Notes under the pieces: generated by a model | What the model was told of the DNA's origin: nothing | Database searches by the model: none | The model's input: the letters and a program-made list of their open reading frames with translations, nothing else | Shown: piece by piece, positions 1 through 64,000 of the stretch | How positions within the stretch are numbered: the first letter of the stretch is position 1 | Layout of the letters: every line of letters begins with the position of its first letter | Program-made: the position numbers and the translations under genes | NCBI GenBank assembly: GCA_963727485.1 | Contig: CAVSGM010000002.1 | Span: forward strand, 1,632,001-1,696,000 | DNA from: an uncultured delta proteobacterium | GTDB taxonomy: Bacteria > Myxococcota > Myxococcia > SLRQ01 | Direction: 5' to 3' | DNA length: 64,000 nt

Positions 1-15
1 GCTCTGGCGACGCGC

Positions 16-783
16 TCACCCCTGACCGGAGGCGAGGGTCCCCGGGTCGAGCCACTCCATCTCAGGAACGTGCGCCGTGCCGGCGTCCGCGCCGGGGCGG
101 CGCCACGCCACCGCGAGCCGGTGCCGCGTGGTCGGGCTCGCCAGCTCGAAGCGCCACCCCGCGGGCACGTCCCCGGCGGCCTCGGTCATGGTGATCCCGA
201 TGGGCCCGGACCCGGTGACGTCGAAGGCGAAGCTGCGCAGGGGGATCGCCAGCCCCAGGCCCCGCGCCTTGATGTAGCTCTCCTTGAGGCACCAGTAGTC
301 GAAGAACCGCGCGCGCTGTGCCTCGGACGGAAGCGACCGCAGCTCGGCGACCTCGGCCGGTGCGAAGAACCGGCCGGCGATCTCGGTGGTCCGGCCCCGG
401 CGCCAGGTGTCCTCGACGTCGAGTCCCACCTCCAGGCCGGTGGCCACCACGCAGGCGATGAGCCCGAAGGTGTGGGCGAGGTTGAAGCGCAGGTCGAGGT
501 CGGTGAGGCCCGGGGCGAGCTCGGGGCGGCCCTTCTCGCCGAGGACGAAGCGCCACTCGGCGGGCCCAGGCACTTCGGACGCACCCGGCTCGGCGGCCGC
601 TGCCGCCCGGGAGAGCAGGGTCCGGATCAGCGCTCGGCCGAGGAGGTACTCGTGCCGCCGGCGCGGGTGGCGCATCCGGTCGAGGCGCGCCGCCTCGTCG
701 GGCGAGAGCAGGGGACGGAAGCGCTCGGCGTCGGCGACGTCGGCGGGGTCCAGCAGGGTGACTTGGAGGCGGGGTGGGCCCAC
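16..783 (-). CDS. Sfp-type 4'-phosphopantetheinyl transferase
   Basis: Motifs GRPEL, FNLAHT, VGLDVE, WCLKESYIKARGLGL. GTG at 783 follows a TAGACT -10 by 7 nt. Next to the PKS. Confidence 0.9.
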   Translation of the reverse strand: MGPPRLQVTLLDPADVADAERFRPLLSPDEAARLDRMRHPRRRHEYLLGRALIRTLLSRAAAAAEPGASEVPGPAEWRFVLGEKGRPELAPGLTDLDLRFNLAHTFGLIACVVATGLEVGLDVEDTWRRGRTTEIAGRFFAPAEVAELRSLPSEAQRARFFDYWCLKESYIKARGLGLAIPLRSFAFDVTGSGPIGITMTEAAGDVPAGWRFELASPTTRHRLAVAWRRPGADAGTAHVPEMEWLDPGTLASGQG

Positions 784-833
784 GGCCGAGAGTCTAGCGC
801 GTGACCGGGGCGGGTTCCCGGTATGCTGGGGGG

Positions 834-1982
834 ATGAACCCCACTCACCTACCGTCCCGTCCGCTGGCCCTCCTCGGGGCCGCAGGTCTGCTCGCCCTCG
901 GCGCGTGCACCGCCACTCCCAAGGCGACGCCGCCACCGAGCGGATCGGTGACCGCCGGCACCATCGCCGCGGGCGCGGTCACCGAGGCCAAGCTCGCCGA
1001 CGGGGCCGTGAGCACCGCCAAGCTCGCCGACGGCGCGGTCACCGAGGCCAAGCTCGCCGACGGCGCCGTGAGCACCGCCAAGCTCGCCGACGGCGCGGTC
1101 ACCGCCGCCAAGCTCGCCCCGGACGCGGCGGTCACCCATCTGGACGGCCTCACCGGCGACGTGTCCCTCGCCGGCAGCGGCGGGATCTCGGTCACCGACG
1201 GCAGCGGCCAGATCACCGTGGGCCTCACCCGCCCCCTCGACGCCGACAGCGTCGGGGGCGTGGCGCCTGCGAGCCTCGCCCGGCGCGACCCCCACGTGCT
1301 CACCGTCGCCACCACCGCCGGCGCCGCCCAGTTCACCTCGATCCAGGCGGCCCTCGACAGCATCACCGACAACGCCACCACGAGCTACCTCGTCCGGGTG
1401 GGCCCGGGCGTCTACGGCGAGCGGGTCACCATGAAGCAGAACGTGGACATCGTGGGGGCCGGCGAGGACGTCACCCTGATCACCGCCGGGGGCGCGAGCG
1501 CGGCGAGCGACGCCACGGTCACCGGCGCCCCGGACGCCGAGCTCCGGGACCTCACGGTGGAGAACACGGGCGGCGGCGGCAACCACGCCACCGCCTTCGC
1601 CGTGACCTCGACCGCCTCCCGCCTCCGCCACGTGCGGCTGCTCTCGGAGAACGCGCTGTTCAACGGCTACGGCATCTACGCCTCGGGCAACGGCGCGACC
1701 GTGGACGCCCGGGACGTCGACGTGACCATCTCCGCCGCGGGCAGCCGGGCCTACGGGCTCTACGCGGACGCCGGCGGCCGGATCACCTGCCGGGCCTGCC
1801 GCATCCACGCCCCCAGCGGCAGCGGCGCCACCTCCAACGACGCGGTCTTCGACGGCGGCGGCGGCACGCTCATGCTCGCCGGCTCCCTCGTCGACGGGCC
1901 CGCGTCGGGGACCTCGAGCTCGGTGGTCTGCGTCGGCAGCTACAACACGAGCTTCGCGGCGGTGGGCAGCAGCTGCAACTGA
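834..1982 (+). CDS. Lipoprotein with AKLADGAV repeats and a pectin-lyase-like beta-helix region
   Basis: Lipobox LGAC; 10-aa repeats; FTSIQAALD...VRVGPGVY..E.V.MK start typical of right-handed beta-helix proteins. Confidence 0.7.
   Translation: MNPTHLPSRPLALLGAAGLLALGACTATPKATPPPSGSVTAGTIAAGAVTEAKLADGAVSTAKLADGAVTEAKLADGAVSTAKLADGAVTAAKLAPDAAVTHLDGLTGDVSLAGSGGISVTDGSGQITVGLTRPLDADSVGGVAPASLARRDPHVLTVATTAGAAQFTSIQAALDSITDNATTSYLVRVGPGVYGERVTMKQNVDIVGAGEDVTLITAGGASAASDATVTGAPDAELRDLTVENTGGGGNHATAFAVTSTASRLRHVRLLSENALFNGYGIYASGNGATVDARDVDVTISAAGSRAYGLYADAGGRITCRACRIHAPSGSGATSNDAVFDGGGGTLMLAGSLVDGPASGTSSSVVCVGSYNTSFAAVGSSCN
972..1118 (+). repeat. About 5 x 30-bp in-frame tandem repeat (GAV(T/S)(E/T)AKLAD)
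   Basis: gccaagctcgccgacggcgc recurs every 30 nt. Confidence 0.9.
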
Positions 1983-2045
1983 CCGGCGTCGCCTCGGGCG
2001 GCGCCTGGCGCGGCGGGCGGCGCCAGTTCCCCGGCGCCCGCCCCG

Positions 2046-5000
2046 CTACCCGGGCATCTCCTCGCGCACCTCGGCGAGGAGGCGCGCCGTCTTCTCTGCC
2101 GTCTCCACCAGCTGCTGCTCCGAGTGGGTCGAGGCCAGGAAGAAGCGCAGCCTGGCTGCGTGGTCCGCCACCGCCGGGTACATGATCGGCTGGACGTTCA
2201 CCCCCGCGGCGAGGAGGCGCTGGGAGAGCATCAGGGCGTGCATGGAGTTGCCGGTGATCGCCGGGACCACCCCGCTCTCGCCCCTGGCCGGCCCGGTGTC
2301 CACGCCCCGCTCGACGAGCGCCTGGTGGAACACCCGGGCGTTGTGCTGCAGCTTCGCCACCCGCTCGGGCTCGGCGAGCATGTACTTGAGCGCCGAGAGG
2401 GCGGCCTGGCCGTTGGCCGGGGTGATGCCCGCGGAGAAGATGAACCCCGGCGCCGAGTAGCGCAGGTACTGGATGAGCTGCTTGGAGCCCGCGAGCCACC
2501 CGCCGCAGGAGGCCAGGCTCTTGGACAGGGTGCCCATCCAGATGTCCACCTCGTCGCCGTTCAGCCCGAAGTGCTCGCGCACGCCCTGGCCGGTCTTCCC
2601 CACCACCCCGAAGGAGTGGGCCTCGTCGACCATCAGCAGGCAGCCCCACTTCTCCTTGAGGCGCACGTACTCCGGGAGCGCGCAGATGTCGCCGTCCATG
2701 GAGTACACGCCCTCGACCACGATCAGCACCTTCTGGTGGTGGCGCCGCAGGGCCTGGAGCTGGTGCTCGAGGTGGGCCGGGTCGTCGTGGCGGAAGCCGT
2801 GGCGCGCCGAGCCGGCGAGCTTCACCCCCTGGAGGATCGAGTCGTGGATCAGCTCGTCGTGGAGCACCAGGTCGTCGGGCCCGAACAGGTGCCCGATGGC
2901 GTTGACGTTGGTGGCGTGGCCGGCGGTGAACACCAGCGCGTCCCCGGCGCCCTGGGCCTTGGCCAGCCCCGCCTCCAGCTCGCCGTGGAAGGGCCGCTCG
3001 CCGCTGGCCAGGCGCGAGGCCGACACCGAGGTGCCGTAGCGCTCCAGGGCGCCGGTGACCTCCGCGAGGATCCGCGGGTCGCCGGAGAGGCCGAGGTAGT
3101 TGTAGCTGGAGAAGTTCACCAGCTCCCGGCCCTCGACCACCGAGGTGTCCCGGGCGGTCCCCTGGTGGACCGCGAAGTAGGGGTTCTCCACGCCGGCGGC
3201 CTTGGCCATCCCCAGGCGCAGCTCCAGGTCCTTGACGCCCTTCCACTGGCCGGGGTCGATCCACTCCTTCTTCACCTCGAAGGGCCCGTCGTCGACCTCG
3301 CCGGCCTCGACCTCCCGGAGCTGGGCGACCACGTCCTCGGCGACGGCCAGCAGCGTGCCCTCGGCGTCGCGGATCCACAGGGTGCCGGTGAACCGGTCGC
3401 CCTCGGCGGGGCCGAAGGTGACCTCGGCCAGAAGCTCGCCCGCGGGGAAGGCGGCGAGCTGGCGGTAGCGGCCGATGGCCACCGGGGTCCCGGCGCGCTT
3501 CCACCTCGTCCAGGCCACGTAGGCCGACAGCTGCATCGCCGAGTCGATGACCAGGGGGTCCACCGTCCACCGGTCGCGCGGGCTCCCGGGGATCCAGGCG
3601 CCGGGGGTGCTGGTGCGGACCCGGCCCCGGACGAAGTCGTCACCGACCCCGTCGATGGCCACGATGCCCTGGAGCCTCGGCCCGTGGAAGGTGACCCCAC
3701 CGTAGAACCGCGAGAGGGGCAGGGTGGGCGCGGCGCCGCCCTCCCGCGGCCCCGGATCCTCGGGGACGTCGGTGAGCGGCCGCACCTGGGCGCGGTAGGC
3801 GAGGCTCCGGTTGCGACCGAGCTTGAGCTCGGCGGTCTCGCCGTGGACCTCGGTCACCAGGCGCACCGGGCTGTTCACCGTCACGCCCTGGAAGAGGCGC
3901 AGGTCGTCGACCTCGAAGCGCTCCGTGGTGGCCGCCACCTCGGCGAGACGGTCGAGGGCCGCGGCCAGCGGCAGCACCGGGGTCCCCTCGATGGCGTGGT
4001 CCAGCAGGTAGGGGTGGGTCTCGGTGGAGAGGGTCTCCTCGAGCTGCAGGCCCCGGAGGATCGCCGGGACCCGCCGGGCATGGAGGCGCACCCCGGTGGC
4101 CGAGAGGTCGCCGAGGAGGGCCTCCATCGCCACGTCGGCCGTGGCGAAGGGCGCGCCCTCCGCGCGCATCGCCTGCTGCACCGCGCCGGGGATGGTGTCG
4201 ACCATGGCGGTGCCGGTGACCGGACCGAGCTCGGCGACCGCGGCGGCGATGGCCTCGGGGAAGGCGCCGACCACCGCCGACATCCCGGCGCTCCCGGCGG
4301 CGTAGTGGAACTGCTGGCGGTTGCCGAGGCGGCCGGCCACCGAGCCCAGGGCCAGCACCCGCCGCACCGTGGGGCCGGCGGCGGCGACGGCGTTGAGCAG
4401 GCCCGAGATCTTCACCTGGCGGGCGAGGCGGCCCCGCTCGGGGTCCACCTCGGCCACCTTGCCGTCGGCGAGGACGCCGGCGGCGTGGACCACCGTGGTC
4501 ACCGCCCGGTGGGTCTCGGGGAGCGTGGCCAGGGCCGCGGCGAGGGCGTCGCGACAGGTGACGTCGGCGGCGAGGGCGACCAGGCGCCCGTCGCTGCCGG
4601 CGATGGCCTCGGCGAGCCCGCCCTCCGGGGCCCCTCGGCCGAGCACCACCACCCGGGCGCCGGCCCCCTCGAGGCGCCGGGCGAGGGCGGCACCCAGGCC
4701 CCGGGTGCCCCCGGTGACCAGGACCACCTCGTCGTCGCCCGGGGCGAAGGCCGCGGCGTCGTCGGCCGTGCCCGCGGCATCGGCCGCGCCCAGGGCGGTC
4801 TCGAGGCCCATCACCTCGCGGCCGGCCGACGAGAGGCGCACGTCGGTGGAGACGTCGGCGCTGCGCCACTCGGCGAGCAGCGCCTCGACGCGGACCTCGG
4901 CGGCGGTCCCGGCGGGGAAGCGGACCGCCTTGGCCACGGCCACGTTCGGTTCGTGGGTGAGCGACCGGGCGGCGCCGGCGAGGGCCTCGGCCCAGGGGTC

Positions 5001-7145
5001 GCCGTCGGTGAGGGCCACCACCAGCTCGTAGGGGGCGTCGCCGAGGTCGCGGAGCGCCGGCACCAGGGCCTCGAGATCGTCGGGGGCCGCCTGCTCCCCG
5101 GCGAGGACCGCGCCCACGGTCGGGCGGGGGCCGGCGGCGGCGCAGAAGACCACCAGGTCCGCGGGCCTGTCCCCGGCGGGGCGGCCCCCCTCGGCCTCGA
5201 GGCGGGAGGCGACCGCGGCCACCAGCTCGGCGTCGGGGCCCAGGACCTGGTAGCGCGGCCGGCTCTTCACCGGCCGGGTGTCCCCGGAGAGCGGCAGGGC
5301 CCGCCACACCGGGCGGAACGCCGAGAGCGGCGCGTCGTCGTCGTCGGTGGCGGCGCCCTCGCCCGCGTGGTCCCGGACGTAGTCCACCAGGACCTGCACC
5401 GTGGGCTGGTCGACGAAGAGCTCCTGGGGGATCCCCGGGAGGCCGGGGACCGCGTCGGCGAGGGCCTCGACCAGGTCGTTGACCATCAGGGAGTCGAAGC
5501 CGAGATTGTCGACCAGGCGCATCTCCGGACGGATGGCGCTTGGGGGGTAGGCCGAGGCCTTGGCCACCGCGGCGATGACGATGCCGGTCGGGTCGTCGTC
5601 ACCGGCCTCGGTCGTCGCCTCGGACCCACCGCCGGTCGCCTCGGAAACGCCGGCGGTCGCCGGCGCGCCCGTGGCGGCCCCGGGGGACGCCGCTGCGTCC
5701 GCGGCTCCCGGGTCCACCCGCCGCCCCGCCCCGGCCCCGCCGAGGTCGAGGGCCGGCTGGGGCGTGTCCTTGATCGCCCAGTACACCTCCCGGGGCAGCA
5801 CCGTGGGCGGCAAGAGCGCCGCCCGCGCCGCCTCGGCGGTGACCGGGTCGAGGTCGAGGTCGACCCCGAGGACGAAGAGCTGGCCGAGGCCCTCGAGGAG
5901 GCTGCGGCCCCCGTCGCCGTCGTCGGTGCCTGCCAGCGGCACGATGGGCGTCCCCTTGGGCAGGGCGCCCCGGGCGAAGGCGGCCAGGGGCCCCCCGGCG
6001 CCCACCTGGACGAAGACCTCGGCGCCGGCCTCGCGGCAGGCCTCGAGGGCGCGGGTGAAGACCACCGGCGAGGTGGCGTGGCGCAGGAACACCGAGCGCG
6101 CGGCGTCGGCGGAGGCGTAGGGCGCAGGGTCGATCCCCGAGGCCACCGTCCGCTTCGGATCGTGGAAGCTCACCCCGGCGAGGAGCGCCTCGGCGTCGAG
6201 GGCCGCGAGGACCGGGGAGTGGAAGGCGTGGCTCACCTCGAGGCTCACCGCCTTCACGCCGGCGGCCTCGGCCCGGGCGATCACCTGGTCCACCGCCTCG
6301 GTGGTCCCGCTGACCACCACCTGCCGCGGGTGGTCGAAGTTGGCGATGACCGCCCCCGGGACCAGGAGCTCCCGGGCGGCGTCGGCGCCGGTCATCACCG
6401 CGCACATCGCCCCGTGGTCCCCGGGCAGCTCGGCCATGGCCCGGCCTCGCCGGGCGACGAAGCGCGCGGCGTCGGCGGGGCTCACCACCCCGCCCGCGGC
6501 GGCGGCGGTGAACTCGCCCAGGGAGTGGCCGGTGACCACCGCCGGCTCCACGCCCACCTCCTCGAGGAGGCGGGTGAGGGCGAGGCCCACCGAGAGCAGC
6601 GCCGGCTGGGCGTGCTCGGTGGCGGTGAGCTCCCGGCGGGCGGTGTCGGCGTCGACGGCCTGGGCCCGGCGCTCGGGGTAGAGGAGGTGGGTGAGGGGGA
6701 AGGCGAGCTCGCCGTCGAGGAGGCGCTCCATCTCCTCGAGGCTCCGGGCCACCACCGGGAACCGGTCGCGGATCCCGGCGACCATCCCCGGGCGCTGGCT
6801 GCCCTGCCCCGGGTAGAGGAAGGCGAGCTTCGGCGCGGTCTCGGGGGCGAGGCCGAGGCGGACCCCGGTGGGCAGCTCGCCCGCGCCGACCTCGGCCAGC
6901 CGGGTGACGAGGCCCTCGACGGTGGCGGCGACCACCGCCAGGCGCGCGGGCTGGCGGCGGCGCCGGTTGAGGGCGCGGGCCACCGCGGCGACGGACGCCG
7001 GGGGGCTCTGGCGCAGGGCCCGGGCCATCCGGGCGGCCAGGTCGCGGAGGGCCGCCTCGTCGGGGGCGGAGAGGAGCACCAGCTCGGGGGCGGGCCCGGC
7101 GGCGGGCGCCTCGGCCTCGGGGGCGGCGTCGGGGACCGGCGTCAC
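2046..7145 (-). CDS. Type I PKS, C-terminal part: AT-ACP-KR-DH-alpha-oxoamine synthase (AONS/SPT-like)
   Basis: AT: GQGSQ, GHSLGE, HAFHS (malonyl-type). ACP: LGFDSL. KR: VTGGTRGLG, YAAG. DH: YLLDHAIEGTPVLP, DSAMQ. PLP domain: NFSSYNYLGL, DEAHS, GTLSKS. Confidence 0.9.
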   Translation of the reverse strand: MTPVPDAAPEAEAPAAGPAPELVLLSAPDEAALRDLAARMARALRQSPPASVAAVARALNRRRRQPARLAVVAATVEGLVTRLAEVGAGELPTGVRLGLAPETAPKLAFLYPGQGSQRPGMVAGIRDRFPVVARSLEEMERLLDGELAFPLTHLLYPERRAQAVDADTARRELTATEHAQPALLSVGLALTRLLEEVGVEPAVVTGHSLGEFTAAAAGGVVSPADAARFVARRGRAMAELPGDHGAMCAVMTGADAARELLVPGAVIANFDHPRQVVVSGTTEAVDQVIARAEAAGVKAVSLEVSHAFHSPVLAALDAEALLAGVSFHDPKRTVASGIDPAPYASADAARSVFLRHATSPVVFTRALEACREAGAEVFVQVGAGGPLAAFARGALPKGTPIVPLAGTDDGDGGRSLLEGLGQLFVLGVDLDLDPVTAEAARAALLPPTVLPREVYWAIKDTPQPALDLGGAGAGRRVDPGAADAAASPGAATGAPATAGVSEATGGGSEATTEAGDDDPTGIVIAAVAKASAYPPSAIRPEMRLVDNLGFDSLMVNDLVEALADAVPGLPGIPQELFVDQPTVQVLVDYVRDHAGEGAATDDDDAPLSAFRPVWRALPLSGDTRPVKSRPRYQVLGPDAELVAAVASRLEAEGGRPAGDRPADLVVFCAAAGPRPTVGAVLAGEQAAPDDLEALVPALRDLGDAPYELVVALTDGDPWAEALAGAARSLTHEPNVAVAKAVRFPAGTAAEVRVEALLAEWRSADVSTDVRLSSAGREVMGLETALGAADAAGTADDAAAFAPGDDEVVLVTGGTRGLGAALARRLEGAGARVVVLGRGAPEGGLAEAIAGSDGRLVALAADVTCRDALAAALATLPETHRAVTTVVHAAGVLADGKVAEVDPERGRLARQVKISGLLNAVAAAGPTVRRVLALGSVAGRLGNRQQFHYAAGSAGMSAVVGAFPEAIAAAVAELGPVTGTAMVDTIPGAVQQAMRAEGAPFATADVAMEALLGDLSATGVRLHARRVPAILRGLQLEETLSTETHPYLLDHAIEGTPVLPLAAALDRLAEVAATTERFEVDDLRLFQGVTVNSPVRLVTEVHGETAELKLGRNRSLAYRAQVRPLTDVPEDPGPREGGAAPTLPLSRFYGGVTFHGPRLQGIVAIDGVGDDFVRGRVRTSTPGAWIPGSPRDRWTVDPLVIDSAMQLSAYVAWTRWKRAGTPVAIGRYRQLAAFPAGELLAEVTFGPAEGDRFTGTLWIRDAEGTLLAVAEDVVAQLREVEAGEVDDGPFEVKKEWIDPGQWKGVKDLELRLGMAKAAGVENPYFAVHQGTARDTSVVEGRELVNFSSYNYLGLSGDPRILAEVTGALERYGTSVSASRLASGERPFHGELEAGLAKAQGAGDALVFTAGHATNVNAIGHLFGPDDLVLHDELIHDSILQGVKLAGSARHGFRHDDPAHLEHQLQALRRHHQKVLIVVEGVYSMDGDICALPEYVRLKEKWGCLLMVDEAHSFGVVGKTGQGVREHFGLNGDEVDIWMGTLSKSLASCGGWLAGSKQLIQYLRYSAPGFIFSAGITPANGQAALSALKYMLAEPERVAKLQHNARVFHQALVERGVDTGPARGESGVVPAITGNSMHALMLSQRLLAAGVNVQPIMYPAVADHAARLRFFLASTHSEQQLVETAEKTARLLAEVREEMPG

Positions 7146-8800
7146 CGGCGGCGCCTCGACCTCACCTCGCCCACCTCGGCGAGCCCAGCCGCCTCGCGCT
7201 CGCCCCGGGCCCGGGCCAGCACCTTGCGGGCCGCGCCGGTGACCGTGGCCACCGGGTTCTCGGTCATCGCCCGGGCGGTCTTCCGGGCCACCGCCCGCAG
7301 CTCGTCGAGGTCCCGGACGGGCATCTCGGGGGTGAGCCGCTGCCACAGGCGCGGTGCGCGGACGTCGTCGAGGCCGTGGCCGTGGGTCCCGTGGCCGTTG
7401 ACCGCGTGGCCGTTGGTCCCGGCCACCGTCCGCAGGCTCGGCCGCCGCCCCGGTCCCCTCGAGAGGACGAGGTGGGCGTTGGTGCCCCCGAAGCCAAACG
7501 AGCTCACCGCCGCCACCCGCTCGTCGGTCTCCCAGGCCTCGGCGACGGTGGGGAAGCGGAACGGCGTCTCGTCGAGGGCGAGGTCGTCCCGGGGCTTCTC
7601 GAAGCCGGCCATCGGCGGCAGGCGCCCCTGGTGGACCGCGAGCGCGGCGCGGATGAGGCCGGCGACCCCCGCGGCGGACATGGTGTGGCCGACGTTGGCC
7701 TTGGAGGAGCCGAGGACCACGTCGTTCACCGCCGGCCCGATGGAGCGCATCAGCCCCCGGATCTCGGTGGGGTCGCCCACGGAGGTGCCGGTGCCGTGGG
7801 TCTCCAGGTAGCCGAGCTTCCCCGGGTCGATCCCGGCGTCGCGCCAGGCGTCCTCGATGGCCCCGGCCTGGCCGGCCTCCAGCGGCGCCATGGGCCCGTC
7901 GCCCCGGCCGTCGTTGTTGGTGCCCACGCCCTCGATCACCGCGTAGATCCGGTCGCCGTCGCGGACGGCGTCGTCGTAGCGCTTGAGGAGCACGATGCCC
8001 GCGCCGTCGCCCTCGACGAAGCCGTCGGCCCGGTGGTCGAAGGGCCGGCAGTGCCCGGAGTGGCTCATGGCGCCGATGCGCGAGAACACGATGTGGTGCT
8101 CGGGGGTCAGCGAGAGGTAGACCCCGCCGGCGAGCGCCGCGTCGATGTTCCCGGCGCGCAGGTGCTGCACCGCCTCGTCCACCGCCACCAGGGCCGAGGC
8201 GCAGGCGGCGTCGACGGTGAACGCGGGCCCGTGGAGGTCGAGCTCCTGGGCCACCGCCGAGGCGACCATGTTCCCCAAGACGCCCGGCGCCGACAGCGGC
8301 CTGGGCGGCACCACCCGCTCCACCGCCCGGGCGATCACCGAGGGATCCGCCGGGGCCTCGCCGAAGGCCCCGGTGGCCATCATCGCCGCGATCACCCGGC
8401 TGGTGAGCAGGGACCGGTACTCGAGGCCGGTGACCCCCATGAACACCCCGGTGCGCCGCGGCGCCTTTGCGGCGGTGAGCCCCGCGTCCTCGAGGGCCTC
8501 GAGGGCCATCTCCAGGGCGAAGCGCTGCTGGGGGTCCATGACCTCCACCCGCCGCGGGGGGATCGAGAGGGCCAGGGCCGGGAACGAGCGGACGTCGGCG
8601 ATGAAGCCGCCGGCGGGGGCGTAGCTCTTGTCGGGGATCCGGGGGTTGGCGTCGAGGAAGGCCTCGGCGCGCCACCGGTCCTTCGGCACCGGTCCGAAGC
8701 CATCGCGGGCGGAGAGGGTCATCTCCCAGTAGGACGGAAGGTCCCGGGCGCCGGCGAAGCGGGCGCCCATCCCCACGATGGCGATGGCTCGGTTGGACAT
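7142..8800 (-). CDS. Type I PKS ketosynthase (probably one gene with 2046-7145 via a frameshift near 7160)
   Basis: IAIVGMGARF, MDPQQR, DAACAS (catalytic Cys), ETHGTGT, KANVGHT, SSFGFGGTNAH. Confidence 0.9.
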   Translation of the reverse strand: MSNRAIAIVGMGARFAGARDLPSYWEMTLSARDGFGPVPKDRWRAEAFLDANPRIPDKSYAPAGGFIADVRSFPALALSIPPRRVEVMDPQQRFALEMALEALEDAGLTAAKAPRRTGVFMGVTGLEYRSLLTSRVIAAMMATGAFGEAPADPSVIARAVERVVPPRPLSAPGVLGNMVASAVAQELDLHGPAFTVDAACASALVAVDEAVQHLRAGNIDAALAGGVYLSLTPEHHIVFSRIGAMSHSGHCRPFDHRADGFVEGDGAGIVLLKRYDDAVRDGDRIYAVIEGVGTNNDGRGDGPMAPLEAGQAGAIEDAWRDAGIDPGKLGYLETHGTGTSVGDPTEIRGLMRSIGPAVNDVVLGSSKANVGHTMSAAGVAGLIRAALAVHQGRLPPMAGFEKPRDDLALDETPFRFPTVAEAWETDERVAAVSSFGFGGTNAHLVLSRGPGRRPSLRTVAGTNGHAVNGHGTHGHGLDDVRAPRLWQRLTPEMPVRDLDELRAVARKTARAMTENPVATVTGAARKVLARARGEREAAGLAEVGEVRSRRRR

Positions 8801-8807
8801 GGCGGGC

Positions 8808-10578
8808 TCAGCTCCGGGCGGCGGTCTTGGCGCGGGTCCACAGGGAGCGCGCCATGTGCTTGGCGAGGGTTACCCGGCTGCCCGCCGCGCCGGGGTTCCG
8901 GGAGCCCTCGGAGCCGAGGGAGCCGGTGAGGTACTGCTGCCGGGTCTTGCGCCGCTGCAGCTTTCCCGAGCTGGTCTTGGGCAGCGCCCCCGGCGAAAGA
9001 CAGACGACGTCGGCCACCACCACCGACAACGCCTCGTGGACCTTGCGCTTGACCGCCTCCACCAGGGCGTCGGTGTCCGTCTCCCGGGTCTCGAGGACCA
9101 CCACCAGCTCCTCGCTCTGCTCCCCGGGGCGGGAGCAGGCCACGACGTTGCCCTTGCGCACGCCGTCGACCTCGCCGACCTCCCACTCGATGCTCTGGGG
9201 GTGGAGGTTCTTGCCGTTGAGGATGATGAGGTCCTTGATCCGGCCGGTGACGTAGACCTCGCCGTCCTTCAGGTAGCCGAGGTCGCCGGTGTGGAGCCAC
9301 CCGTCCCGGAAGCTCTGGCGCGTGGCCTCCTCGTTCTCGAAGTAGCCCGGCGTCACCGACGGCCCCTTGAGGCACAGCTCGCCCTCGCGGCCCTCGGGGA
9401 GACGGTTGCCCTGCTCGTCGAAGACGGCGACCTCATGGCCCGGGAAGGTCGTCCCGCAGCTCACGTGCTCCAGCACGAAGGTGTCCTCGCCCTCGGGCTC
9501 GACCACCTCGCCCCGGTCCTGGAAGGCGTCGGCGTCGACCAGGCGGGTGCGCAGCTCCTGGTCGATGGGCTTGAGGCTGATGGCCAGCGTCGCCTCGGCC
9601 ATGCCATAGGCGGAGAGCACCGCGTTCTTGGGGAGCCCGCAGTGCTCGTGGAAGGTGCGGGTGAAGGTGCGGATGGTCTCGGGGTGGATGGGCTCGGCGC
9701 CGCAGCCGAGGATCTCGATGCAGGACAGGTCCCAGTCGGCGAGCTGCTTGTCGGTCGCCTTCCGGGCGGCGAGGGCGTAGGCGAAGTTCGGGGCGAAGGA
9801 GATCGTCCCCCGGACCTCGTGCATGGTCTGGAGCCAGCTGTTCGGCCGCTTGAGGAAGCGCAGGGTGGGGATGAAGGTGGTGTCCAGGCCGAAGAAGGTC
9901 GGGGCGATGACGAAGCCGATGAGCCCCATGTCGTGGTAGAGGGGCAGCCAGCCCACCGCCCGGGTGATCCTTGGCGTCGAGCTTCAGGCCGTCGTGGACG
10001 ATCCCGTAGGTGTTCGCGTAGAGCGAGGCGTGGGTGACCATCACGCCCTTGGGATCCGAGGTGGACCCGCTGGTGTACTGGAGGAAGACGAGGTCCTCGG
10101 GGCTGATCGCGGGGATCTTCGGCACGCCGCCTTCGCCGGCGAGGCGCTCGGCGACCACCAGCTTCTCCATCGACGGCACCCGGTCGACCAGGTTCCACAG
10201 GAGGTTCTGGACCCGCTCGGAGGCGACCAGGATCTTCGCCCCGGCGCTGGCGAGGATGCGGGCGGTGCGGCCGGCGTAGGCGTCGAGGCTCCCCAGGGAG
10301 AGCGGCGGGTAGAGGGGCACCGGGACGATGCCCACCCGCACCGCGGCGAGGAAGGTGAGCACGAAGTCCTCGGGCTCGACGATGATCAGGCCGACCCGGT
10401 CGCCCTTGCCGAGGCCCAGGTCCTGGAGGGCGGCGGCGCGGTGGTCCACGGCGTCCCGGACCCGGCCGAAGGGGTAGAAGGACGGCTTCCCCTGGAGGTC
10501 CTGGAAGGTGAAGCCGTTGTCCGGCCAGGCGTCGGCGGTGGCGACGATGGCCTCGGAGAGGGTGGGCGGGCGTGCCAT
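8808..10578 (-). CDS. Fatty acyl-AMP ligase (FAAL), frameshift near 9960
   Basis: LQYTSGSTSDPKGV, WLPLYHDMGLIG, YGMAEATL, TGDLG, PKTSSGKLQR. Confidence 0.9.
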
Positions 10579-10854
10579 GGAGGGGTGCTCCTTGGGAGCC
10601 GCCGGGAGCGGTCGAGGGCGGCGCGGGGCGGCGTCGGCGATCCCGGGGTGAAATTGAAATTCGTCAGACCAATCGGGCCCTTCGGGGACTCGAGGGTCGC
10701 GCTTTGTACCATACGCACCGAGCGGTCGGGAAGCCTGCGGACACCTGCCGGGAGCGCCCGCGAGAGGTCAGACCACAGGCTCCCCGGAACCGGGGATCCC
10801 CGCGTCCTCCGTGCTCAGTTGACTTCGAGAATCTTTCGTCTAGCTTGACCCGCC

Positions 10855-11988
10855 ATGGAGACCGCACTGCTCTTGCACAAGTCGGGGGGATCCACCGGTG
10901 GGTGGATGCAGAGTTGGCGATGGGACAGCGCCCTGCTCATCGGGAGCGCCGCCGTCGTCCCCATCGTGCTGTTCATGGTCTGGGCCGGGGTCCCGAACCT
11001 CACCCTGAACATCACGGTGACCGCCCTCATCGGCGGGCCCCACCTCTTCGCCACCGCGATGCCCACCTACCTGGACCGGGGCTTCCGCCGCAGCCACAAG
11101 GGGCTGCTCATCCTGGCGGCGATCGCGGTGCCGACGCTGGTCATCTGGGGCACCTTCACCAACTTCCAGGTGCTCCTCTCGATCTTCATCTTCGCCGCGT
11201 CGGTGCACGTGCTCCAGCAGAACGCCTACCTCACCGACATCTACCGGGCGCGCAAGGGCCTGCCCGAGGCGAAGTGGGCCCGGTTCGTGGACTACGGCCT
11301 GCTCTCGGTGTGCATCTATCCCATCGCCGCCTACAAGCTGGTCAACTCCGACTTCCGGCTGGGGAACGTGCAGATCCTCATCCCCAAGTTCCTCATGACC
11401 CCCGCCACCTACTGGGCGGTGTGGACGGTCTTCGGCACCTTCCTGCTGGTGTGGCTGGTGAAGACCTTCCTCGAGGTGCGTCGGCGCGAGCTCAACGTCC
11501 CCAAGACCCTGCTCATCAGCGCCACCACCGTCATCGCCTTCTTCATCCCCACGGCCGCGTCGGGGGCGCGCCTGGAGCTCGCCTTCCAGGCGGTGAACAC
11601 CTGGCACTCGGTGCAGTACCTGGGGATGATCTGGTACATCCAGAAGGTCCGCAAGGAGATGGGCCTCATCGAGTCGCCCTTCGTCCGCAAGCTCTCGGGG
11701 AGCGGCCGGCCCACCTGGTACTTCTGGGGCTTCTGCATCGCCCTGACCGGGATCATGTTCGGGGTGCTGATGGGCCTGTACTGGACCAACCCCTTCCACA
11801 TGCCCTTCATGCAGTACTACTACATGGGCATGCTCTCGGTGCTGCTGATCCACTACGTCCTCGACGGCTACGTGTTCCTGGTGGCCAACCGCGAGGGCAC
11901 CGACGTGCGCACCATGCCCTACGCGGCGCCGGCGTTCCGGCCGGCCCAAGCCCCGGCGGGCGCTCCGGTGCCGGCGGTGGCGGGCTGA
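10855..11988 (+). CDS. Multi-pass membrane protein with four spaced His motifs, function unknown
   Basis: About 8-9 hydrophobic segments; PHLFAT, HVLQQN, HSVQY, HYVLDG; strong host codon bias; divergent from FAAL. Confidence 0.75.
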   Translation: METALLLHKSGGSTGGWMQSWRWDSALLIGSAAVVPIVLFMVWAGVPNLTLNITVTALIGGPHLFATAMPTYLDRGFRRSHKGLLILAAIAVPTLVIWGTFTNFQVLLSIFIFAASVHVLQQNAYLTDIYRARKGLPEAKWARFVDYGLLSVCIYPIAAYKLVNSDFRLGNVQILIPKFLMTPATYWAVWTVFGTFLLVWLVKTFLEVRRRELNVPKTLLISATTVIAFFIPTAASGARLELAFQAVNTWHSVQYLGMIWYIQKVRKEMGLIESPFVRKLSGSGRPTWYFWGFCIALTGIMFGVLMGLYWTNPFHMPFMQYYYMGMLSVLLIHYVLDGYVFLVANREGTDVRTMPYAAPAFRPAQAPAGAPVPAVAG

Positions 11989-12024
11989 TCCCGTCGCCGG
12001 CCGTGGTGGGCTGATCCCGTCGCC
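11971..12024 (+). repeat. 26-bp tandem duplication spanning the stop codon
   Basis: ccggcggtggcgggctgatcccgtcg followed by ccggccgtggtgggctgatcccgtcg. Confidence 0.7.
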
Positions 12025-12252
12025 CGCGTCGACGCGGCGGCCATGACCCCAAGCGATCACGGGCCGCCGCCCTCGTGATCCGCGCCGCGCCGGGGCCTCC
12101 CCCGGCACCCCTCTGAACGCGTCACGTTGGGATACGTTGGGGCGGATTGCCCCAATGGGATACGTTGTACTGCGCTCGACGGGTCGGCCACCCCCCGCCG
12201 CCCGGGCACGCCCCGCGCATCGAGGGGCGAGGCGCTGTCCCCAACGCGCGCC

Positions 12253-13611
12253 TCAGCGCCGCGACCCGGTCGGGGGCGCGGGCGGCACCGCGGGCGCGGG
12301 CGGCGCCGCGGGGGCGGGCGGCGCGGGCAGGGCCTGGCGCAGCCCCTCGAGGAGGGCGGCCACCGCCCGGGGGCCGAAGTAGGCCTGCCGGCTCTCCCCG
12401 GTCCGGGCGGCGAGGGCCCCCGGGGTCTCGAGGTAGCCGAGGTAGCCCAGGGCCAGGCCCACCACCCGCACCGGGCCCCCGGCGCGTCGGGCGAGCCGCC
12501 GGGTCCAGCGGGCGGCGAGGGGCGAGACCGGCTCCCCGGGGACCATCGCCAGGGTCAGGTCCCCGACGCCGAGGGTCGCGACCTGGGCGCTGCGGGGGGC
12601 GAAGGGGACCAGGAGGTTGCCGGCGAGGTGCCGGAGGCCCAGGGGCGCCACCGTGTCCCCGGTGGGCGCCGGGAGGTCCACGGTGGCGCCGCCGAGGCGC
12701 ACCGCCCGGGGGGCGGCGGGGGTGAGGGGCAGGGCCCGGACCGCCGCCGCGACCGTCTCCCCCAGGGCGACCATCCGGGCGTCCTTGGAGCCCGCCCCGG
12801 GGATGGGCGCGCTGGTGACGTCGCCCACCGCCCCCTGGAGGAAGACGGTGGTGCCGTCGAGGTGCCGGGCGAGGACCCCGGGCCACCCGGCGGAGAGGCG
12901 GTGGTCGTGGGCCCCGAGGACGGTGGCGTGGCAGGCGAAGACCACCACCCGGCCCAGGGGCGGGCCCCCGGCGGCGGGGTCGACCTCGACCACGGTGAGG
13001 CGCCGGTCGGGGCGGCGGCCCGGGTCCCGGCTCCGGCAGATCGCGGGCCCGGGGCCGGTGCCCAGGCGCAGGCGCGCCGGCACCGCCTGCGCCGCCGCCC
13101 GGGTGAGCGCCGCCACCGTGTCCTTGACCACCCGGCGGGTGTAGCGGGCGTCGGAGCGGCCCAGGCCGATGAGCTCGGCGAGGGGATCGTCCCAGAGGCC
13201 GCCGGGGCCGTTGTGGGTGTGGGTGGCGGCGACCACCACCCGGTCGATCCCGGCGCCCTTCGCCCCGGCGGCGATGGCGGCGGCGAGCGGGGGCGGGACG
13301 AGGACCACGTCGAGGCTCACCAGGCCCACCCGGTGCCCGCCGCCGGCGAGGACCAGGACCCGGGCGTTCACCGGGTCCCGGACGGCGGTGAAGTGGGCGC
13401 CGTGGCGGCTCCCGAAGCCCCCCAGGGGCAGGGGGCGGGTCGGGGTGAGGTCGGCCTCGGCGAAGCCGGCGGCCAGCGGCGCCGGGAGGACCACCGGGGC
13501 CAGCGGGTGCACCGCCACCGTCCGGCGCGGGCGCAGGTCGAAGGACCCCACGGCCCACACGCCGAGGATCACCCCGAGGGCCAGAAGGCCCAGGCGCCGC
13601 GCCCGCTTCAT
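12253..13611 (-). CDS. Neutral/alkaline ceramidase-like N-terminal-domain hydrolase, secreted or membrane-anchored
   Basis: AGFAEADLTP..LPLGGF, RDPVNAR, ATHTHNGPG, FACHAT, FLQGAVGD, VPGEP, GYLGY; N-terminal hydrophobic anchor. Confidence 0.75.
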   Translation of the reverse strand: MKRARRLGLLALGVILGVWAVGSFDLRPRRTVAVHPLAPVVLPAPLAAGFAEADLTPTRPLPLGGFGSRHGAHFTAVRDPVNARVLVLAGGGHRVGLVSLDVVLVPPPLAAAIAAGAKGAGIDRVVVAATHTHNGPGGLWDDPLAELIGLGRSDARYTRRVVKDTVAALTRAAAQAVPARLRLGTGPGPAICRSRDPGRRPDRRLTVVEVDPAAGGPPLGRVVVFACHATVLGAHDHRLSAGWPGVLARHLDGTTVFLQGAVGDVTSAPIPGAGSKDARMVALGETVAAAVRALPLTPAAPRAVRLGGATVDLPAPTGDTVAPLGLRHLAGNLLVPFAPRSAQVATLGVGDLTLAMVPGEPVSPLAARWTRRLARRAGGPVRVVGLALGYLGYLETPGALAARTGESRQAYFGPRAVAALLEGLRQALPAPPAPAAPPAPAVPPAPPTGSRR

Positions 13612-13776
13612 CGGCGCCGAGGGTAGCCCGAAGCGGGCCGGCGCGCAGGCCCGGCGCCCCACGGGGATCGCGCGGTCCGGCCGGCGTCCCCTTGTCCGCG
13701 CCCCGGGGTTGCGCTCCGCCGTCCGCCCGCGCATCATCCCGGCCCGCGTTGGGCCTCGCGCCCCGGAGGGCTCGCC

Positions 13777-15199
13777 ATGTTCGACAAGCTCAAGGAGTAC
13801 TGCGGGGTCTTCGGGATCTACGGGCATCCCGAGGCCGCCAACCTCGCCTACCTCGGCCTCCACGCCCAGCAGCACCGGGGCCAGGAGTCGGCGGGCATCG
13901 TCTCGGCGAAGGACGGCCACCTCTACTCCCACCGGGCCATGGGCCTGGTCGCCGACATCTTCGGCGAGGAGGTCCTGGAGAAGCTCCCGGGGACGGCGGC
14001 CATCGGGCACGTGCGCTACTCCACCGCCGGCGACTCCCACGTGAAGAACGCCCAGCCGTTCACCGTGGAGTACGCCGACGGGCCCATGGCGGTGGCCCAC
14101 AACGGCAACCTCATCAACGCCCTCGAGCTCCGGGAGCGCCTGGAGCAGGCCGGGTCGATCTTCCAGTCCAACATGGACACCGAGGTGCTCATCCACCTCC
14201 TCGCCCGCAACCGCCACGGCACCTTCCTCGACCGGCTGGTCGAGACCCTCGCCGAGGTCCGCGGCGCCTGGTCCCTGGTGTTCCTCACGCCCAATGCGCT
14301 CATCGGCGCCCGGGACCCCCTGGGGTTCCGGCCCCTGGTCCTCGGCCGGCAGAAGGGCGCCTACGTCCTGGCCTCGGAGACCTGCGCCCTCGACCTCATC
14401 GAGGCCGAGTTCATCCGGGAGATCGAGCCTGGGGAGATCGTGGTCATCGACGGCGAGGGGCTCACCTCCCTGCGCCCCGAGTCCCTGAAGGCCGATCGCA
14501 CCGGCCACTGCATCTTCGAGCTGGTCTACTTCGCCCGCCCCGACTCCATGGTCTTCGGGCGCAGCGTCTGGGAGGCGCGCAAGGCCATGGGCCGGCGCCT
14601 GGCGAAGGAGCACCCGGTCGAGGCGGACCTGGTGATCCCCGTCCCCGACTCGGGGGTCCCGGCGGCGCTCGGGCTACGCCGAGGAGAGCGGCGTCCCCTT
14701 CGACCTGGGGCTGGTGCGCAGCCACTACGTGGGCCGCACCTTCATCGAGCCCAGCCAGTCCATCCGCCACTTCGGGGTCAAGCTCAAGCTCTCGCCGGTG
14801 CGCGCGGCGCTGAAGGACAAGCGGGTGGTGGTGGTCGACGACTCCATCGTCCGGGGCACCACCAGCCGCAAGATCGTCGCCCTGCTCCGGGGCGCCGGGG
14901 CCCGGGAGGTCCACCTGCGGATCTCCAGCCCCCCCACCACCGACCCCTGCTACTTCGGCATCGACACCCCCACCAAGCAGGAGCTCATCGCCGCCAGCCA
15001 CTCGGTGGAGGAGATCGCCCGGTACATCACCGCCGACACCCTGGGCTACCTCTCGGTGGAGGGCCTCCACGCCTCGGTGAAGGACCCCGGCGAGACCTTC
15101 TGCGACAGCTGCTTCACCAGCCGCTACCTCCTGAACCTCCCCGACGACGAGTCCCGGGCCCGGATGCGCCACCCGGGGGTGAGCTTCGCCAGCCGCTGA
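13777..15199 (+). CDS. purF: Amidophosphoribosyltransferase, +1 frameshift near 14670
   Basis: [58 protein letters not shown]. Confidence 0.95.
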
Positions 15200-15221
15200 G
15201 GAACGTGGTAACGCTTGACCC

Positions 15222-15980
15222 ATGGCCGACCTGGCGGAGCTGCTCCTCACCCACAACGAGATCGACTGGAACCAGCTGGAGAGCGCCCGGGGCCAGCAGC
15301 AGTTCTCCGGGGCGCGCCTGGAGCACATCCTCGTCGACGCCCGGATGATCCCGGAGAAGCGGCTGGCCGACGCCATCGCCCGGGTCACCCACACCGAGCG
15401 GGTCCACCTCGACGCGCTCCCCCCGGACGGCGCCGCCCTGGCCAAGCTCCCCGCCGACTTCTGCTGGGCCGACGTGGTGTTCCCGGTGGCCCTCGAGGGC
15501 AGCGGCCGGGTGCTCAAGGTCGCCTTCACCGATCCCATGGACCTCGGCCTCACCGACAAGGTCGCCGGGCGCTCCGGGTGCCGGGTGGTGCCGGTGGTCG
15601 CCGGCCTCTACGAGATCCGCCGGGCCATCCGCCGCCACTACCACGGCGAGGACGTGGAGACCCCCGCGGAGGCCGCCGCCGAGACCGAGGAAGAGGCGTT
15701 CAAGATCACCGACATGGCCGGGCACACCATGGTCACCTCGAAGGACCAGGTGAAGGCACAGGCGCCCGCGGCCCGCCCCCAGGCGCCGCCCCCGCCGGTG
15801 GCCGACGACCCCGCCGACGTCCTCTTCGACGTGCGCACCCTCGGCCCCGAGGAGCTGGCGCGCCTCCGGAAGATCCAGGCGAACCAGCAGAAGAGCGCCC
15901 TGGTGCTCCGGGCGATCCTCGAGCTCCTCGAGGAGCGTGGGTACCTCACCCGCGCCGAGGTCGAGGCCCGGGGCAGGTAA
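15222..15980 (+). CDS. GspE/PilB N-terminal (MshEN-like) domain protein without ATPase
   Basis: LAELLL...[21 protein letters not shown] and [11 protein letters not shown]; c-di-GMP motif degenerate. Confidence 0.7.
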
Positions 15981-16023
15981 CCACCCCCGCCCGGGGGGCG
16001 AAGCCCGTCGGAAGGGAGCGCCC

Positions 16024-19518
<3,495 letters not shown>

Positions 19519-19544
<26 letters not shown>

Positions 19545-20907
19545 CCGGCGTCCTCGGCGACCTCGACGGTCCTGGGGGCCTCGTCGTCACGGGGTCCGCG
19601 TCGTCACCGGGGTCCGCGTCGTCACCGGGGTCCGCGTCGTCCGCGTCCGCGGCCTCGGCGTCCCCGTCCCCGAGGCCGAGGTCCGGGGCCTCGGTGTAGA
19701 GCACCAGGTCGGCCTTCCCGGCCCGGGCGCCCTTGTCGAGGAGGGCGTAGACGTCGCCGAGGACCGCGTCGGCGTCGGGGTAGCGGTCGTGGGGATCGTC
19801 GCGGGTGAGGCGATCGAAGAGGGCGTCGACGCCCTTGGGGACCTCGGCCCCGGCCTCCGAGGGCAGCGGCGCCCGGCGCCCGGGGGCCTGGCCCACCAAG
19901 AGCTCGTAGAGGAGGATCCCGAGGCCGTAGAGGTCGGCGGTGGGCCCGATGTCGCCGCGGCTCACCTGCTCCGGGGCCAGGTAGGCCATGCCGGTGGTGG
20001 AGAGGAAGACGTTGGGCAGCGCGGTGACCCGGCTGGCGTCCACCTCGAGGACGCTGGAGAGGCCGAAGTCGCCAAGGCGCACGTTCCCCCAGGCGTCGAG
20101 GAGGAGGTTCTCGGGCTTGAGGTTCTTGTGGAGCACGCCGTCGGCGTGGGCCGCGCGCAGGGCGTGGAGGGCCTGGTGGAGGTAGCGCAGGACCACCGGC
20201 ACCGGCAGGCCGCCGCCCTTGCGCCGGAGCACCTCGCGCACCGAGCCCCCGGGCTGGTAGGCCATGACGAAGAAGGGGTGGGCCACGTCGGGGTCGAGGT
20301 CGAGGATCTCGACGATGCCCGGGTGGCGCAGGGCGGCCTGGGCGGTGACCGCCGTCTCCAGGCGCCTGGCCACCTCGCCCCGCTCGAGGAAGGCGAAGTG
20401 GCTGAACAGGTCCTTGATCTCCTTGATCGCCACCTCGGTCCCGAGGGTGGTGTGGCGACCGCGGTAGACGGTCCCGAGGCCCCCGGAGCCCACCGCGTCG
20501 TACTTCACCCAGTGGGTGTCGTGGACCGCGGCCCCCCGGCCGCTGCCGGCGTGGACGGTGGCGGGCTCGGGCTCGTCCTCGATCCGGGGCGCCGGCGCCT
20601 CCTCGAGGCGGTGGGCGAAGTAGTCGGTGAGCTCGAGGGTGAAGCGGTCGCCGTCGTAGCCCTCGACCACCCGGCCGCCGTCCTCGGTCAGCCCCAGGGT
20701 GTGGGTCTGGCGGTTGAGGGTGATGTAGTTGAACTTCTTGAGGAACTTCAGGTAGTCGGCGAAGTCCAGGGTCACCGCGCCCGCGAGGGCGTCGCGGACG
20801 TCGGCCATGTGGTTCGCCTTCCCCTCGGCCTCGCCGGTGGCGAGGTGCTGGAGGATGAACCTGGCCTCGCCCGTGATCACCTCCGGGGTCACCACAGTGT
20901 CTGACAT
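19519..20907 (-). CDS. Hanks-type Ser/Thr kinase-like protein, probable pseudokinase
   Basis: GSGGLGTVY, VAIKE, HKNLKPEN, DFGL, YLAPEQ, ADLYGLG; acidic DDADPG repeats at the C-terminus; true stop may be near 19541. Confidence 0.85.
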
Positions 20908-20984
20908 CGGGGGCCTCCGTCCTTCAGGGTGCGAAGGGCGATTATTCGCCCGCGCGCCGCCCCGGATCAAGGATGGCCGGCCTT

Positions 20985-21293
20985 TCAGCCCTGGAGGAGC
21001 CCGAGGGTCGCCGCGTACCACATGAGGAAGAGGGCGGCGATGCACAGGAGCAGGGCGACGATGCTCACCGCCGGCGACCACTTGGACCACCAGGGCTGGG
21101 GCGGGAGCTCGGGCTCCTCGGGGGGCTGCTCGCCCTGGGCGCTGGCGTGGCGACGCAGGCGCCGCCGATGGCGTGCCAGCCGCCGGCTCTGACCCTTGTT
21201 CCCCCGGGTGAAGTGCCAGGCGTTGGCCAGGAGCACGAACACCGCGAAGAGGACGAAGATCAGCAGGTACTTGTAGAAGGCCTCCTTGTACAT
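20985..21293 (-). CDS. Small two-TM membrane protein
   Basis: MYKEAFYKYLLIFVLF... with two hydrophobic helices. Confidence 0.6.
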   Translation of the reverse strand: MYKEAFYKYLLIFVLFAVFVLLANAWHFTRGNKGQSRRLARHRRRLRRHASAQGEQPPEEPELPPQPWWSKWSPAVSIVALLLCIAALFLMWYAATLGLLQG

Positions 21294-21390
21294 CGCGCGC
21301 TCCGTCGTCGGTGGAAGGCGTGGGCGTGCCCCCGGTGACCCGCCCCGTGCCGTCTTGCGACCCCCGGGCGGGGCCGCTAGCCTAGCCCAG

Positions 21391-21924
21391 GTGAGCCCTT
21401 CGCGCCGAGGCCTTCTCCCGCTGCTGGCCGTCCTCCTCCTCGCCCCGGCGTGCGCCCACGCGCCACAGGCCCCGCCCGCCGCGCCGGCGCCACCCCCCGT
21501 CGCCTGGAAGGTGATCCAGCTGCCGGGGACCGGGGTGGTCAAGGCCAAGGTCCGAAGCCCCCAGGCCCTGCGCCAGCGCCTCGGCGCCGCCCTGCGCCAG
21601 GGGCACGCCGCCGGGTGGCGGTTCACCGGGCCGCCGATGATCGTGGTGCCGCCGTCGGGCCCGCGGCTCCTCGCGATCCCCGTGGCCGGGCGCCCGTCGG
21701 TGTCGCCGCCGTTCTCCTTCACCCTGCGGCTGCCCACCCGGGCCGCGGTGGAGACGGCGACCGGGCCCCTGCCCGAGGTGGAGACCCGGGCCCGGGCGAT
21801 GCGCCGGCAGCTCGCGGCCCACGGCCTGAAGCCCGCCGGACCCCTGGTCCTGGAGCTGGTCGACGATCCGGGGGCTACTCCGCCGAGCCGGCGCCGGACC
21901 CGGATCGTGATCCCGCTGAAGTAG
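21391..21924 (+). CDS. Hypothetical lipoprotein
   Basis: Lipobox LAPAC; GTG start 7 nt after TAGCCT. Confidence 0.55.
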   Translation: MSPSRRGLLPLLAVLLLAPACAHAPQAPPAAPAPPPVAWKVIQLPGTGVVKAKVRSPQALRQRLGAALRQGHAAGWRFTGPPMIVVPPSGPRLLAIPVAGRPSVSPPFSFTLRLPTRAAVETATGPLPEVETRARAMRRQLAAHGLKPAGPLVLELVDDPGATPPSRRRTRIVIPLK

Positions 21925-22519
21925 CCCGGCGCGACACCCAGACCTCCACCGCGCCGGCCCGGGGGTAGAGGCCGACGCGCGCCGTGGCCCGGCGGCGGGT
22001 GAAACGGAGCACCTGGCCCTTGCCGTCGGCGCCGGCGTAGAGGAGCTTCCAGCCCTGGGCGTGCATCCCCCGGCGCGCCGCGCGGGTCAGCCGGGTGACG
22101 CTGCCGCCCGTCACTCGGACCACGGCGGTGGCGAGGCCGCCGGCCTGGGTGTCGTAGGCCGCGGGGCCGGTGGCGGCGGGGACCCAGAGGTCGTGGGGGA
22201 GGTCGCCGCGGCCGGTCTTCCCCGGCGACGCCGGGAGCTTGGGGGCGAGGGCGGCGGCGAGGTGGCTCGGGGCGGCGCCGCCGGACCCGGCCGTGTCGCC
22301 GTGCCCGTGGAGGAGCCCCGAGGGGACGTAGTGGGCCACCGCCTGCTCCTTCTTGGCGAGCCAGGGCCGGCCCCAGCGCCGCCACCCGAGCCAGCCGCCC
22401 ACCGCCAGCACCGCCACCAGGGCCAGGAGCCCCCCGCAGCCGACCAGGCACCCCTTGCGGCAGCCGCCGGTGGTCTTCGCCGGGGCGCCGCCGGGCGCGC
22501 CGCCCACCGGGGCGCTCAC
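21875..22519 (-). CDS. Hypothetical membrane-anchored protein
   Basis: GCRKGCLVGCGGLLALV N-terminal anchor; GTGA overlap with the upstream gene. Confidence 0.55.
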   Translation of the reverse strand: MSAPVGGAPGGAPAKTTGGCRKGCLVGCGGLLALVAVLAVGGWLGWRRWGRPWLAKKEQAVAHYVPSGLLHGHGDTAGSGGAAPSHLAAALAPKLPASPGKTGRGDLPHDLWVPAATGPAAYDTQAGGLATAVVRVTGGSVTRLTRAARRGMHAQGWKLLYAGADGKGQVLRFTRRRATARVGLYPRAGAVEVWVSRRATSAGSRSGSGAGSAE

Positions 22520-23409
22520 GGCCCCACCGTGAGCCAGGTGACCACCTGGCCGCCGTCGAGGAGCGGCAGGGTCCGCACCGCGTGCACCGAGACCCCGATG
22601 GCGTCGCCCGCGAGGTGCACCGGCCACCGCCGCGGCTCGGGCGGCGGGATCACCTGGGGGTGGGTGGCGAGGCTGTCGGCCTGCTTCATCAGCGCCTTGA
22701 AGGGCCCGGCGCTCGCCGGCAGCTTGCCCGTGGAGAAGGGCAGCTCGCCGTGGATGGTGAGGTGGTCGCCGTGGCCGTCGAGGCGCACCCCGCCCATGGG
22801 GCTCTCGAGGGCCGACTGCCCCTCGACGCGCACCGGGTGGACCAGCTCGCCGTCGAGGTGGAAGTGGCCGGTGGCGTCGTAGCGCAGCGCCAGGCGGGGC
22901 CCGCCCTTCTCGTGCCACCCCGCCGGCGGGTCCTGCCACCGCCCGTGGGCGAAGCGGATCACCCCCTGGGCCCGCATGTGGTCCTTGAGCTTGGGCCCGC
23001 CCTCGCTGGCGACGTGGGTCTCGTCCCGGAGGTCGTAGTCGAGGGTGGCGTCGGTGAGGTGGTAGCCCCGGGCGTCCCGGGCGAGGGTGAAGTGCGCGGT
23101 GACCACGTAGCTGTTCTCGATGAACACGCCCTGGTCGGGGCCCGCGTCGGGCGCGGGGAGCCCGTGGATCACGGCGGCGAAGTGCGCCGGGAGCTCGATG
23201 CCCAGGAGCATGAGGCTGGCGATGCCCAGCGGCGCCGCGTCCAGGCCCCTCGCCTCGACGGTGAGGACCCCGTGGAGGGTCTGGCCACCCGGGGCCGCCC
23301 GGGCGCCGGTGGCCGGGGCGGCGAGGGCCCCGGCGACGAGGAGGACGAGGCCCGCGGCGAGGCGTCCCGGCCGCCGGCGGCGTGCGCGAGGATGATCGAC
23401 GGGGATCAT
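22516..23409 (-). CDS. Hypothetical secreted protein
   Basis: Signal peptide; host codon usage. Confidence 0.55.
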   Translation of the reverse strand: MIPVDHPRARRRRPGRLAAGLVLLVAGALAAPATGARAAPGGQTLHGVLTVEARGLDAAPLGIASLMLLGIELPAHFAAVIHGLPAPDAGPDQGVFIENSYVVTAHFTLARDARGYHLTDATLDYDLRDETHVASEGGPKLKDHMRAQGVIRFAHGRWQDPPAGWHEKGGPRLALRYDATGHFHLDGELVHPVRVEGQSALESPMGGVRLDGHGDHLTIHGELPFSTGKLPASAGPFKALMKQADSLATHPQVIPPPEPRRWPVHLAGDAIGVSVHAVRTLPLLDGGQVVTWLTVGP

Positions 23410-23435
23410 GGCCTACCGTTCTACTACCGCGCGCC

Positions 23436-24089
23436 TCAGAAGTCCGCGCCCAGGCTCACGCCCGGCACCACCAGCACCGAGGGAGCGCTGCCCCCGGAGA
23501 AGACGAGGCCCAGGGCGAGCTCGGGCCCGAGGCGCAGGGCCCCCAGGCGTCGGCTCCAGGCCAGGGTGAGGAGGAGCTGGTGGGCGCCGGTGACGCGGCC
23601 GGCGGTGTCGGTGGCGTAGGCGTAGCGCAGGGCCGCGGCGAAGGTGTCGGCGTCGTCGGGGTCGAGCTCCACCAGGGGTCCGCCGAAGACCGCGAGGCCG
23701 AGGTCGGTCCCCGAGGCGATGCAGGTCGTTCCCTGGCAGCTGCCCACCGAGAGGCTTCCCTCGACGCCGTGGAGGAGGCCCAGGCGCAGGTGGGGCCGGC
23801 GCAGGAGGAGGAGATCGCCCTCGGCGCCGACGACGAAGCTGCTCCCCTCGAGGGCCAGGGTGTAGCGGGGGGCGAGGCGCAGGGTGAGGCTCGCCGCCGT
23901 CCCCAGGGCGTAGAGCCAGGTGTTGCCGGTGGCGCCGTCGTGCTCGATCACCGGCGCCGCGGCGAGGGCGACCCGGCCGTGCCCCGTCGCCGGGGGCCGG
24001 ACGAAGGGCAGGGTGGACACCGGCGGGGGGGCGGTGACGCAGCTGGTGAGGAGGACCACCAGGATGAGGCCGGGACGCAGGGATCGCAT
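23436..24089 (-). CDS. Hypothetical lipoprotein, possible beta-barrel
   Basis: Lipobox LTSC; amphipathic beta-strand pattern; terminal Phe. Confidence 0.55.
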   Translation of the reverse strand: MRSLRPGLILVVLLTSCVTAPPPVSTLPFVRPPATGHGRVALAAAPVIEHDGATGNTWLYALGTAASLTLRLAPRYTLALEGSSFVVGAEGDLLLLRRPHLRLGLLHGVEGSLSVGSCQGTTCIASGTDLGLAVFGGPLVELDPDDADTFAAALRYAYATDTAGRVTGAHQLLLTLAWSRRLGALRLGPELALGLVFSGGSAPSVLVVPGVSLGADF

Positions 24090-24111
24090 GGGCGTGCTCC
24101 TCGGGGGCTGC

Positions 24112-24609
24112 CTAGAAGGTCTGGGCGCTGAAGCTGGTCTGCCCGCCGGCGGTGGCGGTGTCCAGGGCCTTGGCCTCGGCGGACGGAGCCGGGGCGAAGG
24201 CCTCGTAGCCTACCTGGAGGCGAGTCGTCTCGCAGCTCACGTCGAGGGTCACCGCGTTGCCGCCGGTGCCCACCACCACCTTCGAGGCGCCTTGGACCTG
24301 GTAGGGGTCCCACTCGCCGGCGCCCTCGCTGCTGACGGTGTGCGCCGCCTTGGAGACCGAGATCAGCCCCTGCCAGGCCGTGCCGCCGGCGGCGAACCCG
24401 TAGACCGCGAAGGCCTGGCAGTCGCTCTGCGCACACTCGGGCTGGCTGGGGCAGTCGCAGCCCTGGGCGCTCCCCAGCCACCAGCCGACGACGCACTGGG
24501 ACAGCGGTGGCGTGCTGCCGCCGTCCTGGCCGCCCCCGGTCCCGGGGCGCCCACAGCCCACCGCCAGCGCCCACACCAGGCCCAGCGTCCACAGCCGCGC
24601 GCGGGTCAT
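24112..24609 (-). CDS. Hypothetical Cys-containing lipoprotein
   Basis: Lipobox AVGC; ATGA overlap with the upstream gene. Confidence 0.6.
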   Translation of the reverse strand: MTRARLWTLGLVWALAVGCGRPGTGGGQDGGSTPPLSQCVVGWWLGSAQGCDCPSQPECAQSDCQAFAVYGFAAGGTAWQGLISVSKAAHTVSSEGAGEWDPYQVQGASKVVVGTGGNAVTLDVSCETTRLQVGYEAFAPAPSAEAKALDTATAGGQTSFSAQTF

Positions 24610-26699
24610 CGCCGCCTCCAGCCCGCCAGGACCCCGAGGATCGCCAGGAGCCAGAGCCCCGGCCCCGCCGCGCCGCCCCCGGCCGCGACACACCCCCCGG
24701 TGCCAGGAGGCGGGGCGGGCCGGGACGCGGGGAGGCCGTGGGGCCCGATCCGGATGGCGCTCGCGTCGATCCCCACGCAGCGCGGGTCGTCGTCGGGCAC
24801 CAGCCGGGCGGTCCCGGCGTCGGCGCAGCGACCCGCCGACATCTCGCCCTGATCATGGGGCACCCGGATCTCCACCGTCCGGAGGGCCGAGCGGTTGCCC
24901 GAGGCGTCCTCGGCCTGGAGCACCACCGAGTAGATCCGGTCCTGGTGGAGGGTGGCGCTGCGCTCGGCGCGGACGCAGAAGGCGGTGGTGCCCTGCTCCA
25001 CGTCCACTGGGGTGTTCCCGGAGCCGCCCCCGTTCGCCGGCTGGTCGCTGGTGACCGAGACCACCCGGACCTGCGGGTGGGGGTCGCAGGCGTCGTCCAC
25101 CGTGACCCGGAGGTCCCGGCCGAGCTCGTAGAGCGCCATGGCGTGGTTCGGCGGCCAGAGGCAGGGGGGTGAGACCTGGACGTCGGTGATGACCGGCGCC
25201 GTGGTGTCCGTGACCGTGACCCGGGTGCGGCCCACGCTGGTGGCCAGGTGGGAGTCGGTGGCGGTGAACAGGTAGCCGGTGGTGCCCAGGGGCGCCAGGG
25301 TCTGCACGGTCGTTCCTCGGCCCACCAGGGTGTCGGGGGTGAGCGCCCCGTTGTGCCACCAGGCGGTGGACACCAGGTCGTCGTCGGGATCGGTGGAGCC
25401 GCTGGCGTCGAGGGTCACGTGGGCGCCCCCCGGCTCGGTGCACTCGAGGGTCTGGTCGGGGCCGGTGACCGCCTCGGGGGGCTGATTGGCGATGGTGCCC
25501 TGGAGGGTGAGGCTCCCGCGGCTTCCGTCCCCGAGGTCGAGGTTCAGGCCACCCGGGAGCGAGAAGGTCCGGTGGGCGTAGTCGAGGCGCAGGCGCACCG
25601 GCGACTGGTTGTGGGTCGTGACCTTGAACTGGTTCCCGTCGCGCTGGCCGTCGGCGACGATCTCCAGGCGGCCGGCGGGGATGAGCGCCGTCCCGTCCGG
25701 CTGCAGCCCGACCGTCCGCCCGTCGGTGCCGGCCACCACGGACATCGCCGTGAGCTTGGCGTTGCCGAGGCAGATCCCGGACAGACATCCGAAGTGGAAG
25801 GTGACGTCGTCCGGGTGGGCGACGAGGCCGAGGCGAACGGAGCAGGTGCCGCCGGGGCACGGCTTGCCATAGAGGGTGAGGGTGCCGTGGACCGCCGAGG
25901 TCTCGGTGTCGGAGAAGCCCACGCAGGCGGGACCCAGGCACCCCTGGACCTTCGCCTTCACCGTGACCTGGGAGTGGCCAGCGTCGACGCGCAGCCGCGT
26001 GGGGGTCGCCAGGGCAAAGGAGAGCAGCCCCGTGCGCACCGTGGGGGGATCGGAGACCACGTCCAGGGGCTGGCAGACGCCGGTGGTGGTCTGGCCGCAG
26101 CCGGTGGTGTCGGTGCAGGAGCAGGCGGTGGTGTCGACGCCACCATCGGATTCGATGAACTGGTCGAGGTGGCAGTTGACGGTCCCGGCGTCCGGATCGG
26201 TGACGCAGGGGATGTCGTCGCAGCGCTTGTCGCACTGTGGGTTCATGGCCACCGCGGCACCGCTGCTGTCGATGGCCACCGGCTCGCAGGTGAGGTCGAA
26301 GTGCCCGCAGGCGTTGTCGCCGGACACCTTGCCCAGGAACGCCTCGAGGGCCTGGGTCGCCCGCTGCTCGCAGAAGGTCTTGATGCCCTGCTCGAAGTCA
26401 TGCTGGCTGATGCCCGGGGCGTCGAGGGCGGTGTTGAGGTCCGCGGGGACGCACATGTCCAGGTTGAAGCTTCGGGGGTTGGGCGAGCACAGGTCCGGGG
26501 GGATCCCGTGGCTGCCGGCGAAGCTGCAGGAGAGGCTGTCCCAGGCGAGCTGGCACCCGCACCGGACCTCATGGTCGGCGGTGGTGCCCCCGGCGGGCAC
26601 GGGATCCACGCTGACACCCGGCGTCCCGCAACCGGAGCAGCCCGGCGCCGTCCAGAGCACGGTGAGCACCACCAGGCCTACGAGCCACAGATGTCTCAT
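24606..26699 (-). CDS. Cys-rich secreted protein with PKD/HYR-like Ig domains and MYXO-CTERM signal
   Basis: Signal peptide; NQPPEA..GPDQTLEC, VTLDASGSTDPD, DTTAP, LWPPNH; C-terminal GGC..G..LWLLAILGVLAGWRRR. Confidence 0.8.
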   Translation of the reverse strand: MRHLWLVGLVVLTVLWTAPGCSGCGTPGVSVDPVPAGGTTADHEVRCGCQLAWDSLSCSFAGSHGIPPDLCSPNPRSFNLDMCVPADLNTALDAPGISQHDFEQGIKTFCEQRATQALEAFLGKVSGDNACGHFDLTCEPVAIDSSGAAVAMNPQCDKRCDDIPCVTDPDAGTVNCHLDQFIESDGGVDTTACSCTDTTGCGQTTTGVCQPLDVVSDPPTVRTGLLSFALATPTRLRVDAGHSQVTVKAKVQGCLGPACVGFSDTETSAVHGTLTLYGKPCPGGTCSVRLGLVAHPDDVTFHFGCLSGICLGNAKLTAMSVVAGTDGRTVGLQPDGTALIPAGRLEIVADGQRDGNQFKVTTHNQSPVRLRLDYAHRTFSLPGGLNLDLGDGSRGSLTLQGTIANQPPEAVTGPDQTLECTEPGGAHVTLDASGSTDPDDDLVSTAWWHNGALTPDTLVGRGTTVQTLAPLGTTGYLFTATDSHLATSVGRTRVTVTDTTAPVITDVQVSPPCLWPPNHAMALYELGRDLRVTVDDACDPHPQVRVVSVTSDQPANGGGSGNTPVDVEQGTTAFCVRAERSATLHQDRIYSVVLQAEDASGNRSALRTVEIRVPHDQGEMSAGRCADAGTARLVPDDDPRCVGIDASAIRIGPHGLPASRPAPPPGTGGCVAAGGGAAGPGLWLLAILGVLAGWRRR

Positions 26700-26713
26700 G
26701 GCCGGTCCCCCTT

Positions 26714-26747
26714 TAACCGGCCCCCCCAAGTAACCGGCCCCCCCAAG
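26714..26747. repeat. 2 x 17-bp direct repeat upstream of the MYXO-CTERM gene
   Basis: taaccggcccccccaag twice in tandem. Confidence 0.75.
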
Positions 26748-26797
26748 CAAAGAAGCCTAGCATATCTACCCGAGGCTCCTCAACGGGCCCCAGGAGA

Positions 26798-27973
26798 TCA
26801 CCGCGGGCGGCGCCACCCGGCGTCGATGTGGTGCACCGTGGCCCCGCGCTCCGGCGTGCTCTCGGCGATGCAGTCGGCCACCCGGCCCCAGGCCTCGGCG
26901 AAGCGCGCCTCGGTGAGGTGCGCGCCCGAGGGGAGCCAGTCGGCGAGGGGATCCCCGAAGGCCTCGCCGAACTGCCCCACGATGTCGAGGTGGTCGGCGA
27001 CCACCTCGTCGAGGAGCTCGCCGTAGAGCTGGGAGAGGGTGGGCACCACCGCGTCGTTGGTGGCCTGGGTGATGGGGAAGGGCAGGCGCCCCTCGAGGCG
27101 GTCGGCCATCTGCGGCGCCGGGCTGGGGTAGGGGTAGTGGCGGTGCTCCCGGCCGGCGAGGGTGTGGAGCAGCGCGTAGATCGCCACCGACGCCGCCTTG
27201 CGCACCCCCAGCACCTCGCCCGCGCGGTGGGCGAAGAGGGGCGGCGCCGCGGTGACCACCGAGCCGTAGCGCACCCCCGGGCGATCGACGACCGCGGCGT
27301 TGTAGAGGTGCATCGACTCCTGGGTGAGCTGGATGATGGCGCCCTGGTCGGCGGCGATCTCCCGGAGGAACTCCCACACCGGGTCCTCGGCCCCGAGGCG
27401 CACCCGGGAGAGCAGGGCCCGGCTCAGGGCGTCGAGGAAGGTGTTGCGCCGGCCGAAGGCGTCGTCGTAGCGCGCCAGCAGCGCCAGCACCTGGCTCGCG
27501 GCCCAGAGGGTGTAGCGGCCCTCGGTGCTGGAGGCGACGATGGTGAGCAGGCGCAACAGGTGCCCGCCCTCCACGGTGGTGAAGAAGCCGGCGAGCGGGG
27601 TGCCGAAGTGGGGCGTGGACACGGTGACCACGCTGCGGGTGCGCGCGCCGATCTCCTCCTCGCGTCCGTCCTCGAGGAGGCGCACCCCGGGGGTGACGAG
27701 GAGCCGCACGTCGAGGCCGCCGGTGGAGTGGCCCACGAAGTGGAGGTGGTCGGCGTCGAGGCCGCCGGTGCCCAGCACCTGCCGGTAGAGGGACACCGCG
27801 CGGGAGCGGATGGAGGCGGTGGGGAGGGTGCGGCACTCCACCAGCTCGGCGTCGACGCCGCGTTGCTGGAGCGACTCGCGGAGGTGATCGGCGACGCCGC
27901 GGAAGTAGTTGAGGGCCCCCAGGGAGGTGAACCCGAAGAAGCCGGGGACGAGGTAGATGCGCGCGTGGGCCAT
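26798..27973 (-). CDS. Alpha/beta hydrolase (lipase/esterase)
   Basis: LVPGFFGF, GHSTGG, STPHFGTP, NDAVVP, ADHLDIVG. Confidence 0.85.
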   Translation of the reverse strand: MAHARIYLVPGFFGFTSLGALNYFRGVADHLRESLQQRGVDAELVECRTLPTASIRSRAVSLYRQVLGTGGLDADHLHFVGHSTGGLDVRLLVTPGVRLLEDGREEEIGARTRSVVTVSTPHFGTPLAGFFTTVEGGHLLRLLTIVASSTEGRYTLWAASQVLALLARYDDAFGRRNTFLDALSRALLSRVRLGAEDPVWEFLREIAADQGAIIQLTQESMHLYNAAVVDRPGVRYGSVVTAAPPLFAHRAGEVLGVRKAASVAIYALLHTLAGREHRHYPYPSPAPQMADRLEGRLPFPITQATNDAVVPTLSQLYGELLDEVVADHLDIVGQFGEAFGDPLADWLPSGAHLTEARFAEAWGRVADCIAESTPERGATVHHIDAGWRRPR

Positions 27974-28150
27974 GCCTTGCGATAGGACAGGGCCGCGCGC
28001 GAATCCAGGGGCGCGGGTTGAAACGCGACGCGATCATCCCTAGCCTCCCCCCACCGCGTACCTTCGAGGCGCTTCGGTGCCTCGGTCGCGCAACCCCTTG
28101 CCTGCGGCCGTGGCCCTCGCCCGAGCGCCCTCCTCAGGACAGGAGTGCCC

Positions 28151-29375
28151 GTGGCCAAGATCGAGAATCGAGCACCTCTACAAGATCTTCGGGAAGAACC
28201 CCGAGAAGGGCCTGGCCCTCGCCCGCGAGGGCAGGACCAAGGCCGAGATCCTCGAGCAGACCGGCTGCGCGGTGGGCGTCAGCGACGCCTCGCTCCAGAT
28301 CGAGGAGGGCGAGTTCGTGGTGGTCATGGGCCTCTCGGGCTCGGGCAAGTCCACCCTGCTGCGCTGCGTGAACCGCCTCATCGAGCCCACCGCGGGCACG
28401 GTGAAGATCGACGGCGTGGATGTCACCTCCCTCGACGACGAGGCGCTCCGGGAGCTGCGGCGCCAGCACTTCGGGATGGTGTTCCAGCGCTTCGCGCTGC
28501 TGCCCCACCGCACGGTGCTCGCCAACACCGAGTACGGCCTCGAGATCCAGGGCATGGAGAAGGCCGAGCGCGAGAAGAAGGCCCGCGAGGCCCTGTCGCT
28601 GGTGGGCCTCGAGGGCTGGGAGCAGAGCTACCCCGGCCAGCTCTCCGGCGGGATGCAGCAGCGCGTGGGCCTCGCCCGGGCGCTGGCGGTGGACCCGGAC
28701 ATCCTCCTCATGGACGAGGCCTTCAGCGCCCTCGACCCGCTCATCCGCCGGGACATGCAGGAGGAGCTGCTCGCCCTCCAGGCCCGGATGCACAAGACCA
28801 TCCTCTTCATCACCCACGACCTCGACGAGGCCCTGCGCCTCGGCGACCGCATCGTGATCATGAAGGACGCCAAGGTGGTGCAGGTCGGCGACCCCGAGGA
28901 GATCCTCACCTCGCCCGCCAACGCCTACGTCGAGCGCTTCGTCGAGGACGTCAACGTCTCCAAGGTGCTCACCGCCTCGGCGGTGATGCACAAGGCCTCC
29001 AACGTCACCTACCCCAAGGACGGTCCCAAGGCGGCGCTCCACACCATGTACGAGGTGGGCATCTCCAGCCTCCTGGTGGTCGACCGGGACCGCAAGCTCC
29101 TGGGCATCGTCACCGCCGAGGACTGCGCCCGCCTCGCCGAGGCCGGCAAGAAGGACCTGATGGAGATCCTCGACCGGGAGGTGCCCCGGGTGACCCCGGA
29201 GACCGGGCTGTCCGACCTCTTCGCCCAGCCCCGGTTCCCGGTGGCGGTGGTCAACGACGAGGGGCGGCTGGTGGGCATCGTCATCCGCGGGGCGCTGCTG
29301 GCGGCGCTGGCCGAGAAGCCGCACGAGCCCGGTGAGCCCCCCGCCCCCCAGGCCGACGAGAGGAGCGCCTCGTGA
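28151..29375 (+). CDS. proV: Glycine betaine/proline ABC transporter ATPase with CBS domains (+1 error near the start)
   Basis: LYKIFG, GLSGSGKST, LSGGMQQR, MDEAFSALDPLIR; GTG after AGGAG. Confidence 0.9.
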
Positions 29376-30220
29376 ACATGCCCCTGCCCGCCCTGCCGCT
29401 GGCCGAGTGGATCGACGCGGTCATCCACTTCCTCACCGTCCATCTCGCCTTCATCACCCGGGCGATCTCCTCGGGCCTGGGGACGGGGGTCAACGCCCTG
29501 GTGTCGGCGCTGACCTGGTTCCCGCCGTGGGTGCTCATCATCGCCCTCGCGGCGCTGGCGTGGTGGCTCGCCGGGAAGTGGATGGGCGTGTTCACGGTCC
29601 TGGGGCTCCTGCTCCTGTGGAACGTGGGCCTGTGGGACGCCACCGTGGCCACCTTGGCCCTGGTGGTGGTCGCCACCCTCATCGCGGTGGTCATCGGCCT
29701 GCCGCTGGGGGTGGCGGCGGCGCTCTTCCCCGGGGTGAAACGCGTGGTGGTCCCGGTCCTCGACTTCATGCAGACCATGCCGGCGTTCGTCTACCTCATC
29801 CCGGCGATCCCCTTCTTCGGCCTGGGGGCGGTCTCGGCGATCTTCTCCACCGTCATCTTCTCCATGCCCCCGGCCATCCGGCTCACCTACCTCGGGATCG
29901 AGCAGGTGCCCGAGGATCTCATCGAGGCGGCCGACGCCTTCGGCTCCTCCAGGCGGCAGAAGCTGTGGAAGATCCAGCTCCCGATCGCCACCCCCACCAT
30001 CATGGCGGGGATCAACCAGACGATCATGCTCTCCCTGTCCATGGTGGTCATCGCCGCCATGATCGGCGCCCGCGGCCTCGGTGAAGAGGTGTGGAAGGCC
30101 ATCCAGCGGGTGGAGGCGGGGAAGGGCTTCGTGGCCGGGCTCGGCGTCGTCATCGTCGCCATCATCCTCGACCGCATCACCCAGAGCATCGGGCGTCGGG
30201 GCCAGAAGGCCCGCGCCTGA
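29372..30220 (+). CDS. proW: Glycine betaine ABC transporter permease
   Basis: LDFMQTMPAFVYLIP, EAADAFG, GINQTIMLSLSMVVIAAMIGA.GLG. Confidence 0.9.
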   Translation: MNMPLPALPLAEWIDAVIHFLTVHLAFITRAISSGLGTGVNALVSALTWFPPWVLIIALAALAWWLAGKWMGVFTVLGLLLLWNVGLWDATVATLALVVVATLIAVVIGLPLGVAAALFPGVKRVVVPVLDFMQTMPAFVYLIPAIPFFGLGAVSAIFSTVIFSMPPAIRLTYLGIEQVPEDLIEAADAFGSSRRQKLWKIQLPIATPTIMAGINQTIMLSLSMVVIAAMIGARGLGEEVWKAIQRVEAGKGFVAGLGVVIVAIILDRITQSIGRRGQKARA

Positions 30221-30245
30221 CCTGACCTGAAGGGAGGCAGCACCG

Positions 30246-31241
30246 ATGAACCATCGCAGCATCCCCATGACCCTCGCCCTGGTGGCGGCCCTCGCCGTCG
30301 CCGGATGCCAGAAGAAGACCGACAACGGCGGTGCGGCGGGTACCACCGCCACCAAGGCGCCGGCGAAGATCGACAAGAGCCAGCCGGTGCGCATCGCCTA
30401 CGTCGAGTGGTCCTCGGCGGTGGCCAGCGCCAACGTGGTCAAGGACGTGCTGGAGTCGAAGCTCGGCTACAAGGTGCGGCTGATCCCGGTGAGCGCCGCC
30501 GCCATGTGGCAGGCGGTGGCCGTGGGCGACGCCGACGCCCTGCTCTCCGCCTGGCTGCCCACCACCCACGCCGCCTACTACAAGCGGTTCCATGACCCAG
30601 GTCGACGACCTGGGCCCGAACCTCACCGGTACCAAGATCGGCCTGGTGGTCCCCGACTACGTCACCATCGACTCCATCACCCAGCTCGAAGCCAACAAGG
30701 CGAAGTTCGACGGGAAGATCATCGGCATCGATCCCGGCGCCGGGATCATGGACAAGACCGAGAAGGCCCTGAAGGCCTACGACCTCAAGGGCTTCAACCT
30801 GGTCTCCGGGTCGGGCGCCACCATGGGCGCGGCCCTCGGCGACGCCATCCAGAACAAGAAGTGGATGGTGGTCACCGGGTGGACGCCCCACTGGATGTTC
30901 GCCCAGTGGAAGCTGAAGTTCCTCCAGGACCCCAAGAAGGTCTACGGCGGGGCCGAGACCATCCACACCGTGGTCAAGCAGGGGCTCGAGGGGACGCGCC
31001 CCGAGCTCTACCGCTTCCTCGACGCCTTCCACTGGACCGTCGACGAGATGAACTCGGTCATCGTCGCCAACCACAAGAAGGACGACCCGAAGGGCAACGC
31101 CAAGGCCTTCGTCGCCGCCCATCCGAAGCTGGTCGACGGCTGGGTCGCCGCCGCCGAGGGCAAGGCGCCCGCGAAGGACGCCGCCGCCGGGAGCACCGGC
31201 ACCCCCGCTGCGGCACCACCGCCGGGGCGGGCGGCAAGTGA
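30246..31241 (+). CDS. proX: Glycine betaine ABC transporter substrate-binding lipoprotein (two compensating frameshifts)
   Basis: Lipobox VAGC; IAYVEW, WLPTTH, IIGIDPGAGIM, VTGWTPHWMF. Confidence 0.85.
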   Translation: MNHRSIPMTLALVAALAVAGCQKKTDNGGAAGTTATKAPAKIDKSQPVRIAYVEWSSAVASANVVKDVLESKLGYKVRLIPVSAAAMWQAVAVGDADALLSAWLPTTHAAYYKRFHDPGRRPGPEPHRYQDRPGGPRLRHHRLHHPARSQQGEVRREDHRHRSRRRDHGQDREGPEGLRPQGLQPGLRVGRHHGRGPRRRHPEQEVDGGHRVDAPLDVRPVEAEVPPGPQEGLRRGRDHPHRGQAGARGDAPRALPLPRRLPLDRRRDELGHRRQPQEGRPEGQRQGLRRRPSEAGRRLGRRRRGQGAREGRRRREHRHPRCGTTAGAGGK

Positions 31242-32699
31242 TGGCCGCGGCACGGAGGGGTGCCGCGCTCATGCTCGTCCTCGCCTTCGCCGCCCCCGGG
31301 GCGGCGCGGGCGGACGAGGATGCCACCGCGACACCGGAGCCGGCCGCGGGCACCACGCCCGCGGCCAAGACCCCCACCGACACGGCGACGGTGAAGAAGG
31401 CGGACGCCAAGGCCACGCCCCAGGCCGCAAGCGACGCGACCGCCGGCAACGCGGCCGCGCCGGCACCGCCGCCGAAGGTGAAGCGGGTCGAGAAGGCCAA
31501 GAAGGCCGTCGAGGCCGACCACCCGGAGCACGGCAAGCACCACGCGTCGCACGTGAAGCACGCGGAGGAGCACGCCAAGAAGGCCAAGAAGGCCAAGAAG
31601 TGGGTCCCGCACCTCAAGGTCGGCGGGACCCTCCGGTGGAACTACTTCGTCAAGAGCTGGGCGGGCCAGGACGCCAACCGGATGAAGCTGGGCGACATCG
31701 CCCTCGACACCTTCCGGGTGAACGTCACCGGCGACTACGGGCCCCTGAAGCTCTCCGGCGAGTACCGGTTCTACGCCGGCTACTCCATGCTCCACCACGG
31801 GTGGATGGGCTACCAGGCGGGGCCGTGGATGTTCACCTTCGGCCTCCAGCGCCAGCCCTTCGGCCTTCTGCCCTACGCTAGCCACAGCTGGTTCTTCGAC
31901 CTCGGCTACTACCTCGGTCTCGAGGACACCTACGCCCTGGGGCTCTCGGCCCACTACCACCAGGGCCACCTCGACGCCTGGATTGGCCGGGTACAAGAAC
32001 AGCGGCGGGAGCTACACCGGCGGCTCGGTGGACTCGGCCCGCTACAGCTACGACCTGGTCCACGCCTCGGCCGCCGAGGTGGCGGGCGACCCGGGGTGGA
32101 TGAACCGCCAGAACCACCTGGTCAACCAGGCCAGCGGCCGGATCGCCTACGACCTGACCTACCCCGACGGCCACACCACCCTGGCGCTCTCCGCCCGCTA
32201 CGGCGGGATCTACGACGCCACCACCCAGGGGATGGGCAGCCAGTACGCGGTCGCCGGGAGCGTCAACGCCCACTTCAAGGGCGGCAACCTGATGCTGGAG
32301 GCGGCGCGGTACGCCTTCATGCCCGACAACCCCGCCGGCGCCGACAACAACTACGTGGTGATGGGCGCCTACGACTACCCCTACCTGGTGGCGTCGTCGG
32401 GCACCTTGCTCATCGCCAACCTCTCGTGGACCTTCCCGGTCCACCTGGGGGTGTGGAAGTCGGTGACCGTGTACAACGACTTCAGCTACCTCTTGAAGGA
32501 CCCGTCGGGCTACCAGCCCAGCGGCGAGAACGACCTCGGCGCGGCGTTCTCGGTGGGGCCCATGTACTGCTACATGGACTTCGCCTTCGGGAAGAACCAC
32601 CCGTGGCTGGGGCCCGAGTACACCTACGCCCTGGCCTCCGGCGATCCGCTGGGCCACTGGGACCTGCGGTTCAACATCAACGTCGCCTGGTACTTCTGA
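31238..32699 (+). CDS. Outer-membrane porin-like protein, frameshift near 31980
   Basis: Signal peptide, Lys/His-rich linker, aromatic-rich strands, C-terminal RFNINVAWYF. Confidence 0.7.
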
Positions 32700-33208
32700 C
32701 TCGCAGGGACCCGTCGGCAGGCCTGATCGAGGTGGTCGAGAGGCCAGCCGACGCTTGCGCACCCCGAGTGGGCTTCGCCCGCCGCGAGGTGGGCTACGGG
32801 GGGCTCGGGGTCTCGGCGCACGGGACCTGGGCCGTGGAACCCTGTGAGGGTCTGGCCTTGCTCTCGCTAGGGTCTGTGAGTTAGGGTTACACCCCTGGGT
32901 CGGTCGCGGGAGGGGCCGTGGACAGGGAACGGGACAGCCCGGTGTGGGCGCCGGGGGGCCTCCCTCGCGGATCTGGCCCCTCGTCCCCGCCGCAGCGTCG
33001 GGCGGATCGCTGGCCGCGGGCGGCACCGGTGGTCGGCCTCGAGCCAGGTGACCGTGTCCGGAATGACAGTGATTACGCGCAAATACAGAGTATTTAGACC
33101 TAAGGATGAACACTCATGTAGGAGACCCAGTATTGGTGGGGGAAATTCTGGGGGCAGAAGTCCTCATCTTGAACCCAGGCAGACCACACAACGCTCGGGA
33201 GCACCGTT

Positions 33209-34582
33209 GTGAACAGGCGCCTATTGCCGATTGCAGCCCTCACACTGTGCCTCGGGACCGCGTATCCCATGTCAGCGCAGGCACAGACCGCGAGCAAAGT
33301 GACCTACAAGATCAACGTCGCGTCCTTTGGGAACGCCTTTGGCGGGGCAGACCCCACCCGCGTCCTCGACTACGCCGGAGAGAGCTGGGTCTCCAAGGCC
33401 GGGGAGCACCGGTGGCCTGTCCCTGGATCCGTCGGTTTCCCTCGCCAACGGTGGCCCCAATGACGTCCAGGCGGTGGCCGAGCACGAGCTGGGTCATGAC
33501 GGATCGCCGAACCACATCGACACCGACGTATGTGTCATGAATACGGACGGGGGGATGACGGCCGACCGATACTTCTGCCGCGATGAGATCAAGGCATATC
33601 GCTCGTTCTTTGGCTACTCGATGCCACCGATGAATGCCCTCACCTCCAGCACCTGGCCGGACCCCGCCGCAGGCTCCTGGAGCGATAGCGCGATGGGGAA
33701 CACCTCTGGCGCTGGCTTCGTTGCGCTTGGTCGAGGCTATACGCCTACCGGTGCCATCGTGAACGAAGTATTCGCGACGGATGAGGCGGGCCCGCTCCGC
33801 AGCTCACCCTATCCGAGCTTCACTTGGGATGGGGTCGGCGAGTCGGGACTGATGCAACCCACGGTGGCCTACGATCCCACTCGCCATCACTGGTGGCTGT
33901 TCTGGAGACCAGACGACGCGACCCTAGAAACAACGTGGAGTACTCGGAGGTCTCCGATCCAAACGGGACCTGGACCGTCCCCCGCGTGGTACAGGGGACT
34001 GGCGGTAGCGACATCATCACCCGCGTGCCTGTGGCCGCCAGCTACGACTACTACTCCGACCGGATCGTGGTGATGTTCGTGGGGTGGGGGAGCTTCAATG
34101 AGACCGGCTCCCTGCACATCGTTTCGATTCCTGCAGGGACCCCAGGCGGAACCTGGTCCAACACCGTCGACTTGACGGGCTGGTCATCCGTCGGCCCGCC
34201 AGCCATTTCCTGCGAAAACACGTCCTATGCCTGCAACTGCCAGGGCCTCAACACCGGAACGGACGCCCAACGGCGTCTATGGGACTTCGGGTTCGCGTTG
34301 AACACCGACGGCAGCCTCTACAAGAGCTGTGGGTATGGCACGTCGGGAGCGGAGACCAACTTTCCGCCATCGATCTCGAGTGGCGGCGTCGGGGGGGTCG
34401 GCTACTTTGTCGAGGCGCATCACGGACTGGATGGACACGTCTACGTTCGAAGCAAGCAGGTCGCCAGTGACAGCTGGGGACCGTGGACATCCATCCTCGG
34501 GTCGACCGGCGCATCCGGCACCCCGGTCCGGGTGAGCGACTACTATGGCAACTACCAGGTGCTGCACGCTCCTGGACCATAG
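33209..34582 (+). CDS. Secreted metzincin-like metalloprotease with C-terminal beta-propeller-like region, at least 2 frameshifts, lower GC
   Basis: Signal peptide; AVAEHELGHDGSPNH then CVMN (Met-turn-like); pieces 33209-33463, 33327-34073, 33824-34582. Confidence 0.5.
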
Positions 34583-34615
34583 GTTCCAGGGACGGAGATG
34601 AAGGGAGAAGATCCC

Positions 34616-35245
34616 ATGAAGAGACAAGGTGCAATTGCCATACTCGCGACGTTGTGTTCCTTCGGCGTGGTGGGATGTCACGCAACGCCGGATGCACTGT
34701 ACAGCAGCAGAGGCGTGGGCCTCTGCGCGCTCTCTCAAAGCGCCGAGGCCGTGGTGTACGGGCAGGTCGTCGGTTGGAGGCCCTCGGCTGTCAGCCCGGC
34801 CGGCCAGGCCGTGACCGTCGTCAACGTACAGGTAACCCGGGTTCTGCGGGGCTCCGTTGCGACGGGCGATCACCAGCTGAAGCTGAACGGGACGTTCGAT
34901 CCCTCCACGGGCACGGTCTCGGTCAACGCCGGCAGCCAGGGACAGATCGAGAGGTCGGTCCTCGAGCAGAATGGGCGCAAGACCGAGGGCTACATTTTCC
35001 TTTCACAGGGAAATCCCTCGGCCATCGAGGGGAGCGGCTACCTTTGGCGTGGGAAGAGCGGCCTGTACTACAGCGATAGCCAGTTCGACAATCTGGACAG
35101 CGGTGTCACGGGGTCGACGATCGTGGCGGCTGACCAGAAGTACTCGGCGATGTCATCCTGTCCGGTGAAGACGGCGCCCGGCTCCGGACCCGATGGGGGT
35201 ACGCCCGGCGGCGACGCCGGCTACCGCGGCCCCTCGGGGGGCTGA
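34616..35245 (+). CDS. Hypothetical lipoprotein, lower GC
   Basis: MKRQ..., lipobox VVGC. Confidence 0.6.
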   Translation: MKRQGAIAILATLCSFGVVGCHATPDALYSSRGVGLCALSQSAEAVVYGQVVGWRPSAVSPAGQAVTVVNVQVTRVLRGSVATGDHQLKLNGTFDPSTGTVSVNAGSQGQIERSVLEQNGRKTEGYIFLSQGNPSAIEGSGYLWRGKSGLYYSDSQFDNLDSGVTGSTIVAADQKYSAMSSCPVKTAPGSGPDGGTPGGDAGYRGPSGG

Positions 35246-35343
35246 GCTTGCCGTCGCCTTGACGACCACCGGAACCTTGGCGGCGTGGCCGCCAGGGTGC
35301 CGGGCTGATCGAGCGCGGAGTCGGCGGTCGACCACCACCCCGC

Positions 35344-36090
35344 CTAGGTCTTGGCCTGGTTCGCCACCTTCTCGGCGGCCTTCTTGGCCGCGTCGGGATC
35401 GCCGAGGTAGCGCGAGCCGAGCCGGGCGAGGTCGTCGTCGAGGTCGTAGGCCAGCGGGATCCCGGTGGGGATGTTGAGGGACGGGATGGCGTCGTCGGAG
35501 ATGCCGTCGAGGTGCTTCACCAGGGCCCGCAGGCTGTTGCCGTGGGCCACCACCAGCACCCGCTTGCCCTCCCGGAGGTCGGCGGCGATGGCGTCGTACC
35601 AGTAGGGGAGCATCCGGGCGACCACGTCCTGGAGGCACTCGGTGGCGGGCAACAGGTCCGGGGCCAGGGTGCGGTACTTGGGGTCGTGGCGGGGGTGGCG
35701 CTCGTCCGAGGTCTCCAGGGCCGGGGGCGGGACGTCGTAGCTGCGCCGCCACTGGAAGACCTGGTCGGCGCCGTGGCGCTCGGCGGTCTCCTTCTTGTTC
35801 AGGCCCTGGAGCGCCCCGTAGTGGCGCTCGTTGAGGCGCCAGTGCCGGCGCACCGGGAGCCAGAGGCGATCCATCTCGCCGAGGGCGAGGTACATGGTGC
35901 GGATCGCCCGCTTGAGCAGCGAGGTGTGGACCACGTCGAAGTCGAAGCCCTCCTCCTTGAGGAGGCGGCCGGCGTTTCCGGCCTCGGCGACCCCGGTGTC
36001 CGAGAGGTCGACGTCGGTCCACCCGGTGAAGCGGTTCTCGAGGTTCCACAGGCTTTCGCCGTGACGAAGGAGGACGAGGTGCTCGCTCAT
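35344..36090 (-). CDS. gpmA: 2,3-bisphosphoglycerate-dependent phosphoglycerate mutase
   Basis: [41 protein letters not shown]. Confidence 0.95.
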
Positions 36091-36199
36091 GGGGCGGAAG
36101 TATGCACACCCGGGCCATGGGGGCAACGCGGGGGGCCGGACGCGCCGGCCCCGGGCCAGGACTTTGACCCGGACCCCGAAGATCCGCTAAGCCGGTCGG

Positions 36200-37114
36200 G
36201 TGAGCCCCCGCATCTGGGCCGTGGGTGGAGGCAAGGGCGGCGTCGGCAAGTCGCTCATCACCTCGAGCCTAGGCATCCTCCTCGCCCGCAGGGCCCGCCG
36301 GACGGTGGTCATCGACGCCGACCTCGGCGGCGCCAACCTCCACACCCTCCTCGGGGTCACCACCCCGCGGCGGACGCTCTCGGACTTCGTGTCCAAGCGG
36401 GTGGGGAGCCTGGCCGAGGTCATGACCCCGACGCACACCCCGGGGCTGTGGCTCATCAGCGGCTCCCGGGCGCTGATGGACGCGGCCAACCCCAAGCACA
36501 CCCAGAAGGAGAAGATCCTCCGGCACGTGAAGGCCCTCGACGTGGAGCACGTGCTCCTCGATCTCGGCGCCGGGTCGGCCTTCAACGTCCTCGACTTCTT
36601 CCTCGCCGCCCAGCGGGGGATCCTGGTGGTGGTCCCCGAGCCCACCAGCATCGAGAACGCCTACCACTTCCTCAAGGCGGCCTACTACCGCAAGCTGAAG
36701 AACGCCGCCAAGCGCACCACCGTGCGTGACGCCATCACCGAGGCCTTCGAGGGCCGGGAGAAGAAGGGCATCCGCAGCCCCAAGGAGCTCCTCGCCGAGG
36801 TGGCGCGCATCGACCCCGAGGCCGGGACGCTCCTCGCCGAGGTCGCCGCCGGCTTCACCCCCCAGGTGGTGGTCAACCAGGTCAGAAGCCACGAGCACCA
36901 TCACCTGGGCCCGGACATCCGCGCCGCCAGCCGCGCCTACTTCGGCACCGACATCGGCTTCCTCGGCACCGTCCCCCACGACGAGGCGGCCCTGGAGGCG
37001 GTCAGGAGCCGCCGGCCGATCCTGGAGCAGGCGCCCGAAAGCGAGTTCGCCCGGGCGGTGGAGCAGCTCGCCGAGCGGCTGCTCGCGGGCAAGGAGGCCG
37101 ACGATGTCGGATGA
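36200..37114 (+). CDS. MinD/FlhG-family ATPase
   Basis: GGGKGGVGKS, DADLGGANLH, LDLGAG, PEPTSIENAY. Confidence 0.9.
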   Translation: MSPRIWAVGGGKGGVGKSLITSSLGILLARRARRTVVIDADLGGANLHTLLGVTTPRRTLSDFVSKRVGSLAEVMTPTHTPGLWLISGSRALMDAANPKHTQKEKILRHVKALDVEHVLLDLGAGSAFNVLDFFLAAQRGILVVVPEPTSIENAYHFLKAAYYRKLKNAAKRTTVRDAITEAFEGREKKGIRSPKELLAEVARIDPEAGTLLAEVAAGFTPQVVVNQVRSHEHHHLGPDIRAASRAYFGTDIGFLGTVPHDEAALEAVRSRRPILEQAPESEFARAVEQLAERLLAGKEADDVG

Positions 37115-37666
37115 CAGCCCCACCGCCGCGGACCGGACGCTCCTGGGGATCGAGGCCGGCGCCTCGGTGGAGGACATCGAGCGTGCCTACCGCCACCAGC
37201 GCGCCCTCTACGCCGAGGACAGCCTCGCCACCTACGCGCTCCTCGATCCCGAGGCGCGGGCCCGGCACCTCGCCGAGCTCGACGAGGCCTACCGCAAGGT
37301 GAAGCTCGCCTGGTCGGTGAACCCGGGGGGGGGACGCCGCCGCCGGAGGAGCCGGGCGGCGCGGTGCCCCCGCCGGCCGCGTCGACGCCCCCGGGCGAGG
37401 CGCCCGAGGAGGATCTCGAGGCCCCGGGGGCGACCCTCGCCGCGCTCCGGGCCCACAAGGGGCTGCCGCTGCCCGAGCTCGCCCGCCGCACCCGGATCGG
37501 CCGGGCGTACCTCGAGGCCCTCGAGGCCGAGGACTTCGCCGCCCTCCCGGCGCTGGTCTACGTGAGGGGCTTCGTGCAGCAGGTGGCCCGGGAGCTTGGC
37601 GCCAGGCGCGCCGACGCGCTGGCCCAGGCCTTCGCCGAGCGGTGCAAGGCGGCGCGGGGCGAGTGA
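37104..37666 (+). CDS. J-domain-like plus RodZ-type HTH protein, frameshift at the G-run near 37330
   Basis: LLGIEAGASVEDIERAY; LRAHKGL.L.ELARRTRI..YLEALEAEDF..LP..VYVRGFV. Confidence 0.75.
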
Positions 37667-37673
37667 CCGGGGG

Positions 37674-37708
37674 TTGACCCCGGGCGCCTCCGGGACATGA
37701 TGCCGCCC
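37674..37708 (+). promoter_or_regulatory. Sigma70-like leaderless promoter of GST
   Basis: TTGACC-N16-CATGAT-7nt-ATG(37709). Confidence 0.6.
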
Positions 37709-38317
37709 ATGATCGACATCTACGCCTGGAAGACGCCCAACGGATACAAGCCCCTCATCGCCGCCGAGGAGCTGGGCCTCGAGTACCACCTGGAGCCGGT
37801 GAACCTCGGCCGGGGCGAGCAGAAGGACGCGGCGTTCCTCGCCATCAACCCCAACGGGAAGATCCCGGCGCTGGTCGACGGCGACCGGGGGATCCGGGTC
37901 TTCGAGTCCGGGGCCATCCTCTGGTACCTCGCCGAGCGCGAGGGCAGGCTCCTGCCCGAGGGCGGCCAGGACCGGGCGCTCGCCTCGAGCTGGCTCCACT
38001 TCCAGATGGCCAACGTCGGCCCGATGCTGGGGCAGGCCTACCACTTCCGGAACCTCGAGGAGAAGGACCCCTACGGCGAGAAGCGCTACACCGACGAGGC
38101 GCGGCGGGTCCTCGGGGTCCTCGACGGGCGCCTCGCCGAGGCCGAGTGGCTGGCCGGCGACGCCTACACCATCGCCGACATCGCGACCTTCCCCTGGGTG
38201 CGGCGCCTCGAGCCCTTCGGGATCGAGCCCGGCGAGCTGCCCTTCCTCGAGGCGTGGATTGCGAAGATCGCCAAGCGCCCCGCGGTCGAGCGCGCCTACG
38301 CCCTCGAGTTCGGGTAG
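37709..38317 (+). CDS. Glutathione S-transferase, YfcG-like
   Basis: WKTPNG.K, INPNGKIPALVD, FESGAIL.YLAE, GPMLGQ, YTIADIATFPW. Confidence 0.9.
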   Translation: MIDIYAWKTPNGYKPLIAAEELGLEYHLEPVNLGRGEQKDAAFLAINPNGKIPALVDGDRGIRVFESGAILWYLAEREGRLLPEGGQDRALASSWLHFQMANVGPMLGQAYHFRNLEEKDPYGEKRYTDEARRVLGVLDGRLAEAEWLAGDAYTIADIATFPWVRRLEPFGIEPGELPFLEAWIAKIAKRPAVERAYALEFG

Positions 38318-38338
38318 CGGGCCCCGCCGGGGGCCCCG

Positions 38339-40537
38339 TCAGTAGACGTAGGTGGCGCCGGCGTTGGGAGCACTGTTGTCGGTCTGGTCGCCGTCCACCC
38401 CGGTGGCCTTGCTCGCCTCAATGTACGAGCTCACCGCCACCGTGTCTCCCGAGACCGCGGCGCTCCAGCCAAACCGGTCGCCGGCGTCGGTATTGGAGGC
38501 CTTGAGGTAGGCCTGCTGCGACCAGGTCCCGGAGGCGTCCCGGGAGAAGAGGTAGGCGGCGCCGGCGCTGCCGACACTGTTGTCGGTCTGGTCGCCGTCC
38601 ACCCCGGTGGCCTTGCTCGTCTCGTCGTTGGCCCCGACCACCACCATGTCTCCCGAGATCGCGATGGAAGAGCCGAACCAGTCGAAGGTGTCGGTGTTGG
38701 AGGCCTTGAGGTAGGCCTGCTGCGACCAGGTCCCGGAGGCGTCCCGGGTGAAGACGTAGGCGGCGCCGGCGTTGCCGGCACTGTTGTCGGCCTGGTCGCC
38801 GTTCACGCCGGTGGCGTTGCTGCTCTCGCCCGGGGCGCCCACCAGGAGCGTGTCCCCCGAGACCGCGACGGACGTGCCAAACTGGTCGCCGGCGTCGGTG
38901 TTGGAGGCCTTGAGGTAGGCCTGCTGCGACCAGGTCCCGGAGTTGTCCCGGGCGAAGACATAGGCGGCGCCGGCCCGGCTCTTGCTGTTGTCGGTCCCGT
39001 CTCCGTCCACCCCGGTGGCCTTGCTCGACTCGTTGGGCGCCCCCACCACCACCGTGTCCCCGGAGACGCTGATGCTGAAGCCGAACTGGTCCTGGGCGTC
39101 GGTGCGGGAGGCCTTGAGGTAGGCCTGCTGCGACCAGGTCCCGGAGGTGTCCCGGGTGAAGACGTAGGCGGCGCCGGCGTTGGGGTCGCTGTTGTCGATC
39201 TGGTTGCCATCCACCCCGCTGGTCAGGCTCGACTCCCCGGGCGCCCCCACCACCACCGTGTCCCCGGAGACGCTGATGCTGAAGCCGAACTGGTCCTGGG
39301 CGTCGGTGTTGGAGGCCTTGAGGTAGGCCTGCTGCGACCAGGTTCCCGAGGCGTCCCGGGTGAAGACGTAGGCGGCGCCGGCCTGGCCCTTGCTGTTGTC
39401 GGTCTGGTCGCCGTCCACCCCGGTGGCCTTGCTCGACTCGCCGAAGGCCCCCACCACCACCGTGTCTCCCGAGATGCCGACGCTGTAGCCGAAGAAGTCG
39501 TTGGCGCCGGTGTTGGAGGCCTTGAGGTACGCCTGCTGGGACCAGCGGCCCGTCGCATCCCGGACGAAGACGTAGGCGGCGCCGGCGCTGGAGGCGCTGG
39601 AGTCGGCCTGGTTGCCGTTCACCCCGGTGGCGTTGCTGCTCTCGCCCGGGGCGCCCACCACCAGCGTGTCGCCATCGAGGCTCACGGCCAGGCCGAAGAG
39701 TGAACCCTGGGCGGTGTTGGAGGCCTTGAGGTAATGCATGCTCCGGCGCGTCACCACCACCCCGTAGCTCTCCGAGGCGCCGCCCGGGGCGCTGACGACG
39801 ACGTGGATGGCGGTCTGGGTCCCGGCGGCCAGGGCGATCGGCGGCGAGGCCGTCCCCGAGGCCACCGTCGTGCCGTCGACGGTGATGGTGGCGTCGGGGC
39901 TGGCGGCGGTGGGGGTCACGGTGACCGTGTCGAAGGCGTCCCCCACGGTGGTCACGTAGAGGAGCGAGCCCGGGTCGAAGGTGGGGCCCAGGGTCCCGTG
40001 GGAGAGGGTGAGCCCCGAGAGGCTGGCGTCGTTGCTCAAGCAGGTGCTGTTCCGGCACAGCTCCTTGGGCCCGCAGGCGGTGCCGGCGTTGGGCCCGGTG
40101 CAGTCGGCGGCGGCGCCGCAGTAGGCGGCGGTGGTCATCGGGTCGATGCAGCTCCCGCCGCAGTCGACGAAGCCCGCGGGACAGGAGACGGTGCAGGCGC
40201 CCTGTCTGCAGACCTGGTTGCCGACGCAGGCGGTGCCCACGTGGGCGCCGGTGCAGTCGGCGGAGGCGCCGCAGTACTCGGCATCGACCATCGGGTCGAC
40301 GCAGCGCCCGCCGCAGTTGATGAAGCCCGCCTGGCAGGCGATGGTGCAGGCGCCCTGGCTGCAGATCTCGCCGGCGCCGCAGGTCTTCCCGCAGGCGCCG
40401 CAGTTGGCCGGGTCGTAGGCGGTGACCACGCAGGCCCCGCCGCAGAGGCTCTGGCCCGGAGGGCACGACGGCGCGGTCTTGCCGCTGGTGCAGCTTGCGG
40501 CCATGAGCACGAGACCCAACAGCATCAGCTTGCGCAT
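38339..40537 (-). CDS. Lipoprotein: Cys-rich repeats, cadherin-like beta-sandwich, FG-GAP integrin-like propeller
   Basis: Lipobox AASC; CG.C/DP..CG repeats; DASLSGLTLS; 7 x YLKASNT..D.FG..V...GDT.VVGAP.E. Confidence 0.85.
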   Translation of the reverse strand: MRKLMLLGLVLMAASCTSGKTAPSCPPGQSLCGGACVVTAYDPANCGACGKTCGAGEICSQGACTIACQAGFINCGGRCVDPMVDAEYCGASADCTGAHVGTACVGNQVCRQGACTVSCPAGFVDCGGSCIDPMTTAAYCGAAADCTGPNAGTACGPKELCRNSTCLSNDASLSGLTLSHGTLGPTFDPGSLLYVTTVGDAFDTVTVTPTAASPDATITVDGTTVASGTASPPIALAAGTQTAIHVVVSAPGGASESYGVVVTRRSMHYLKASNTAQGSLFGLAVSLDGDTLVVGAPGESSNATGVNGNQADSSASSAGAAYVFVRDATGRWSQQAYLKASNTGANDFFGYSVGISGDTVVVGAFGESSKATGVDGDQTDNSKGQAGAAYVFTRDASGTWSQQAYLKASNTDAQDQFGFSISVSGDTVVVGAPGESSLTSGVDGNQIDNSDPNAGAAYVFTRDTSGTWSQQAYLKASRTDAQDQFGFSISVSGDTVVVGAPNESSKATGVDGDGTDNSKSRAGAAYVFARDNSGTWSQQAYLKASNTDAGDQFGTSVAVSGDTLLVGAPGESSNATGVNGDQADNSAGNAGAAYVFTRDASGTWSQQAYLKASNTDTFDWFGSSIAISGDMVVVGANDETSKATGVDGDQTDNSVGSAGAAYLFSRDASGTWSQQAYLKASNTDAGDRFGWSAAVSGDTVAVSSYIEASKATGVDGDQTDNSAPNAGATYVY

Positions 40538-40904
40538 CTCCGTCTCCTCTTGCTCGGCGGCGTGGCGCAGTCAGCTCGGGGCGCGTCTGGCGCCATCCGT
40601 GCAGGCCGCGATCGCCGGGCTCCTCTTGGGTGTGTCTCCGGGTAATCCCGACACGGCCTCAAGGGCAGCACCCGGGGGGGGCGCCACTCGAGAGCGTAGG
40701 GACTCTCCCTGGGTATCCTGACTGGGCGGCGGTCGCAACTGCTCATCAGAATCGTTCTGGATCCCTGGCGGCAGGCGTGGGGGCGGTCGTCGTTGGGGGC
40801 CCTGGCCTTGTGCCCCGCGGCGCCGGTGAGTACCCCGGGGAAGCCGGCGCGCTGACGGCCGCGCCACCGCGCGAGCGCCGCGCCGGCGGAAAGGCGCACC
40901 CGCG

Positions 40905-41461
40905 ATGCGCCACCCACTCGCGCGTCTCGCCATGGCCTGCGCCCTCGCCGGCCTCCTCGTCCGCACCGCCTACCTCGGGGCCCTGGAGGCCGAGGACTAC
41001 GCGGCGCTCCCGGCGCTGGTCGACGGTGACCGGGGCATCCGGGTCTTCGAGTCCGGGGCCATCCTCTGGTACCTCGCCGAGCGCGAGGGCAGGCTCTTGC
41101 CCGAGGGCGGCCAGGACCGGGCGCTCACCTCGAGCTGGCTCCACTTCCAGATGGCCAACGTCGGCCCGATGCTGGGGCAGGCGTACCACTTCCGGAATCT
41201 CGAGGAGAAGGTGCCCTACGGCGAGAAGCGCTACGGCGACGAGGCGAGGCGGGTCCTGGGGGTCCTCGACGACCAACTCGCCGAGGCCGAGTGGCTCGCC
41301 GGCGACGAGTACACCATCGCCGACATCGCGACGTTTCCCTGGGTGCGCCGGCTCGGGCCCTTCGGGATTGCCGACGGCGAGCTCCCCCACCTCGAGGCCT
41401 GGGTGGCGAAATCGACGACCGGCCCGCGGTCGAGCGGGCCTACGCGCTGGAGTTCGGGTAG
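40905..41461 (+). pseudogene. Chimeric GST copy (signal peptide + HTH fragment + GST lacking its N-terminus)
   Basis: 5' matches 43451, middle matches ~37505-37558, rest matches 37863-38317; frameshift near 41410. Confidence 0.75.
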
Positions 41462-41503
41462 GCGCCCCGGCGGCGGCCGGCACCGCCGGGACGGGCCGCC
41501 GCC

Positions 41504-42982
41504 TCAGTGCCCGAAGCGCTGCTCGAGGCCCTTGCGGTAGGCCCGGGCCTGCACCTGGAGGCTCCGGTTGACGTGGCGGATGATCCGCTTCGCCTGGTGT
41601 CGCCACCGCCGGCCCCCGCAGTGGCGGTCCGCGCGCCTGGCCCACACGTCGGTGACGGTCTTGCCGGTGCGCAGGTTCACCAGCTCGTAGTCCTTGTCGT
41701 AGGTGGGGTCGTGCTTCGACATGTAGTCCTCGAAGCAGCCCTGGTACTTCTTGTCGACCTTGTCGTAGGCCTTGATGGCCGCGGTGTCCGCGGGGGTCGC
41801 CAGCGTCATCGCCTCGTCGAAGCTCCGGGCGTGCTTCACCTTGGGCAGCCGCCCGGGCAGCACCACCTTCGCCGGACGGGTGCCGGTGAGCCGGTTGGTG
41901 GCGACCCGGTAGACCCCACCGTCGGCGCGCGCCACCTTCGAGAGGTTCTGGCCGTAGGCGAGCAGCGCCAGGGGCTCGTTCGCCGGGACGCCGGCGTCGG
42001 GGAGCGTCAGGTAGACGAAGAGCCGGTCCGGAGCCCCGAGGAAGAAGGCCTGGAGGTCGTGGGCGCCGTAGAACGGGTACTGGCGGCTCACCTCGCGCTG
42101 GGGCAGCGGCAGCGGGTCGGGGATGGGGATGGGCGTCGCCATCAGACCGGGCCTGGCCCCCGAGCGCATCACCAGGGTGTCCACCGGCGCCCCCACCGCG
42201 GGGTCGTGGTAGACGCCGTAGAGGAACACCGCCCAGGTCTGGCCGGCCCGGGCGTAGAACCTGGCGGCGTGGTCGGTGTCGTCGCAGTCGTAGACGCCGT
42301 GGGCCGTCACCTGGTCCATGGGGCCGTAGACGAACATCGCCGGCTTGGCGTGCGGCTGCCGCAGCGCCGAGACCACCACCCACCCCACGTCCTGGGTGGC
42401 GTGGAGGTAGAACGCCGGGGTCCGGGAGACCCCGCCGCAGAAGCCCGTTCGCCACAGGTTGGCCTTCGGCTTGATCTTGGAGTGGACGGCCACGGGGGTG
42501 GCGAGCGCCCCGAGGTCGACGACCGGCGCCCCGCCGGAGAAGACCACCGGGCGGTCGTCGTCGCGCACCCGGAAGGCGTAGGGTGCGTGGTCCCGGCTCC
42601 GGTCCTTGCGGTCAAGCTGCACCCAGAGCACGTAGCTGCCCGGGTCCAGGGCCTTGGCGTGGGTCTGGTCGTTGGACTGGAAGCAGCCGCCCTGGGCGTT
42701 GGTGACGTGCATCCCCCGGGCGTCCTGGCTCATGAACACCCAGTGCCCCTTGCGGCTCACCTGGAGCCGGGCCACCGGGGCGACCGGCCCGTAGGCGCAG
42801 CCGATCCTGCTGGCCGCCGGGGACAGGGCCCGGGGGACGGGGAGCTTCTCGAGGGTGGGGTTCGCCTGGGTGGGCCCGCCCAGCTTCAGGACCGGCAGCG
42901 CGGCGATGGCGGTCTGCGCGTCGGCGGGGCCGGCGACGAGGCTGGCGAGGACGAGGGCGAGGGCGAGGGCAGAGCGGCGCAT
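41504..42982 (-). CDS. Hypothetical secreted protein
   Basis: Signal peptide MRRSALALALVLASLVAGPADA; two similar GC(A/G)...P domains. Confidence 0.65.
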   Translation of the reverse strand: MRRSALALALVLASLVAGPADAQTAIAALPVLKLGGPTQANPTLEKLPVPRALSPAASRIGCAYGPVAPVARLQVSRKGHWVFMSQDARGMHVTNAQGGCFQSNDQTHAKALDPGSYVLWVQLDRKDRSRDHAPYAFRVRDDDRPVVFSGGAPVVDLGALATPVAVHSKIKPKANLWRTGFCGGVSRTPAFYLHATQDVGWVVVSALRQPHAKPAMFVYGPMDQVTAHGVYDCDDTDHAARFYARAGQTWAVFLYGVYHDPAVGAPVDTLVMRSGARPGLMATPIPIPDPLPLPQREVSRQYPFYGAHDLQAFFLGAPDRLFVYLTLPDAGVPANEPLALLAYGQNLSKVARADGGVYRVATNRLTGTRPAKVVLPGRLPKVKHARSFDEAMTLATPADTAAIKAYDKVDKKYQGCFEDYMSKHDPTYDKDYELVNLRTGKTVTDVWARRADRHCGGRRWRHQAKRIIRHVNRSLQVQARAYRKGLEQRFGH

Positions 42983-43084
42983 GGAGCTCCCAGAGGGGCC
43001 AGAGAGAGGCGTGGCGCGTCTCCTTCGACGCGCCACGGGGTCGCGAACCCTAGTCGGCCGCCCGCCTTGTGTCTGTGGTGCCGA

Positions 43085-43311
43085 TCACACTCGGCTCAGT
43101 ACCCGGTTGGAAGCGTTCAGGTGGTGCATGCCCCGGCGCATCACCACCCGCCCGTAGCTCCCCGAGGCGCCGCAGTTGGCCGGGTCGTCGGCGGTGGCCA
43201 CGCAGGACCCACCGCACCGCCTCTGGCCCTGGGGGCAGGACCGCGTCTTCTGCCCTCCGCCGCAGTCGGTCGCCACCACCACCATGAACACCCACATCGC
43301 CTCGCGCATCC
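43085..43311 (-). pseudogene. Internally deleted remnant of the 38339-40537 FG-GAP gene
   Basis: SCPQGQRRCGGSCVATADDPANCGA joined directly to SYGRVVMRRGMHHLNASN. Confidence 0.75.
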
Positions 43312-43450
43312 AGTCTGGGCTTGGCCCGGTAGCGCAGGCCTGCTCCCGGATGCCTTGTGCCCCGCGCCGCCGGTGATTACCCCGGGGATGCCGGCGCGCT
43401 GACGGGCGCGCACCCGCGCGATCGCCACGCCGGCGGAAAGGAGCACCCCG

Positions 43451-43969
43451 ATGCGTCACCCACTCGCGCGTCTGCTCATGGCCGGCGCCCTCGCCGGCCT
43501 CCTCGTCCCCGCCTCCCTGGCCCTGGCGAAGGGCGGGCCCAAGCCGGTCACCCGCAAGGCCCAGGCCGGGCCCTACCAGGTCACCTTGAAGGTGTTGCCC
43601 GCCGAGGCCTTCGAGGGCCCCCACGCCGAGATGGCCTGGGACGGCGGCGCCAAGGCCATGACCCTCACCAGCGCCGCCAGGCCCAACCGCCACCTGGTGG
43701 TCTTCGTGACCCGGGCCGGCAAGCCGGTGACCGACGGCAAGGTGCGCATCCGCTACCGGATGACGGGGATGCGCCAGTCCAGGTGGATGACGCTCCCGGT
43801 GGCGAAGATGCACGTGGCCGGCAAGAGCGCGGCCACCACCCACTACGGGAACAACGTCCACCTCCGGCACGGGTGGTACCAGGCGGTGGTCACCGTGAAC
43901 GGGCATAGGACCCAGGTCATGCGCTTCGCGGTCTCGGCGCCGGCCCCCGGCGCCGCCTCCCAGGGCTAG
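43451..43969 (+). CDS. Secreted His/Met-containing protein (YtkA/FixH-like Ig fold suspected)
   Basis: Signal peptide; HLVVFV..GKPVTD, MHVAG...HYGNNV.L..G.Y. Confidence 0.55.
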   Translation: MRHPLARLLMAGALAGLLVPASLALAKGGPKPVTRKAQAGPYQVTLKVLPAEAFEGPHAEMAWDGGAKAMTLTSAARPNRHLVVFVTRAGKPVTDGKVRIRYRMTGMRQSRWMTLPVAKMHVAGKSAATTHYGNNVHLRHGWYQAVVTVNGHRTQVMRFAVSAPAPGAASQG

Positions 43970-44053
43970 GAGGCGGCACCAGCCCTCTGCGGCGCCCCAA
44001 CGACCGTTGTCTGCCCGTCGGTCACTGCCGCCGAGCCGAGGCGGTCGCGGGTC

Positions 44054-46588
44054 CTAGTACAGGTAGACGGCGCCGATGCCCGAGGAGGTCCGGGGGGTCT
44101 CGTCGGCCCCGACGAGCAGCGTGTCGCCGGAGACGCCGACGCTGACCCCGAAGAAGTCGCTCGTCGTCGGGAACGGCGCCTTGACGTAGGCCCGCTGGGT
44201 CCACTTCCCCGCCGCGTTCCGGGTGAAGAGGTAGGCGGCGCCGGCCTTGGAGACGCTGTTGTCGCCCTGGTTCCCGTTGACGCCCGGCGAGCCGCTGGCC
44301 TCGTCGAGGGCCCCGACCACCAGGGTGTCGTGGTCGAGGGCGACGGCCTGCCCGAAGATGTCGCCGGCGTCGGTGTTGGAGGCCTTGAGGTAGGCCTGCT
44401 GGTGCCACTTGCCGGAGCCGTCCCGGACAAAGACGTAGGCGGCCCCGGCGTCGGAGGCGGAGTTGTCGGCCTGGTTTCCGTTGACCCCGGTGGCGTTGCT
44501 GGACTCGCCGGCGGCGCCCACCACCACCGTGGTCCCGGACACGGTCACCGAGCGTCCGAAGAGGTCGGGGCTGCCGGTGTTGGAGGCCTTGAGATAGGCC
44601 TGCTGGGCCCAGACCCCAGACACGTTCCGGCTGAAGACGTAGACGGCCCCGGCGTGGGCGGCGGTGTTGTTGCTCTGGTCGCCGTTGACGCCGGTGGCGT
44701 TGCTGTTCTCGGACTGGGCGCCCACCGCGAGGATGCTGCCGTCGAGGGCGACCGAGGTGCCGAAGCTGTCGTGGGGGTTGGTGTTGGAGGCCTTGACGTA
44801 GGCCACCTGGTACCACACGCCCTTGGGGGTCTGGTGGAAGAGGTAGACGGCGCCGGCGCCCGGGTCGACGTTGCTCGCCTGGTCCCCGCCGACCCCGACG
44901 GCGGCGCTGGCCTCGAGGATGGCGCTGACCGCCACCGTGCCCTGGGAGACGGCGACCGCGTGGCCGAAGTTGTCCCCGGCGTCGGTGTTGGAGGCCTTGA
45001 GGTAGGCCGCCTGGGACCACTTGCCCGAGCTGTCCCGGACGAAGATGTAGGCAGCCCCGGCGCCGGCGGCCGAGGTGTCCGACCCGTTGCCGGCGACCCC
45101 GGTGGCCCCGCTCGACTCGCCGGGGGCGCCGACCACCACCATGTCCTTCTCGATGGCGACACTGGCGCCGAACTGGGCGCCGGCCCGGTTGTTGAAGGGC
45201 TTGAGGTAGGCCTCCTGACTCCAGTGGCCCGCGGCGTCCCGCACGAAGACGTAGGCGGCCCCGGAGGCGCCGGCGGAGTTGTCCCTCTCGTTGCCGTCGA
45301 TGGTGGTGGCGTTGCTGTCCTCGTAGGGGGCGCCCACGACCATGGTGTTCCCGGAGATGGCGACGCTGTACCCGAAGCCGTCCCCGCGGTCGGCGCCGCT
45401 GCCCGCGGTGTAGCCCAGGGGCTTGCGCCGGGTCACGGTCACCGTGTAGGTGGCGGTGTTGCCGGCGGCGGCGGTGACCACGATGGTGAGGGTCTTGGGC
45501 ACCGCGGCGGCGAGGGCCACCGGGGTCGAGGTGCTCCCCGAGGCCAGGGCCGCGCCGTCGACGGTGAGGGTGGCCCCGGGGTCGGCGGCGGTGGGCGTCA
45601 CCTGGAAGGTGTCGTAGGCGTTGCTCACGGCCACCGCGTAGTCGTGGGTCGCCGGGTTGAACACGGGCGTGAGGCTGCCGGCGGAGAGGAAGAGGGACGA
45701 GAGGGTGGCGTCGGTGCTCTTGCAGGTGCCCGAGAGGCAGGTCTCGGAGGCGGTGCAGCTGGTGCCGGCGTTGGCACCCTGGCAGTCGCCCGAGGCGCCG
45801 CAGTGGTTGGCGCTGGTGCCCGGGTTGGTGCACACGCCCCCGCAGTCAATCTCGCCGCCGCTGCACTGGAGATGGCAGACGCCCGCGCCGCAGTAGTAGC
45901 CGCCGGCGCAGGCGGTGCCGGCGCTCGTGCCCTGGCAGTCACCGGAGGCGCCGCAGTGAGCGACGCTGGTGGCCGGGTCGACGCAGGCGGTGCCGCAGGC
46001 CACGAGGCCGGTGGCGCACTGGAGCTGGCAGGTGCCCGAGACGCAGGCCTCAGTGCTGGCGCAGGCGGTGCCGGCGTTGGAGCCCTGGCAGTCACCGCTG
46101 GCCCCGCAGTAGCTGGCGCTGGTCGAGGGATCGATACAGGCGCCGCCGCAGAGGATCTGGCCGCCCGTGCACTGGATCTGGCAGACGCCCGAGACGCAGG
46201 CCTGGTTGGTGGCGCACGCGGCACCGGCGTTGCCGCCGTGGCAGTCGCCCGAGGCGCCGCAGTGGTCGGCGCTGGTCGAGGGGTCGATGCAGCTGCTGCC
46301 GCAGGCGATCTCGGGCGCGGTGCACTGGAGCACGCAGGCGCCCTGGCTGCACACCTGTCCCGAGGCGCAGGCGTTCCCGCAGGCGCCGCAGTTGGACGCA
46401 TCGGTGCCCAGGGTCACGCAGGTGCCGCCGCAGGACGTCTGCCCGGTGGCGCAGGTCGGGGGGCTCCCGCCATCGCTGCCGCCGCCGGTACCGCCGCCGT
46501 CGCCCGTGCCGTTGCCGCCGGTGCCGCCGCTGCACCCGGCGATGATCATCACCGCCCACACCACGCCCACGCACCGTCGCATCGTCAT
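44054..46588 (-). CDS. Second Cys-rich/cadherin-like/FG-GAP lipoprotein (paralog of 38339-40537)
   Basis: Lipobox IAGC; DPSTS..HCGASGDC repeats; YLKASNT repeats. Confidence 0.85.
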   Translation of the reverse strand: MTMRRCVGVVWAVMIIAGCSGGTGGNGTGDGGGTGGGSDGGSPPTCATGQTSCGGTCVTLGTDASNCGACGNACASGQVCSQGACVLQCTAPEIACGSSCIDPSTSADHCGASGDCHGGNAGAACATNQACVSGVCQIQCTGGQILCGGACIDPSTSASYCGASGDCQGSNAGTACASTEACVSGTCQLQCATGLVACGTACVDPATSVAHCGASGDCQGTSAGTACAGGYYCGAGVCHLQCSGGEIDCGGVCTNPGTSANHCGASGDCQGANAGTSCTASETCLSGTCKSTDATLSSLFLSAGSLTPVFNPATHDYAVAVSNAYDTFQVTPTAADPGATLTVDGAALASGSTSTPVALAAAVPKTLTIVVTAAAGNTATYTVTVTRRKPLGYTAGSGADRGDGFGYSVAISGNTMVVGAPYEDSNATTIDGNERDNSAGASGAAYVFVRDAAGHWSQEAYLKPFNNRAGAQFGASVAIEKDMVVVGAPGESSGATGVAGNGSDTSAAGAGAAYIFVRDSSGKWSQAAYLKASNTDAGDNFGHAVAVSQGTVAVSAILEASAAVGVGGDQASNVDPGAGAVYLFHQTPKGVWYQVAYVKASNTNPHDSFGTSVALDGSILAVGAQSENSNATGVNGDQSNNTAAHAGAVYVFSRNVSGVWAQQAYLKASNTGSPDLFGRSVTVSGTTVVVGAAGESSNATGVNGNQADNSASDAGAAYVFVRDGSGKWHQQAYLKASNTDAGDIFGQAVALDHDTLVVGALDEASGSPGVNGNQGDNSVSKAGAAYLFTRNAAGKWTQRAYVKAPFPTTSDFFGVSVGVSGDTLLVGADETPRTSSGIGAVYLY

Positions 46589-46911
46589 CTCGGATCCCCT
46601 TGTTGGTCTGCCTGTCACTGGTCTTCCGGGCGCACGGGTCCCAACCACCTACGGAGCTGCTCCGCGGGTGCCGCCCATGGTCCGGTGCTGGACCGTCGTC
46701 CATCCGCCCGATCCGTCGGGACAACCGCCCCCGACGATGGACGCGATCCTAGCGGAGCCGGTCGTGCCCGTCCGTCCCCGGACCGGGGGGGGCAAGGTCC
46801 CCGGAATGGGGGAGGCGTGTGCGGACTACCGCGCGCGGGGGCTGCGTGCGGGCCTCGTGCCGCTGGGCTCGTTGAGGATGGACGGCGTTTCACCTGCGGA
46901 GGGCCCGACCC

Positions 46912-46943
46912 TGTCCCGAGCTGACACAGGTCTGCGCGATGGT
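46912..46943 (+). promoter_or_regulatory. Putative WYL-responsive promoter, copy 1 (upstream of the WYL gene)
   Basis: TGTC-ccgagct-GACA-N11-GATGGT. Confidence 0.55.
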
Positions 46944-47059
46944 TTCCGGCGCTCGGGATCCCCCCGCTGGGACCCGGGTGTTCGACAGCGAACAAGTCCC
47001 TAGGGAGCGCTTGCCAGTCGCCGGTGGGCGCGGTAGGCGAGGGTGGGGGTCAAGGACAC

Positions 47060-48106
47060 GTGAGAGGCGCGCAGGCAGCTCGGATCATCCGCTTGATGCT
47101 CCTCTTGGGAGCGCGGCGGACGGGCCTGACCATCGCGGAGATGCAGGAGGCGCTGAACGTCTCCCATCGCACGGTGTACCGGGACCTGGAGGTCCTCGGC
47201 GAGCTCGGGGTGCCGCTGACCAACGAGAAGGACGGCCGCAACACGGTCTACCAGCTCCTCGAGGGCGACCGCTGGCAGCTCGGGGTGCCGCTGGGGCTCG
47301 CGGAGATCGTGGCGCTGCACCTGGGGGTCGACCTCCTGCGGGTGCAGGGCGGGGCGGCGTGGTCGGAGGCGGCGGTGGCGGCGCTGGAGAAGCTCGACGC
47401 GGCGGTGCCCGGGAAGCTTTTGGCGCGGCTCGAGGAGGCGCTGGGCGGGGTGAGCGTGTCGACCCGGGGCCGGCGGCCGTATGAGGCGCGGCAGGAGATC
47501 CTGGCGACGCTGACCCGGGCGGTGCAGGAGGGGCGGCCGCTGGACATCGCGTACCTGAAGCCCGGGGATGGGTCGCGGCCCACACGCCGGCACCTGCATC
47601 CCCTGGCGGTGCGCCTGGAGCACGGGGGTGCGTACCTGGTGGCCCTCGACGTCGAGCTCGGCGAGCTGCGGACCTTCCTCGCCGACCGGGTGCAGATGGC
47701 GACGGTGGGCGAGGGGCGCTTCGAGCGGCCGCCGGGCTTCGCGGTGGACGACTACTTCGCCCAGGCGTTCCAGGTGCACCTCGGCGGGCCGCTGGTGAAG
47801 CTGCGCGCCGAGTTCGCGCCGCGGGTGGCGCACCTGGTGACCGAGCGGCGCTGGCACCCCTCGCAGCGGGCGCGGCACCTGGAGGACGGCGGGGTGTCGC
47901 TGGCGATGCAGGTGCGCGACACGCCGGAGCTGCGGGCGTGGCTGCTGGGGTTCGGGGGCGACGTGGTGGTCACGGCGCCCAAGGCGCTGGCCCGGGCGAT
48001 GGCCGAGGAGGCCGGGCGCATGGCGGCCGGGTATGCCGAGGCGCGGGGGCGCGAGAAGCGGGGCGGGCAGGTGGCGGCGCGGAGGCGGGGGCGGTCCGAT
48101 GATTGA
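47060..48106 (+). CDS. HTH-WYL-WCX transcriptional regulator (PafB/PafC/DriD-like)
   Basis: VSHRTVYRDL HTH; HPL....GGAYLVA.D..RTFLADRV; WHPSQ; WLLGFG. Confidence 0.9.
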   Translation: MRGAQAARIIRLMLLLGARRTGLTIAEMQEALNVSHRTVYRDLEVLGELGVPLTNEKDGRNTVYQLLEGDRWQLGVPLGLAEIVALHLGVDLLRVQGGAAWSEAAVAALEKLDAAVPGKLLARLEEALGGVSVSTRGRRPYEARQEILATLTRAVQEGRPLDIAYLKPGDGSRPTRRHLHPLAVRLEHGGAYLVALDVELGELRTFLADRVQMATVGEGRFERPPGFAVDDYFAQAFQVHLGGPLVKLRAEFAPRVAHLVTERRWHPSQRARHLEDGGVSLAMQVRDTPELRAWLLGFGGDVVVTAPKALARAMAEEAGRMAAGYAEARGREKRGGQVAARRRGRSDD

Positions 48107-48160
48107 TCGTGTTGGCCGGGGTGCAAATCGTTCGTGCGGCCCAGATACAGGAGGACGTCA

Positions 48161-48347
48161 GTGGCCAAAGAACTCGAAAGCTTGACCGCCAAGTTCAGCT
48201 CCGTGACCGTCAAGGCGCTGTTTCCCTACCAGGCGGAGATGGCTACCGCGGATGACCTGCCGAAGCTGCTCGAGGTCCCGACCGGCGCGGGCAAGACGGC
48301 GGCCGCACCTGCTGGTGTTGCGGCAGGGGCGGGGGCGCGTCCGATGA
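48161..48347 (+). pseudogene. cas3: 5' remnant of a different cas3 helicase
   Basis: AGGAGG RBS; FPYQ (Q motif); LLEVPTGAGKTAAA (Walker A); homology then stops. Confidence 0.6.
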
Positions 48348-48412
48348 GACGTGAGCTCATTGTAGAGCTTGGCGAGCTCGGAGCCGAGCGCCGATCCAGG
48401 AGGAGATGACAC

Positions 48413-51176
48413 ATGAACGGGGTCCCTGCAGGAGCGAGGGCAGCGAAGGATTGCGAGACGCTCGTCGTGTCTGACGGCGAGGCCCAACGACTGTTGGCCG
48501 ACGCTATGGGGCTGGCAGACGGAGAATCCCCGTTTCCCTGGCAACTCCGCCTGCTCCGCCAACTTCGTCAGGGCAAGATACCTCGGTCGTTGGCGATTCC
48601 CACCGGGCTAGGGAAGACGGCGACGATGGCCATTTGGCTCCTTGCCAGAGGCCTTTGTGCCTCGGTCCCGCGGCGGCTAGTCTACATCGTTGATTGCCGT
48701 GCGGTCGTGGATCAAGCGACCCGCGTGGCGGAGCAACTGAAGACCTGGGTGGCCGAGAACGTTCGAGTCGCCGCGGGGCTTGGGCTCGACGGGACGGATC
48801 TGCCCGTCTCTACCCTGCGTGGCAAATTGGTGGACAACCGCGAGTGGCTTGAGGATCCCCCCTGTGCCAAGCAATCATCGTAGGGACGGTGGACATGATC
48901 GGCTCGCGGCTCCTGTTCGAGGGCTACCGTCGCGGTCACGCAAGATCCGGCCCTACTTGGCAGGACTCCTGGGGACAGGACAGCTTGTTCGTGTTGGACG
49001 AGGCGCACCTGTTCCGCCCTTCGAGCGCCTGCTTGAACGGATTGCCGCTGAAGGGCTCTACGACCTCTGGCCCTATCCCAAGATGCCGGCCTCGTGGCTC
49101 CCACCACCCCCGCGGCTCCTGTCTCTCTCGGCCACGGGAAGGTCGCACGGTCGGAGATCCGTTCGACCTGGACGACGAGGTTCGCACATCCCGTGGTTAA
49201 GCGGCGCATGGTCTTCACCGTCAAGCGGCTTCACGGTTGAGGACATCGGCCCGGATGGAGATCTCGCGGAACTCGCCGCGGAGCGCGCGTGGGAGTTCAC
49301 CGACGGGGGCGCGGCCGCTACGATGCCTCGTATATCTCAACAGCCGCGACGACGCCGAGAGGGCCCGCGATCACCTCCTGCAGCTGGCTGGCCTCCGGAA
49401 GCAGAGGAAGGGACAAGCGGCAGCGGCTGACGTGGAGTTGATGGTGGGGGCTCGCAGAGTGTTCGAGCGTACGGGGGCAGCCGACGCCCTGGAAAGGCTC
49501 GGGTATCTGGGAAGCGAAAAGGCGCCAGGAACGCGTCCGGCCTTTCTGTTCTCGACGTCGGCGGGCGAGGTCGGTGTGGACCTGGATGCGGACCACATGG
49601 TCTGCGATCTGGTCCCCTGGGAGAGAATGGTACAGCGACTGGGCCGCGTGAACCGGCGGGGCGCCAAGCAGGCACGGGTCGTCGTGCTTCGGGCGCCGCC
49701 AGCTAAGGATGAACCGCCAGAGATCGAGACACGACGAGACCGTGTTGTCGCGCTGATTGGCTCCCTCCCGGCCAACGAGGATGGATCTCGCGACGTGAGC
49801 CCGGGCGCACTCGACTCGCTCCAGCGCGCAGCGCGAGCAGATCCTGCCATTGCAGACACCATGCGGGAGGCGTCAACGCCCGATCCGCTCTACCCGCCGC
49901 TAGAGCGACCGACCGTCGAGGCCTGGTCGATGACGTCCTTGCGGCACCACCCGGGCAGACCGTCCATTGCCCCGTGGCTCCGCGGCTGGGGCAGAGACAA
50001 CCCGCAGACGGCGGTGACCTGGCGACGGCGGTTCCCGTGGAAGCCCAGTGACGCCGCGCCCGACCGGAGCGTCATCGAACAGTATCTGGAGGCAGCACCT
50101 CCACACGCCAGCGAGGTCCTGGAAACGGATACCTTCCGGGTCATCGCTTGGCTCACCAAACGCGCGCAAGCGCTGCTCAAACACGTCAGCGGGGAGCCCG
50201 GGGCAGAGGTGCTCGGTCGTCACTCGGTCGTCGCGGTCACACGCTCACGCGGCGTCAATGGCATCCGCGCCTGGTCGCTGGACACTCTTGCGGCCTCTGG
50301 AGCGAAGGGCGAGCTCCAGAACGTCTTGCCTGGAGCCGACCTGGTGTTGCACGCCGACATGGCCGGCCTCGGGTTCGGCCTGCTGGATCCCAGGATCAGG
50401 AGGCACCGGTCACGCTTGACGGGGAGCCGGGCAGTTGGATCGAGGTTCCCTTTCGCATCAGAGAAACCGACATGCCGGAGCCAACATCGGATCCGGGATG
50501 GTACGAGAGACTCCGCTTTCCAGTGCTGCGTAGCCCAGACAACGAGGAGGCTACCCGTTGGCTGGTTGTGGAGAAGCTCCGCGCCGACTCGACAACCGAG
50601 GAGGACCGGTCAGCGGGGCGTCCGCAACTGCTGGAGGAACATCACAGTTGGACCGCCGAGCGCGCTCACGCGCTAGCGCGGCGGCTCGAGCTCTCCGAAG
50701 CGGCATCGCGAGTGCTGAGAATCGCAGGTCGTCTACACGACGAGGGGAAGAAGTCGCATCGTTGGCAAGGTGCTTTTCGTGCACCGTCAGCGCCGCCGGG
50801 CCCCTATGCCAAGACGCGTGGTCCGGTAAGTGTTCATCTGCTCGATGGGTACCGACACGAGTTCGGTTCACTCCCATACGCCGAGCGTGACGCCGAACTC
50901 CAAGACCTGCCCGAAGACCAGCGGGACCTGGTCCTTCACCTCATTGCGAGCCACCACGGCTTCGCCCGTCCAGTGATCTCCACCTCAGGGTGCGAGGACA
51001 TCCCCCCGTCCAGGCTCGAGATGCGTGCGGGTGAGGTCGCAGAGCGCTTCTGGGTGCTCCAGGAGCGATGGGGACCTTGGGGGCTCGCTTGGTGGGAGTC
51101 TCTGCTGAGAGCCGCCGACCAGCAGGCCTCGCGAGACAACGACGGGAGACCGGATGAGCGTAGGAAGGAGCCATAG
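48413..51176 (+). CDS. cas3: Type I-G (I-U) Cas3 helicase with C-terminal HD nuclease, multiple frameshifts
   Basis: PFPWQ, IPTGLGKT, PRRLVYIVD, DMIGSRLLF, DEAH, STSAGEVGVDLD, QRLGRVNRRG, LHDEGK, RHEFGS, ASHHG, RAAD. Confidence 0.9.
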
Positions 51177-52079
51177 ATGGCGGTCGCATCCATTCCAGTC
51201 GATCTTTTGAACCCCGGTCAGGTGTTCGGCTGCATTGGCCTCCTGGAATTGGCCGAGCTCTTGATCGGAGGAAGCAGCGGCGCTTTCGATTGGAGCCATC
51301 CGGAAGACACACGCTTCCGGCTGAGCGTCGGCGGCAATGAGGATCCCATCGCAGCCGGTCTGAAGTTCCTGGCGGAGGCAGAGGTTCACGCCATTCGGCC
51401 GACGGTTTCGGAGCTGGACACATCGAAGTGGAACGTGCCCTGCAGGGCGATTGCGGCGGGGGAGCCGTTCCCGATTCCGCCGCCGTCAAGTCCGGCGACG
51501 CTTCCCGCGGTACTGACCGCCCGGGGTCATTCACTGGCGGTGTCGTCCTGGGGCGAGGGCAATCTGCCCCAGGCCGTGACCTCCCGGCGGGATAACGTCA
51601 AGTTCTGGGCCGGGAGCGGCGGTTACCCGGGTGTTGCCCTTCAGGACGCACTTGAGCTGGTGCGCGGCCAGATCGCCGAGGCGGGCGCCAACCCCTTCTC
51701 GGTGTCGGCTCCGCAGACCAGCAGCTTCCGCTTTGACTGGAGGCGCGACTACATCCCAATTGACATCGGATTCTCGCTCAACGCGCACGAGACGATTCAG
51801 CCGCAAGGCTATCCTCTCGTCGAGATCCTTGCTGCCATTGGGCTGGCGCACGCGCGGCCGCAAAGGCGCAGCAAGCTGGAATACAGATACGGCGTGCTCT
51901 CGCTGCCTCCAGATGGGCCAGCGCCCGACGGCGATCTCCTGGCTCCGCCCTTTCTTCGAGCTGGTCTAGGCGGTGCGCCGCTCCCCTTTCCATCCCGCAT
52001 CTTCACGATGAACCTCGGGCTGGCCCGCAAAGGAAGGACAGGCCCGGTGCATCACCACCGTTTCCAGGAGAATGCCTGA
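51177..52079 (+). CDS. cas8: Type I-G/I-U large subunit (short Cas8u/Cas8c-like)
   Basis: IPVDLLNPGQVF.C.GLLE, KFWAG, FRFDWR...ID.GFS, VEILAAIGL; lies between cas3 and cas7. Confidence 0.75.
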   Translation: MAVASIPVDLLNPGQVFGCIGLLELAELLIGGSSGAFDWSHPEDTRFRLSVGGNEDPIAAGLKFLAEAEVHAIRPTVSELDTSKWNVPCRAIAAGEPFPIPPPSSPATLPAVLTARGHSLAVSSWGEGNLPQAVTSRRDNVKFWAGSGGYPGVALQDALELVRGQIAEAGANPFSVSAPQTSSFRFDWRRDYIPIDIGFSLNAHETIQPQGYPLVEILAAIGLAHARPQRRSKLEYRYGVLSLPPDGPAPDGDLLAPPFLRAGLGGAPLPFPSRIFTMNLGLARKGRTGPVHHHRFQENA

Positions 52080-53155
52080 TGACTGCCGTGCCACTGGACA
52101 ACGCTGTGATCGATGGATGGGCGACCGAGGCCAACGGGCCTGTTGCGCTTCACTACCGCCAGCACCTGCTCCCGATCGAGGGCCGCGGAGCAGTCTTCTT
52201 TCCACCCACCTTCGCGGGTGGCGGCTACAACATCGACGACCTTCCCGATGGGACCCGGGTCGTCCTCGTAGACACCGTAGGGTCGCAGGCCAACCGGATG
52301 GAGCCCCTCTTCAGAGAAGACGAACGCCTTCGCTCCCTGGTGCCCCAAATCGAGATCACGTATGGCGACGCGAAACAGGGTACCGACGGCAGCACCTCGC
52401 TCCTCGAAGCGGGGCATCGGTTGGGTGATGCGCTGGTGCGCTGCACCGAGCTTCGGGAGGATGCCCGGTCCGCCTTTCAGGCGCTTCTCAGGAGGGATGA
52501 TGCGACGCCACTCGCGAAGTTGGCGCCAACGTCACTCGTCTTCGGCGCTTGGGATTCGCGCGACACGATGGCGAAGGTGCCCAGGATCGTCCAAAGCGTC
52601 ATTCGGGCCTGGGACGTCTTAGACCAGCTGACGCGCTCGGCCCAGTACTCACCGGCACTGGACTATGCGGCCCTCGACGTCTTCACAGAAGCGGAGAAGG
52701 AGAAGGCGGAGACAAAGGCGAACAGTGACTTGGCCAAGCGTGGGTTTGTGCACGTCCCCGCAGTCGGGAGCCACGGTGGCGTCGTCGCCTATGGGCCGAT
52801 CCAGCGTGACGTGACGGTCAACCTCATCGCCCTTCGACGGCTTGGTGGAGTCAACCGCGACGCGTTGCGACGGTACGTGCTAGGACTTTCCTTGGTAGCA
52901 GCGACCGCGCCACAAGACCCATTTCTGCGCCAGGGCTGCATGTTGGTACCCGACGTCGAACGGCCCGGATGTTGGGAGGGGGTCAACCGGGACGGAACCC
53001 GGTCGGAGGTGGCACTTACCTTTGATGGCGCCCTCGACTACGCCGGCCGGGTGGCCAAGGCGTTTGGCGTCGGCGAGAGCAGGACGACCCGCTTCGACAA
53101 GAGCCTGGCGAAGGCGGATGCGGCTGAAGGCAAGAAGAAGGGCAAGTCCAAGTGA
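52079..53155 (+). CDS. csb1: Type I-G Cas7 (Csb1)
   Basis: FFPPTF, VDTVGSQANRME, GHRLGDA, PTSLVFGAWDSR, LRQGC.L. Confidence 0.9.
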   Translation: MTAVPLDNAVIDGWATEANGPVALHYRQHLLPIEGRGAVFFPPTFAGGGYNIDDLPDGTRVVLVDTVGSQANRMEPLFREDERLRSLVPQIEITYGDAKQGTDGSTSLLEAGHRLGDALVRCTELREDARSAFQALLRRDDATPLAKLAPTSLVFGAWDSRDTMAKVPRIVQSVIRAWDVLDQLTRSAQYSPALDYAALDVFTEAEKEKAETKANSDLAKRGFVHVPAVGSHGGVVAYGPIQRDVTVNLIALRRLGGVNRDALRRYVLGLSLVAATAPQDPFLRQGCMLVPDVERPGCWEGVNRDGTRSEVALTFDGALDYAGRVAKAFGVGESRTTRFDKSLAKADAAEGKKKGKSK

Positions 53156-55361
53156 GCTCGCGAGGCGCTTCCGAGCTGCTGCTGACGGTCCGTTTCCTCG
53201 ATGGCCGCTACCACGGTCAGCCGGAGTGGCCGCCGGCTCCCGCTCGACTGTTCCAGGCACTTGTGGCGGGTAGCGCGCGAGGTGGGCGACTGGAGCCGGA
53301 GGATGCAGCCGCCCTGGAATGGCTCGAGTGCTTGCCGCCGCCAGTCGTCGGGGCGCCGACCGCGTGGCCTGGCCGCTCGTTGAAGCTCTGGGTCCCGAAT
53401 AACGACCTTGACAGCAAGGGAGGGGATCCGGCGGACGTGTCGGACATTCGCACGGGCAAAACGGTGAGGCCGATGCTCTTCGATGCGTCGGTCCCGTTGC
53501 TGTACGCTTGGCGCTACGCGACCACCGATGAAGACGCGGCGGCGCGCGTCGCTAGCCTAGCGAGGGAACTTCATCAGCTCGGACGCGGTGTCGACAGCGC
53601 GTGGGCGGTCGCGCGGCGAATGCCACCTGACGATCTTGCGGCGTTGCTCGAGGATTACGAGGGACAGGTCGATCCGAGTTCTCCGGGTGCGGTCTCGAAA
53701 GGCAATGTACTAGCTGTCCTCGCCCCGGCTCGCTGGCGAGTGTGGACGCACGGTATTCCGCCTTCCTCGAACGCTTTCATTTCGAGGGTGATGGACAAGG
53801 CACGACCCAGGTATTTCGGCAACCTCCGAAGGCCATGTTCTCCTTGGTGGCGTACGATGCTCCACCAGCTCGGCTCTTGTTCGACCTGCGTAGGTCACCG
53901 GACACGACAGGCTACGCCGTCACCCCCTTGACGCGCGTGTCCAGGCTTGCCGAAGCGGTACGGGATGCCGTGGCTGCACGACTCAAGGAGGCCCTGCCTG
54001 ACGAGGAGACGGACATCGCGACGAGCCCTGGTCGGGCGCCGCATCGAGGGGCTTCCCCGGGTACCGTCCGAAGCACGGGTTCGCATCCTTCCACTTCCTC
54101 GAATCGGTCATGCCCATGCGGATCGCAGTGTTCGTCGAGTGCTCGTTGAGATACCGGCAGCGAGCCCAATCCGGCGGGACGACCTCGAACTGGGCATTTC
54201 AGGAGCCGAATTGCACGCGCCGGACGGATCGGATGCCATCCTGCTGCGCGCGGCGGACTGGAGCATGGCGCACCACTATGGCGTGGAGCCCCGTCCTGGA
54301 AGCGGCTCGCGTCTATGGCGGTCGATTTCTGCCGTTGCATTGCCCCCCGGGCGATGGCGGAGCGATCTGCGTGGTTGGACGCAGGACTCGGACCCGGCCG
54401 CACGGCGTGGCGAAGAGGAGGCTCGCGCCCGTCGTGCCGTCTCAGAGAATCTCAAGGCACGCGGGCGTCCGAGCGCGGCCAGCAAGGAATCCAGGTGCAA
54501 CGCGAGCCCTTTGAACCAGGAAAAGGGCGCCCGCGCTGAAGCCTTCGCGCTCGGCACGCGTTTCGCGAAGGAGCGGATGTGGCACGTCGAGGATCGCCTT
54601 CCACGACCCCGTAGCCGGACCACTGGTTATCGGAGACGGGCGTTCTCTCGGGCTCGGGCTCTTGAGGCCGTGTGATGATGGTGCCAGGGGCGTTGCTGTT
54701 TCGCGTACGCCATGGGCTGGCAGAGGGCGCCCCCGCCCTCGAAATAGCCCAGGCGTTGCGGCGTGCAGTGATGTCACGGTTCCAGCGAACAATCGGTGAG
54801 GCGCGGGACCTTCCGGCCTTCGTTAGCGGTCATGATGCGTCCGGCAGGCCGGCGGAGGACGTCCCCCATCTTTCCTTCGTCTTCGAGCCTCGAGGACGTC
54901 GCCTGATGGTCGTGGCACCACACATGGTCGAAAGACGCGGGCCCCATGGGGGTGAGCAGGGCAAACTGCGCACGCTCCGACGAGCGCTGGACGACTTCAC
55001 GCAACTGCTCGCGGGAAGGTATGGGAACCTTCAGCTCGACGAGGAAGGATACACCCTAGAAGGAGACCCACTTTTCGCACCAGCTCGCCGGTGGGCCTCG
55101 GCTACGCCCTATGTTGTCAACCGACACCGTGCTGCGGTGACAGCTAAGGCAGCGCTGGCCGCCGACCTTGAATTTGCCTGCCGTGATGCGGGTCTTCCGA
55201 AGCCGCACGTGGAGGTACTGGAAACCTGGGGGATGCCGGGCGTTGGTCTGGCCGGACGGGCGGAGCTTCTATTCAAGGTGGCCGTCTCCGGTCCCCTCCT
55301 TCTGGGCCGGTTGCGGTACAAGGGCGGGGGCCTCTTCGAGCATGCCGAGGCGTCAGCCTGA
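53152..55361 (+). CDS. csb2: Type I-G Csb2 (Cas5/Cas6 fusion), long form, frameshifted
   Basis: GRYHG..EWPPAPARLFQALVA, VPNND, LGRG.D; G-rich loops GPLVIGDGR.LGLG (~54620) and GPLLLGRLRYKGGGLF (~55300). Confidence 0.85.
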
Positions 55362-55510
55362 TCCCGGTGGGCCGGCCCTCTAAGGAGGCGCTCGCTCCGG
55401 GGAGGCGTACCAGGCCGTGATGTTGTCTGCAGCGAGGAGCTCTGGCTTGGCAATTGCCCTCGGTTACGGTGCGCACCTCAGTCTCGCTCTCTTCGTCCTA
55501 GACGACACTG

Positions 55511-55542
55511 TGTCCTGATCCGGCACGGCGGCAATTCAGGAT
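55511..55542 (+). promoter_or_regulatory. Putative WYL-responsive promoter, copy 2 (upstream of cas4/1)
   Basis: TGTC-ctgatcc-GGCA-N11-CAGGAT. Confidence 0.6.
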
Positions 55543-55609
55543 CCTCCACGGGCCCAACCGACCGGCACGGGTAAGCCCGATGCGCCGACTCGGCGCCGAG
55601 GAGGATCCC

Positions 55610-57262
55610 ATGGCAGAGACGGAAGCGCCGGCCCTGGTGCCGGTTCGCATGCTCAACGAGTTCGCCTACTGCCCCCGGCTCTTCTACCTGGAGTGGGTGC
55701 AGGGGGAGTGGGCGGACAACCTGTTCACCGAGCACGGGCGGCTGACGCACCGGCGCGCCGACAAGCCGGGTGGCGAGGTGCCGGCGCCCGAGTCGGACAC
55801 GCCCTTCGTGGCGCGCTCGGTGTCGGCGGCGGCGCCGCGGATCGGGCTCACCACCAAGGTCGACGTGCTCGAGGGCGACGGCGGCGAGGTGGTGCCGGTG
55901 GAGTACAAGCGCGGCCGGCCGGCGCCGGTGCCCGAGCAGGTCTACGAGCCGGAGCGGGTGCAGGTGTGCGCCCAGGGGCTGGTGCTCCGGGAGAACGGGT
56001 ACCCGGTCACCCACGGCGAGATCTACTTCGCCCAGACCCGGGAGCGGGTCGAGGTGCCCTTCGACGAGGCGCTGGTGGCGCGGACCCTGGAGCTGCTCGA
56101 GGCGCTGCGACGGTGCGCCGATGAGGGAGAGATCCCGGGGCCCCTCGACGACAGCCCCAAGTGCATCGGGTGCTCGCTCAATGCGATCTGCCTTCCTGAC
56201 GAGGTGCACCTGCTCCAGGGCGGGGCCCCGGCGCAGCCCCGGCAGCTCACGCCGGCGCGCGACGACGCGCTGCCCCTCTACGTGCAGGAGCAGGGGGCGC
56301 GCGTCGGGATCGACGGAGACTGCCTGGCGGTACGGGATCGGGCCAAGCACAAGATCGCCGAGGCGCGGCTGCTGGAGACGTCCCAGGTCTGCGTCTACGG
56401 CAACGTGCAGGTGTCGACCCAGGCGCTGCGGAGGTTGGCGTCGGAGGGGATGCCGGTGTCGCTGTTCAGCTATGGCGGGTGGTTCTACGGCCGCCTGGTG
56501 GGCAACGGGCACAAGAACATCGAGGTCCGCCGGGCGCAGTTCCGGGCGGCGGACAGCACCGCGTGGTGCCTGCGCTTCGCGCGGCGCATCGTGCAGGCGA
56601 AGATCGCCAACAGCCGGACGATGATCCGTCGCAACCACCCGGAGCCACCGCGGCGGGTGCTCGACGGCCTGAAGGCCGCGCGTGACCTGGTGGACGGGGC
56701 GGAGAGCCTCGCCTCGCTCCTCGGGGTGGAGGGGACGGCGGCGCGGCTCTACTTCGGGGCGCTGCCGGGGGCGTTCAAGGGGGCGGGGCTGGCCTTCGAC
56801 TTCGAGGGGCGCAACCGGCGGCCGCCGGCGGACCCGGTGAACGCGCTCTTGTCCTTCGTCTACAGCCTGCTGGCCAAGGACTGGACGGTGACGCTGGCGG
56901 CGGTGGGGCTCGACCCGTACCTGGGCTTCTACCACCAGCCGCGCTACGGCCGGCCGGCGCTGGCGCTCGACCTGATGGAGGAGTTCCGCCCGATTGTCGC
57001 CGACTCCACGGTCCTGCAGGTGGTGAACAACGGAGTGGTCCGGGAGAAGGACTTCATCCGCAACGGGCTGGGCGTGGGGCTCAAGCCCGGGGCCCGCAAG
57101 CGGGTCATCGAGGCGTACGAGCGGCGGATGTCGCAGCTCGTGACCCACCCGGTGTTCGGCTACCGGGTGAGCTACCGGCGCATCCTCGAGGTGCAGGCGC
57201 GGTTGCTGTCGCGGCACCTGCTCGGCGAGATCCCCGAGTACCCACAGTTCGTGACGAGGTGA
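55610..57262 (+). CDS. cas1: Cas4-Cas1 fusion
   Basis: NEFAYCPR, VEYKRG, KCIGCSLNAICLP (Cas4); GVEGTAA, RNRRPP.DPVNALLS, GFYH, ALDLMEEFRP (Cas1). Confidence 0.97.
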   Translation: MAETEAPALVPVRMLNEFAYCPRLFYLEWVQGEWADNLFTEHGRLTHRRADKPGGEVPAPESDTPFVARSVSAAAPRIGLTTKVDVLEGDGGEVVPVEYKRGRPAPVPEQVYEPERVQVCAQGLVLRENGYPVTHGEIYFAQTRERVEVPFDEALVARTLELLEALRRCADEGEIPGPLDDSPKCIGCSLNAICLPDEVHLLQGGAPAQPRQLTPARDDALPLYVQEQGARVGIDGDCLAVRDRAKHKIAEARLLETSQVCVYGNVQVSTQALRRLASEGMPVSLFSYGGWFYGRLVGNGHKNIEVRRAQFRAADSTAWCLRFARRIVQAKIANSRTMIRRNHPEPPRRVLDGLKAARDLVDGAESLASLLGVEGTAARLYFGALPGAFKGAGLAFDFEGRNRRPPADPVNALLSFVYSLLAKDWTVTLAAVGLDPYLGFYHQPRYGRPALALDLMEEFRPIVADSTVLQVVNNGVVREKDFIRNGLGVGLKPGARKRVIEAYERRMSQLVTHPVFGYRVSYRRILEVQARLLSRHLLGEIPEYPQFVTR

Positions 57263-57265
57263 GCG

Positions 57266-57556
57266 GTGCGTTCGGTCTACCTCGTGACCTACGACATCTC
57301 CGACCCCAAGCGGCTGCGGCGGGTGTTCAAGGTGATGCACGGCTTCGGACAGCACATCCAGCTCTCGGTGTTCCGGTGCACCTTGGGCGATCGGCAGCGG
57401 GTGCAGCTCGAGGCGGCCTTACTGGGCGAGATGAACCTCGAGGAGGACCAGGCGCTCATCGTGGATCTCGGGCCCGAGGCGGGGCGGGGCGCCAAGGCAA
57501 TCCACTCGGTGGGGCAGCACTACGAGCCCCCTGGTCGGGGACCACTCGTGCTATGA
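57266..57556 (+). CDS. cas2: Cas2
   Basis: YLVTYDISDPKRLRRV, IQLSVF. Confidence 0.95.
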   Translation: MRSVYLVTYDISDPKRLRRVFKVMHGFGQHIQLSVFRCTLGDRQRVQLEAALLGEMNLEEDQALIVDLGPEAGRGAKAIHSVGQHYEPPGRGPLVL

Positions 57557-57783
57557 ATGCTTGGGTCTGTGGCAGGGGAATAGCGCGTCAGGCGGCGCGA
57601 GCGGTCCGGTGGTGGCAGTTTGCCGGGGACCGCTCGCGACCGCCAAGGTGCCGGACTTTGGGCTCCTCCGGCGCTGGTGCCCGGTGCCGGCCCGTCTCGC
57701 GAGCGCTCGGTACCGCTCGCCGCCGGCACCGCTCGAAAGGGCTGTCGTATCATTGCGGGATCGCAGGTAGAATCGCGAGAGCT
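57557..57783 (+). promoter_or_regulatory. CRISPR leader
   Basis: Between cas2 and the first repeat; inverted repeat gcgagcggtcc/ggaccgctcgc (57597-57637); repeated ACCGCTCG; TAGAAT just before repeat 1. Confidence 0.8.
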
Positions 57784-60256
57784 GTCTCCCCGGCCATCAG
57801 GCTGGGGCTCCGTTGAAGCCGACGACGCCGGGGACGCCCGCGGACGGCGAGCGGCAGGTCTCCCCGGCCATCAGGCTGGGGCTCCGTTGAAGCCAGGCTG
57901 CCGGCCGGTGGCCTGCCGGCGCCGCGTAGCGGTCTCCCCGGCCATCAGGCTGGGGCTCCGTTGAAGCGCGCCGAGCTCGCGCGGCATGACGATCCGGTCG
58001 ACGGCGCGTCTCCCCGGCCATCAGGCTGGGGCTCCGTTGAAGCCTCGTCGACGCGGCGTCGAGCGCCGGCGTCGAGGCCGGGTCTCCCCGGCCATCAGGC
58101 TGGGGCTCCGTTGAAGCCGCGCACTCCACGGCTGCGGCTCGACGGCGCCCGACTGTCTCCCCGGCCATCAGGCTGGGGCTCCGTTGAAGCACGGTGACCT
58201 GGCGCCGGTACGCTCGGCCTGAGCGCGCGTCTCCCCGGCCATCAGGCTGGGGCTCCGTTGAAGCCGCACCGCGTCGACGGCGCCGACGCTCGGCGCTCTG
58301 CGTGTCTCCCCGGCCATCAGGCTGGGGCTCCGTTGAAGCCGACCGTACCGCCGGCGCGACCGTGCCGACGTCGCGGCGTCTCCCCGGCCATCAGGCTGGG
58401 GCTCCGTTGAAGCGTCCCAGTCGGCAGCCGCCTGCCACGGTGCATGGCTCGTCTCCCCGGCCATCAGGCTGGGGCTCCGTTGAAGCGCCGTGACCGCGGG
58501 GCCGTCGAGCTCGCCGATGCCGCGTCTCCCCGGCCATCAGGCTGGGGCTCCGTTGAAGCCTGAGCTGCGGCCCGACGCATCGAGGCCGCCGGCGCCGTGT
58601 CTCCCCGGCCATCAGGCTGGGGCTCCGTTGAAGCACGGGCTCCGGCGCGTCCGCGGTCGCTCGATGCCGCGCGTCTCCCCGGCCATCAGGCTGGGGCTCC
58701 GTTGAAGCACTCGGAGCGTCCGAGCGGCCGCTCGCGTCCACCGGCGGCGTCTCCCCGGCCATCAGGCTGGGGCTCCGTTGAAGCGGCCGACTCGAGCGAG
58801 GCGCACGGTCGATCCGGCGCGCGTCTCCCCGGCCATCAGGCTGGGGCTCCGTTGAAGCAGTCAGCCCGGACGCGGCACGCCGCGACCGCGGCTCGGTCTC
58901 CCCGGCCATCAGGCTGGGGCTCCGTTGAAGCACGCTAGCGGCCCGGCGTCGACGCCGCGGCGTCGGCGCGTCTCCCCGGCCATCAGGCTGGGGCTCCGTT
59001 GAAGCGCGCCGTGGCCTGCCGCGGACGGCCGTCGCCGACGGCCGCGTCTCCCCGGCCATCAGGCTGGGGCTCCGTTGAAGCGCAGCCGGCCGGTCGACGC
59101 CTGGACGCCGGTGCTCTCGTCTCCCCGGCCATCAGGCTGGGGCTCCGTTGAAGCCGACCGTCGACGGCCCGCTGCACGGCCCGCGAGCGCCTGCGTCTCC
59201 CCGGCCATCAGGCTGGGGCTCCGTTGAAGCGTGACGCTGTCAGCTCGGCCCGGCTGTGCGCGCCGCAGGTCTCCCCGGCCATCAGGCTGGGGCTCCGTTG
59301 AAGCACGGCGTGCGCGCGACGGTCGCCGACGCCGTGCCGCCGCGTCTCCCCGGCCATCAGGCTGGGGCTCCGTTGAAGCGCGCCAGACGCCCGGCTGGCG
59401 TGCGGCCGGCGCGGCGCGGTCTCCCCGGCCATCAGGCTGGGGCTCCGTTGAAGCCCGCCAGCCGCTGCGCTCGCAGCGCGGTCGACCGGTCTCCCCGGCC
59501 ATCAGGCTGGGGCTCCGTTGAAGCCCGCGAGCGCGTGCGGCTCGCCGCGAGGTCGACCGGTCTCCCCGGCCATCAGGCTGGGGCTCCGTTGAAGCAGCCG
59601 ACCGGCGCGTCGGCCGCGGCCATCGACGCGTCGTCTCCCCGGCCATCAGGCTGGGGCTCCGTTGAAGCGACCGCGACGCAGCCGCGAGCGCGTGCCTCGG
59701 CGTCGGCGTCTCCCCGGCCATCAGGCTGGGGCTCCGTTGAAGCGCGGCGACGCTCGGCGCGGTCGCCGGCGCGGCGGACGTCTCCCCGGCCATCAGGCTG
59801 GGGCTCCGTTGAAGCGCGCCGCAGCTGCGCCGCTCGGCTCGCGGCGCCGGCAGCGTCTCCCCGGCCATCAGGCTGGGGCTCCGTTGAAGCGCGCCCGGCG
59901 GCGCGCGAGCCGACGACGTCACGCGCGGTCTCCCCGGCCATCAGGCTGGGGCTCCGTTGAAGCGGCCCGCGCGGCGACCTCGGCGGTCCGGGCCGCGTCG
60001 CGTCTCCCCGGCCATCAGGCTGGGGCTCCGTTGAAGCGCGCCAGGGCCGACGCCCCATCCACGCATCGGCGCGTCTCCCCGGCCATCAGGCTGGGGCTCC
60101 GTTGAAGCTCGTTCACCGCACTTCACACCCTCGATGGAGATCTCGGGTCTCCCCGGCCATCAGGCTGGGGCTCCGTTGAAGCGACCTCGCCGAAGGCGGT
60201 CCTCCTCGGCGAACCCGGGTGTCTCCCCGGCCATCAGGCTGGGGCTCCGTTGAAGC
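57784..60256 (+). CRISPR. CRISPR array: 34 identical 36-bp repeats GTCTCCCCGGCCATCAGGCTGGGGCTCCGTTGAAGC, 33 spacers of 34-40 nt
   Basis: Counted by eye; hairpin CCCCGGCC/GGCTGGGG; TTGAAGC end typical of type I-G. Confidence 0.98.
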
Positions 60257-60305
60257 GGGTTGAGGCCGACCGCGAGCGCCGGAAGCATCCCAGCTTCCTG
60301 TCCAG

Positions 60306-60337
60306 TGTCCCCATCCGGCACGCCCACCGCGCATCCT
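60306..60337 (+). promoter_or_regulatory. Putative WYL-responsive leaderless promoter, copy 3
   Basis: TGTC-cccatcc-GGCA-N11-CATCCT-6nt-ATG. Confidence 0.6.
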
Positions 60338-60343
60338 GATCCC

Positions 60344-61084
60344 ATGGAAACCCGCAACGCGCCCATCCGCCCCGTCCTCTTCGGCCTCGTCGGTCCCCGG
60401 GATCACGGTCGCGTCCTCGATCTCCTCCACGCCGTCGCCGCCCCCGACCACATCGTGGACCAGGCTCGGCGCGAGCTCCCTGGTCGCTCGATCGTCGCCT
60501 GGGCACCAAGGTCCTCGGGTCACCTCCTCGGCGTCGCTCTCGTGGCCCGACGCGGGGACACCGCCACTCTCCATTACCTGGCGACCCTAGCGGAAGGTCC
60601 CGCTCCACTCGACCTGGCCCGGGCCGTGCCGCTCTGGAACCAGCCCGTCGATGGCATCCACACCCTGATCGCCACGCCAGCCATCTCCTCGGCCGACCTC
60701 GGCGCTCGGTGGCGACCTGACCCGCGAGGCCACGTCTACCGGTTCGAGCCGGCCGACCGGGCCGTGCCCTGCGCCATCTGCGGCGTACCGCGCATTCGAA
60801 GCGGCGACGCTCGACGGCACCCAGGCCTCGTCTGCGACGACTGCGACGCCCGCGCCGTCGACGCCTGGGGCCAGGCACCGGGCGTCCTTCCCGACGGCGC
60901 CCGCATCCTCGTCCTCATCGATGGCGTTCGCTGCATCCGCCATCGCCGCTTCGGCTACCGGGTCACAAGCCTCTGCGCGCCACCGCCGAAGCCGGCTGCG
61001 TCCACCCGAGAGGATCCACCCCCTCGCCCCAGAACCGATCCCGCGGCGACGCCTCCACCAGCCGCGCGTACCCCGTGGCCGTGA
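60344..61084 (+). CDS. Hypothetical protein: GNAT-like N-terminal region plus C-terminal Zn-finger domain
   Basis: CAICG...HPGLVCDDCDARAVD...IDGVRC; GHLLGVALV..GDTATLHYLA. Confidence 0.65.
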   Translation: METRNAPIRPVLFGLVGPRDHGRVLDLLHAVAAPDHIVDQARRELPGRSIVAWAPRSSGHLLGVALVARRGDTATLHYLATLAEGPAPLDLARAVPLWNQPVDGIHTLIATPAISSADLGARWRPDPRGHVYRFEPADRAVPCAICGVPRIRSGDARRHPGLVCDDCDARAVDAWGQAPGVLPDGARILVLIDGVRCIRHRRFGYRVTSLCAPPPKPAASTREDPPPRPRTDPAATPPPAARTPWP

Positions 61085-61220
61085 GCCGCGTCGCCAGCAC
61101 CGGGTCGCTGAACTTCACCGCGAGCACCGCCCGCATCACGTCCACCCGGGTCACGTCCCAGTACCCCGGGCGCCTCCGTCGACCCCGTCGACCCCTGTTT
61201 GCAACGCTCGGAAGCTGAGC
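60963..61220 (-). pseudogene. C-terminal fragment of a NADAR (YbiA-like) protein
   Basis: WDVTRVDVMRAVLAVKFSDP.L..RL.ATG..RLVEASPRDRFWG; N-terminal half absent. Confidence 0.7.
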
Positions 61221-61290
61221 CACCCCCCGGCCCCCACACGGGAGCCAGGAGGGTGGACTCAGTCGCATCACGGCGTCGGTCGACCCGGCA

Positions 61291-61749
61291 CTACAGCGCG
61301 GCGAGCAGCCTGCCGATGGCAAGAAGGGCTGCCGCGCAGCCCACCAGGAGGATCAGCCCCGACACCACGCCAATCGGGTTGGGGCCTCTCGGGCCGCCCG
61401 GACCCCCGGCGGAGACGCCGGCCATGGTGCGGTAGGTCCTTGGCGCGGCGTAGGTGACGAGCCACCAGACCAGGGCCACCAGGACACCTGTCGCCTCCGG
61501 TCCAATGGTGGAGGGGTGTGGCGCGGCGCCGGAACGCAGCTGGAACACGGCGCAGCCCGCCTCCCAGAACAGCAGGGCCAGCCGGCTCCCCTGCGAGGTG
61601 CGCCAGTAGTCCTGGAGGATCGCCGTGATCACCTCGCCGAGGATGGTCACCGTGGCGGCGGACGCGCGGAAGCGCTCGAGGACGATGCGGCTGACCGACC
61701 TCCTGGTCCTGGCCGGAAGCGGGACGCCGCTCTGGGCGATGGCCGCCAT
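61291..61749 (-). CDS. Hypothetical membrane protein
   Basis: About 4 hydrophobic segments; TGATG coupling with the upstream gene. Confidence 0.55.
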   Translation of the reverse strand: MAAIAQSGVPLPARTRRSVSRIVLERFRASAATVTILGEVITAILQDYWRTSQGSRLALLFWEAGCAVFQLRSGAAPHPSTIGPEATGVLVALVWWLVTYAAPRTYRTMAGVSAGGPGGPRGPNPIGVVSGLILLVGCAAALLAIGRLLAAL

Positions 61750-62603
61750 CAGTTGGTCAGGCGCGTCTCCTCCCACCGCGCCGACATCACCTCGTCCAAT
61801 CCGTTCAGCTCGCCGAGTGCGCGCTGGAGCAGCGCCTCCGGGCTCTGGTCCACCGCGATGGGGCGCACGGAACCGTCCCGGCTCACCGCCAGCCGCAGGT
61901 CCGCCCCGAGGATCACCTCGACGTCCCAGTAGCGGTCCCGCGCGACCTGACGGACCACGTCGACCAGGGCCTCGAGGCGCGGCGCCGTGAGCCAATCACC
62001 GGCGTCCGGGGTCGGGTCGGGCACCCGGGCGAGGGTCGAGGTGGTCGAGGCCAGCGGGTCCACGTCACCCGGCACGAAGGCGACCTCGACGAAGAAGCCC
62101 TGCGACCCGTCGTACACCGCCAGCAGCGGGAGCTCGTCGTCGAGCTCGCGCTCGAGAGAGCGGAAGACCCTGGGCCCCACGTGGTCCTCGAAGGGGCCCA
62201 CCTCGCTGCGCGTGCCCGTGAGCCGGTCGAGCATCGCCAGCTGGCCCTCGGCGTCCACGATCCACACCCAGCGACGATCGAGACGTGCGGCCAGGGACTC
62301 GACGTCGACCGACTCCAGGGGGACCACCACCGCCGCCTCGGCGCGCGACCAGTCCTGGAACACCACGTCCAAGCCCACCACCGGCAGGGGCACGGCGTCC
62401 CAGATCGCCTCGGGGAGCGGCGGCGGATCGACGTACCATCGCCACCGATCCTCGCGGCCGGGAAGGGCGGTGAGCTCGCCGTAGCCAACGATGGCGAACG
62501 GGACACCGCGGCGGACGTCATCGAGCAGCCGGGGCGAGATGAGAAAGGAGGCACCCCGGGCGTGGGCGGGTGCCACCGGACGAATGTCGAAGGGCAGTAT
62601 CAT
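61749..62603 (-). CDS. Hypothetical protein
   Basis: 284-aa ORF with protein-like composition; no recognised motif. Confidence 0.6.
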   Translation of the reverse strand: MILPFDIRPVAPAHARGASFLISPRLLDDVRRGVPFAIVGYGELTALPGREDRWRWYVDPPPLPEAIWDAVPLPVVGLDVVFQDWSRAEAAVVVPLESVDVESLAARLDRRWVWIVDAEGQLAMLDRLTGTRSEVGPFEDHVGPRVFRSLERELDDELPLLAVYDGSQGFFVEVAFVPGDVDPLASTTSTLARVPDPTPDAGDWLTAPRLEALVDVVRQVARDRYWDVEVILGADLRLAVSRDGSVRPIAVDQSPEALLQRALGELNGLDEVMSARWEETRLTN

Positions 62604-62821
62604 CAGATGCGACTCCAGAGTTCAGAGCGTGAGAGGGAAACATCCCGTTCACCGGACACACGACCCTCCGTGAGGTCGAGTGCCCGCCGCGTACCGCCCG
62701 GGGGTTACGCGGCCGTGCTCTGGTCTGGGCGCATCGTGGGGACCCAAGGGGTCCCCGGTGGGGGAAGGGCTCGGCGGCCACCCTGGCGGGCGGGAATGAG
62801 CTCTTCGGGGGCAGCGGGGAT

Positions 62822-62856
62822 GTCCGACCGGCGCGTCATTGGTGCTCCATTGAACC
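62822..62856 (+). CRISPR. Solitary divergent CRISPR repeat-like unit
   Basis: gtccgaccggcgcgtcattggtgctccattgaacc; 14/17 match to the 3' end of the array repeat, GTC start, stem partly conserved. Confidence 0.55.
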
Positions 62857-63084
62857 TGGCTGGACCACCGTGCCTCGTCGGCCGGTTGGTGGGGTCACTC
62901 CCAGGTGAGTACCTCGACCCCGTCTCAATGGGACTCGCCTTCGTCCCGCGAGTGTCAGTGAATGTACGACATTTCCCTTCATGTGTCAAGATGAAAACCC
63001 GCCTCCGATACCCGGGGTGAACGCGGGTTTGGCGACGATGATAGGCTCGCCGGTGGCGATGTCGACCCCGGCGCCGCGCCACCC

Positions 63085-63116
63085 TGTCCCGATCTGTCAC
63101 ACCCGCGATCCATGCT
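63085..63116 (+). promoter_or_regulatory. Putative WYL-responsive leaderless promoter, copy 4
   Basis: TGTC-ccgatct-GTCA-N11-CATGCT-7nt-GTG. Confidence 0.6.
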
Positions 63117-63123
63117 CGCGGTC

Positions 63124-63390
63124 GTGGCAGGCACGACCCATCCCCGGCGGCATCAGGGAGACCAGCCGGCCCGCTGCGCCATCTGCCGCCGCCGGGTCTC
63201 CCGGCGGTTCGCCCGCCAGTACCCGGGCCTCCTCTGCGCCGCCTGCGACGCCCGCGCCGTCGACCGCCGCCACCGGACGCCGGTGGTCCTCGACGACCAC
63301 GAGACCCAGACCGTCTTCGTCGACGGCCTCCGCTGCGCCCGCTACCACCTCTTCGGCGGCTGGGTGACCCTGCGCACCCACCGGCGGTAA
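63124..63390 (+). CDS. Small Zn-finger protein (paralog of the 60344 C-terminal domain)
   Basis: CAIC...YPGLLCAACDARAVD...FVDGLRC...FGG. Confidence 0.7.
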   Translation: MAGTTHPRRHQGDQPARCAICRRRVSRRFARQYPGLLCAACDARAVDRRHRTPVVLDDHETQTVFVDGLRCARYHLFGGWVTLRTHRR

Positions 63391-63402
63391 CCTCGCCGCC
63401 CC

Positions 63403-63931
63403 ATGCCCCGCCCCCCGCGCCAGAGCTTCGTCGCCCTCGACTTCGAGACCGCCGACAACGGTCGCGACTCCGCCTGCGCCGTGGCCCTCGTCCGCGTCGA
63501 CGCCGGCCGCATCACCCGCCGCGCCGTGCGCCTCATCCGCCCCCCGCGCACCCGGTTCCTGTTCACCGGCATCCACGGCATCCGCTGGACCGACGTCGCC
63601 GCCGAGCCCGACTTCGCCGGCGTGTGGCCCGATCTCGCCCCGCTCCTCGAGGGCGCCGGCTTCCTCGCCGCCCACAACGCGCCCTTCGATTCGGAGCGTG
63701 CTGCGCACCTGCTGCGAGCGCGCCGGCCTCGCGCCCCCGGCGCTCCCCTTCGTGTGCACCGTCCAGCTCGCCCGGCGCACCTGGGACTTCCCCAACAACC
63801 GCCTCGACACCGTGGCCCGGTACCTGGACATCCCCCTCGTCCACCACGACCCGGCCTCCGACGCCGAGGCCTGCGCGCGCATCGTCCTCGCCGGCTGGGA
63901 GGCCGGCGCCCTGGGGCCGGCGGCACCTTGA
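63403..63931 (+). CDS. DEDDh 3'-5' exonuclease (DnaQ-like), frameshift near 63695
   Basis: ALDFETA, IHGI, AHNAPFD, CT, HHDPASDAEAC. Confidence 0.9.
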
Positions 63932-64000
63932 CACGCGGGGGGCCCGGTAGCAGTTGTGACCCAACTCCGCCGGCCCCGCCGGCCCACCCCCATTAGAGAA

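Follow-up and report, generated by a model that had tools for sequence, protein, structure and literature searches.

The type I-G locus and its predicted box promoters

We analysed a window of 64,000 nt (the whole stretch of DNA under study) in which a WYL regulator gene, a type I-G CRISPR locus and downstream genes lie on one strand. The features of this region are listed below.

46912..46943, + strand: box 1, predicted promoter, with the box at 46912-46926, 11 nt, and the -10-like hexamer GATGGT at 46938-46943
47060..48106, + strand: WYL regulator, 348 aa (Pfam: HTH_11 wHTH, three-helix bundle, WYL, WCX)
48161..48310, + strand: short N-terminal remnant, like another helicase/Cas3 start (FPYQ...PTGAGKT; motifs in the translation)
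48413..51176, + strand: cas3g (type I-G), split over several frames in the assembly (PADLOC)
51177..55361, + strand: cas8g, cas7g (csb1) and csb2/cas5-6g pieces (Pfam, PADLOC)
55511..55542, + strand: box 2 promoter, with the box, 11 nt, and CAGGAT at 55537-55542; predicted promoter of cas4/1-cas2
55610..57556, + strand: cas4/1 fusion (Cas1g) and cas2 (Pfam, PADLOC)
57784..60256, + strand: CRISPR array, 34 identical 36-nt repeats and 33 spacers
60306..60337, + strand: box 3 promoter, with the box, 11 nt, and CATCCT at 60332-60337, 6 nt before the ATG at 60344; predicted leaderless promoter
60344..61084, + strand: 246-aa ORF with a CxxC...CxxC module paralogous to the 63124 protein
63085..63116, + strand: box 4 promoter, with the box, 11 nt, and CATGCT at 63111-63116, 7 nt before the GTG at 63124; predicted leaderless promoter
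63124..63390, + strand: 88-aa CxxC...CxxC protein (atlas 0.93 to unnamed clusters)
63403..63931, + strand: DnaQ/DEDDh-like exonuclease, frameshifted in the assembly (Pfam, PADLOC, NCBIfam)

The locus is assigned to type I-G by cas3g, cas8g, cas7g/csb1, csb2, cas4/1, cas2 and a G-type repeat, whose end, TTGAAGC, is that of the myxobacterial G-type in the available text of PMC11237760. GC content across 51177..55361 was 64-67%, compared to about 72% in the flanks. Two low-depth short-read contigs differed from the window at cas3g by indels only; coverage of the locus by DNA runs was fragmentary. The remnant at 48161..48310 had an RBS-like sequence upstream and no Pfam match. Downstream of the array, the 60344 ORF was 45% identical to the 63124 protein and had no match in Pfam, PADLOC or NCBIfam; its N-terminus is possibly degenerate GNAT-like, a weak lead (atlas 0.83). 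The zinc-module gene at 63124 gave marginal matches only, in 5/400 other genomes. We found no phage match for its protein and no Pfam domain in the protein's two longer relatives.

A scan of the window recovered the four sites, their 11-nt spacing and their -10-like hexamers on the + strand, as described in the initial annotation. The four sites share the consensus TG(A/T)CC-N5-(T/C)G(A/G/T)CA-C-N10-NANNNT. No -35 was present under the box, where CCCGAT-type hexamers were found instead, and no sigma-70 consensus promoter was found on the + strand. CANNNT hexamers were also present at GST and gpmA, as had been reported, each behind a TTG(A/C)CC -35-like hexamer. Box 1 is the predicted promoter of the WYL gene. 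We found no terminator-like site between this gene and the interference genes, so the interference operon is probably driven from box 1 as well. Three other window matches were set aside: a high-scoring minus-strand site at 34451-34482, which falls inside an open frame of the + strand and is not followed by a gene, and pattern matches at 1162 and 30036, which lack a -10.

Copies of the box in the genome and in relatives

The loose pattern TGTC-N7-GDCA occurred 7 times in the window, compared to 5.1 +/- 2.6 in shuffles (at least 7 in 29/100 shuffles), and 335 times in the whole genome. This pattern alone was at chance level and was dropped as evidence. The full box with its -10 was above chance. 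A matrix trained on the four window sites gave 10 genome matches at a score of at least 21 (4 of them the training sites) and no match at this score in a 5.5-Mb order-4 Markov simulation. When only the box columns were used, NANNNT lay at exactly 11 nt in 7/11 held-out matches, or 6/10 when one strain-duplicate was merged; any other spacing between 5 and 19 gave 0-3 such cases (background 1.75%). The simulation itself gave 7 matches at the box-only threshold, so some of the 11 held-out matches are noise. The motif first proposed thus rises above background as box plus -10, but not as the loose pattern.

Positions G2, C5, G12, C14 and A15 were invariant in 13 iterated sites. Beyond the four window promoters, we observed six confident promoters and one borderline promoter of the same geometry. 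The held-out targets were a PD-lambda-1 homologue, a DruE/DpdE-like helicase operon, an SbcD/Rad50-like pair, an ADP-ribosylglycohydrolase operon, a second full-length WYL gene and a WYL-less wHTH-3HB paralog. The borderline case is an AAA-ATPase site (C1:626306) with a score of 16.7, compared to a simulated maximum of 16.8. Copies on C6 and C7, which are strain-variant contigs of C1, were counted once; C2:1094449, a box without a -10, was left out of the count; and a uvrA site that joined the matrix during iteration was reassigned to the PafBC class. Box promoters are spread genome-wide, and the predicted regulon is not the local one initially envisaged, with 4/11 of them clustered around the 47060 WYL gene. 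All three RTVYRD-class WYL genes of the genome have a box upstream.

Conservation in relatives, on which the earlier proposal depended, was observed at cas4/1. The box lay upstream of this gene in 7/14 Myxococcota genomes with the RTVYRD WYL class and in 0/27 without it (Fisher P = 1.5e-4, a value overstated because the genomes are kin and not independent). The strict box was missing there in the other 7/14 WYL-bearing genomes, in one of them by a single mismatch. Around the relatives' WYL genes, the box was found at spacer 11 in 14/28 loci, with 0-2 matches at other spacers. Two family relatives (G002 and G003) had a 47060 orthologue with an adjoining box; in a third (G001, 97% complete) neither was found. 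The 47060 protein is a close orthologue (44-49%) of the WYL protein in the box-carrying family relatives.

In the pattern scan of relatives, reversed-pattern controls gave 0-3 matches per genome, which makes raw counts weak there, and only position and score were used. Three pattern matches in G004, all scoring under 13, were rejected. A search of 60 relatives for the strict 16-mer gave a single match in G002 and another in G022, both lacking a -10 at 11 nt. Two G002 sites (C338 and C238) had no clear downstream gene. A metagenome search with the WYL alignment gave no match. The matches to the short-paralog alignment were distant genes, YafY-like for the most part; among the best 80 of 565 metagenome loci, which were those examined, the same geometry stood upstream of 16 distant YafY-like WYL genes.

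These data bear on whether the WYL link is incidental, with the box acting as the upstream element of an alternative sigma factor or of an unrelated regulator. The fixed spacing is sigma-promoter-like, and ECF-sigma control of a CRISPR island is known in M. xanthus (PMC11506125, available text). However, the element is a palindromic two-half-site box, it precedes all three RTVYRD-class genes, and its geometry recurs at the YafY-like metagenome genes. We consider this explanation highly improbable.

Candidate readers of the box

The 47060 protein carries the recognition helix VSHRTVYRDL, which includes Arg37 and Arg41. DriD of Caulobacter crescentus was its top PDB sequence match (E 5e-13). In a fold search with the 47060 model, DriD was also the best match (E 4e-18), ahead of PafBC (9e-15) and CapW/BrxR (about 8e-7); the model had a pTM of 0.39 and TM-scores to DriD of ~0.41. 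Model helices 80-96, 99-115 and 118-129 form the three-helix bundle.

The accessible parts of PMC10853764 and PMC13004042 show that DriD shares with the 47060 protein the wHTH-3HB-WYL-WCX order and Arg37/Arg41, its base read-out residues (PMC10853764), with which the invariant box positions agree. The two systems also share a 15-bp box with conserved G2, C4, G12 and C14, placed over the -35 position at several target promoters, the -10 here being assigned from sequence. In DriD promoters the box stands at a constant distance from the -10, and a -35 is absent (PMC13004042). The two promoters printed there read as a 15-mer, 11 nt beginning with C, and then CANNNT, where the 11-nt count and the -10 assignment are ours. 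In contrast, identity to DriD is about 24%, the box ends are T/A here and C/G in DriD, Glu40 is Tyr here, and the box centre is GC-rich rather than AT-rich. Here, unlike in DriD, the regulator's own gene and a short WYL-less paralog each have a box upstream, and targets are mainly defence genes; the driD gene is not activated by its product (PMC13004042). In the ssDNA pocket, read by eye from the PDB sequence alignment, the Arg204 and Tyr192 positions are kept, whereas Arg207, Tyr240 and Arg288 are Leu, His and Pro. By analogy with DriD, the 47060 protein may sense ssDNA.

The initial annotation had compared the sites to PafBC promoters. We observed that the hexamer fits the downstream half-site only, and that the overall architecture is DriD-like with two half-sites. 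Mycobacterial PafBC (PMC8635444, available text) shares the downstream half-site and the 10-nt spacer to the -10, but it is a heterodimer on one half-site; here a single gene, placed by the tree outside the PafB and PafC groups, accompanies two half-sites. PafBC sites have already been noted in M. xanthus (PMC9705874). In this genome, PafBC-type half-site promoters are a separate class that fits its two PafB/PafC-like pairs; they are found at recA, imuA-like, uvrA, radA, lhr, xerC-like and fic genes and at two RAYT genes. The upstream YGWCC half-site and C16 were present in 11/11 box promoters, compared to an upstream YGWC in 1/9 and G16 in 8/9 of nine selected PafBC-type promoters. Among relatives, PafBC-pattern counts were above those of the reversed control in G003 and G024 and only just so in G004; G001 and G002 showed no excess.

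The four promoters could instead belong to a core PafBC damage regulon, with PafB/PafC-like heterodimers reading the downstream half-site by sigma adaptation. The genome has two such pairs, one box (C1:643068) lies directly after one of them, and the PafBC consensus tGTCgg-N10-tANNNT (PMC8635444) aligns with box positions 11-16. We judge this unlikely, as the two promoter types separate cleanly by upstream half-site and position 16 and as the presence of the box in a genome goes with that of an RTVYRD-class WYL. Some cross-talk may occur.

Repression of the locus by the 47060 protein, as a BrxR/CapW/Sll7009-type regulator that occludes the -35 region until induced, is very unlikely in our assessment. 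In its favour, some WYL proteins do repress defence loci (PMC9122601), and the box lies over the -35 position. BrxR/CapW also resembles the present system in heading a defence locus and in binding an inverted repeat (predicted here). However, BrxR boxes lie downstream of the -10 (PMC9122601, available text), the promoters here have no -35 to occlude and no sigma-70 consensus, a fixed spacing such as the 11 nt seen here is typical of activators, and by its modelled fold the protein appears far nearer to DriD, with BrxR and CapW as distant matches only.

The genome encodes three paralogs with an identical recognition helix, which makes the 47060 protein the likely, not the proven, box reader. 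Another full-length paralog (C11:160603-161688) shares the RTVYRDL helix, is preceded by a box of its own and apparently keeps the Arg207 equivalent (RLDRI) that the 47060 protein lacks. It, or both proteins, might operate the same mechanism, leaving the 47060 protein redundant or responsive to another ligand. This is also improbable: the C11 paralog sits on a long, divergent branch and scores weakly for WYL (27.8 bits), whereas the 47060 protein has close orthologues in box-carrying relatives and boxes cluster around its gene.

Proposed circuit and its meaning

Taken together, we think it likely that the four sites bind a homodimeric DriD/DdaA-type WYL activator, most likely the 47060 protein, that recruits RNA polymerase. 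Nucleic acid from damage or infection would be sensed by the activator, which would bring housekeeping RNA polymerase to promoters without a -35. By reference to DriD, Arg37 and Arg41 would read G2 and the C4:G pair of each half-site, the box would cover about -38 to -24, and the three-helix bundle would contact the polymerase. The predicted output near the locus comprises the regulator operon with the I-G interference genes, cas4/1-cas2 and two leaderless accessory units; elsewhere it would include distant defence and repair operons. The co-induction proposed earlier is supported in part, in that a box precedes both the WYL gene and cas4/1-cas2 in an activator position, but the reader may be a paralog. 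The downstream genes had been counted as parts of the defence system; the boxes indicate shared control of 60344 and 63124/63403, which is not proof that they belong to the CRISPR system.

DdaA of the Moraxellaceae, as described in the available text of PMC12392091, activates CRISPR and RM genes through the motif CGWCA-N5-TGWCG. This motif class is close to that of the box (G2, W3, C4, G12 and C14 are common; positions 1, 5 and 15 differ). Both systems share activation of CRISPR-Cas and other defence genes (predicted here), self-regulation (in basal lineages of DdaA; predicted here), loss of the first WYL arginine, and promoters travelling with defence cargo. Unlike here, DdaA replaced LexA and controls recA and uvrA; recA in this genome has a LexA-type box and a PafBC-type half-site promoter, and no two-half-site box. 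The DdaA box lies about 50 bp upstream of the start site, whereas the box here lies 11 nt before a -10-like hexamer, and the CRISPR type is I-F under DdaA and I-G here.

The WYL-less paralog (wHTH-3HB, 133-148 aa) stops exactly where the WYL sensor would start, retains the recognition helix and has a box in its own promoter. More tentatively, it could be a feedback anti-activator that competes for the box or locks the full-length protein, so that spacer acquisition would be switched on as a pulse. As part of this possibility, the cas4/1 box would act as a portable promoter, connecting type I-G adaptation to whatever RTVYRD-class WYL sensor is present in the host. Searches of the openly available literature gave no direct precedent for a WYL-less paralog, nor for type I-G or cas1 promoters controlled by a WYL protein. 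The box-driven, sensor-less paralog is the only element for which no published precedent was found; the principle is already known from DdaA and DriD, so the surprise is moderate.

On these results, the WYL proteins encoded next to type I-G loci in myxobacteria would be activators that use a defined box, and spacer acquisition at such loci would have dedicated promoters. A myxobacterial CRISPR survey noted such WYL proteins and, in its available text, assigned them no mode (PMC11237760). One genome would hold two WYL circuits with one promoter geometry, in which the half-site serves core repair and the two-half-site box serves defence cargo. If it is a feedback inhibitor, the sensor-less paralog addresses how self-inducing WYL activators get switched off.

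Predicted box promoters in the source genome

The initial annotation had described four plus-strand sites in the window (46912, 55511, 60306 and 63085), and we observed all of their spacings and hexamers as it gave them. The box consensus reads TG(A/T)CC-N5-(T/C)G(A/G/T)CA-C-N10-NANNNT. The loose TGTC-N7-GDCA pattern was at chance level (7 window matches vs 5.1 ± 2.6 expected from shuffles), whereas the full box with its -10 hexamer was above chance in a scan of the source assembly, G000 (5.55 Mb, 73% GC), in which the window spans C2:1632001-1696000. A scoring matrix trained on the four window sites alone gave 10 matches at ≥21 in G000, including the training sites, and 0 in a simulated genome. 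When only the box columns were scored, NANNNT lay at exactly 11 nt in 7 of 11 held-out matches (6 of 10 with a strain duplicate merged), compared to 0–3 at other spacings and a NANNNT background of 1.75%. As predicted from sequence, the box regulon is genome-wide, with six confident promoters and a borderline seventh beyond the window locus.

Predicted box promoters outside the window (contig:position)
C1:300866, before a 148-aa wHTH-only paralog
C11:161726, before a second full-length WYL gene
C11:239526, DEAD/UvrD/SNF2 helicase operon (DruE-, DpdE- and DrmMI-like by PADLOC)
C2:598959, before a PD-lambda-1 homologue
C1:627567, before an SbcD/Rad50-like pair (NCBIfam matches under cut-off)
C1:643068, before an operon including an ADP-ribosylglycohydrolase
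Borderline seventh, before a divergent AAA ATPase

The SbcD box is retained on a strain-variant contig (86–87% identical) with position 3 and the spacer altered. A high-scoring minus-strand match at window 34451 was dropped, having no gene behind it.

The box had also been likened to PafBC promoters, whose consensus is tGTCgg-N10-tANNNT in the available text of PMC8635444. This consensus does fall on the downstream half-site, but PafBC forms a separate circuit in G000. The genome carries two PafB/PafC-like pairs and a half-site-only promoter class (recA, uvrA, radA and others). The upstream half-site and C16 occurred in 11/11 box promoters; selected PafBC-type promoters had the upstream half-site in 1/9 and G16 in 8/9. 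Judged by these sequences, the two circuits are distinct. TGTC(A/G)G-N10-TANNNT gave 24 matches in G000 at spacer 10 vs 1–11 at other spacers; uvrA and a Fic gene immediately beyond the window's right edge are among the genes it precedes. This class probably represents the PafBC regulon.

TGTC(A/G)G-N10-TANNNT promoters in G000, among others
C1:180826 (recA)
C2:587614
C11:276879
C3:73555
C4:24495
C11:826123
C2:1697212

From sequence motifs, we take genes of this class to be recA, imuA-like, radA, lhr, xerC-like and several RAYT-like transposase copies. M. xanthus PafBC sites are already in print (accessible parts of PMC9705874 and PMC12288472).

Conservation of the box in Myxococcota

cas4/1 homologues were present in 43 of 400 Myxococcota genomes, and we inspected 41 of the 43 loci (G364 and G186 left out). 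The initial annotation had called for a check of motif conservation in relatives, and the box recurs: the strict box with its -10 lay ≤300 nt upstream of cas4/1 in 7/41 loci, mainly WYL-bearing ones (6/10 whose retrieved flank contained a complete WYL gene vs 1/31 without, one fragment-only match being placed in the latter). At the genome level, the box was at cas4/1 in 7/14 genomes with the window's WYL class (RTVYRD recognition helix) vs 0/27 without; p-values for this association are too strong because kin genomes are not independent. G081, an unpublished genome which contributes to these 14 genomes and to the 28 WYL genes below, has no box at cas4/1; G369 has one with a single mismatch. 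Several relatives' loci carry a second box ahead of the WYL or interference genes. In the flanks of the relatives' 28 WYL genes, spacer 11 gave 14 boxes and other spacers 0–2.

Among the family relatives, G002 and G003 have orthologous WYL genes (44% and 49%), each adjoined by a box and none by cas genes; the search found no WYL orthologue in G001 or G004. The window WYL clusters with these family orthologues in the tree, and the relatives' CRISPR-linked WYL proteins form a separate clade (100/98). This position suggests that the CRISPR cassette plugged into a regulator that was already resident. Separately, YafY-like WYL genes of relatives (loci L024–L036) have a TG(A/T)CA-N5-TGTCA box right at the gene start, so the motif class is common to distant WYL clades.

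Composition of the CRISPR locus

The locus runs from the WYL gene (47060..48106, +) through type I-G interference genes, cas4/1, cas2 and a 34-repeat array to accessory ORFs. We found no terminator-like site between the WYL gene and cas3 in the window sequence, so the interference genes are probably co-induced from the WYL promoter. The interference module (48107-55400) has GC below its flanks and comes after a short relic from the start of another helicase; P0001, a 99% identical WYL protein, differs in its C-terminal tail. These data suggest that cassettes were exchanged behind the WYL gene.

The ORFs behind boxes 3 and 4 (60344..61084 and 63124..63390) share a CxxC module. They had no family assignment in Pfam, PADLOC, NCBIfam or the atlas comparison, and only marginal matches, in 5/400 other genomes. 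The boxes place them under common predicted control with the cas genes, which speaks to control alone and not to CRISPR membership. Two minus-strand ORFs of no known kind (61749-62603 and 61291-61749) follow sigma-70-like promoters (63065-63038 and 62989-62961, minus) divergent from box 4. Elsewhere, duplicated 97-nt and 71-nt elements (40805-40970 and 43352-43516; 87–91% alike) lie upstream of two ORFs whose N-termini resemble each other.

The frameshifts in cas3, csb2 and dnaQ may be long-read errors, as indels are the sole differences between the window and two low-depth contigs. Many genes in variable regions of G000 are frameshifted, indicating long-read indel errors, and small contigs (C6, C7, C8, C10, C12, C13, C14) are 78–99% identical variants of larger-contig stretches (strain haplotypes). 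In the array (57784-60256), spacers 1–29 are 82% GC with an excess of CG/GC and 0 AA/TT dinucleotides in 1100 nt; the last two are more ordinary in composition. Most spacers probably reflect consensus building across spacers that vary among strains, an artefact that makes them unfit for target searches.

The WYL protein and its short paralog

The window WYL protein has the domain order wHTH-3HB-WYL-WCX, and its best PDB match by sequence and fold was Caulobacter DriD (TM-scores low; model pTM 0.39). In DriD, Arg37 and Arg41 read G2 and the C4:G pair and Glu40 reads C1 (available text of PMC10853764). Both arginines are kept here; Glu40 is Tyr, and box position 1 is mostly T. The DriD box overlaps the -35 position, its distance to the -10 is constant, and the 3HB recruits polymerase; two of three printed DriD promoters, by our count, have a 15-mer, 11 nt from C and CANNNT, the geometry of the G000 box (accessible portion of PMC13004042). 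From this geometry, the fixed distance and the polymerase recruitment by the DriD 3HB, we infer activation: the WYL protein would bind the box and activate transcription from it, and sites 3 and 4 would yield leaderless transcripts. Its sequence features place it in the DriD-like homodimer class. The inducing signal is less certain than activation, given that the position of DriD Arg207 is Leu; DdaA of Moraxellaceae is reported to have lost the equivalent too, yet retains a damage response (as far as the excerpted PMC12392091 goes).

A paralog comprising only wHTH-3HB, with a genuine stop codon and a box in front, occurs in two of 401 genomes.

Short paralogs
G000:C1:300358-300804
G003:C44:26762-27172 (L040:16762-17172), immediately after the full-length WYL gene

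It retains VSVRTVYRDL, and its C-terminus lies at the point where a WYL domain would begin. Five database proteins of 133–146 aa form one clade with it at modest support (82/84); these lie on short contigs and may have been cut off where a contig ends. The predicted complex with full-length WYL scored 0.33 vs 0.00 for the best control, which is weak support, with contact agreement of at least 63% and partner pLDDT of at least 64. The complex mark was reached by 116/157 solved and 2/215 mismatched pairs, at 0.60 or under by 18 solved and both mismatched pairs, and the score may stem from likeness to the DriD homodimer. We prefer to read the short paralog as a putative feedback brake on the regulon, the alternative being a putative constitutive amplifier. 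The literature searched held no precedent for a WYL-less paralog.

The likeness to DriD lies in promoter geometry and that to DdaA in the kind of target genes. WYL activation of Cas genes is already known from DdaA, whose boxes accompany 90% of the CRISPR systems in Acinetobacter (PMC12392091, in its available part). The conservation of the box at cas4/1 and the sensor-less paralog are the parts that stand out for testing.
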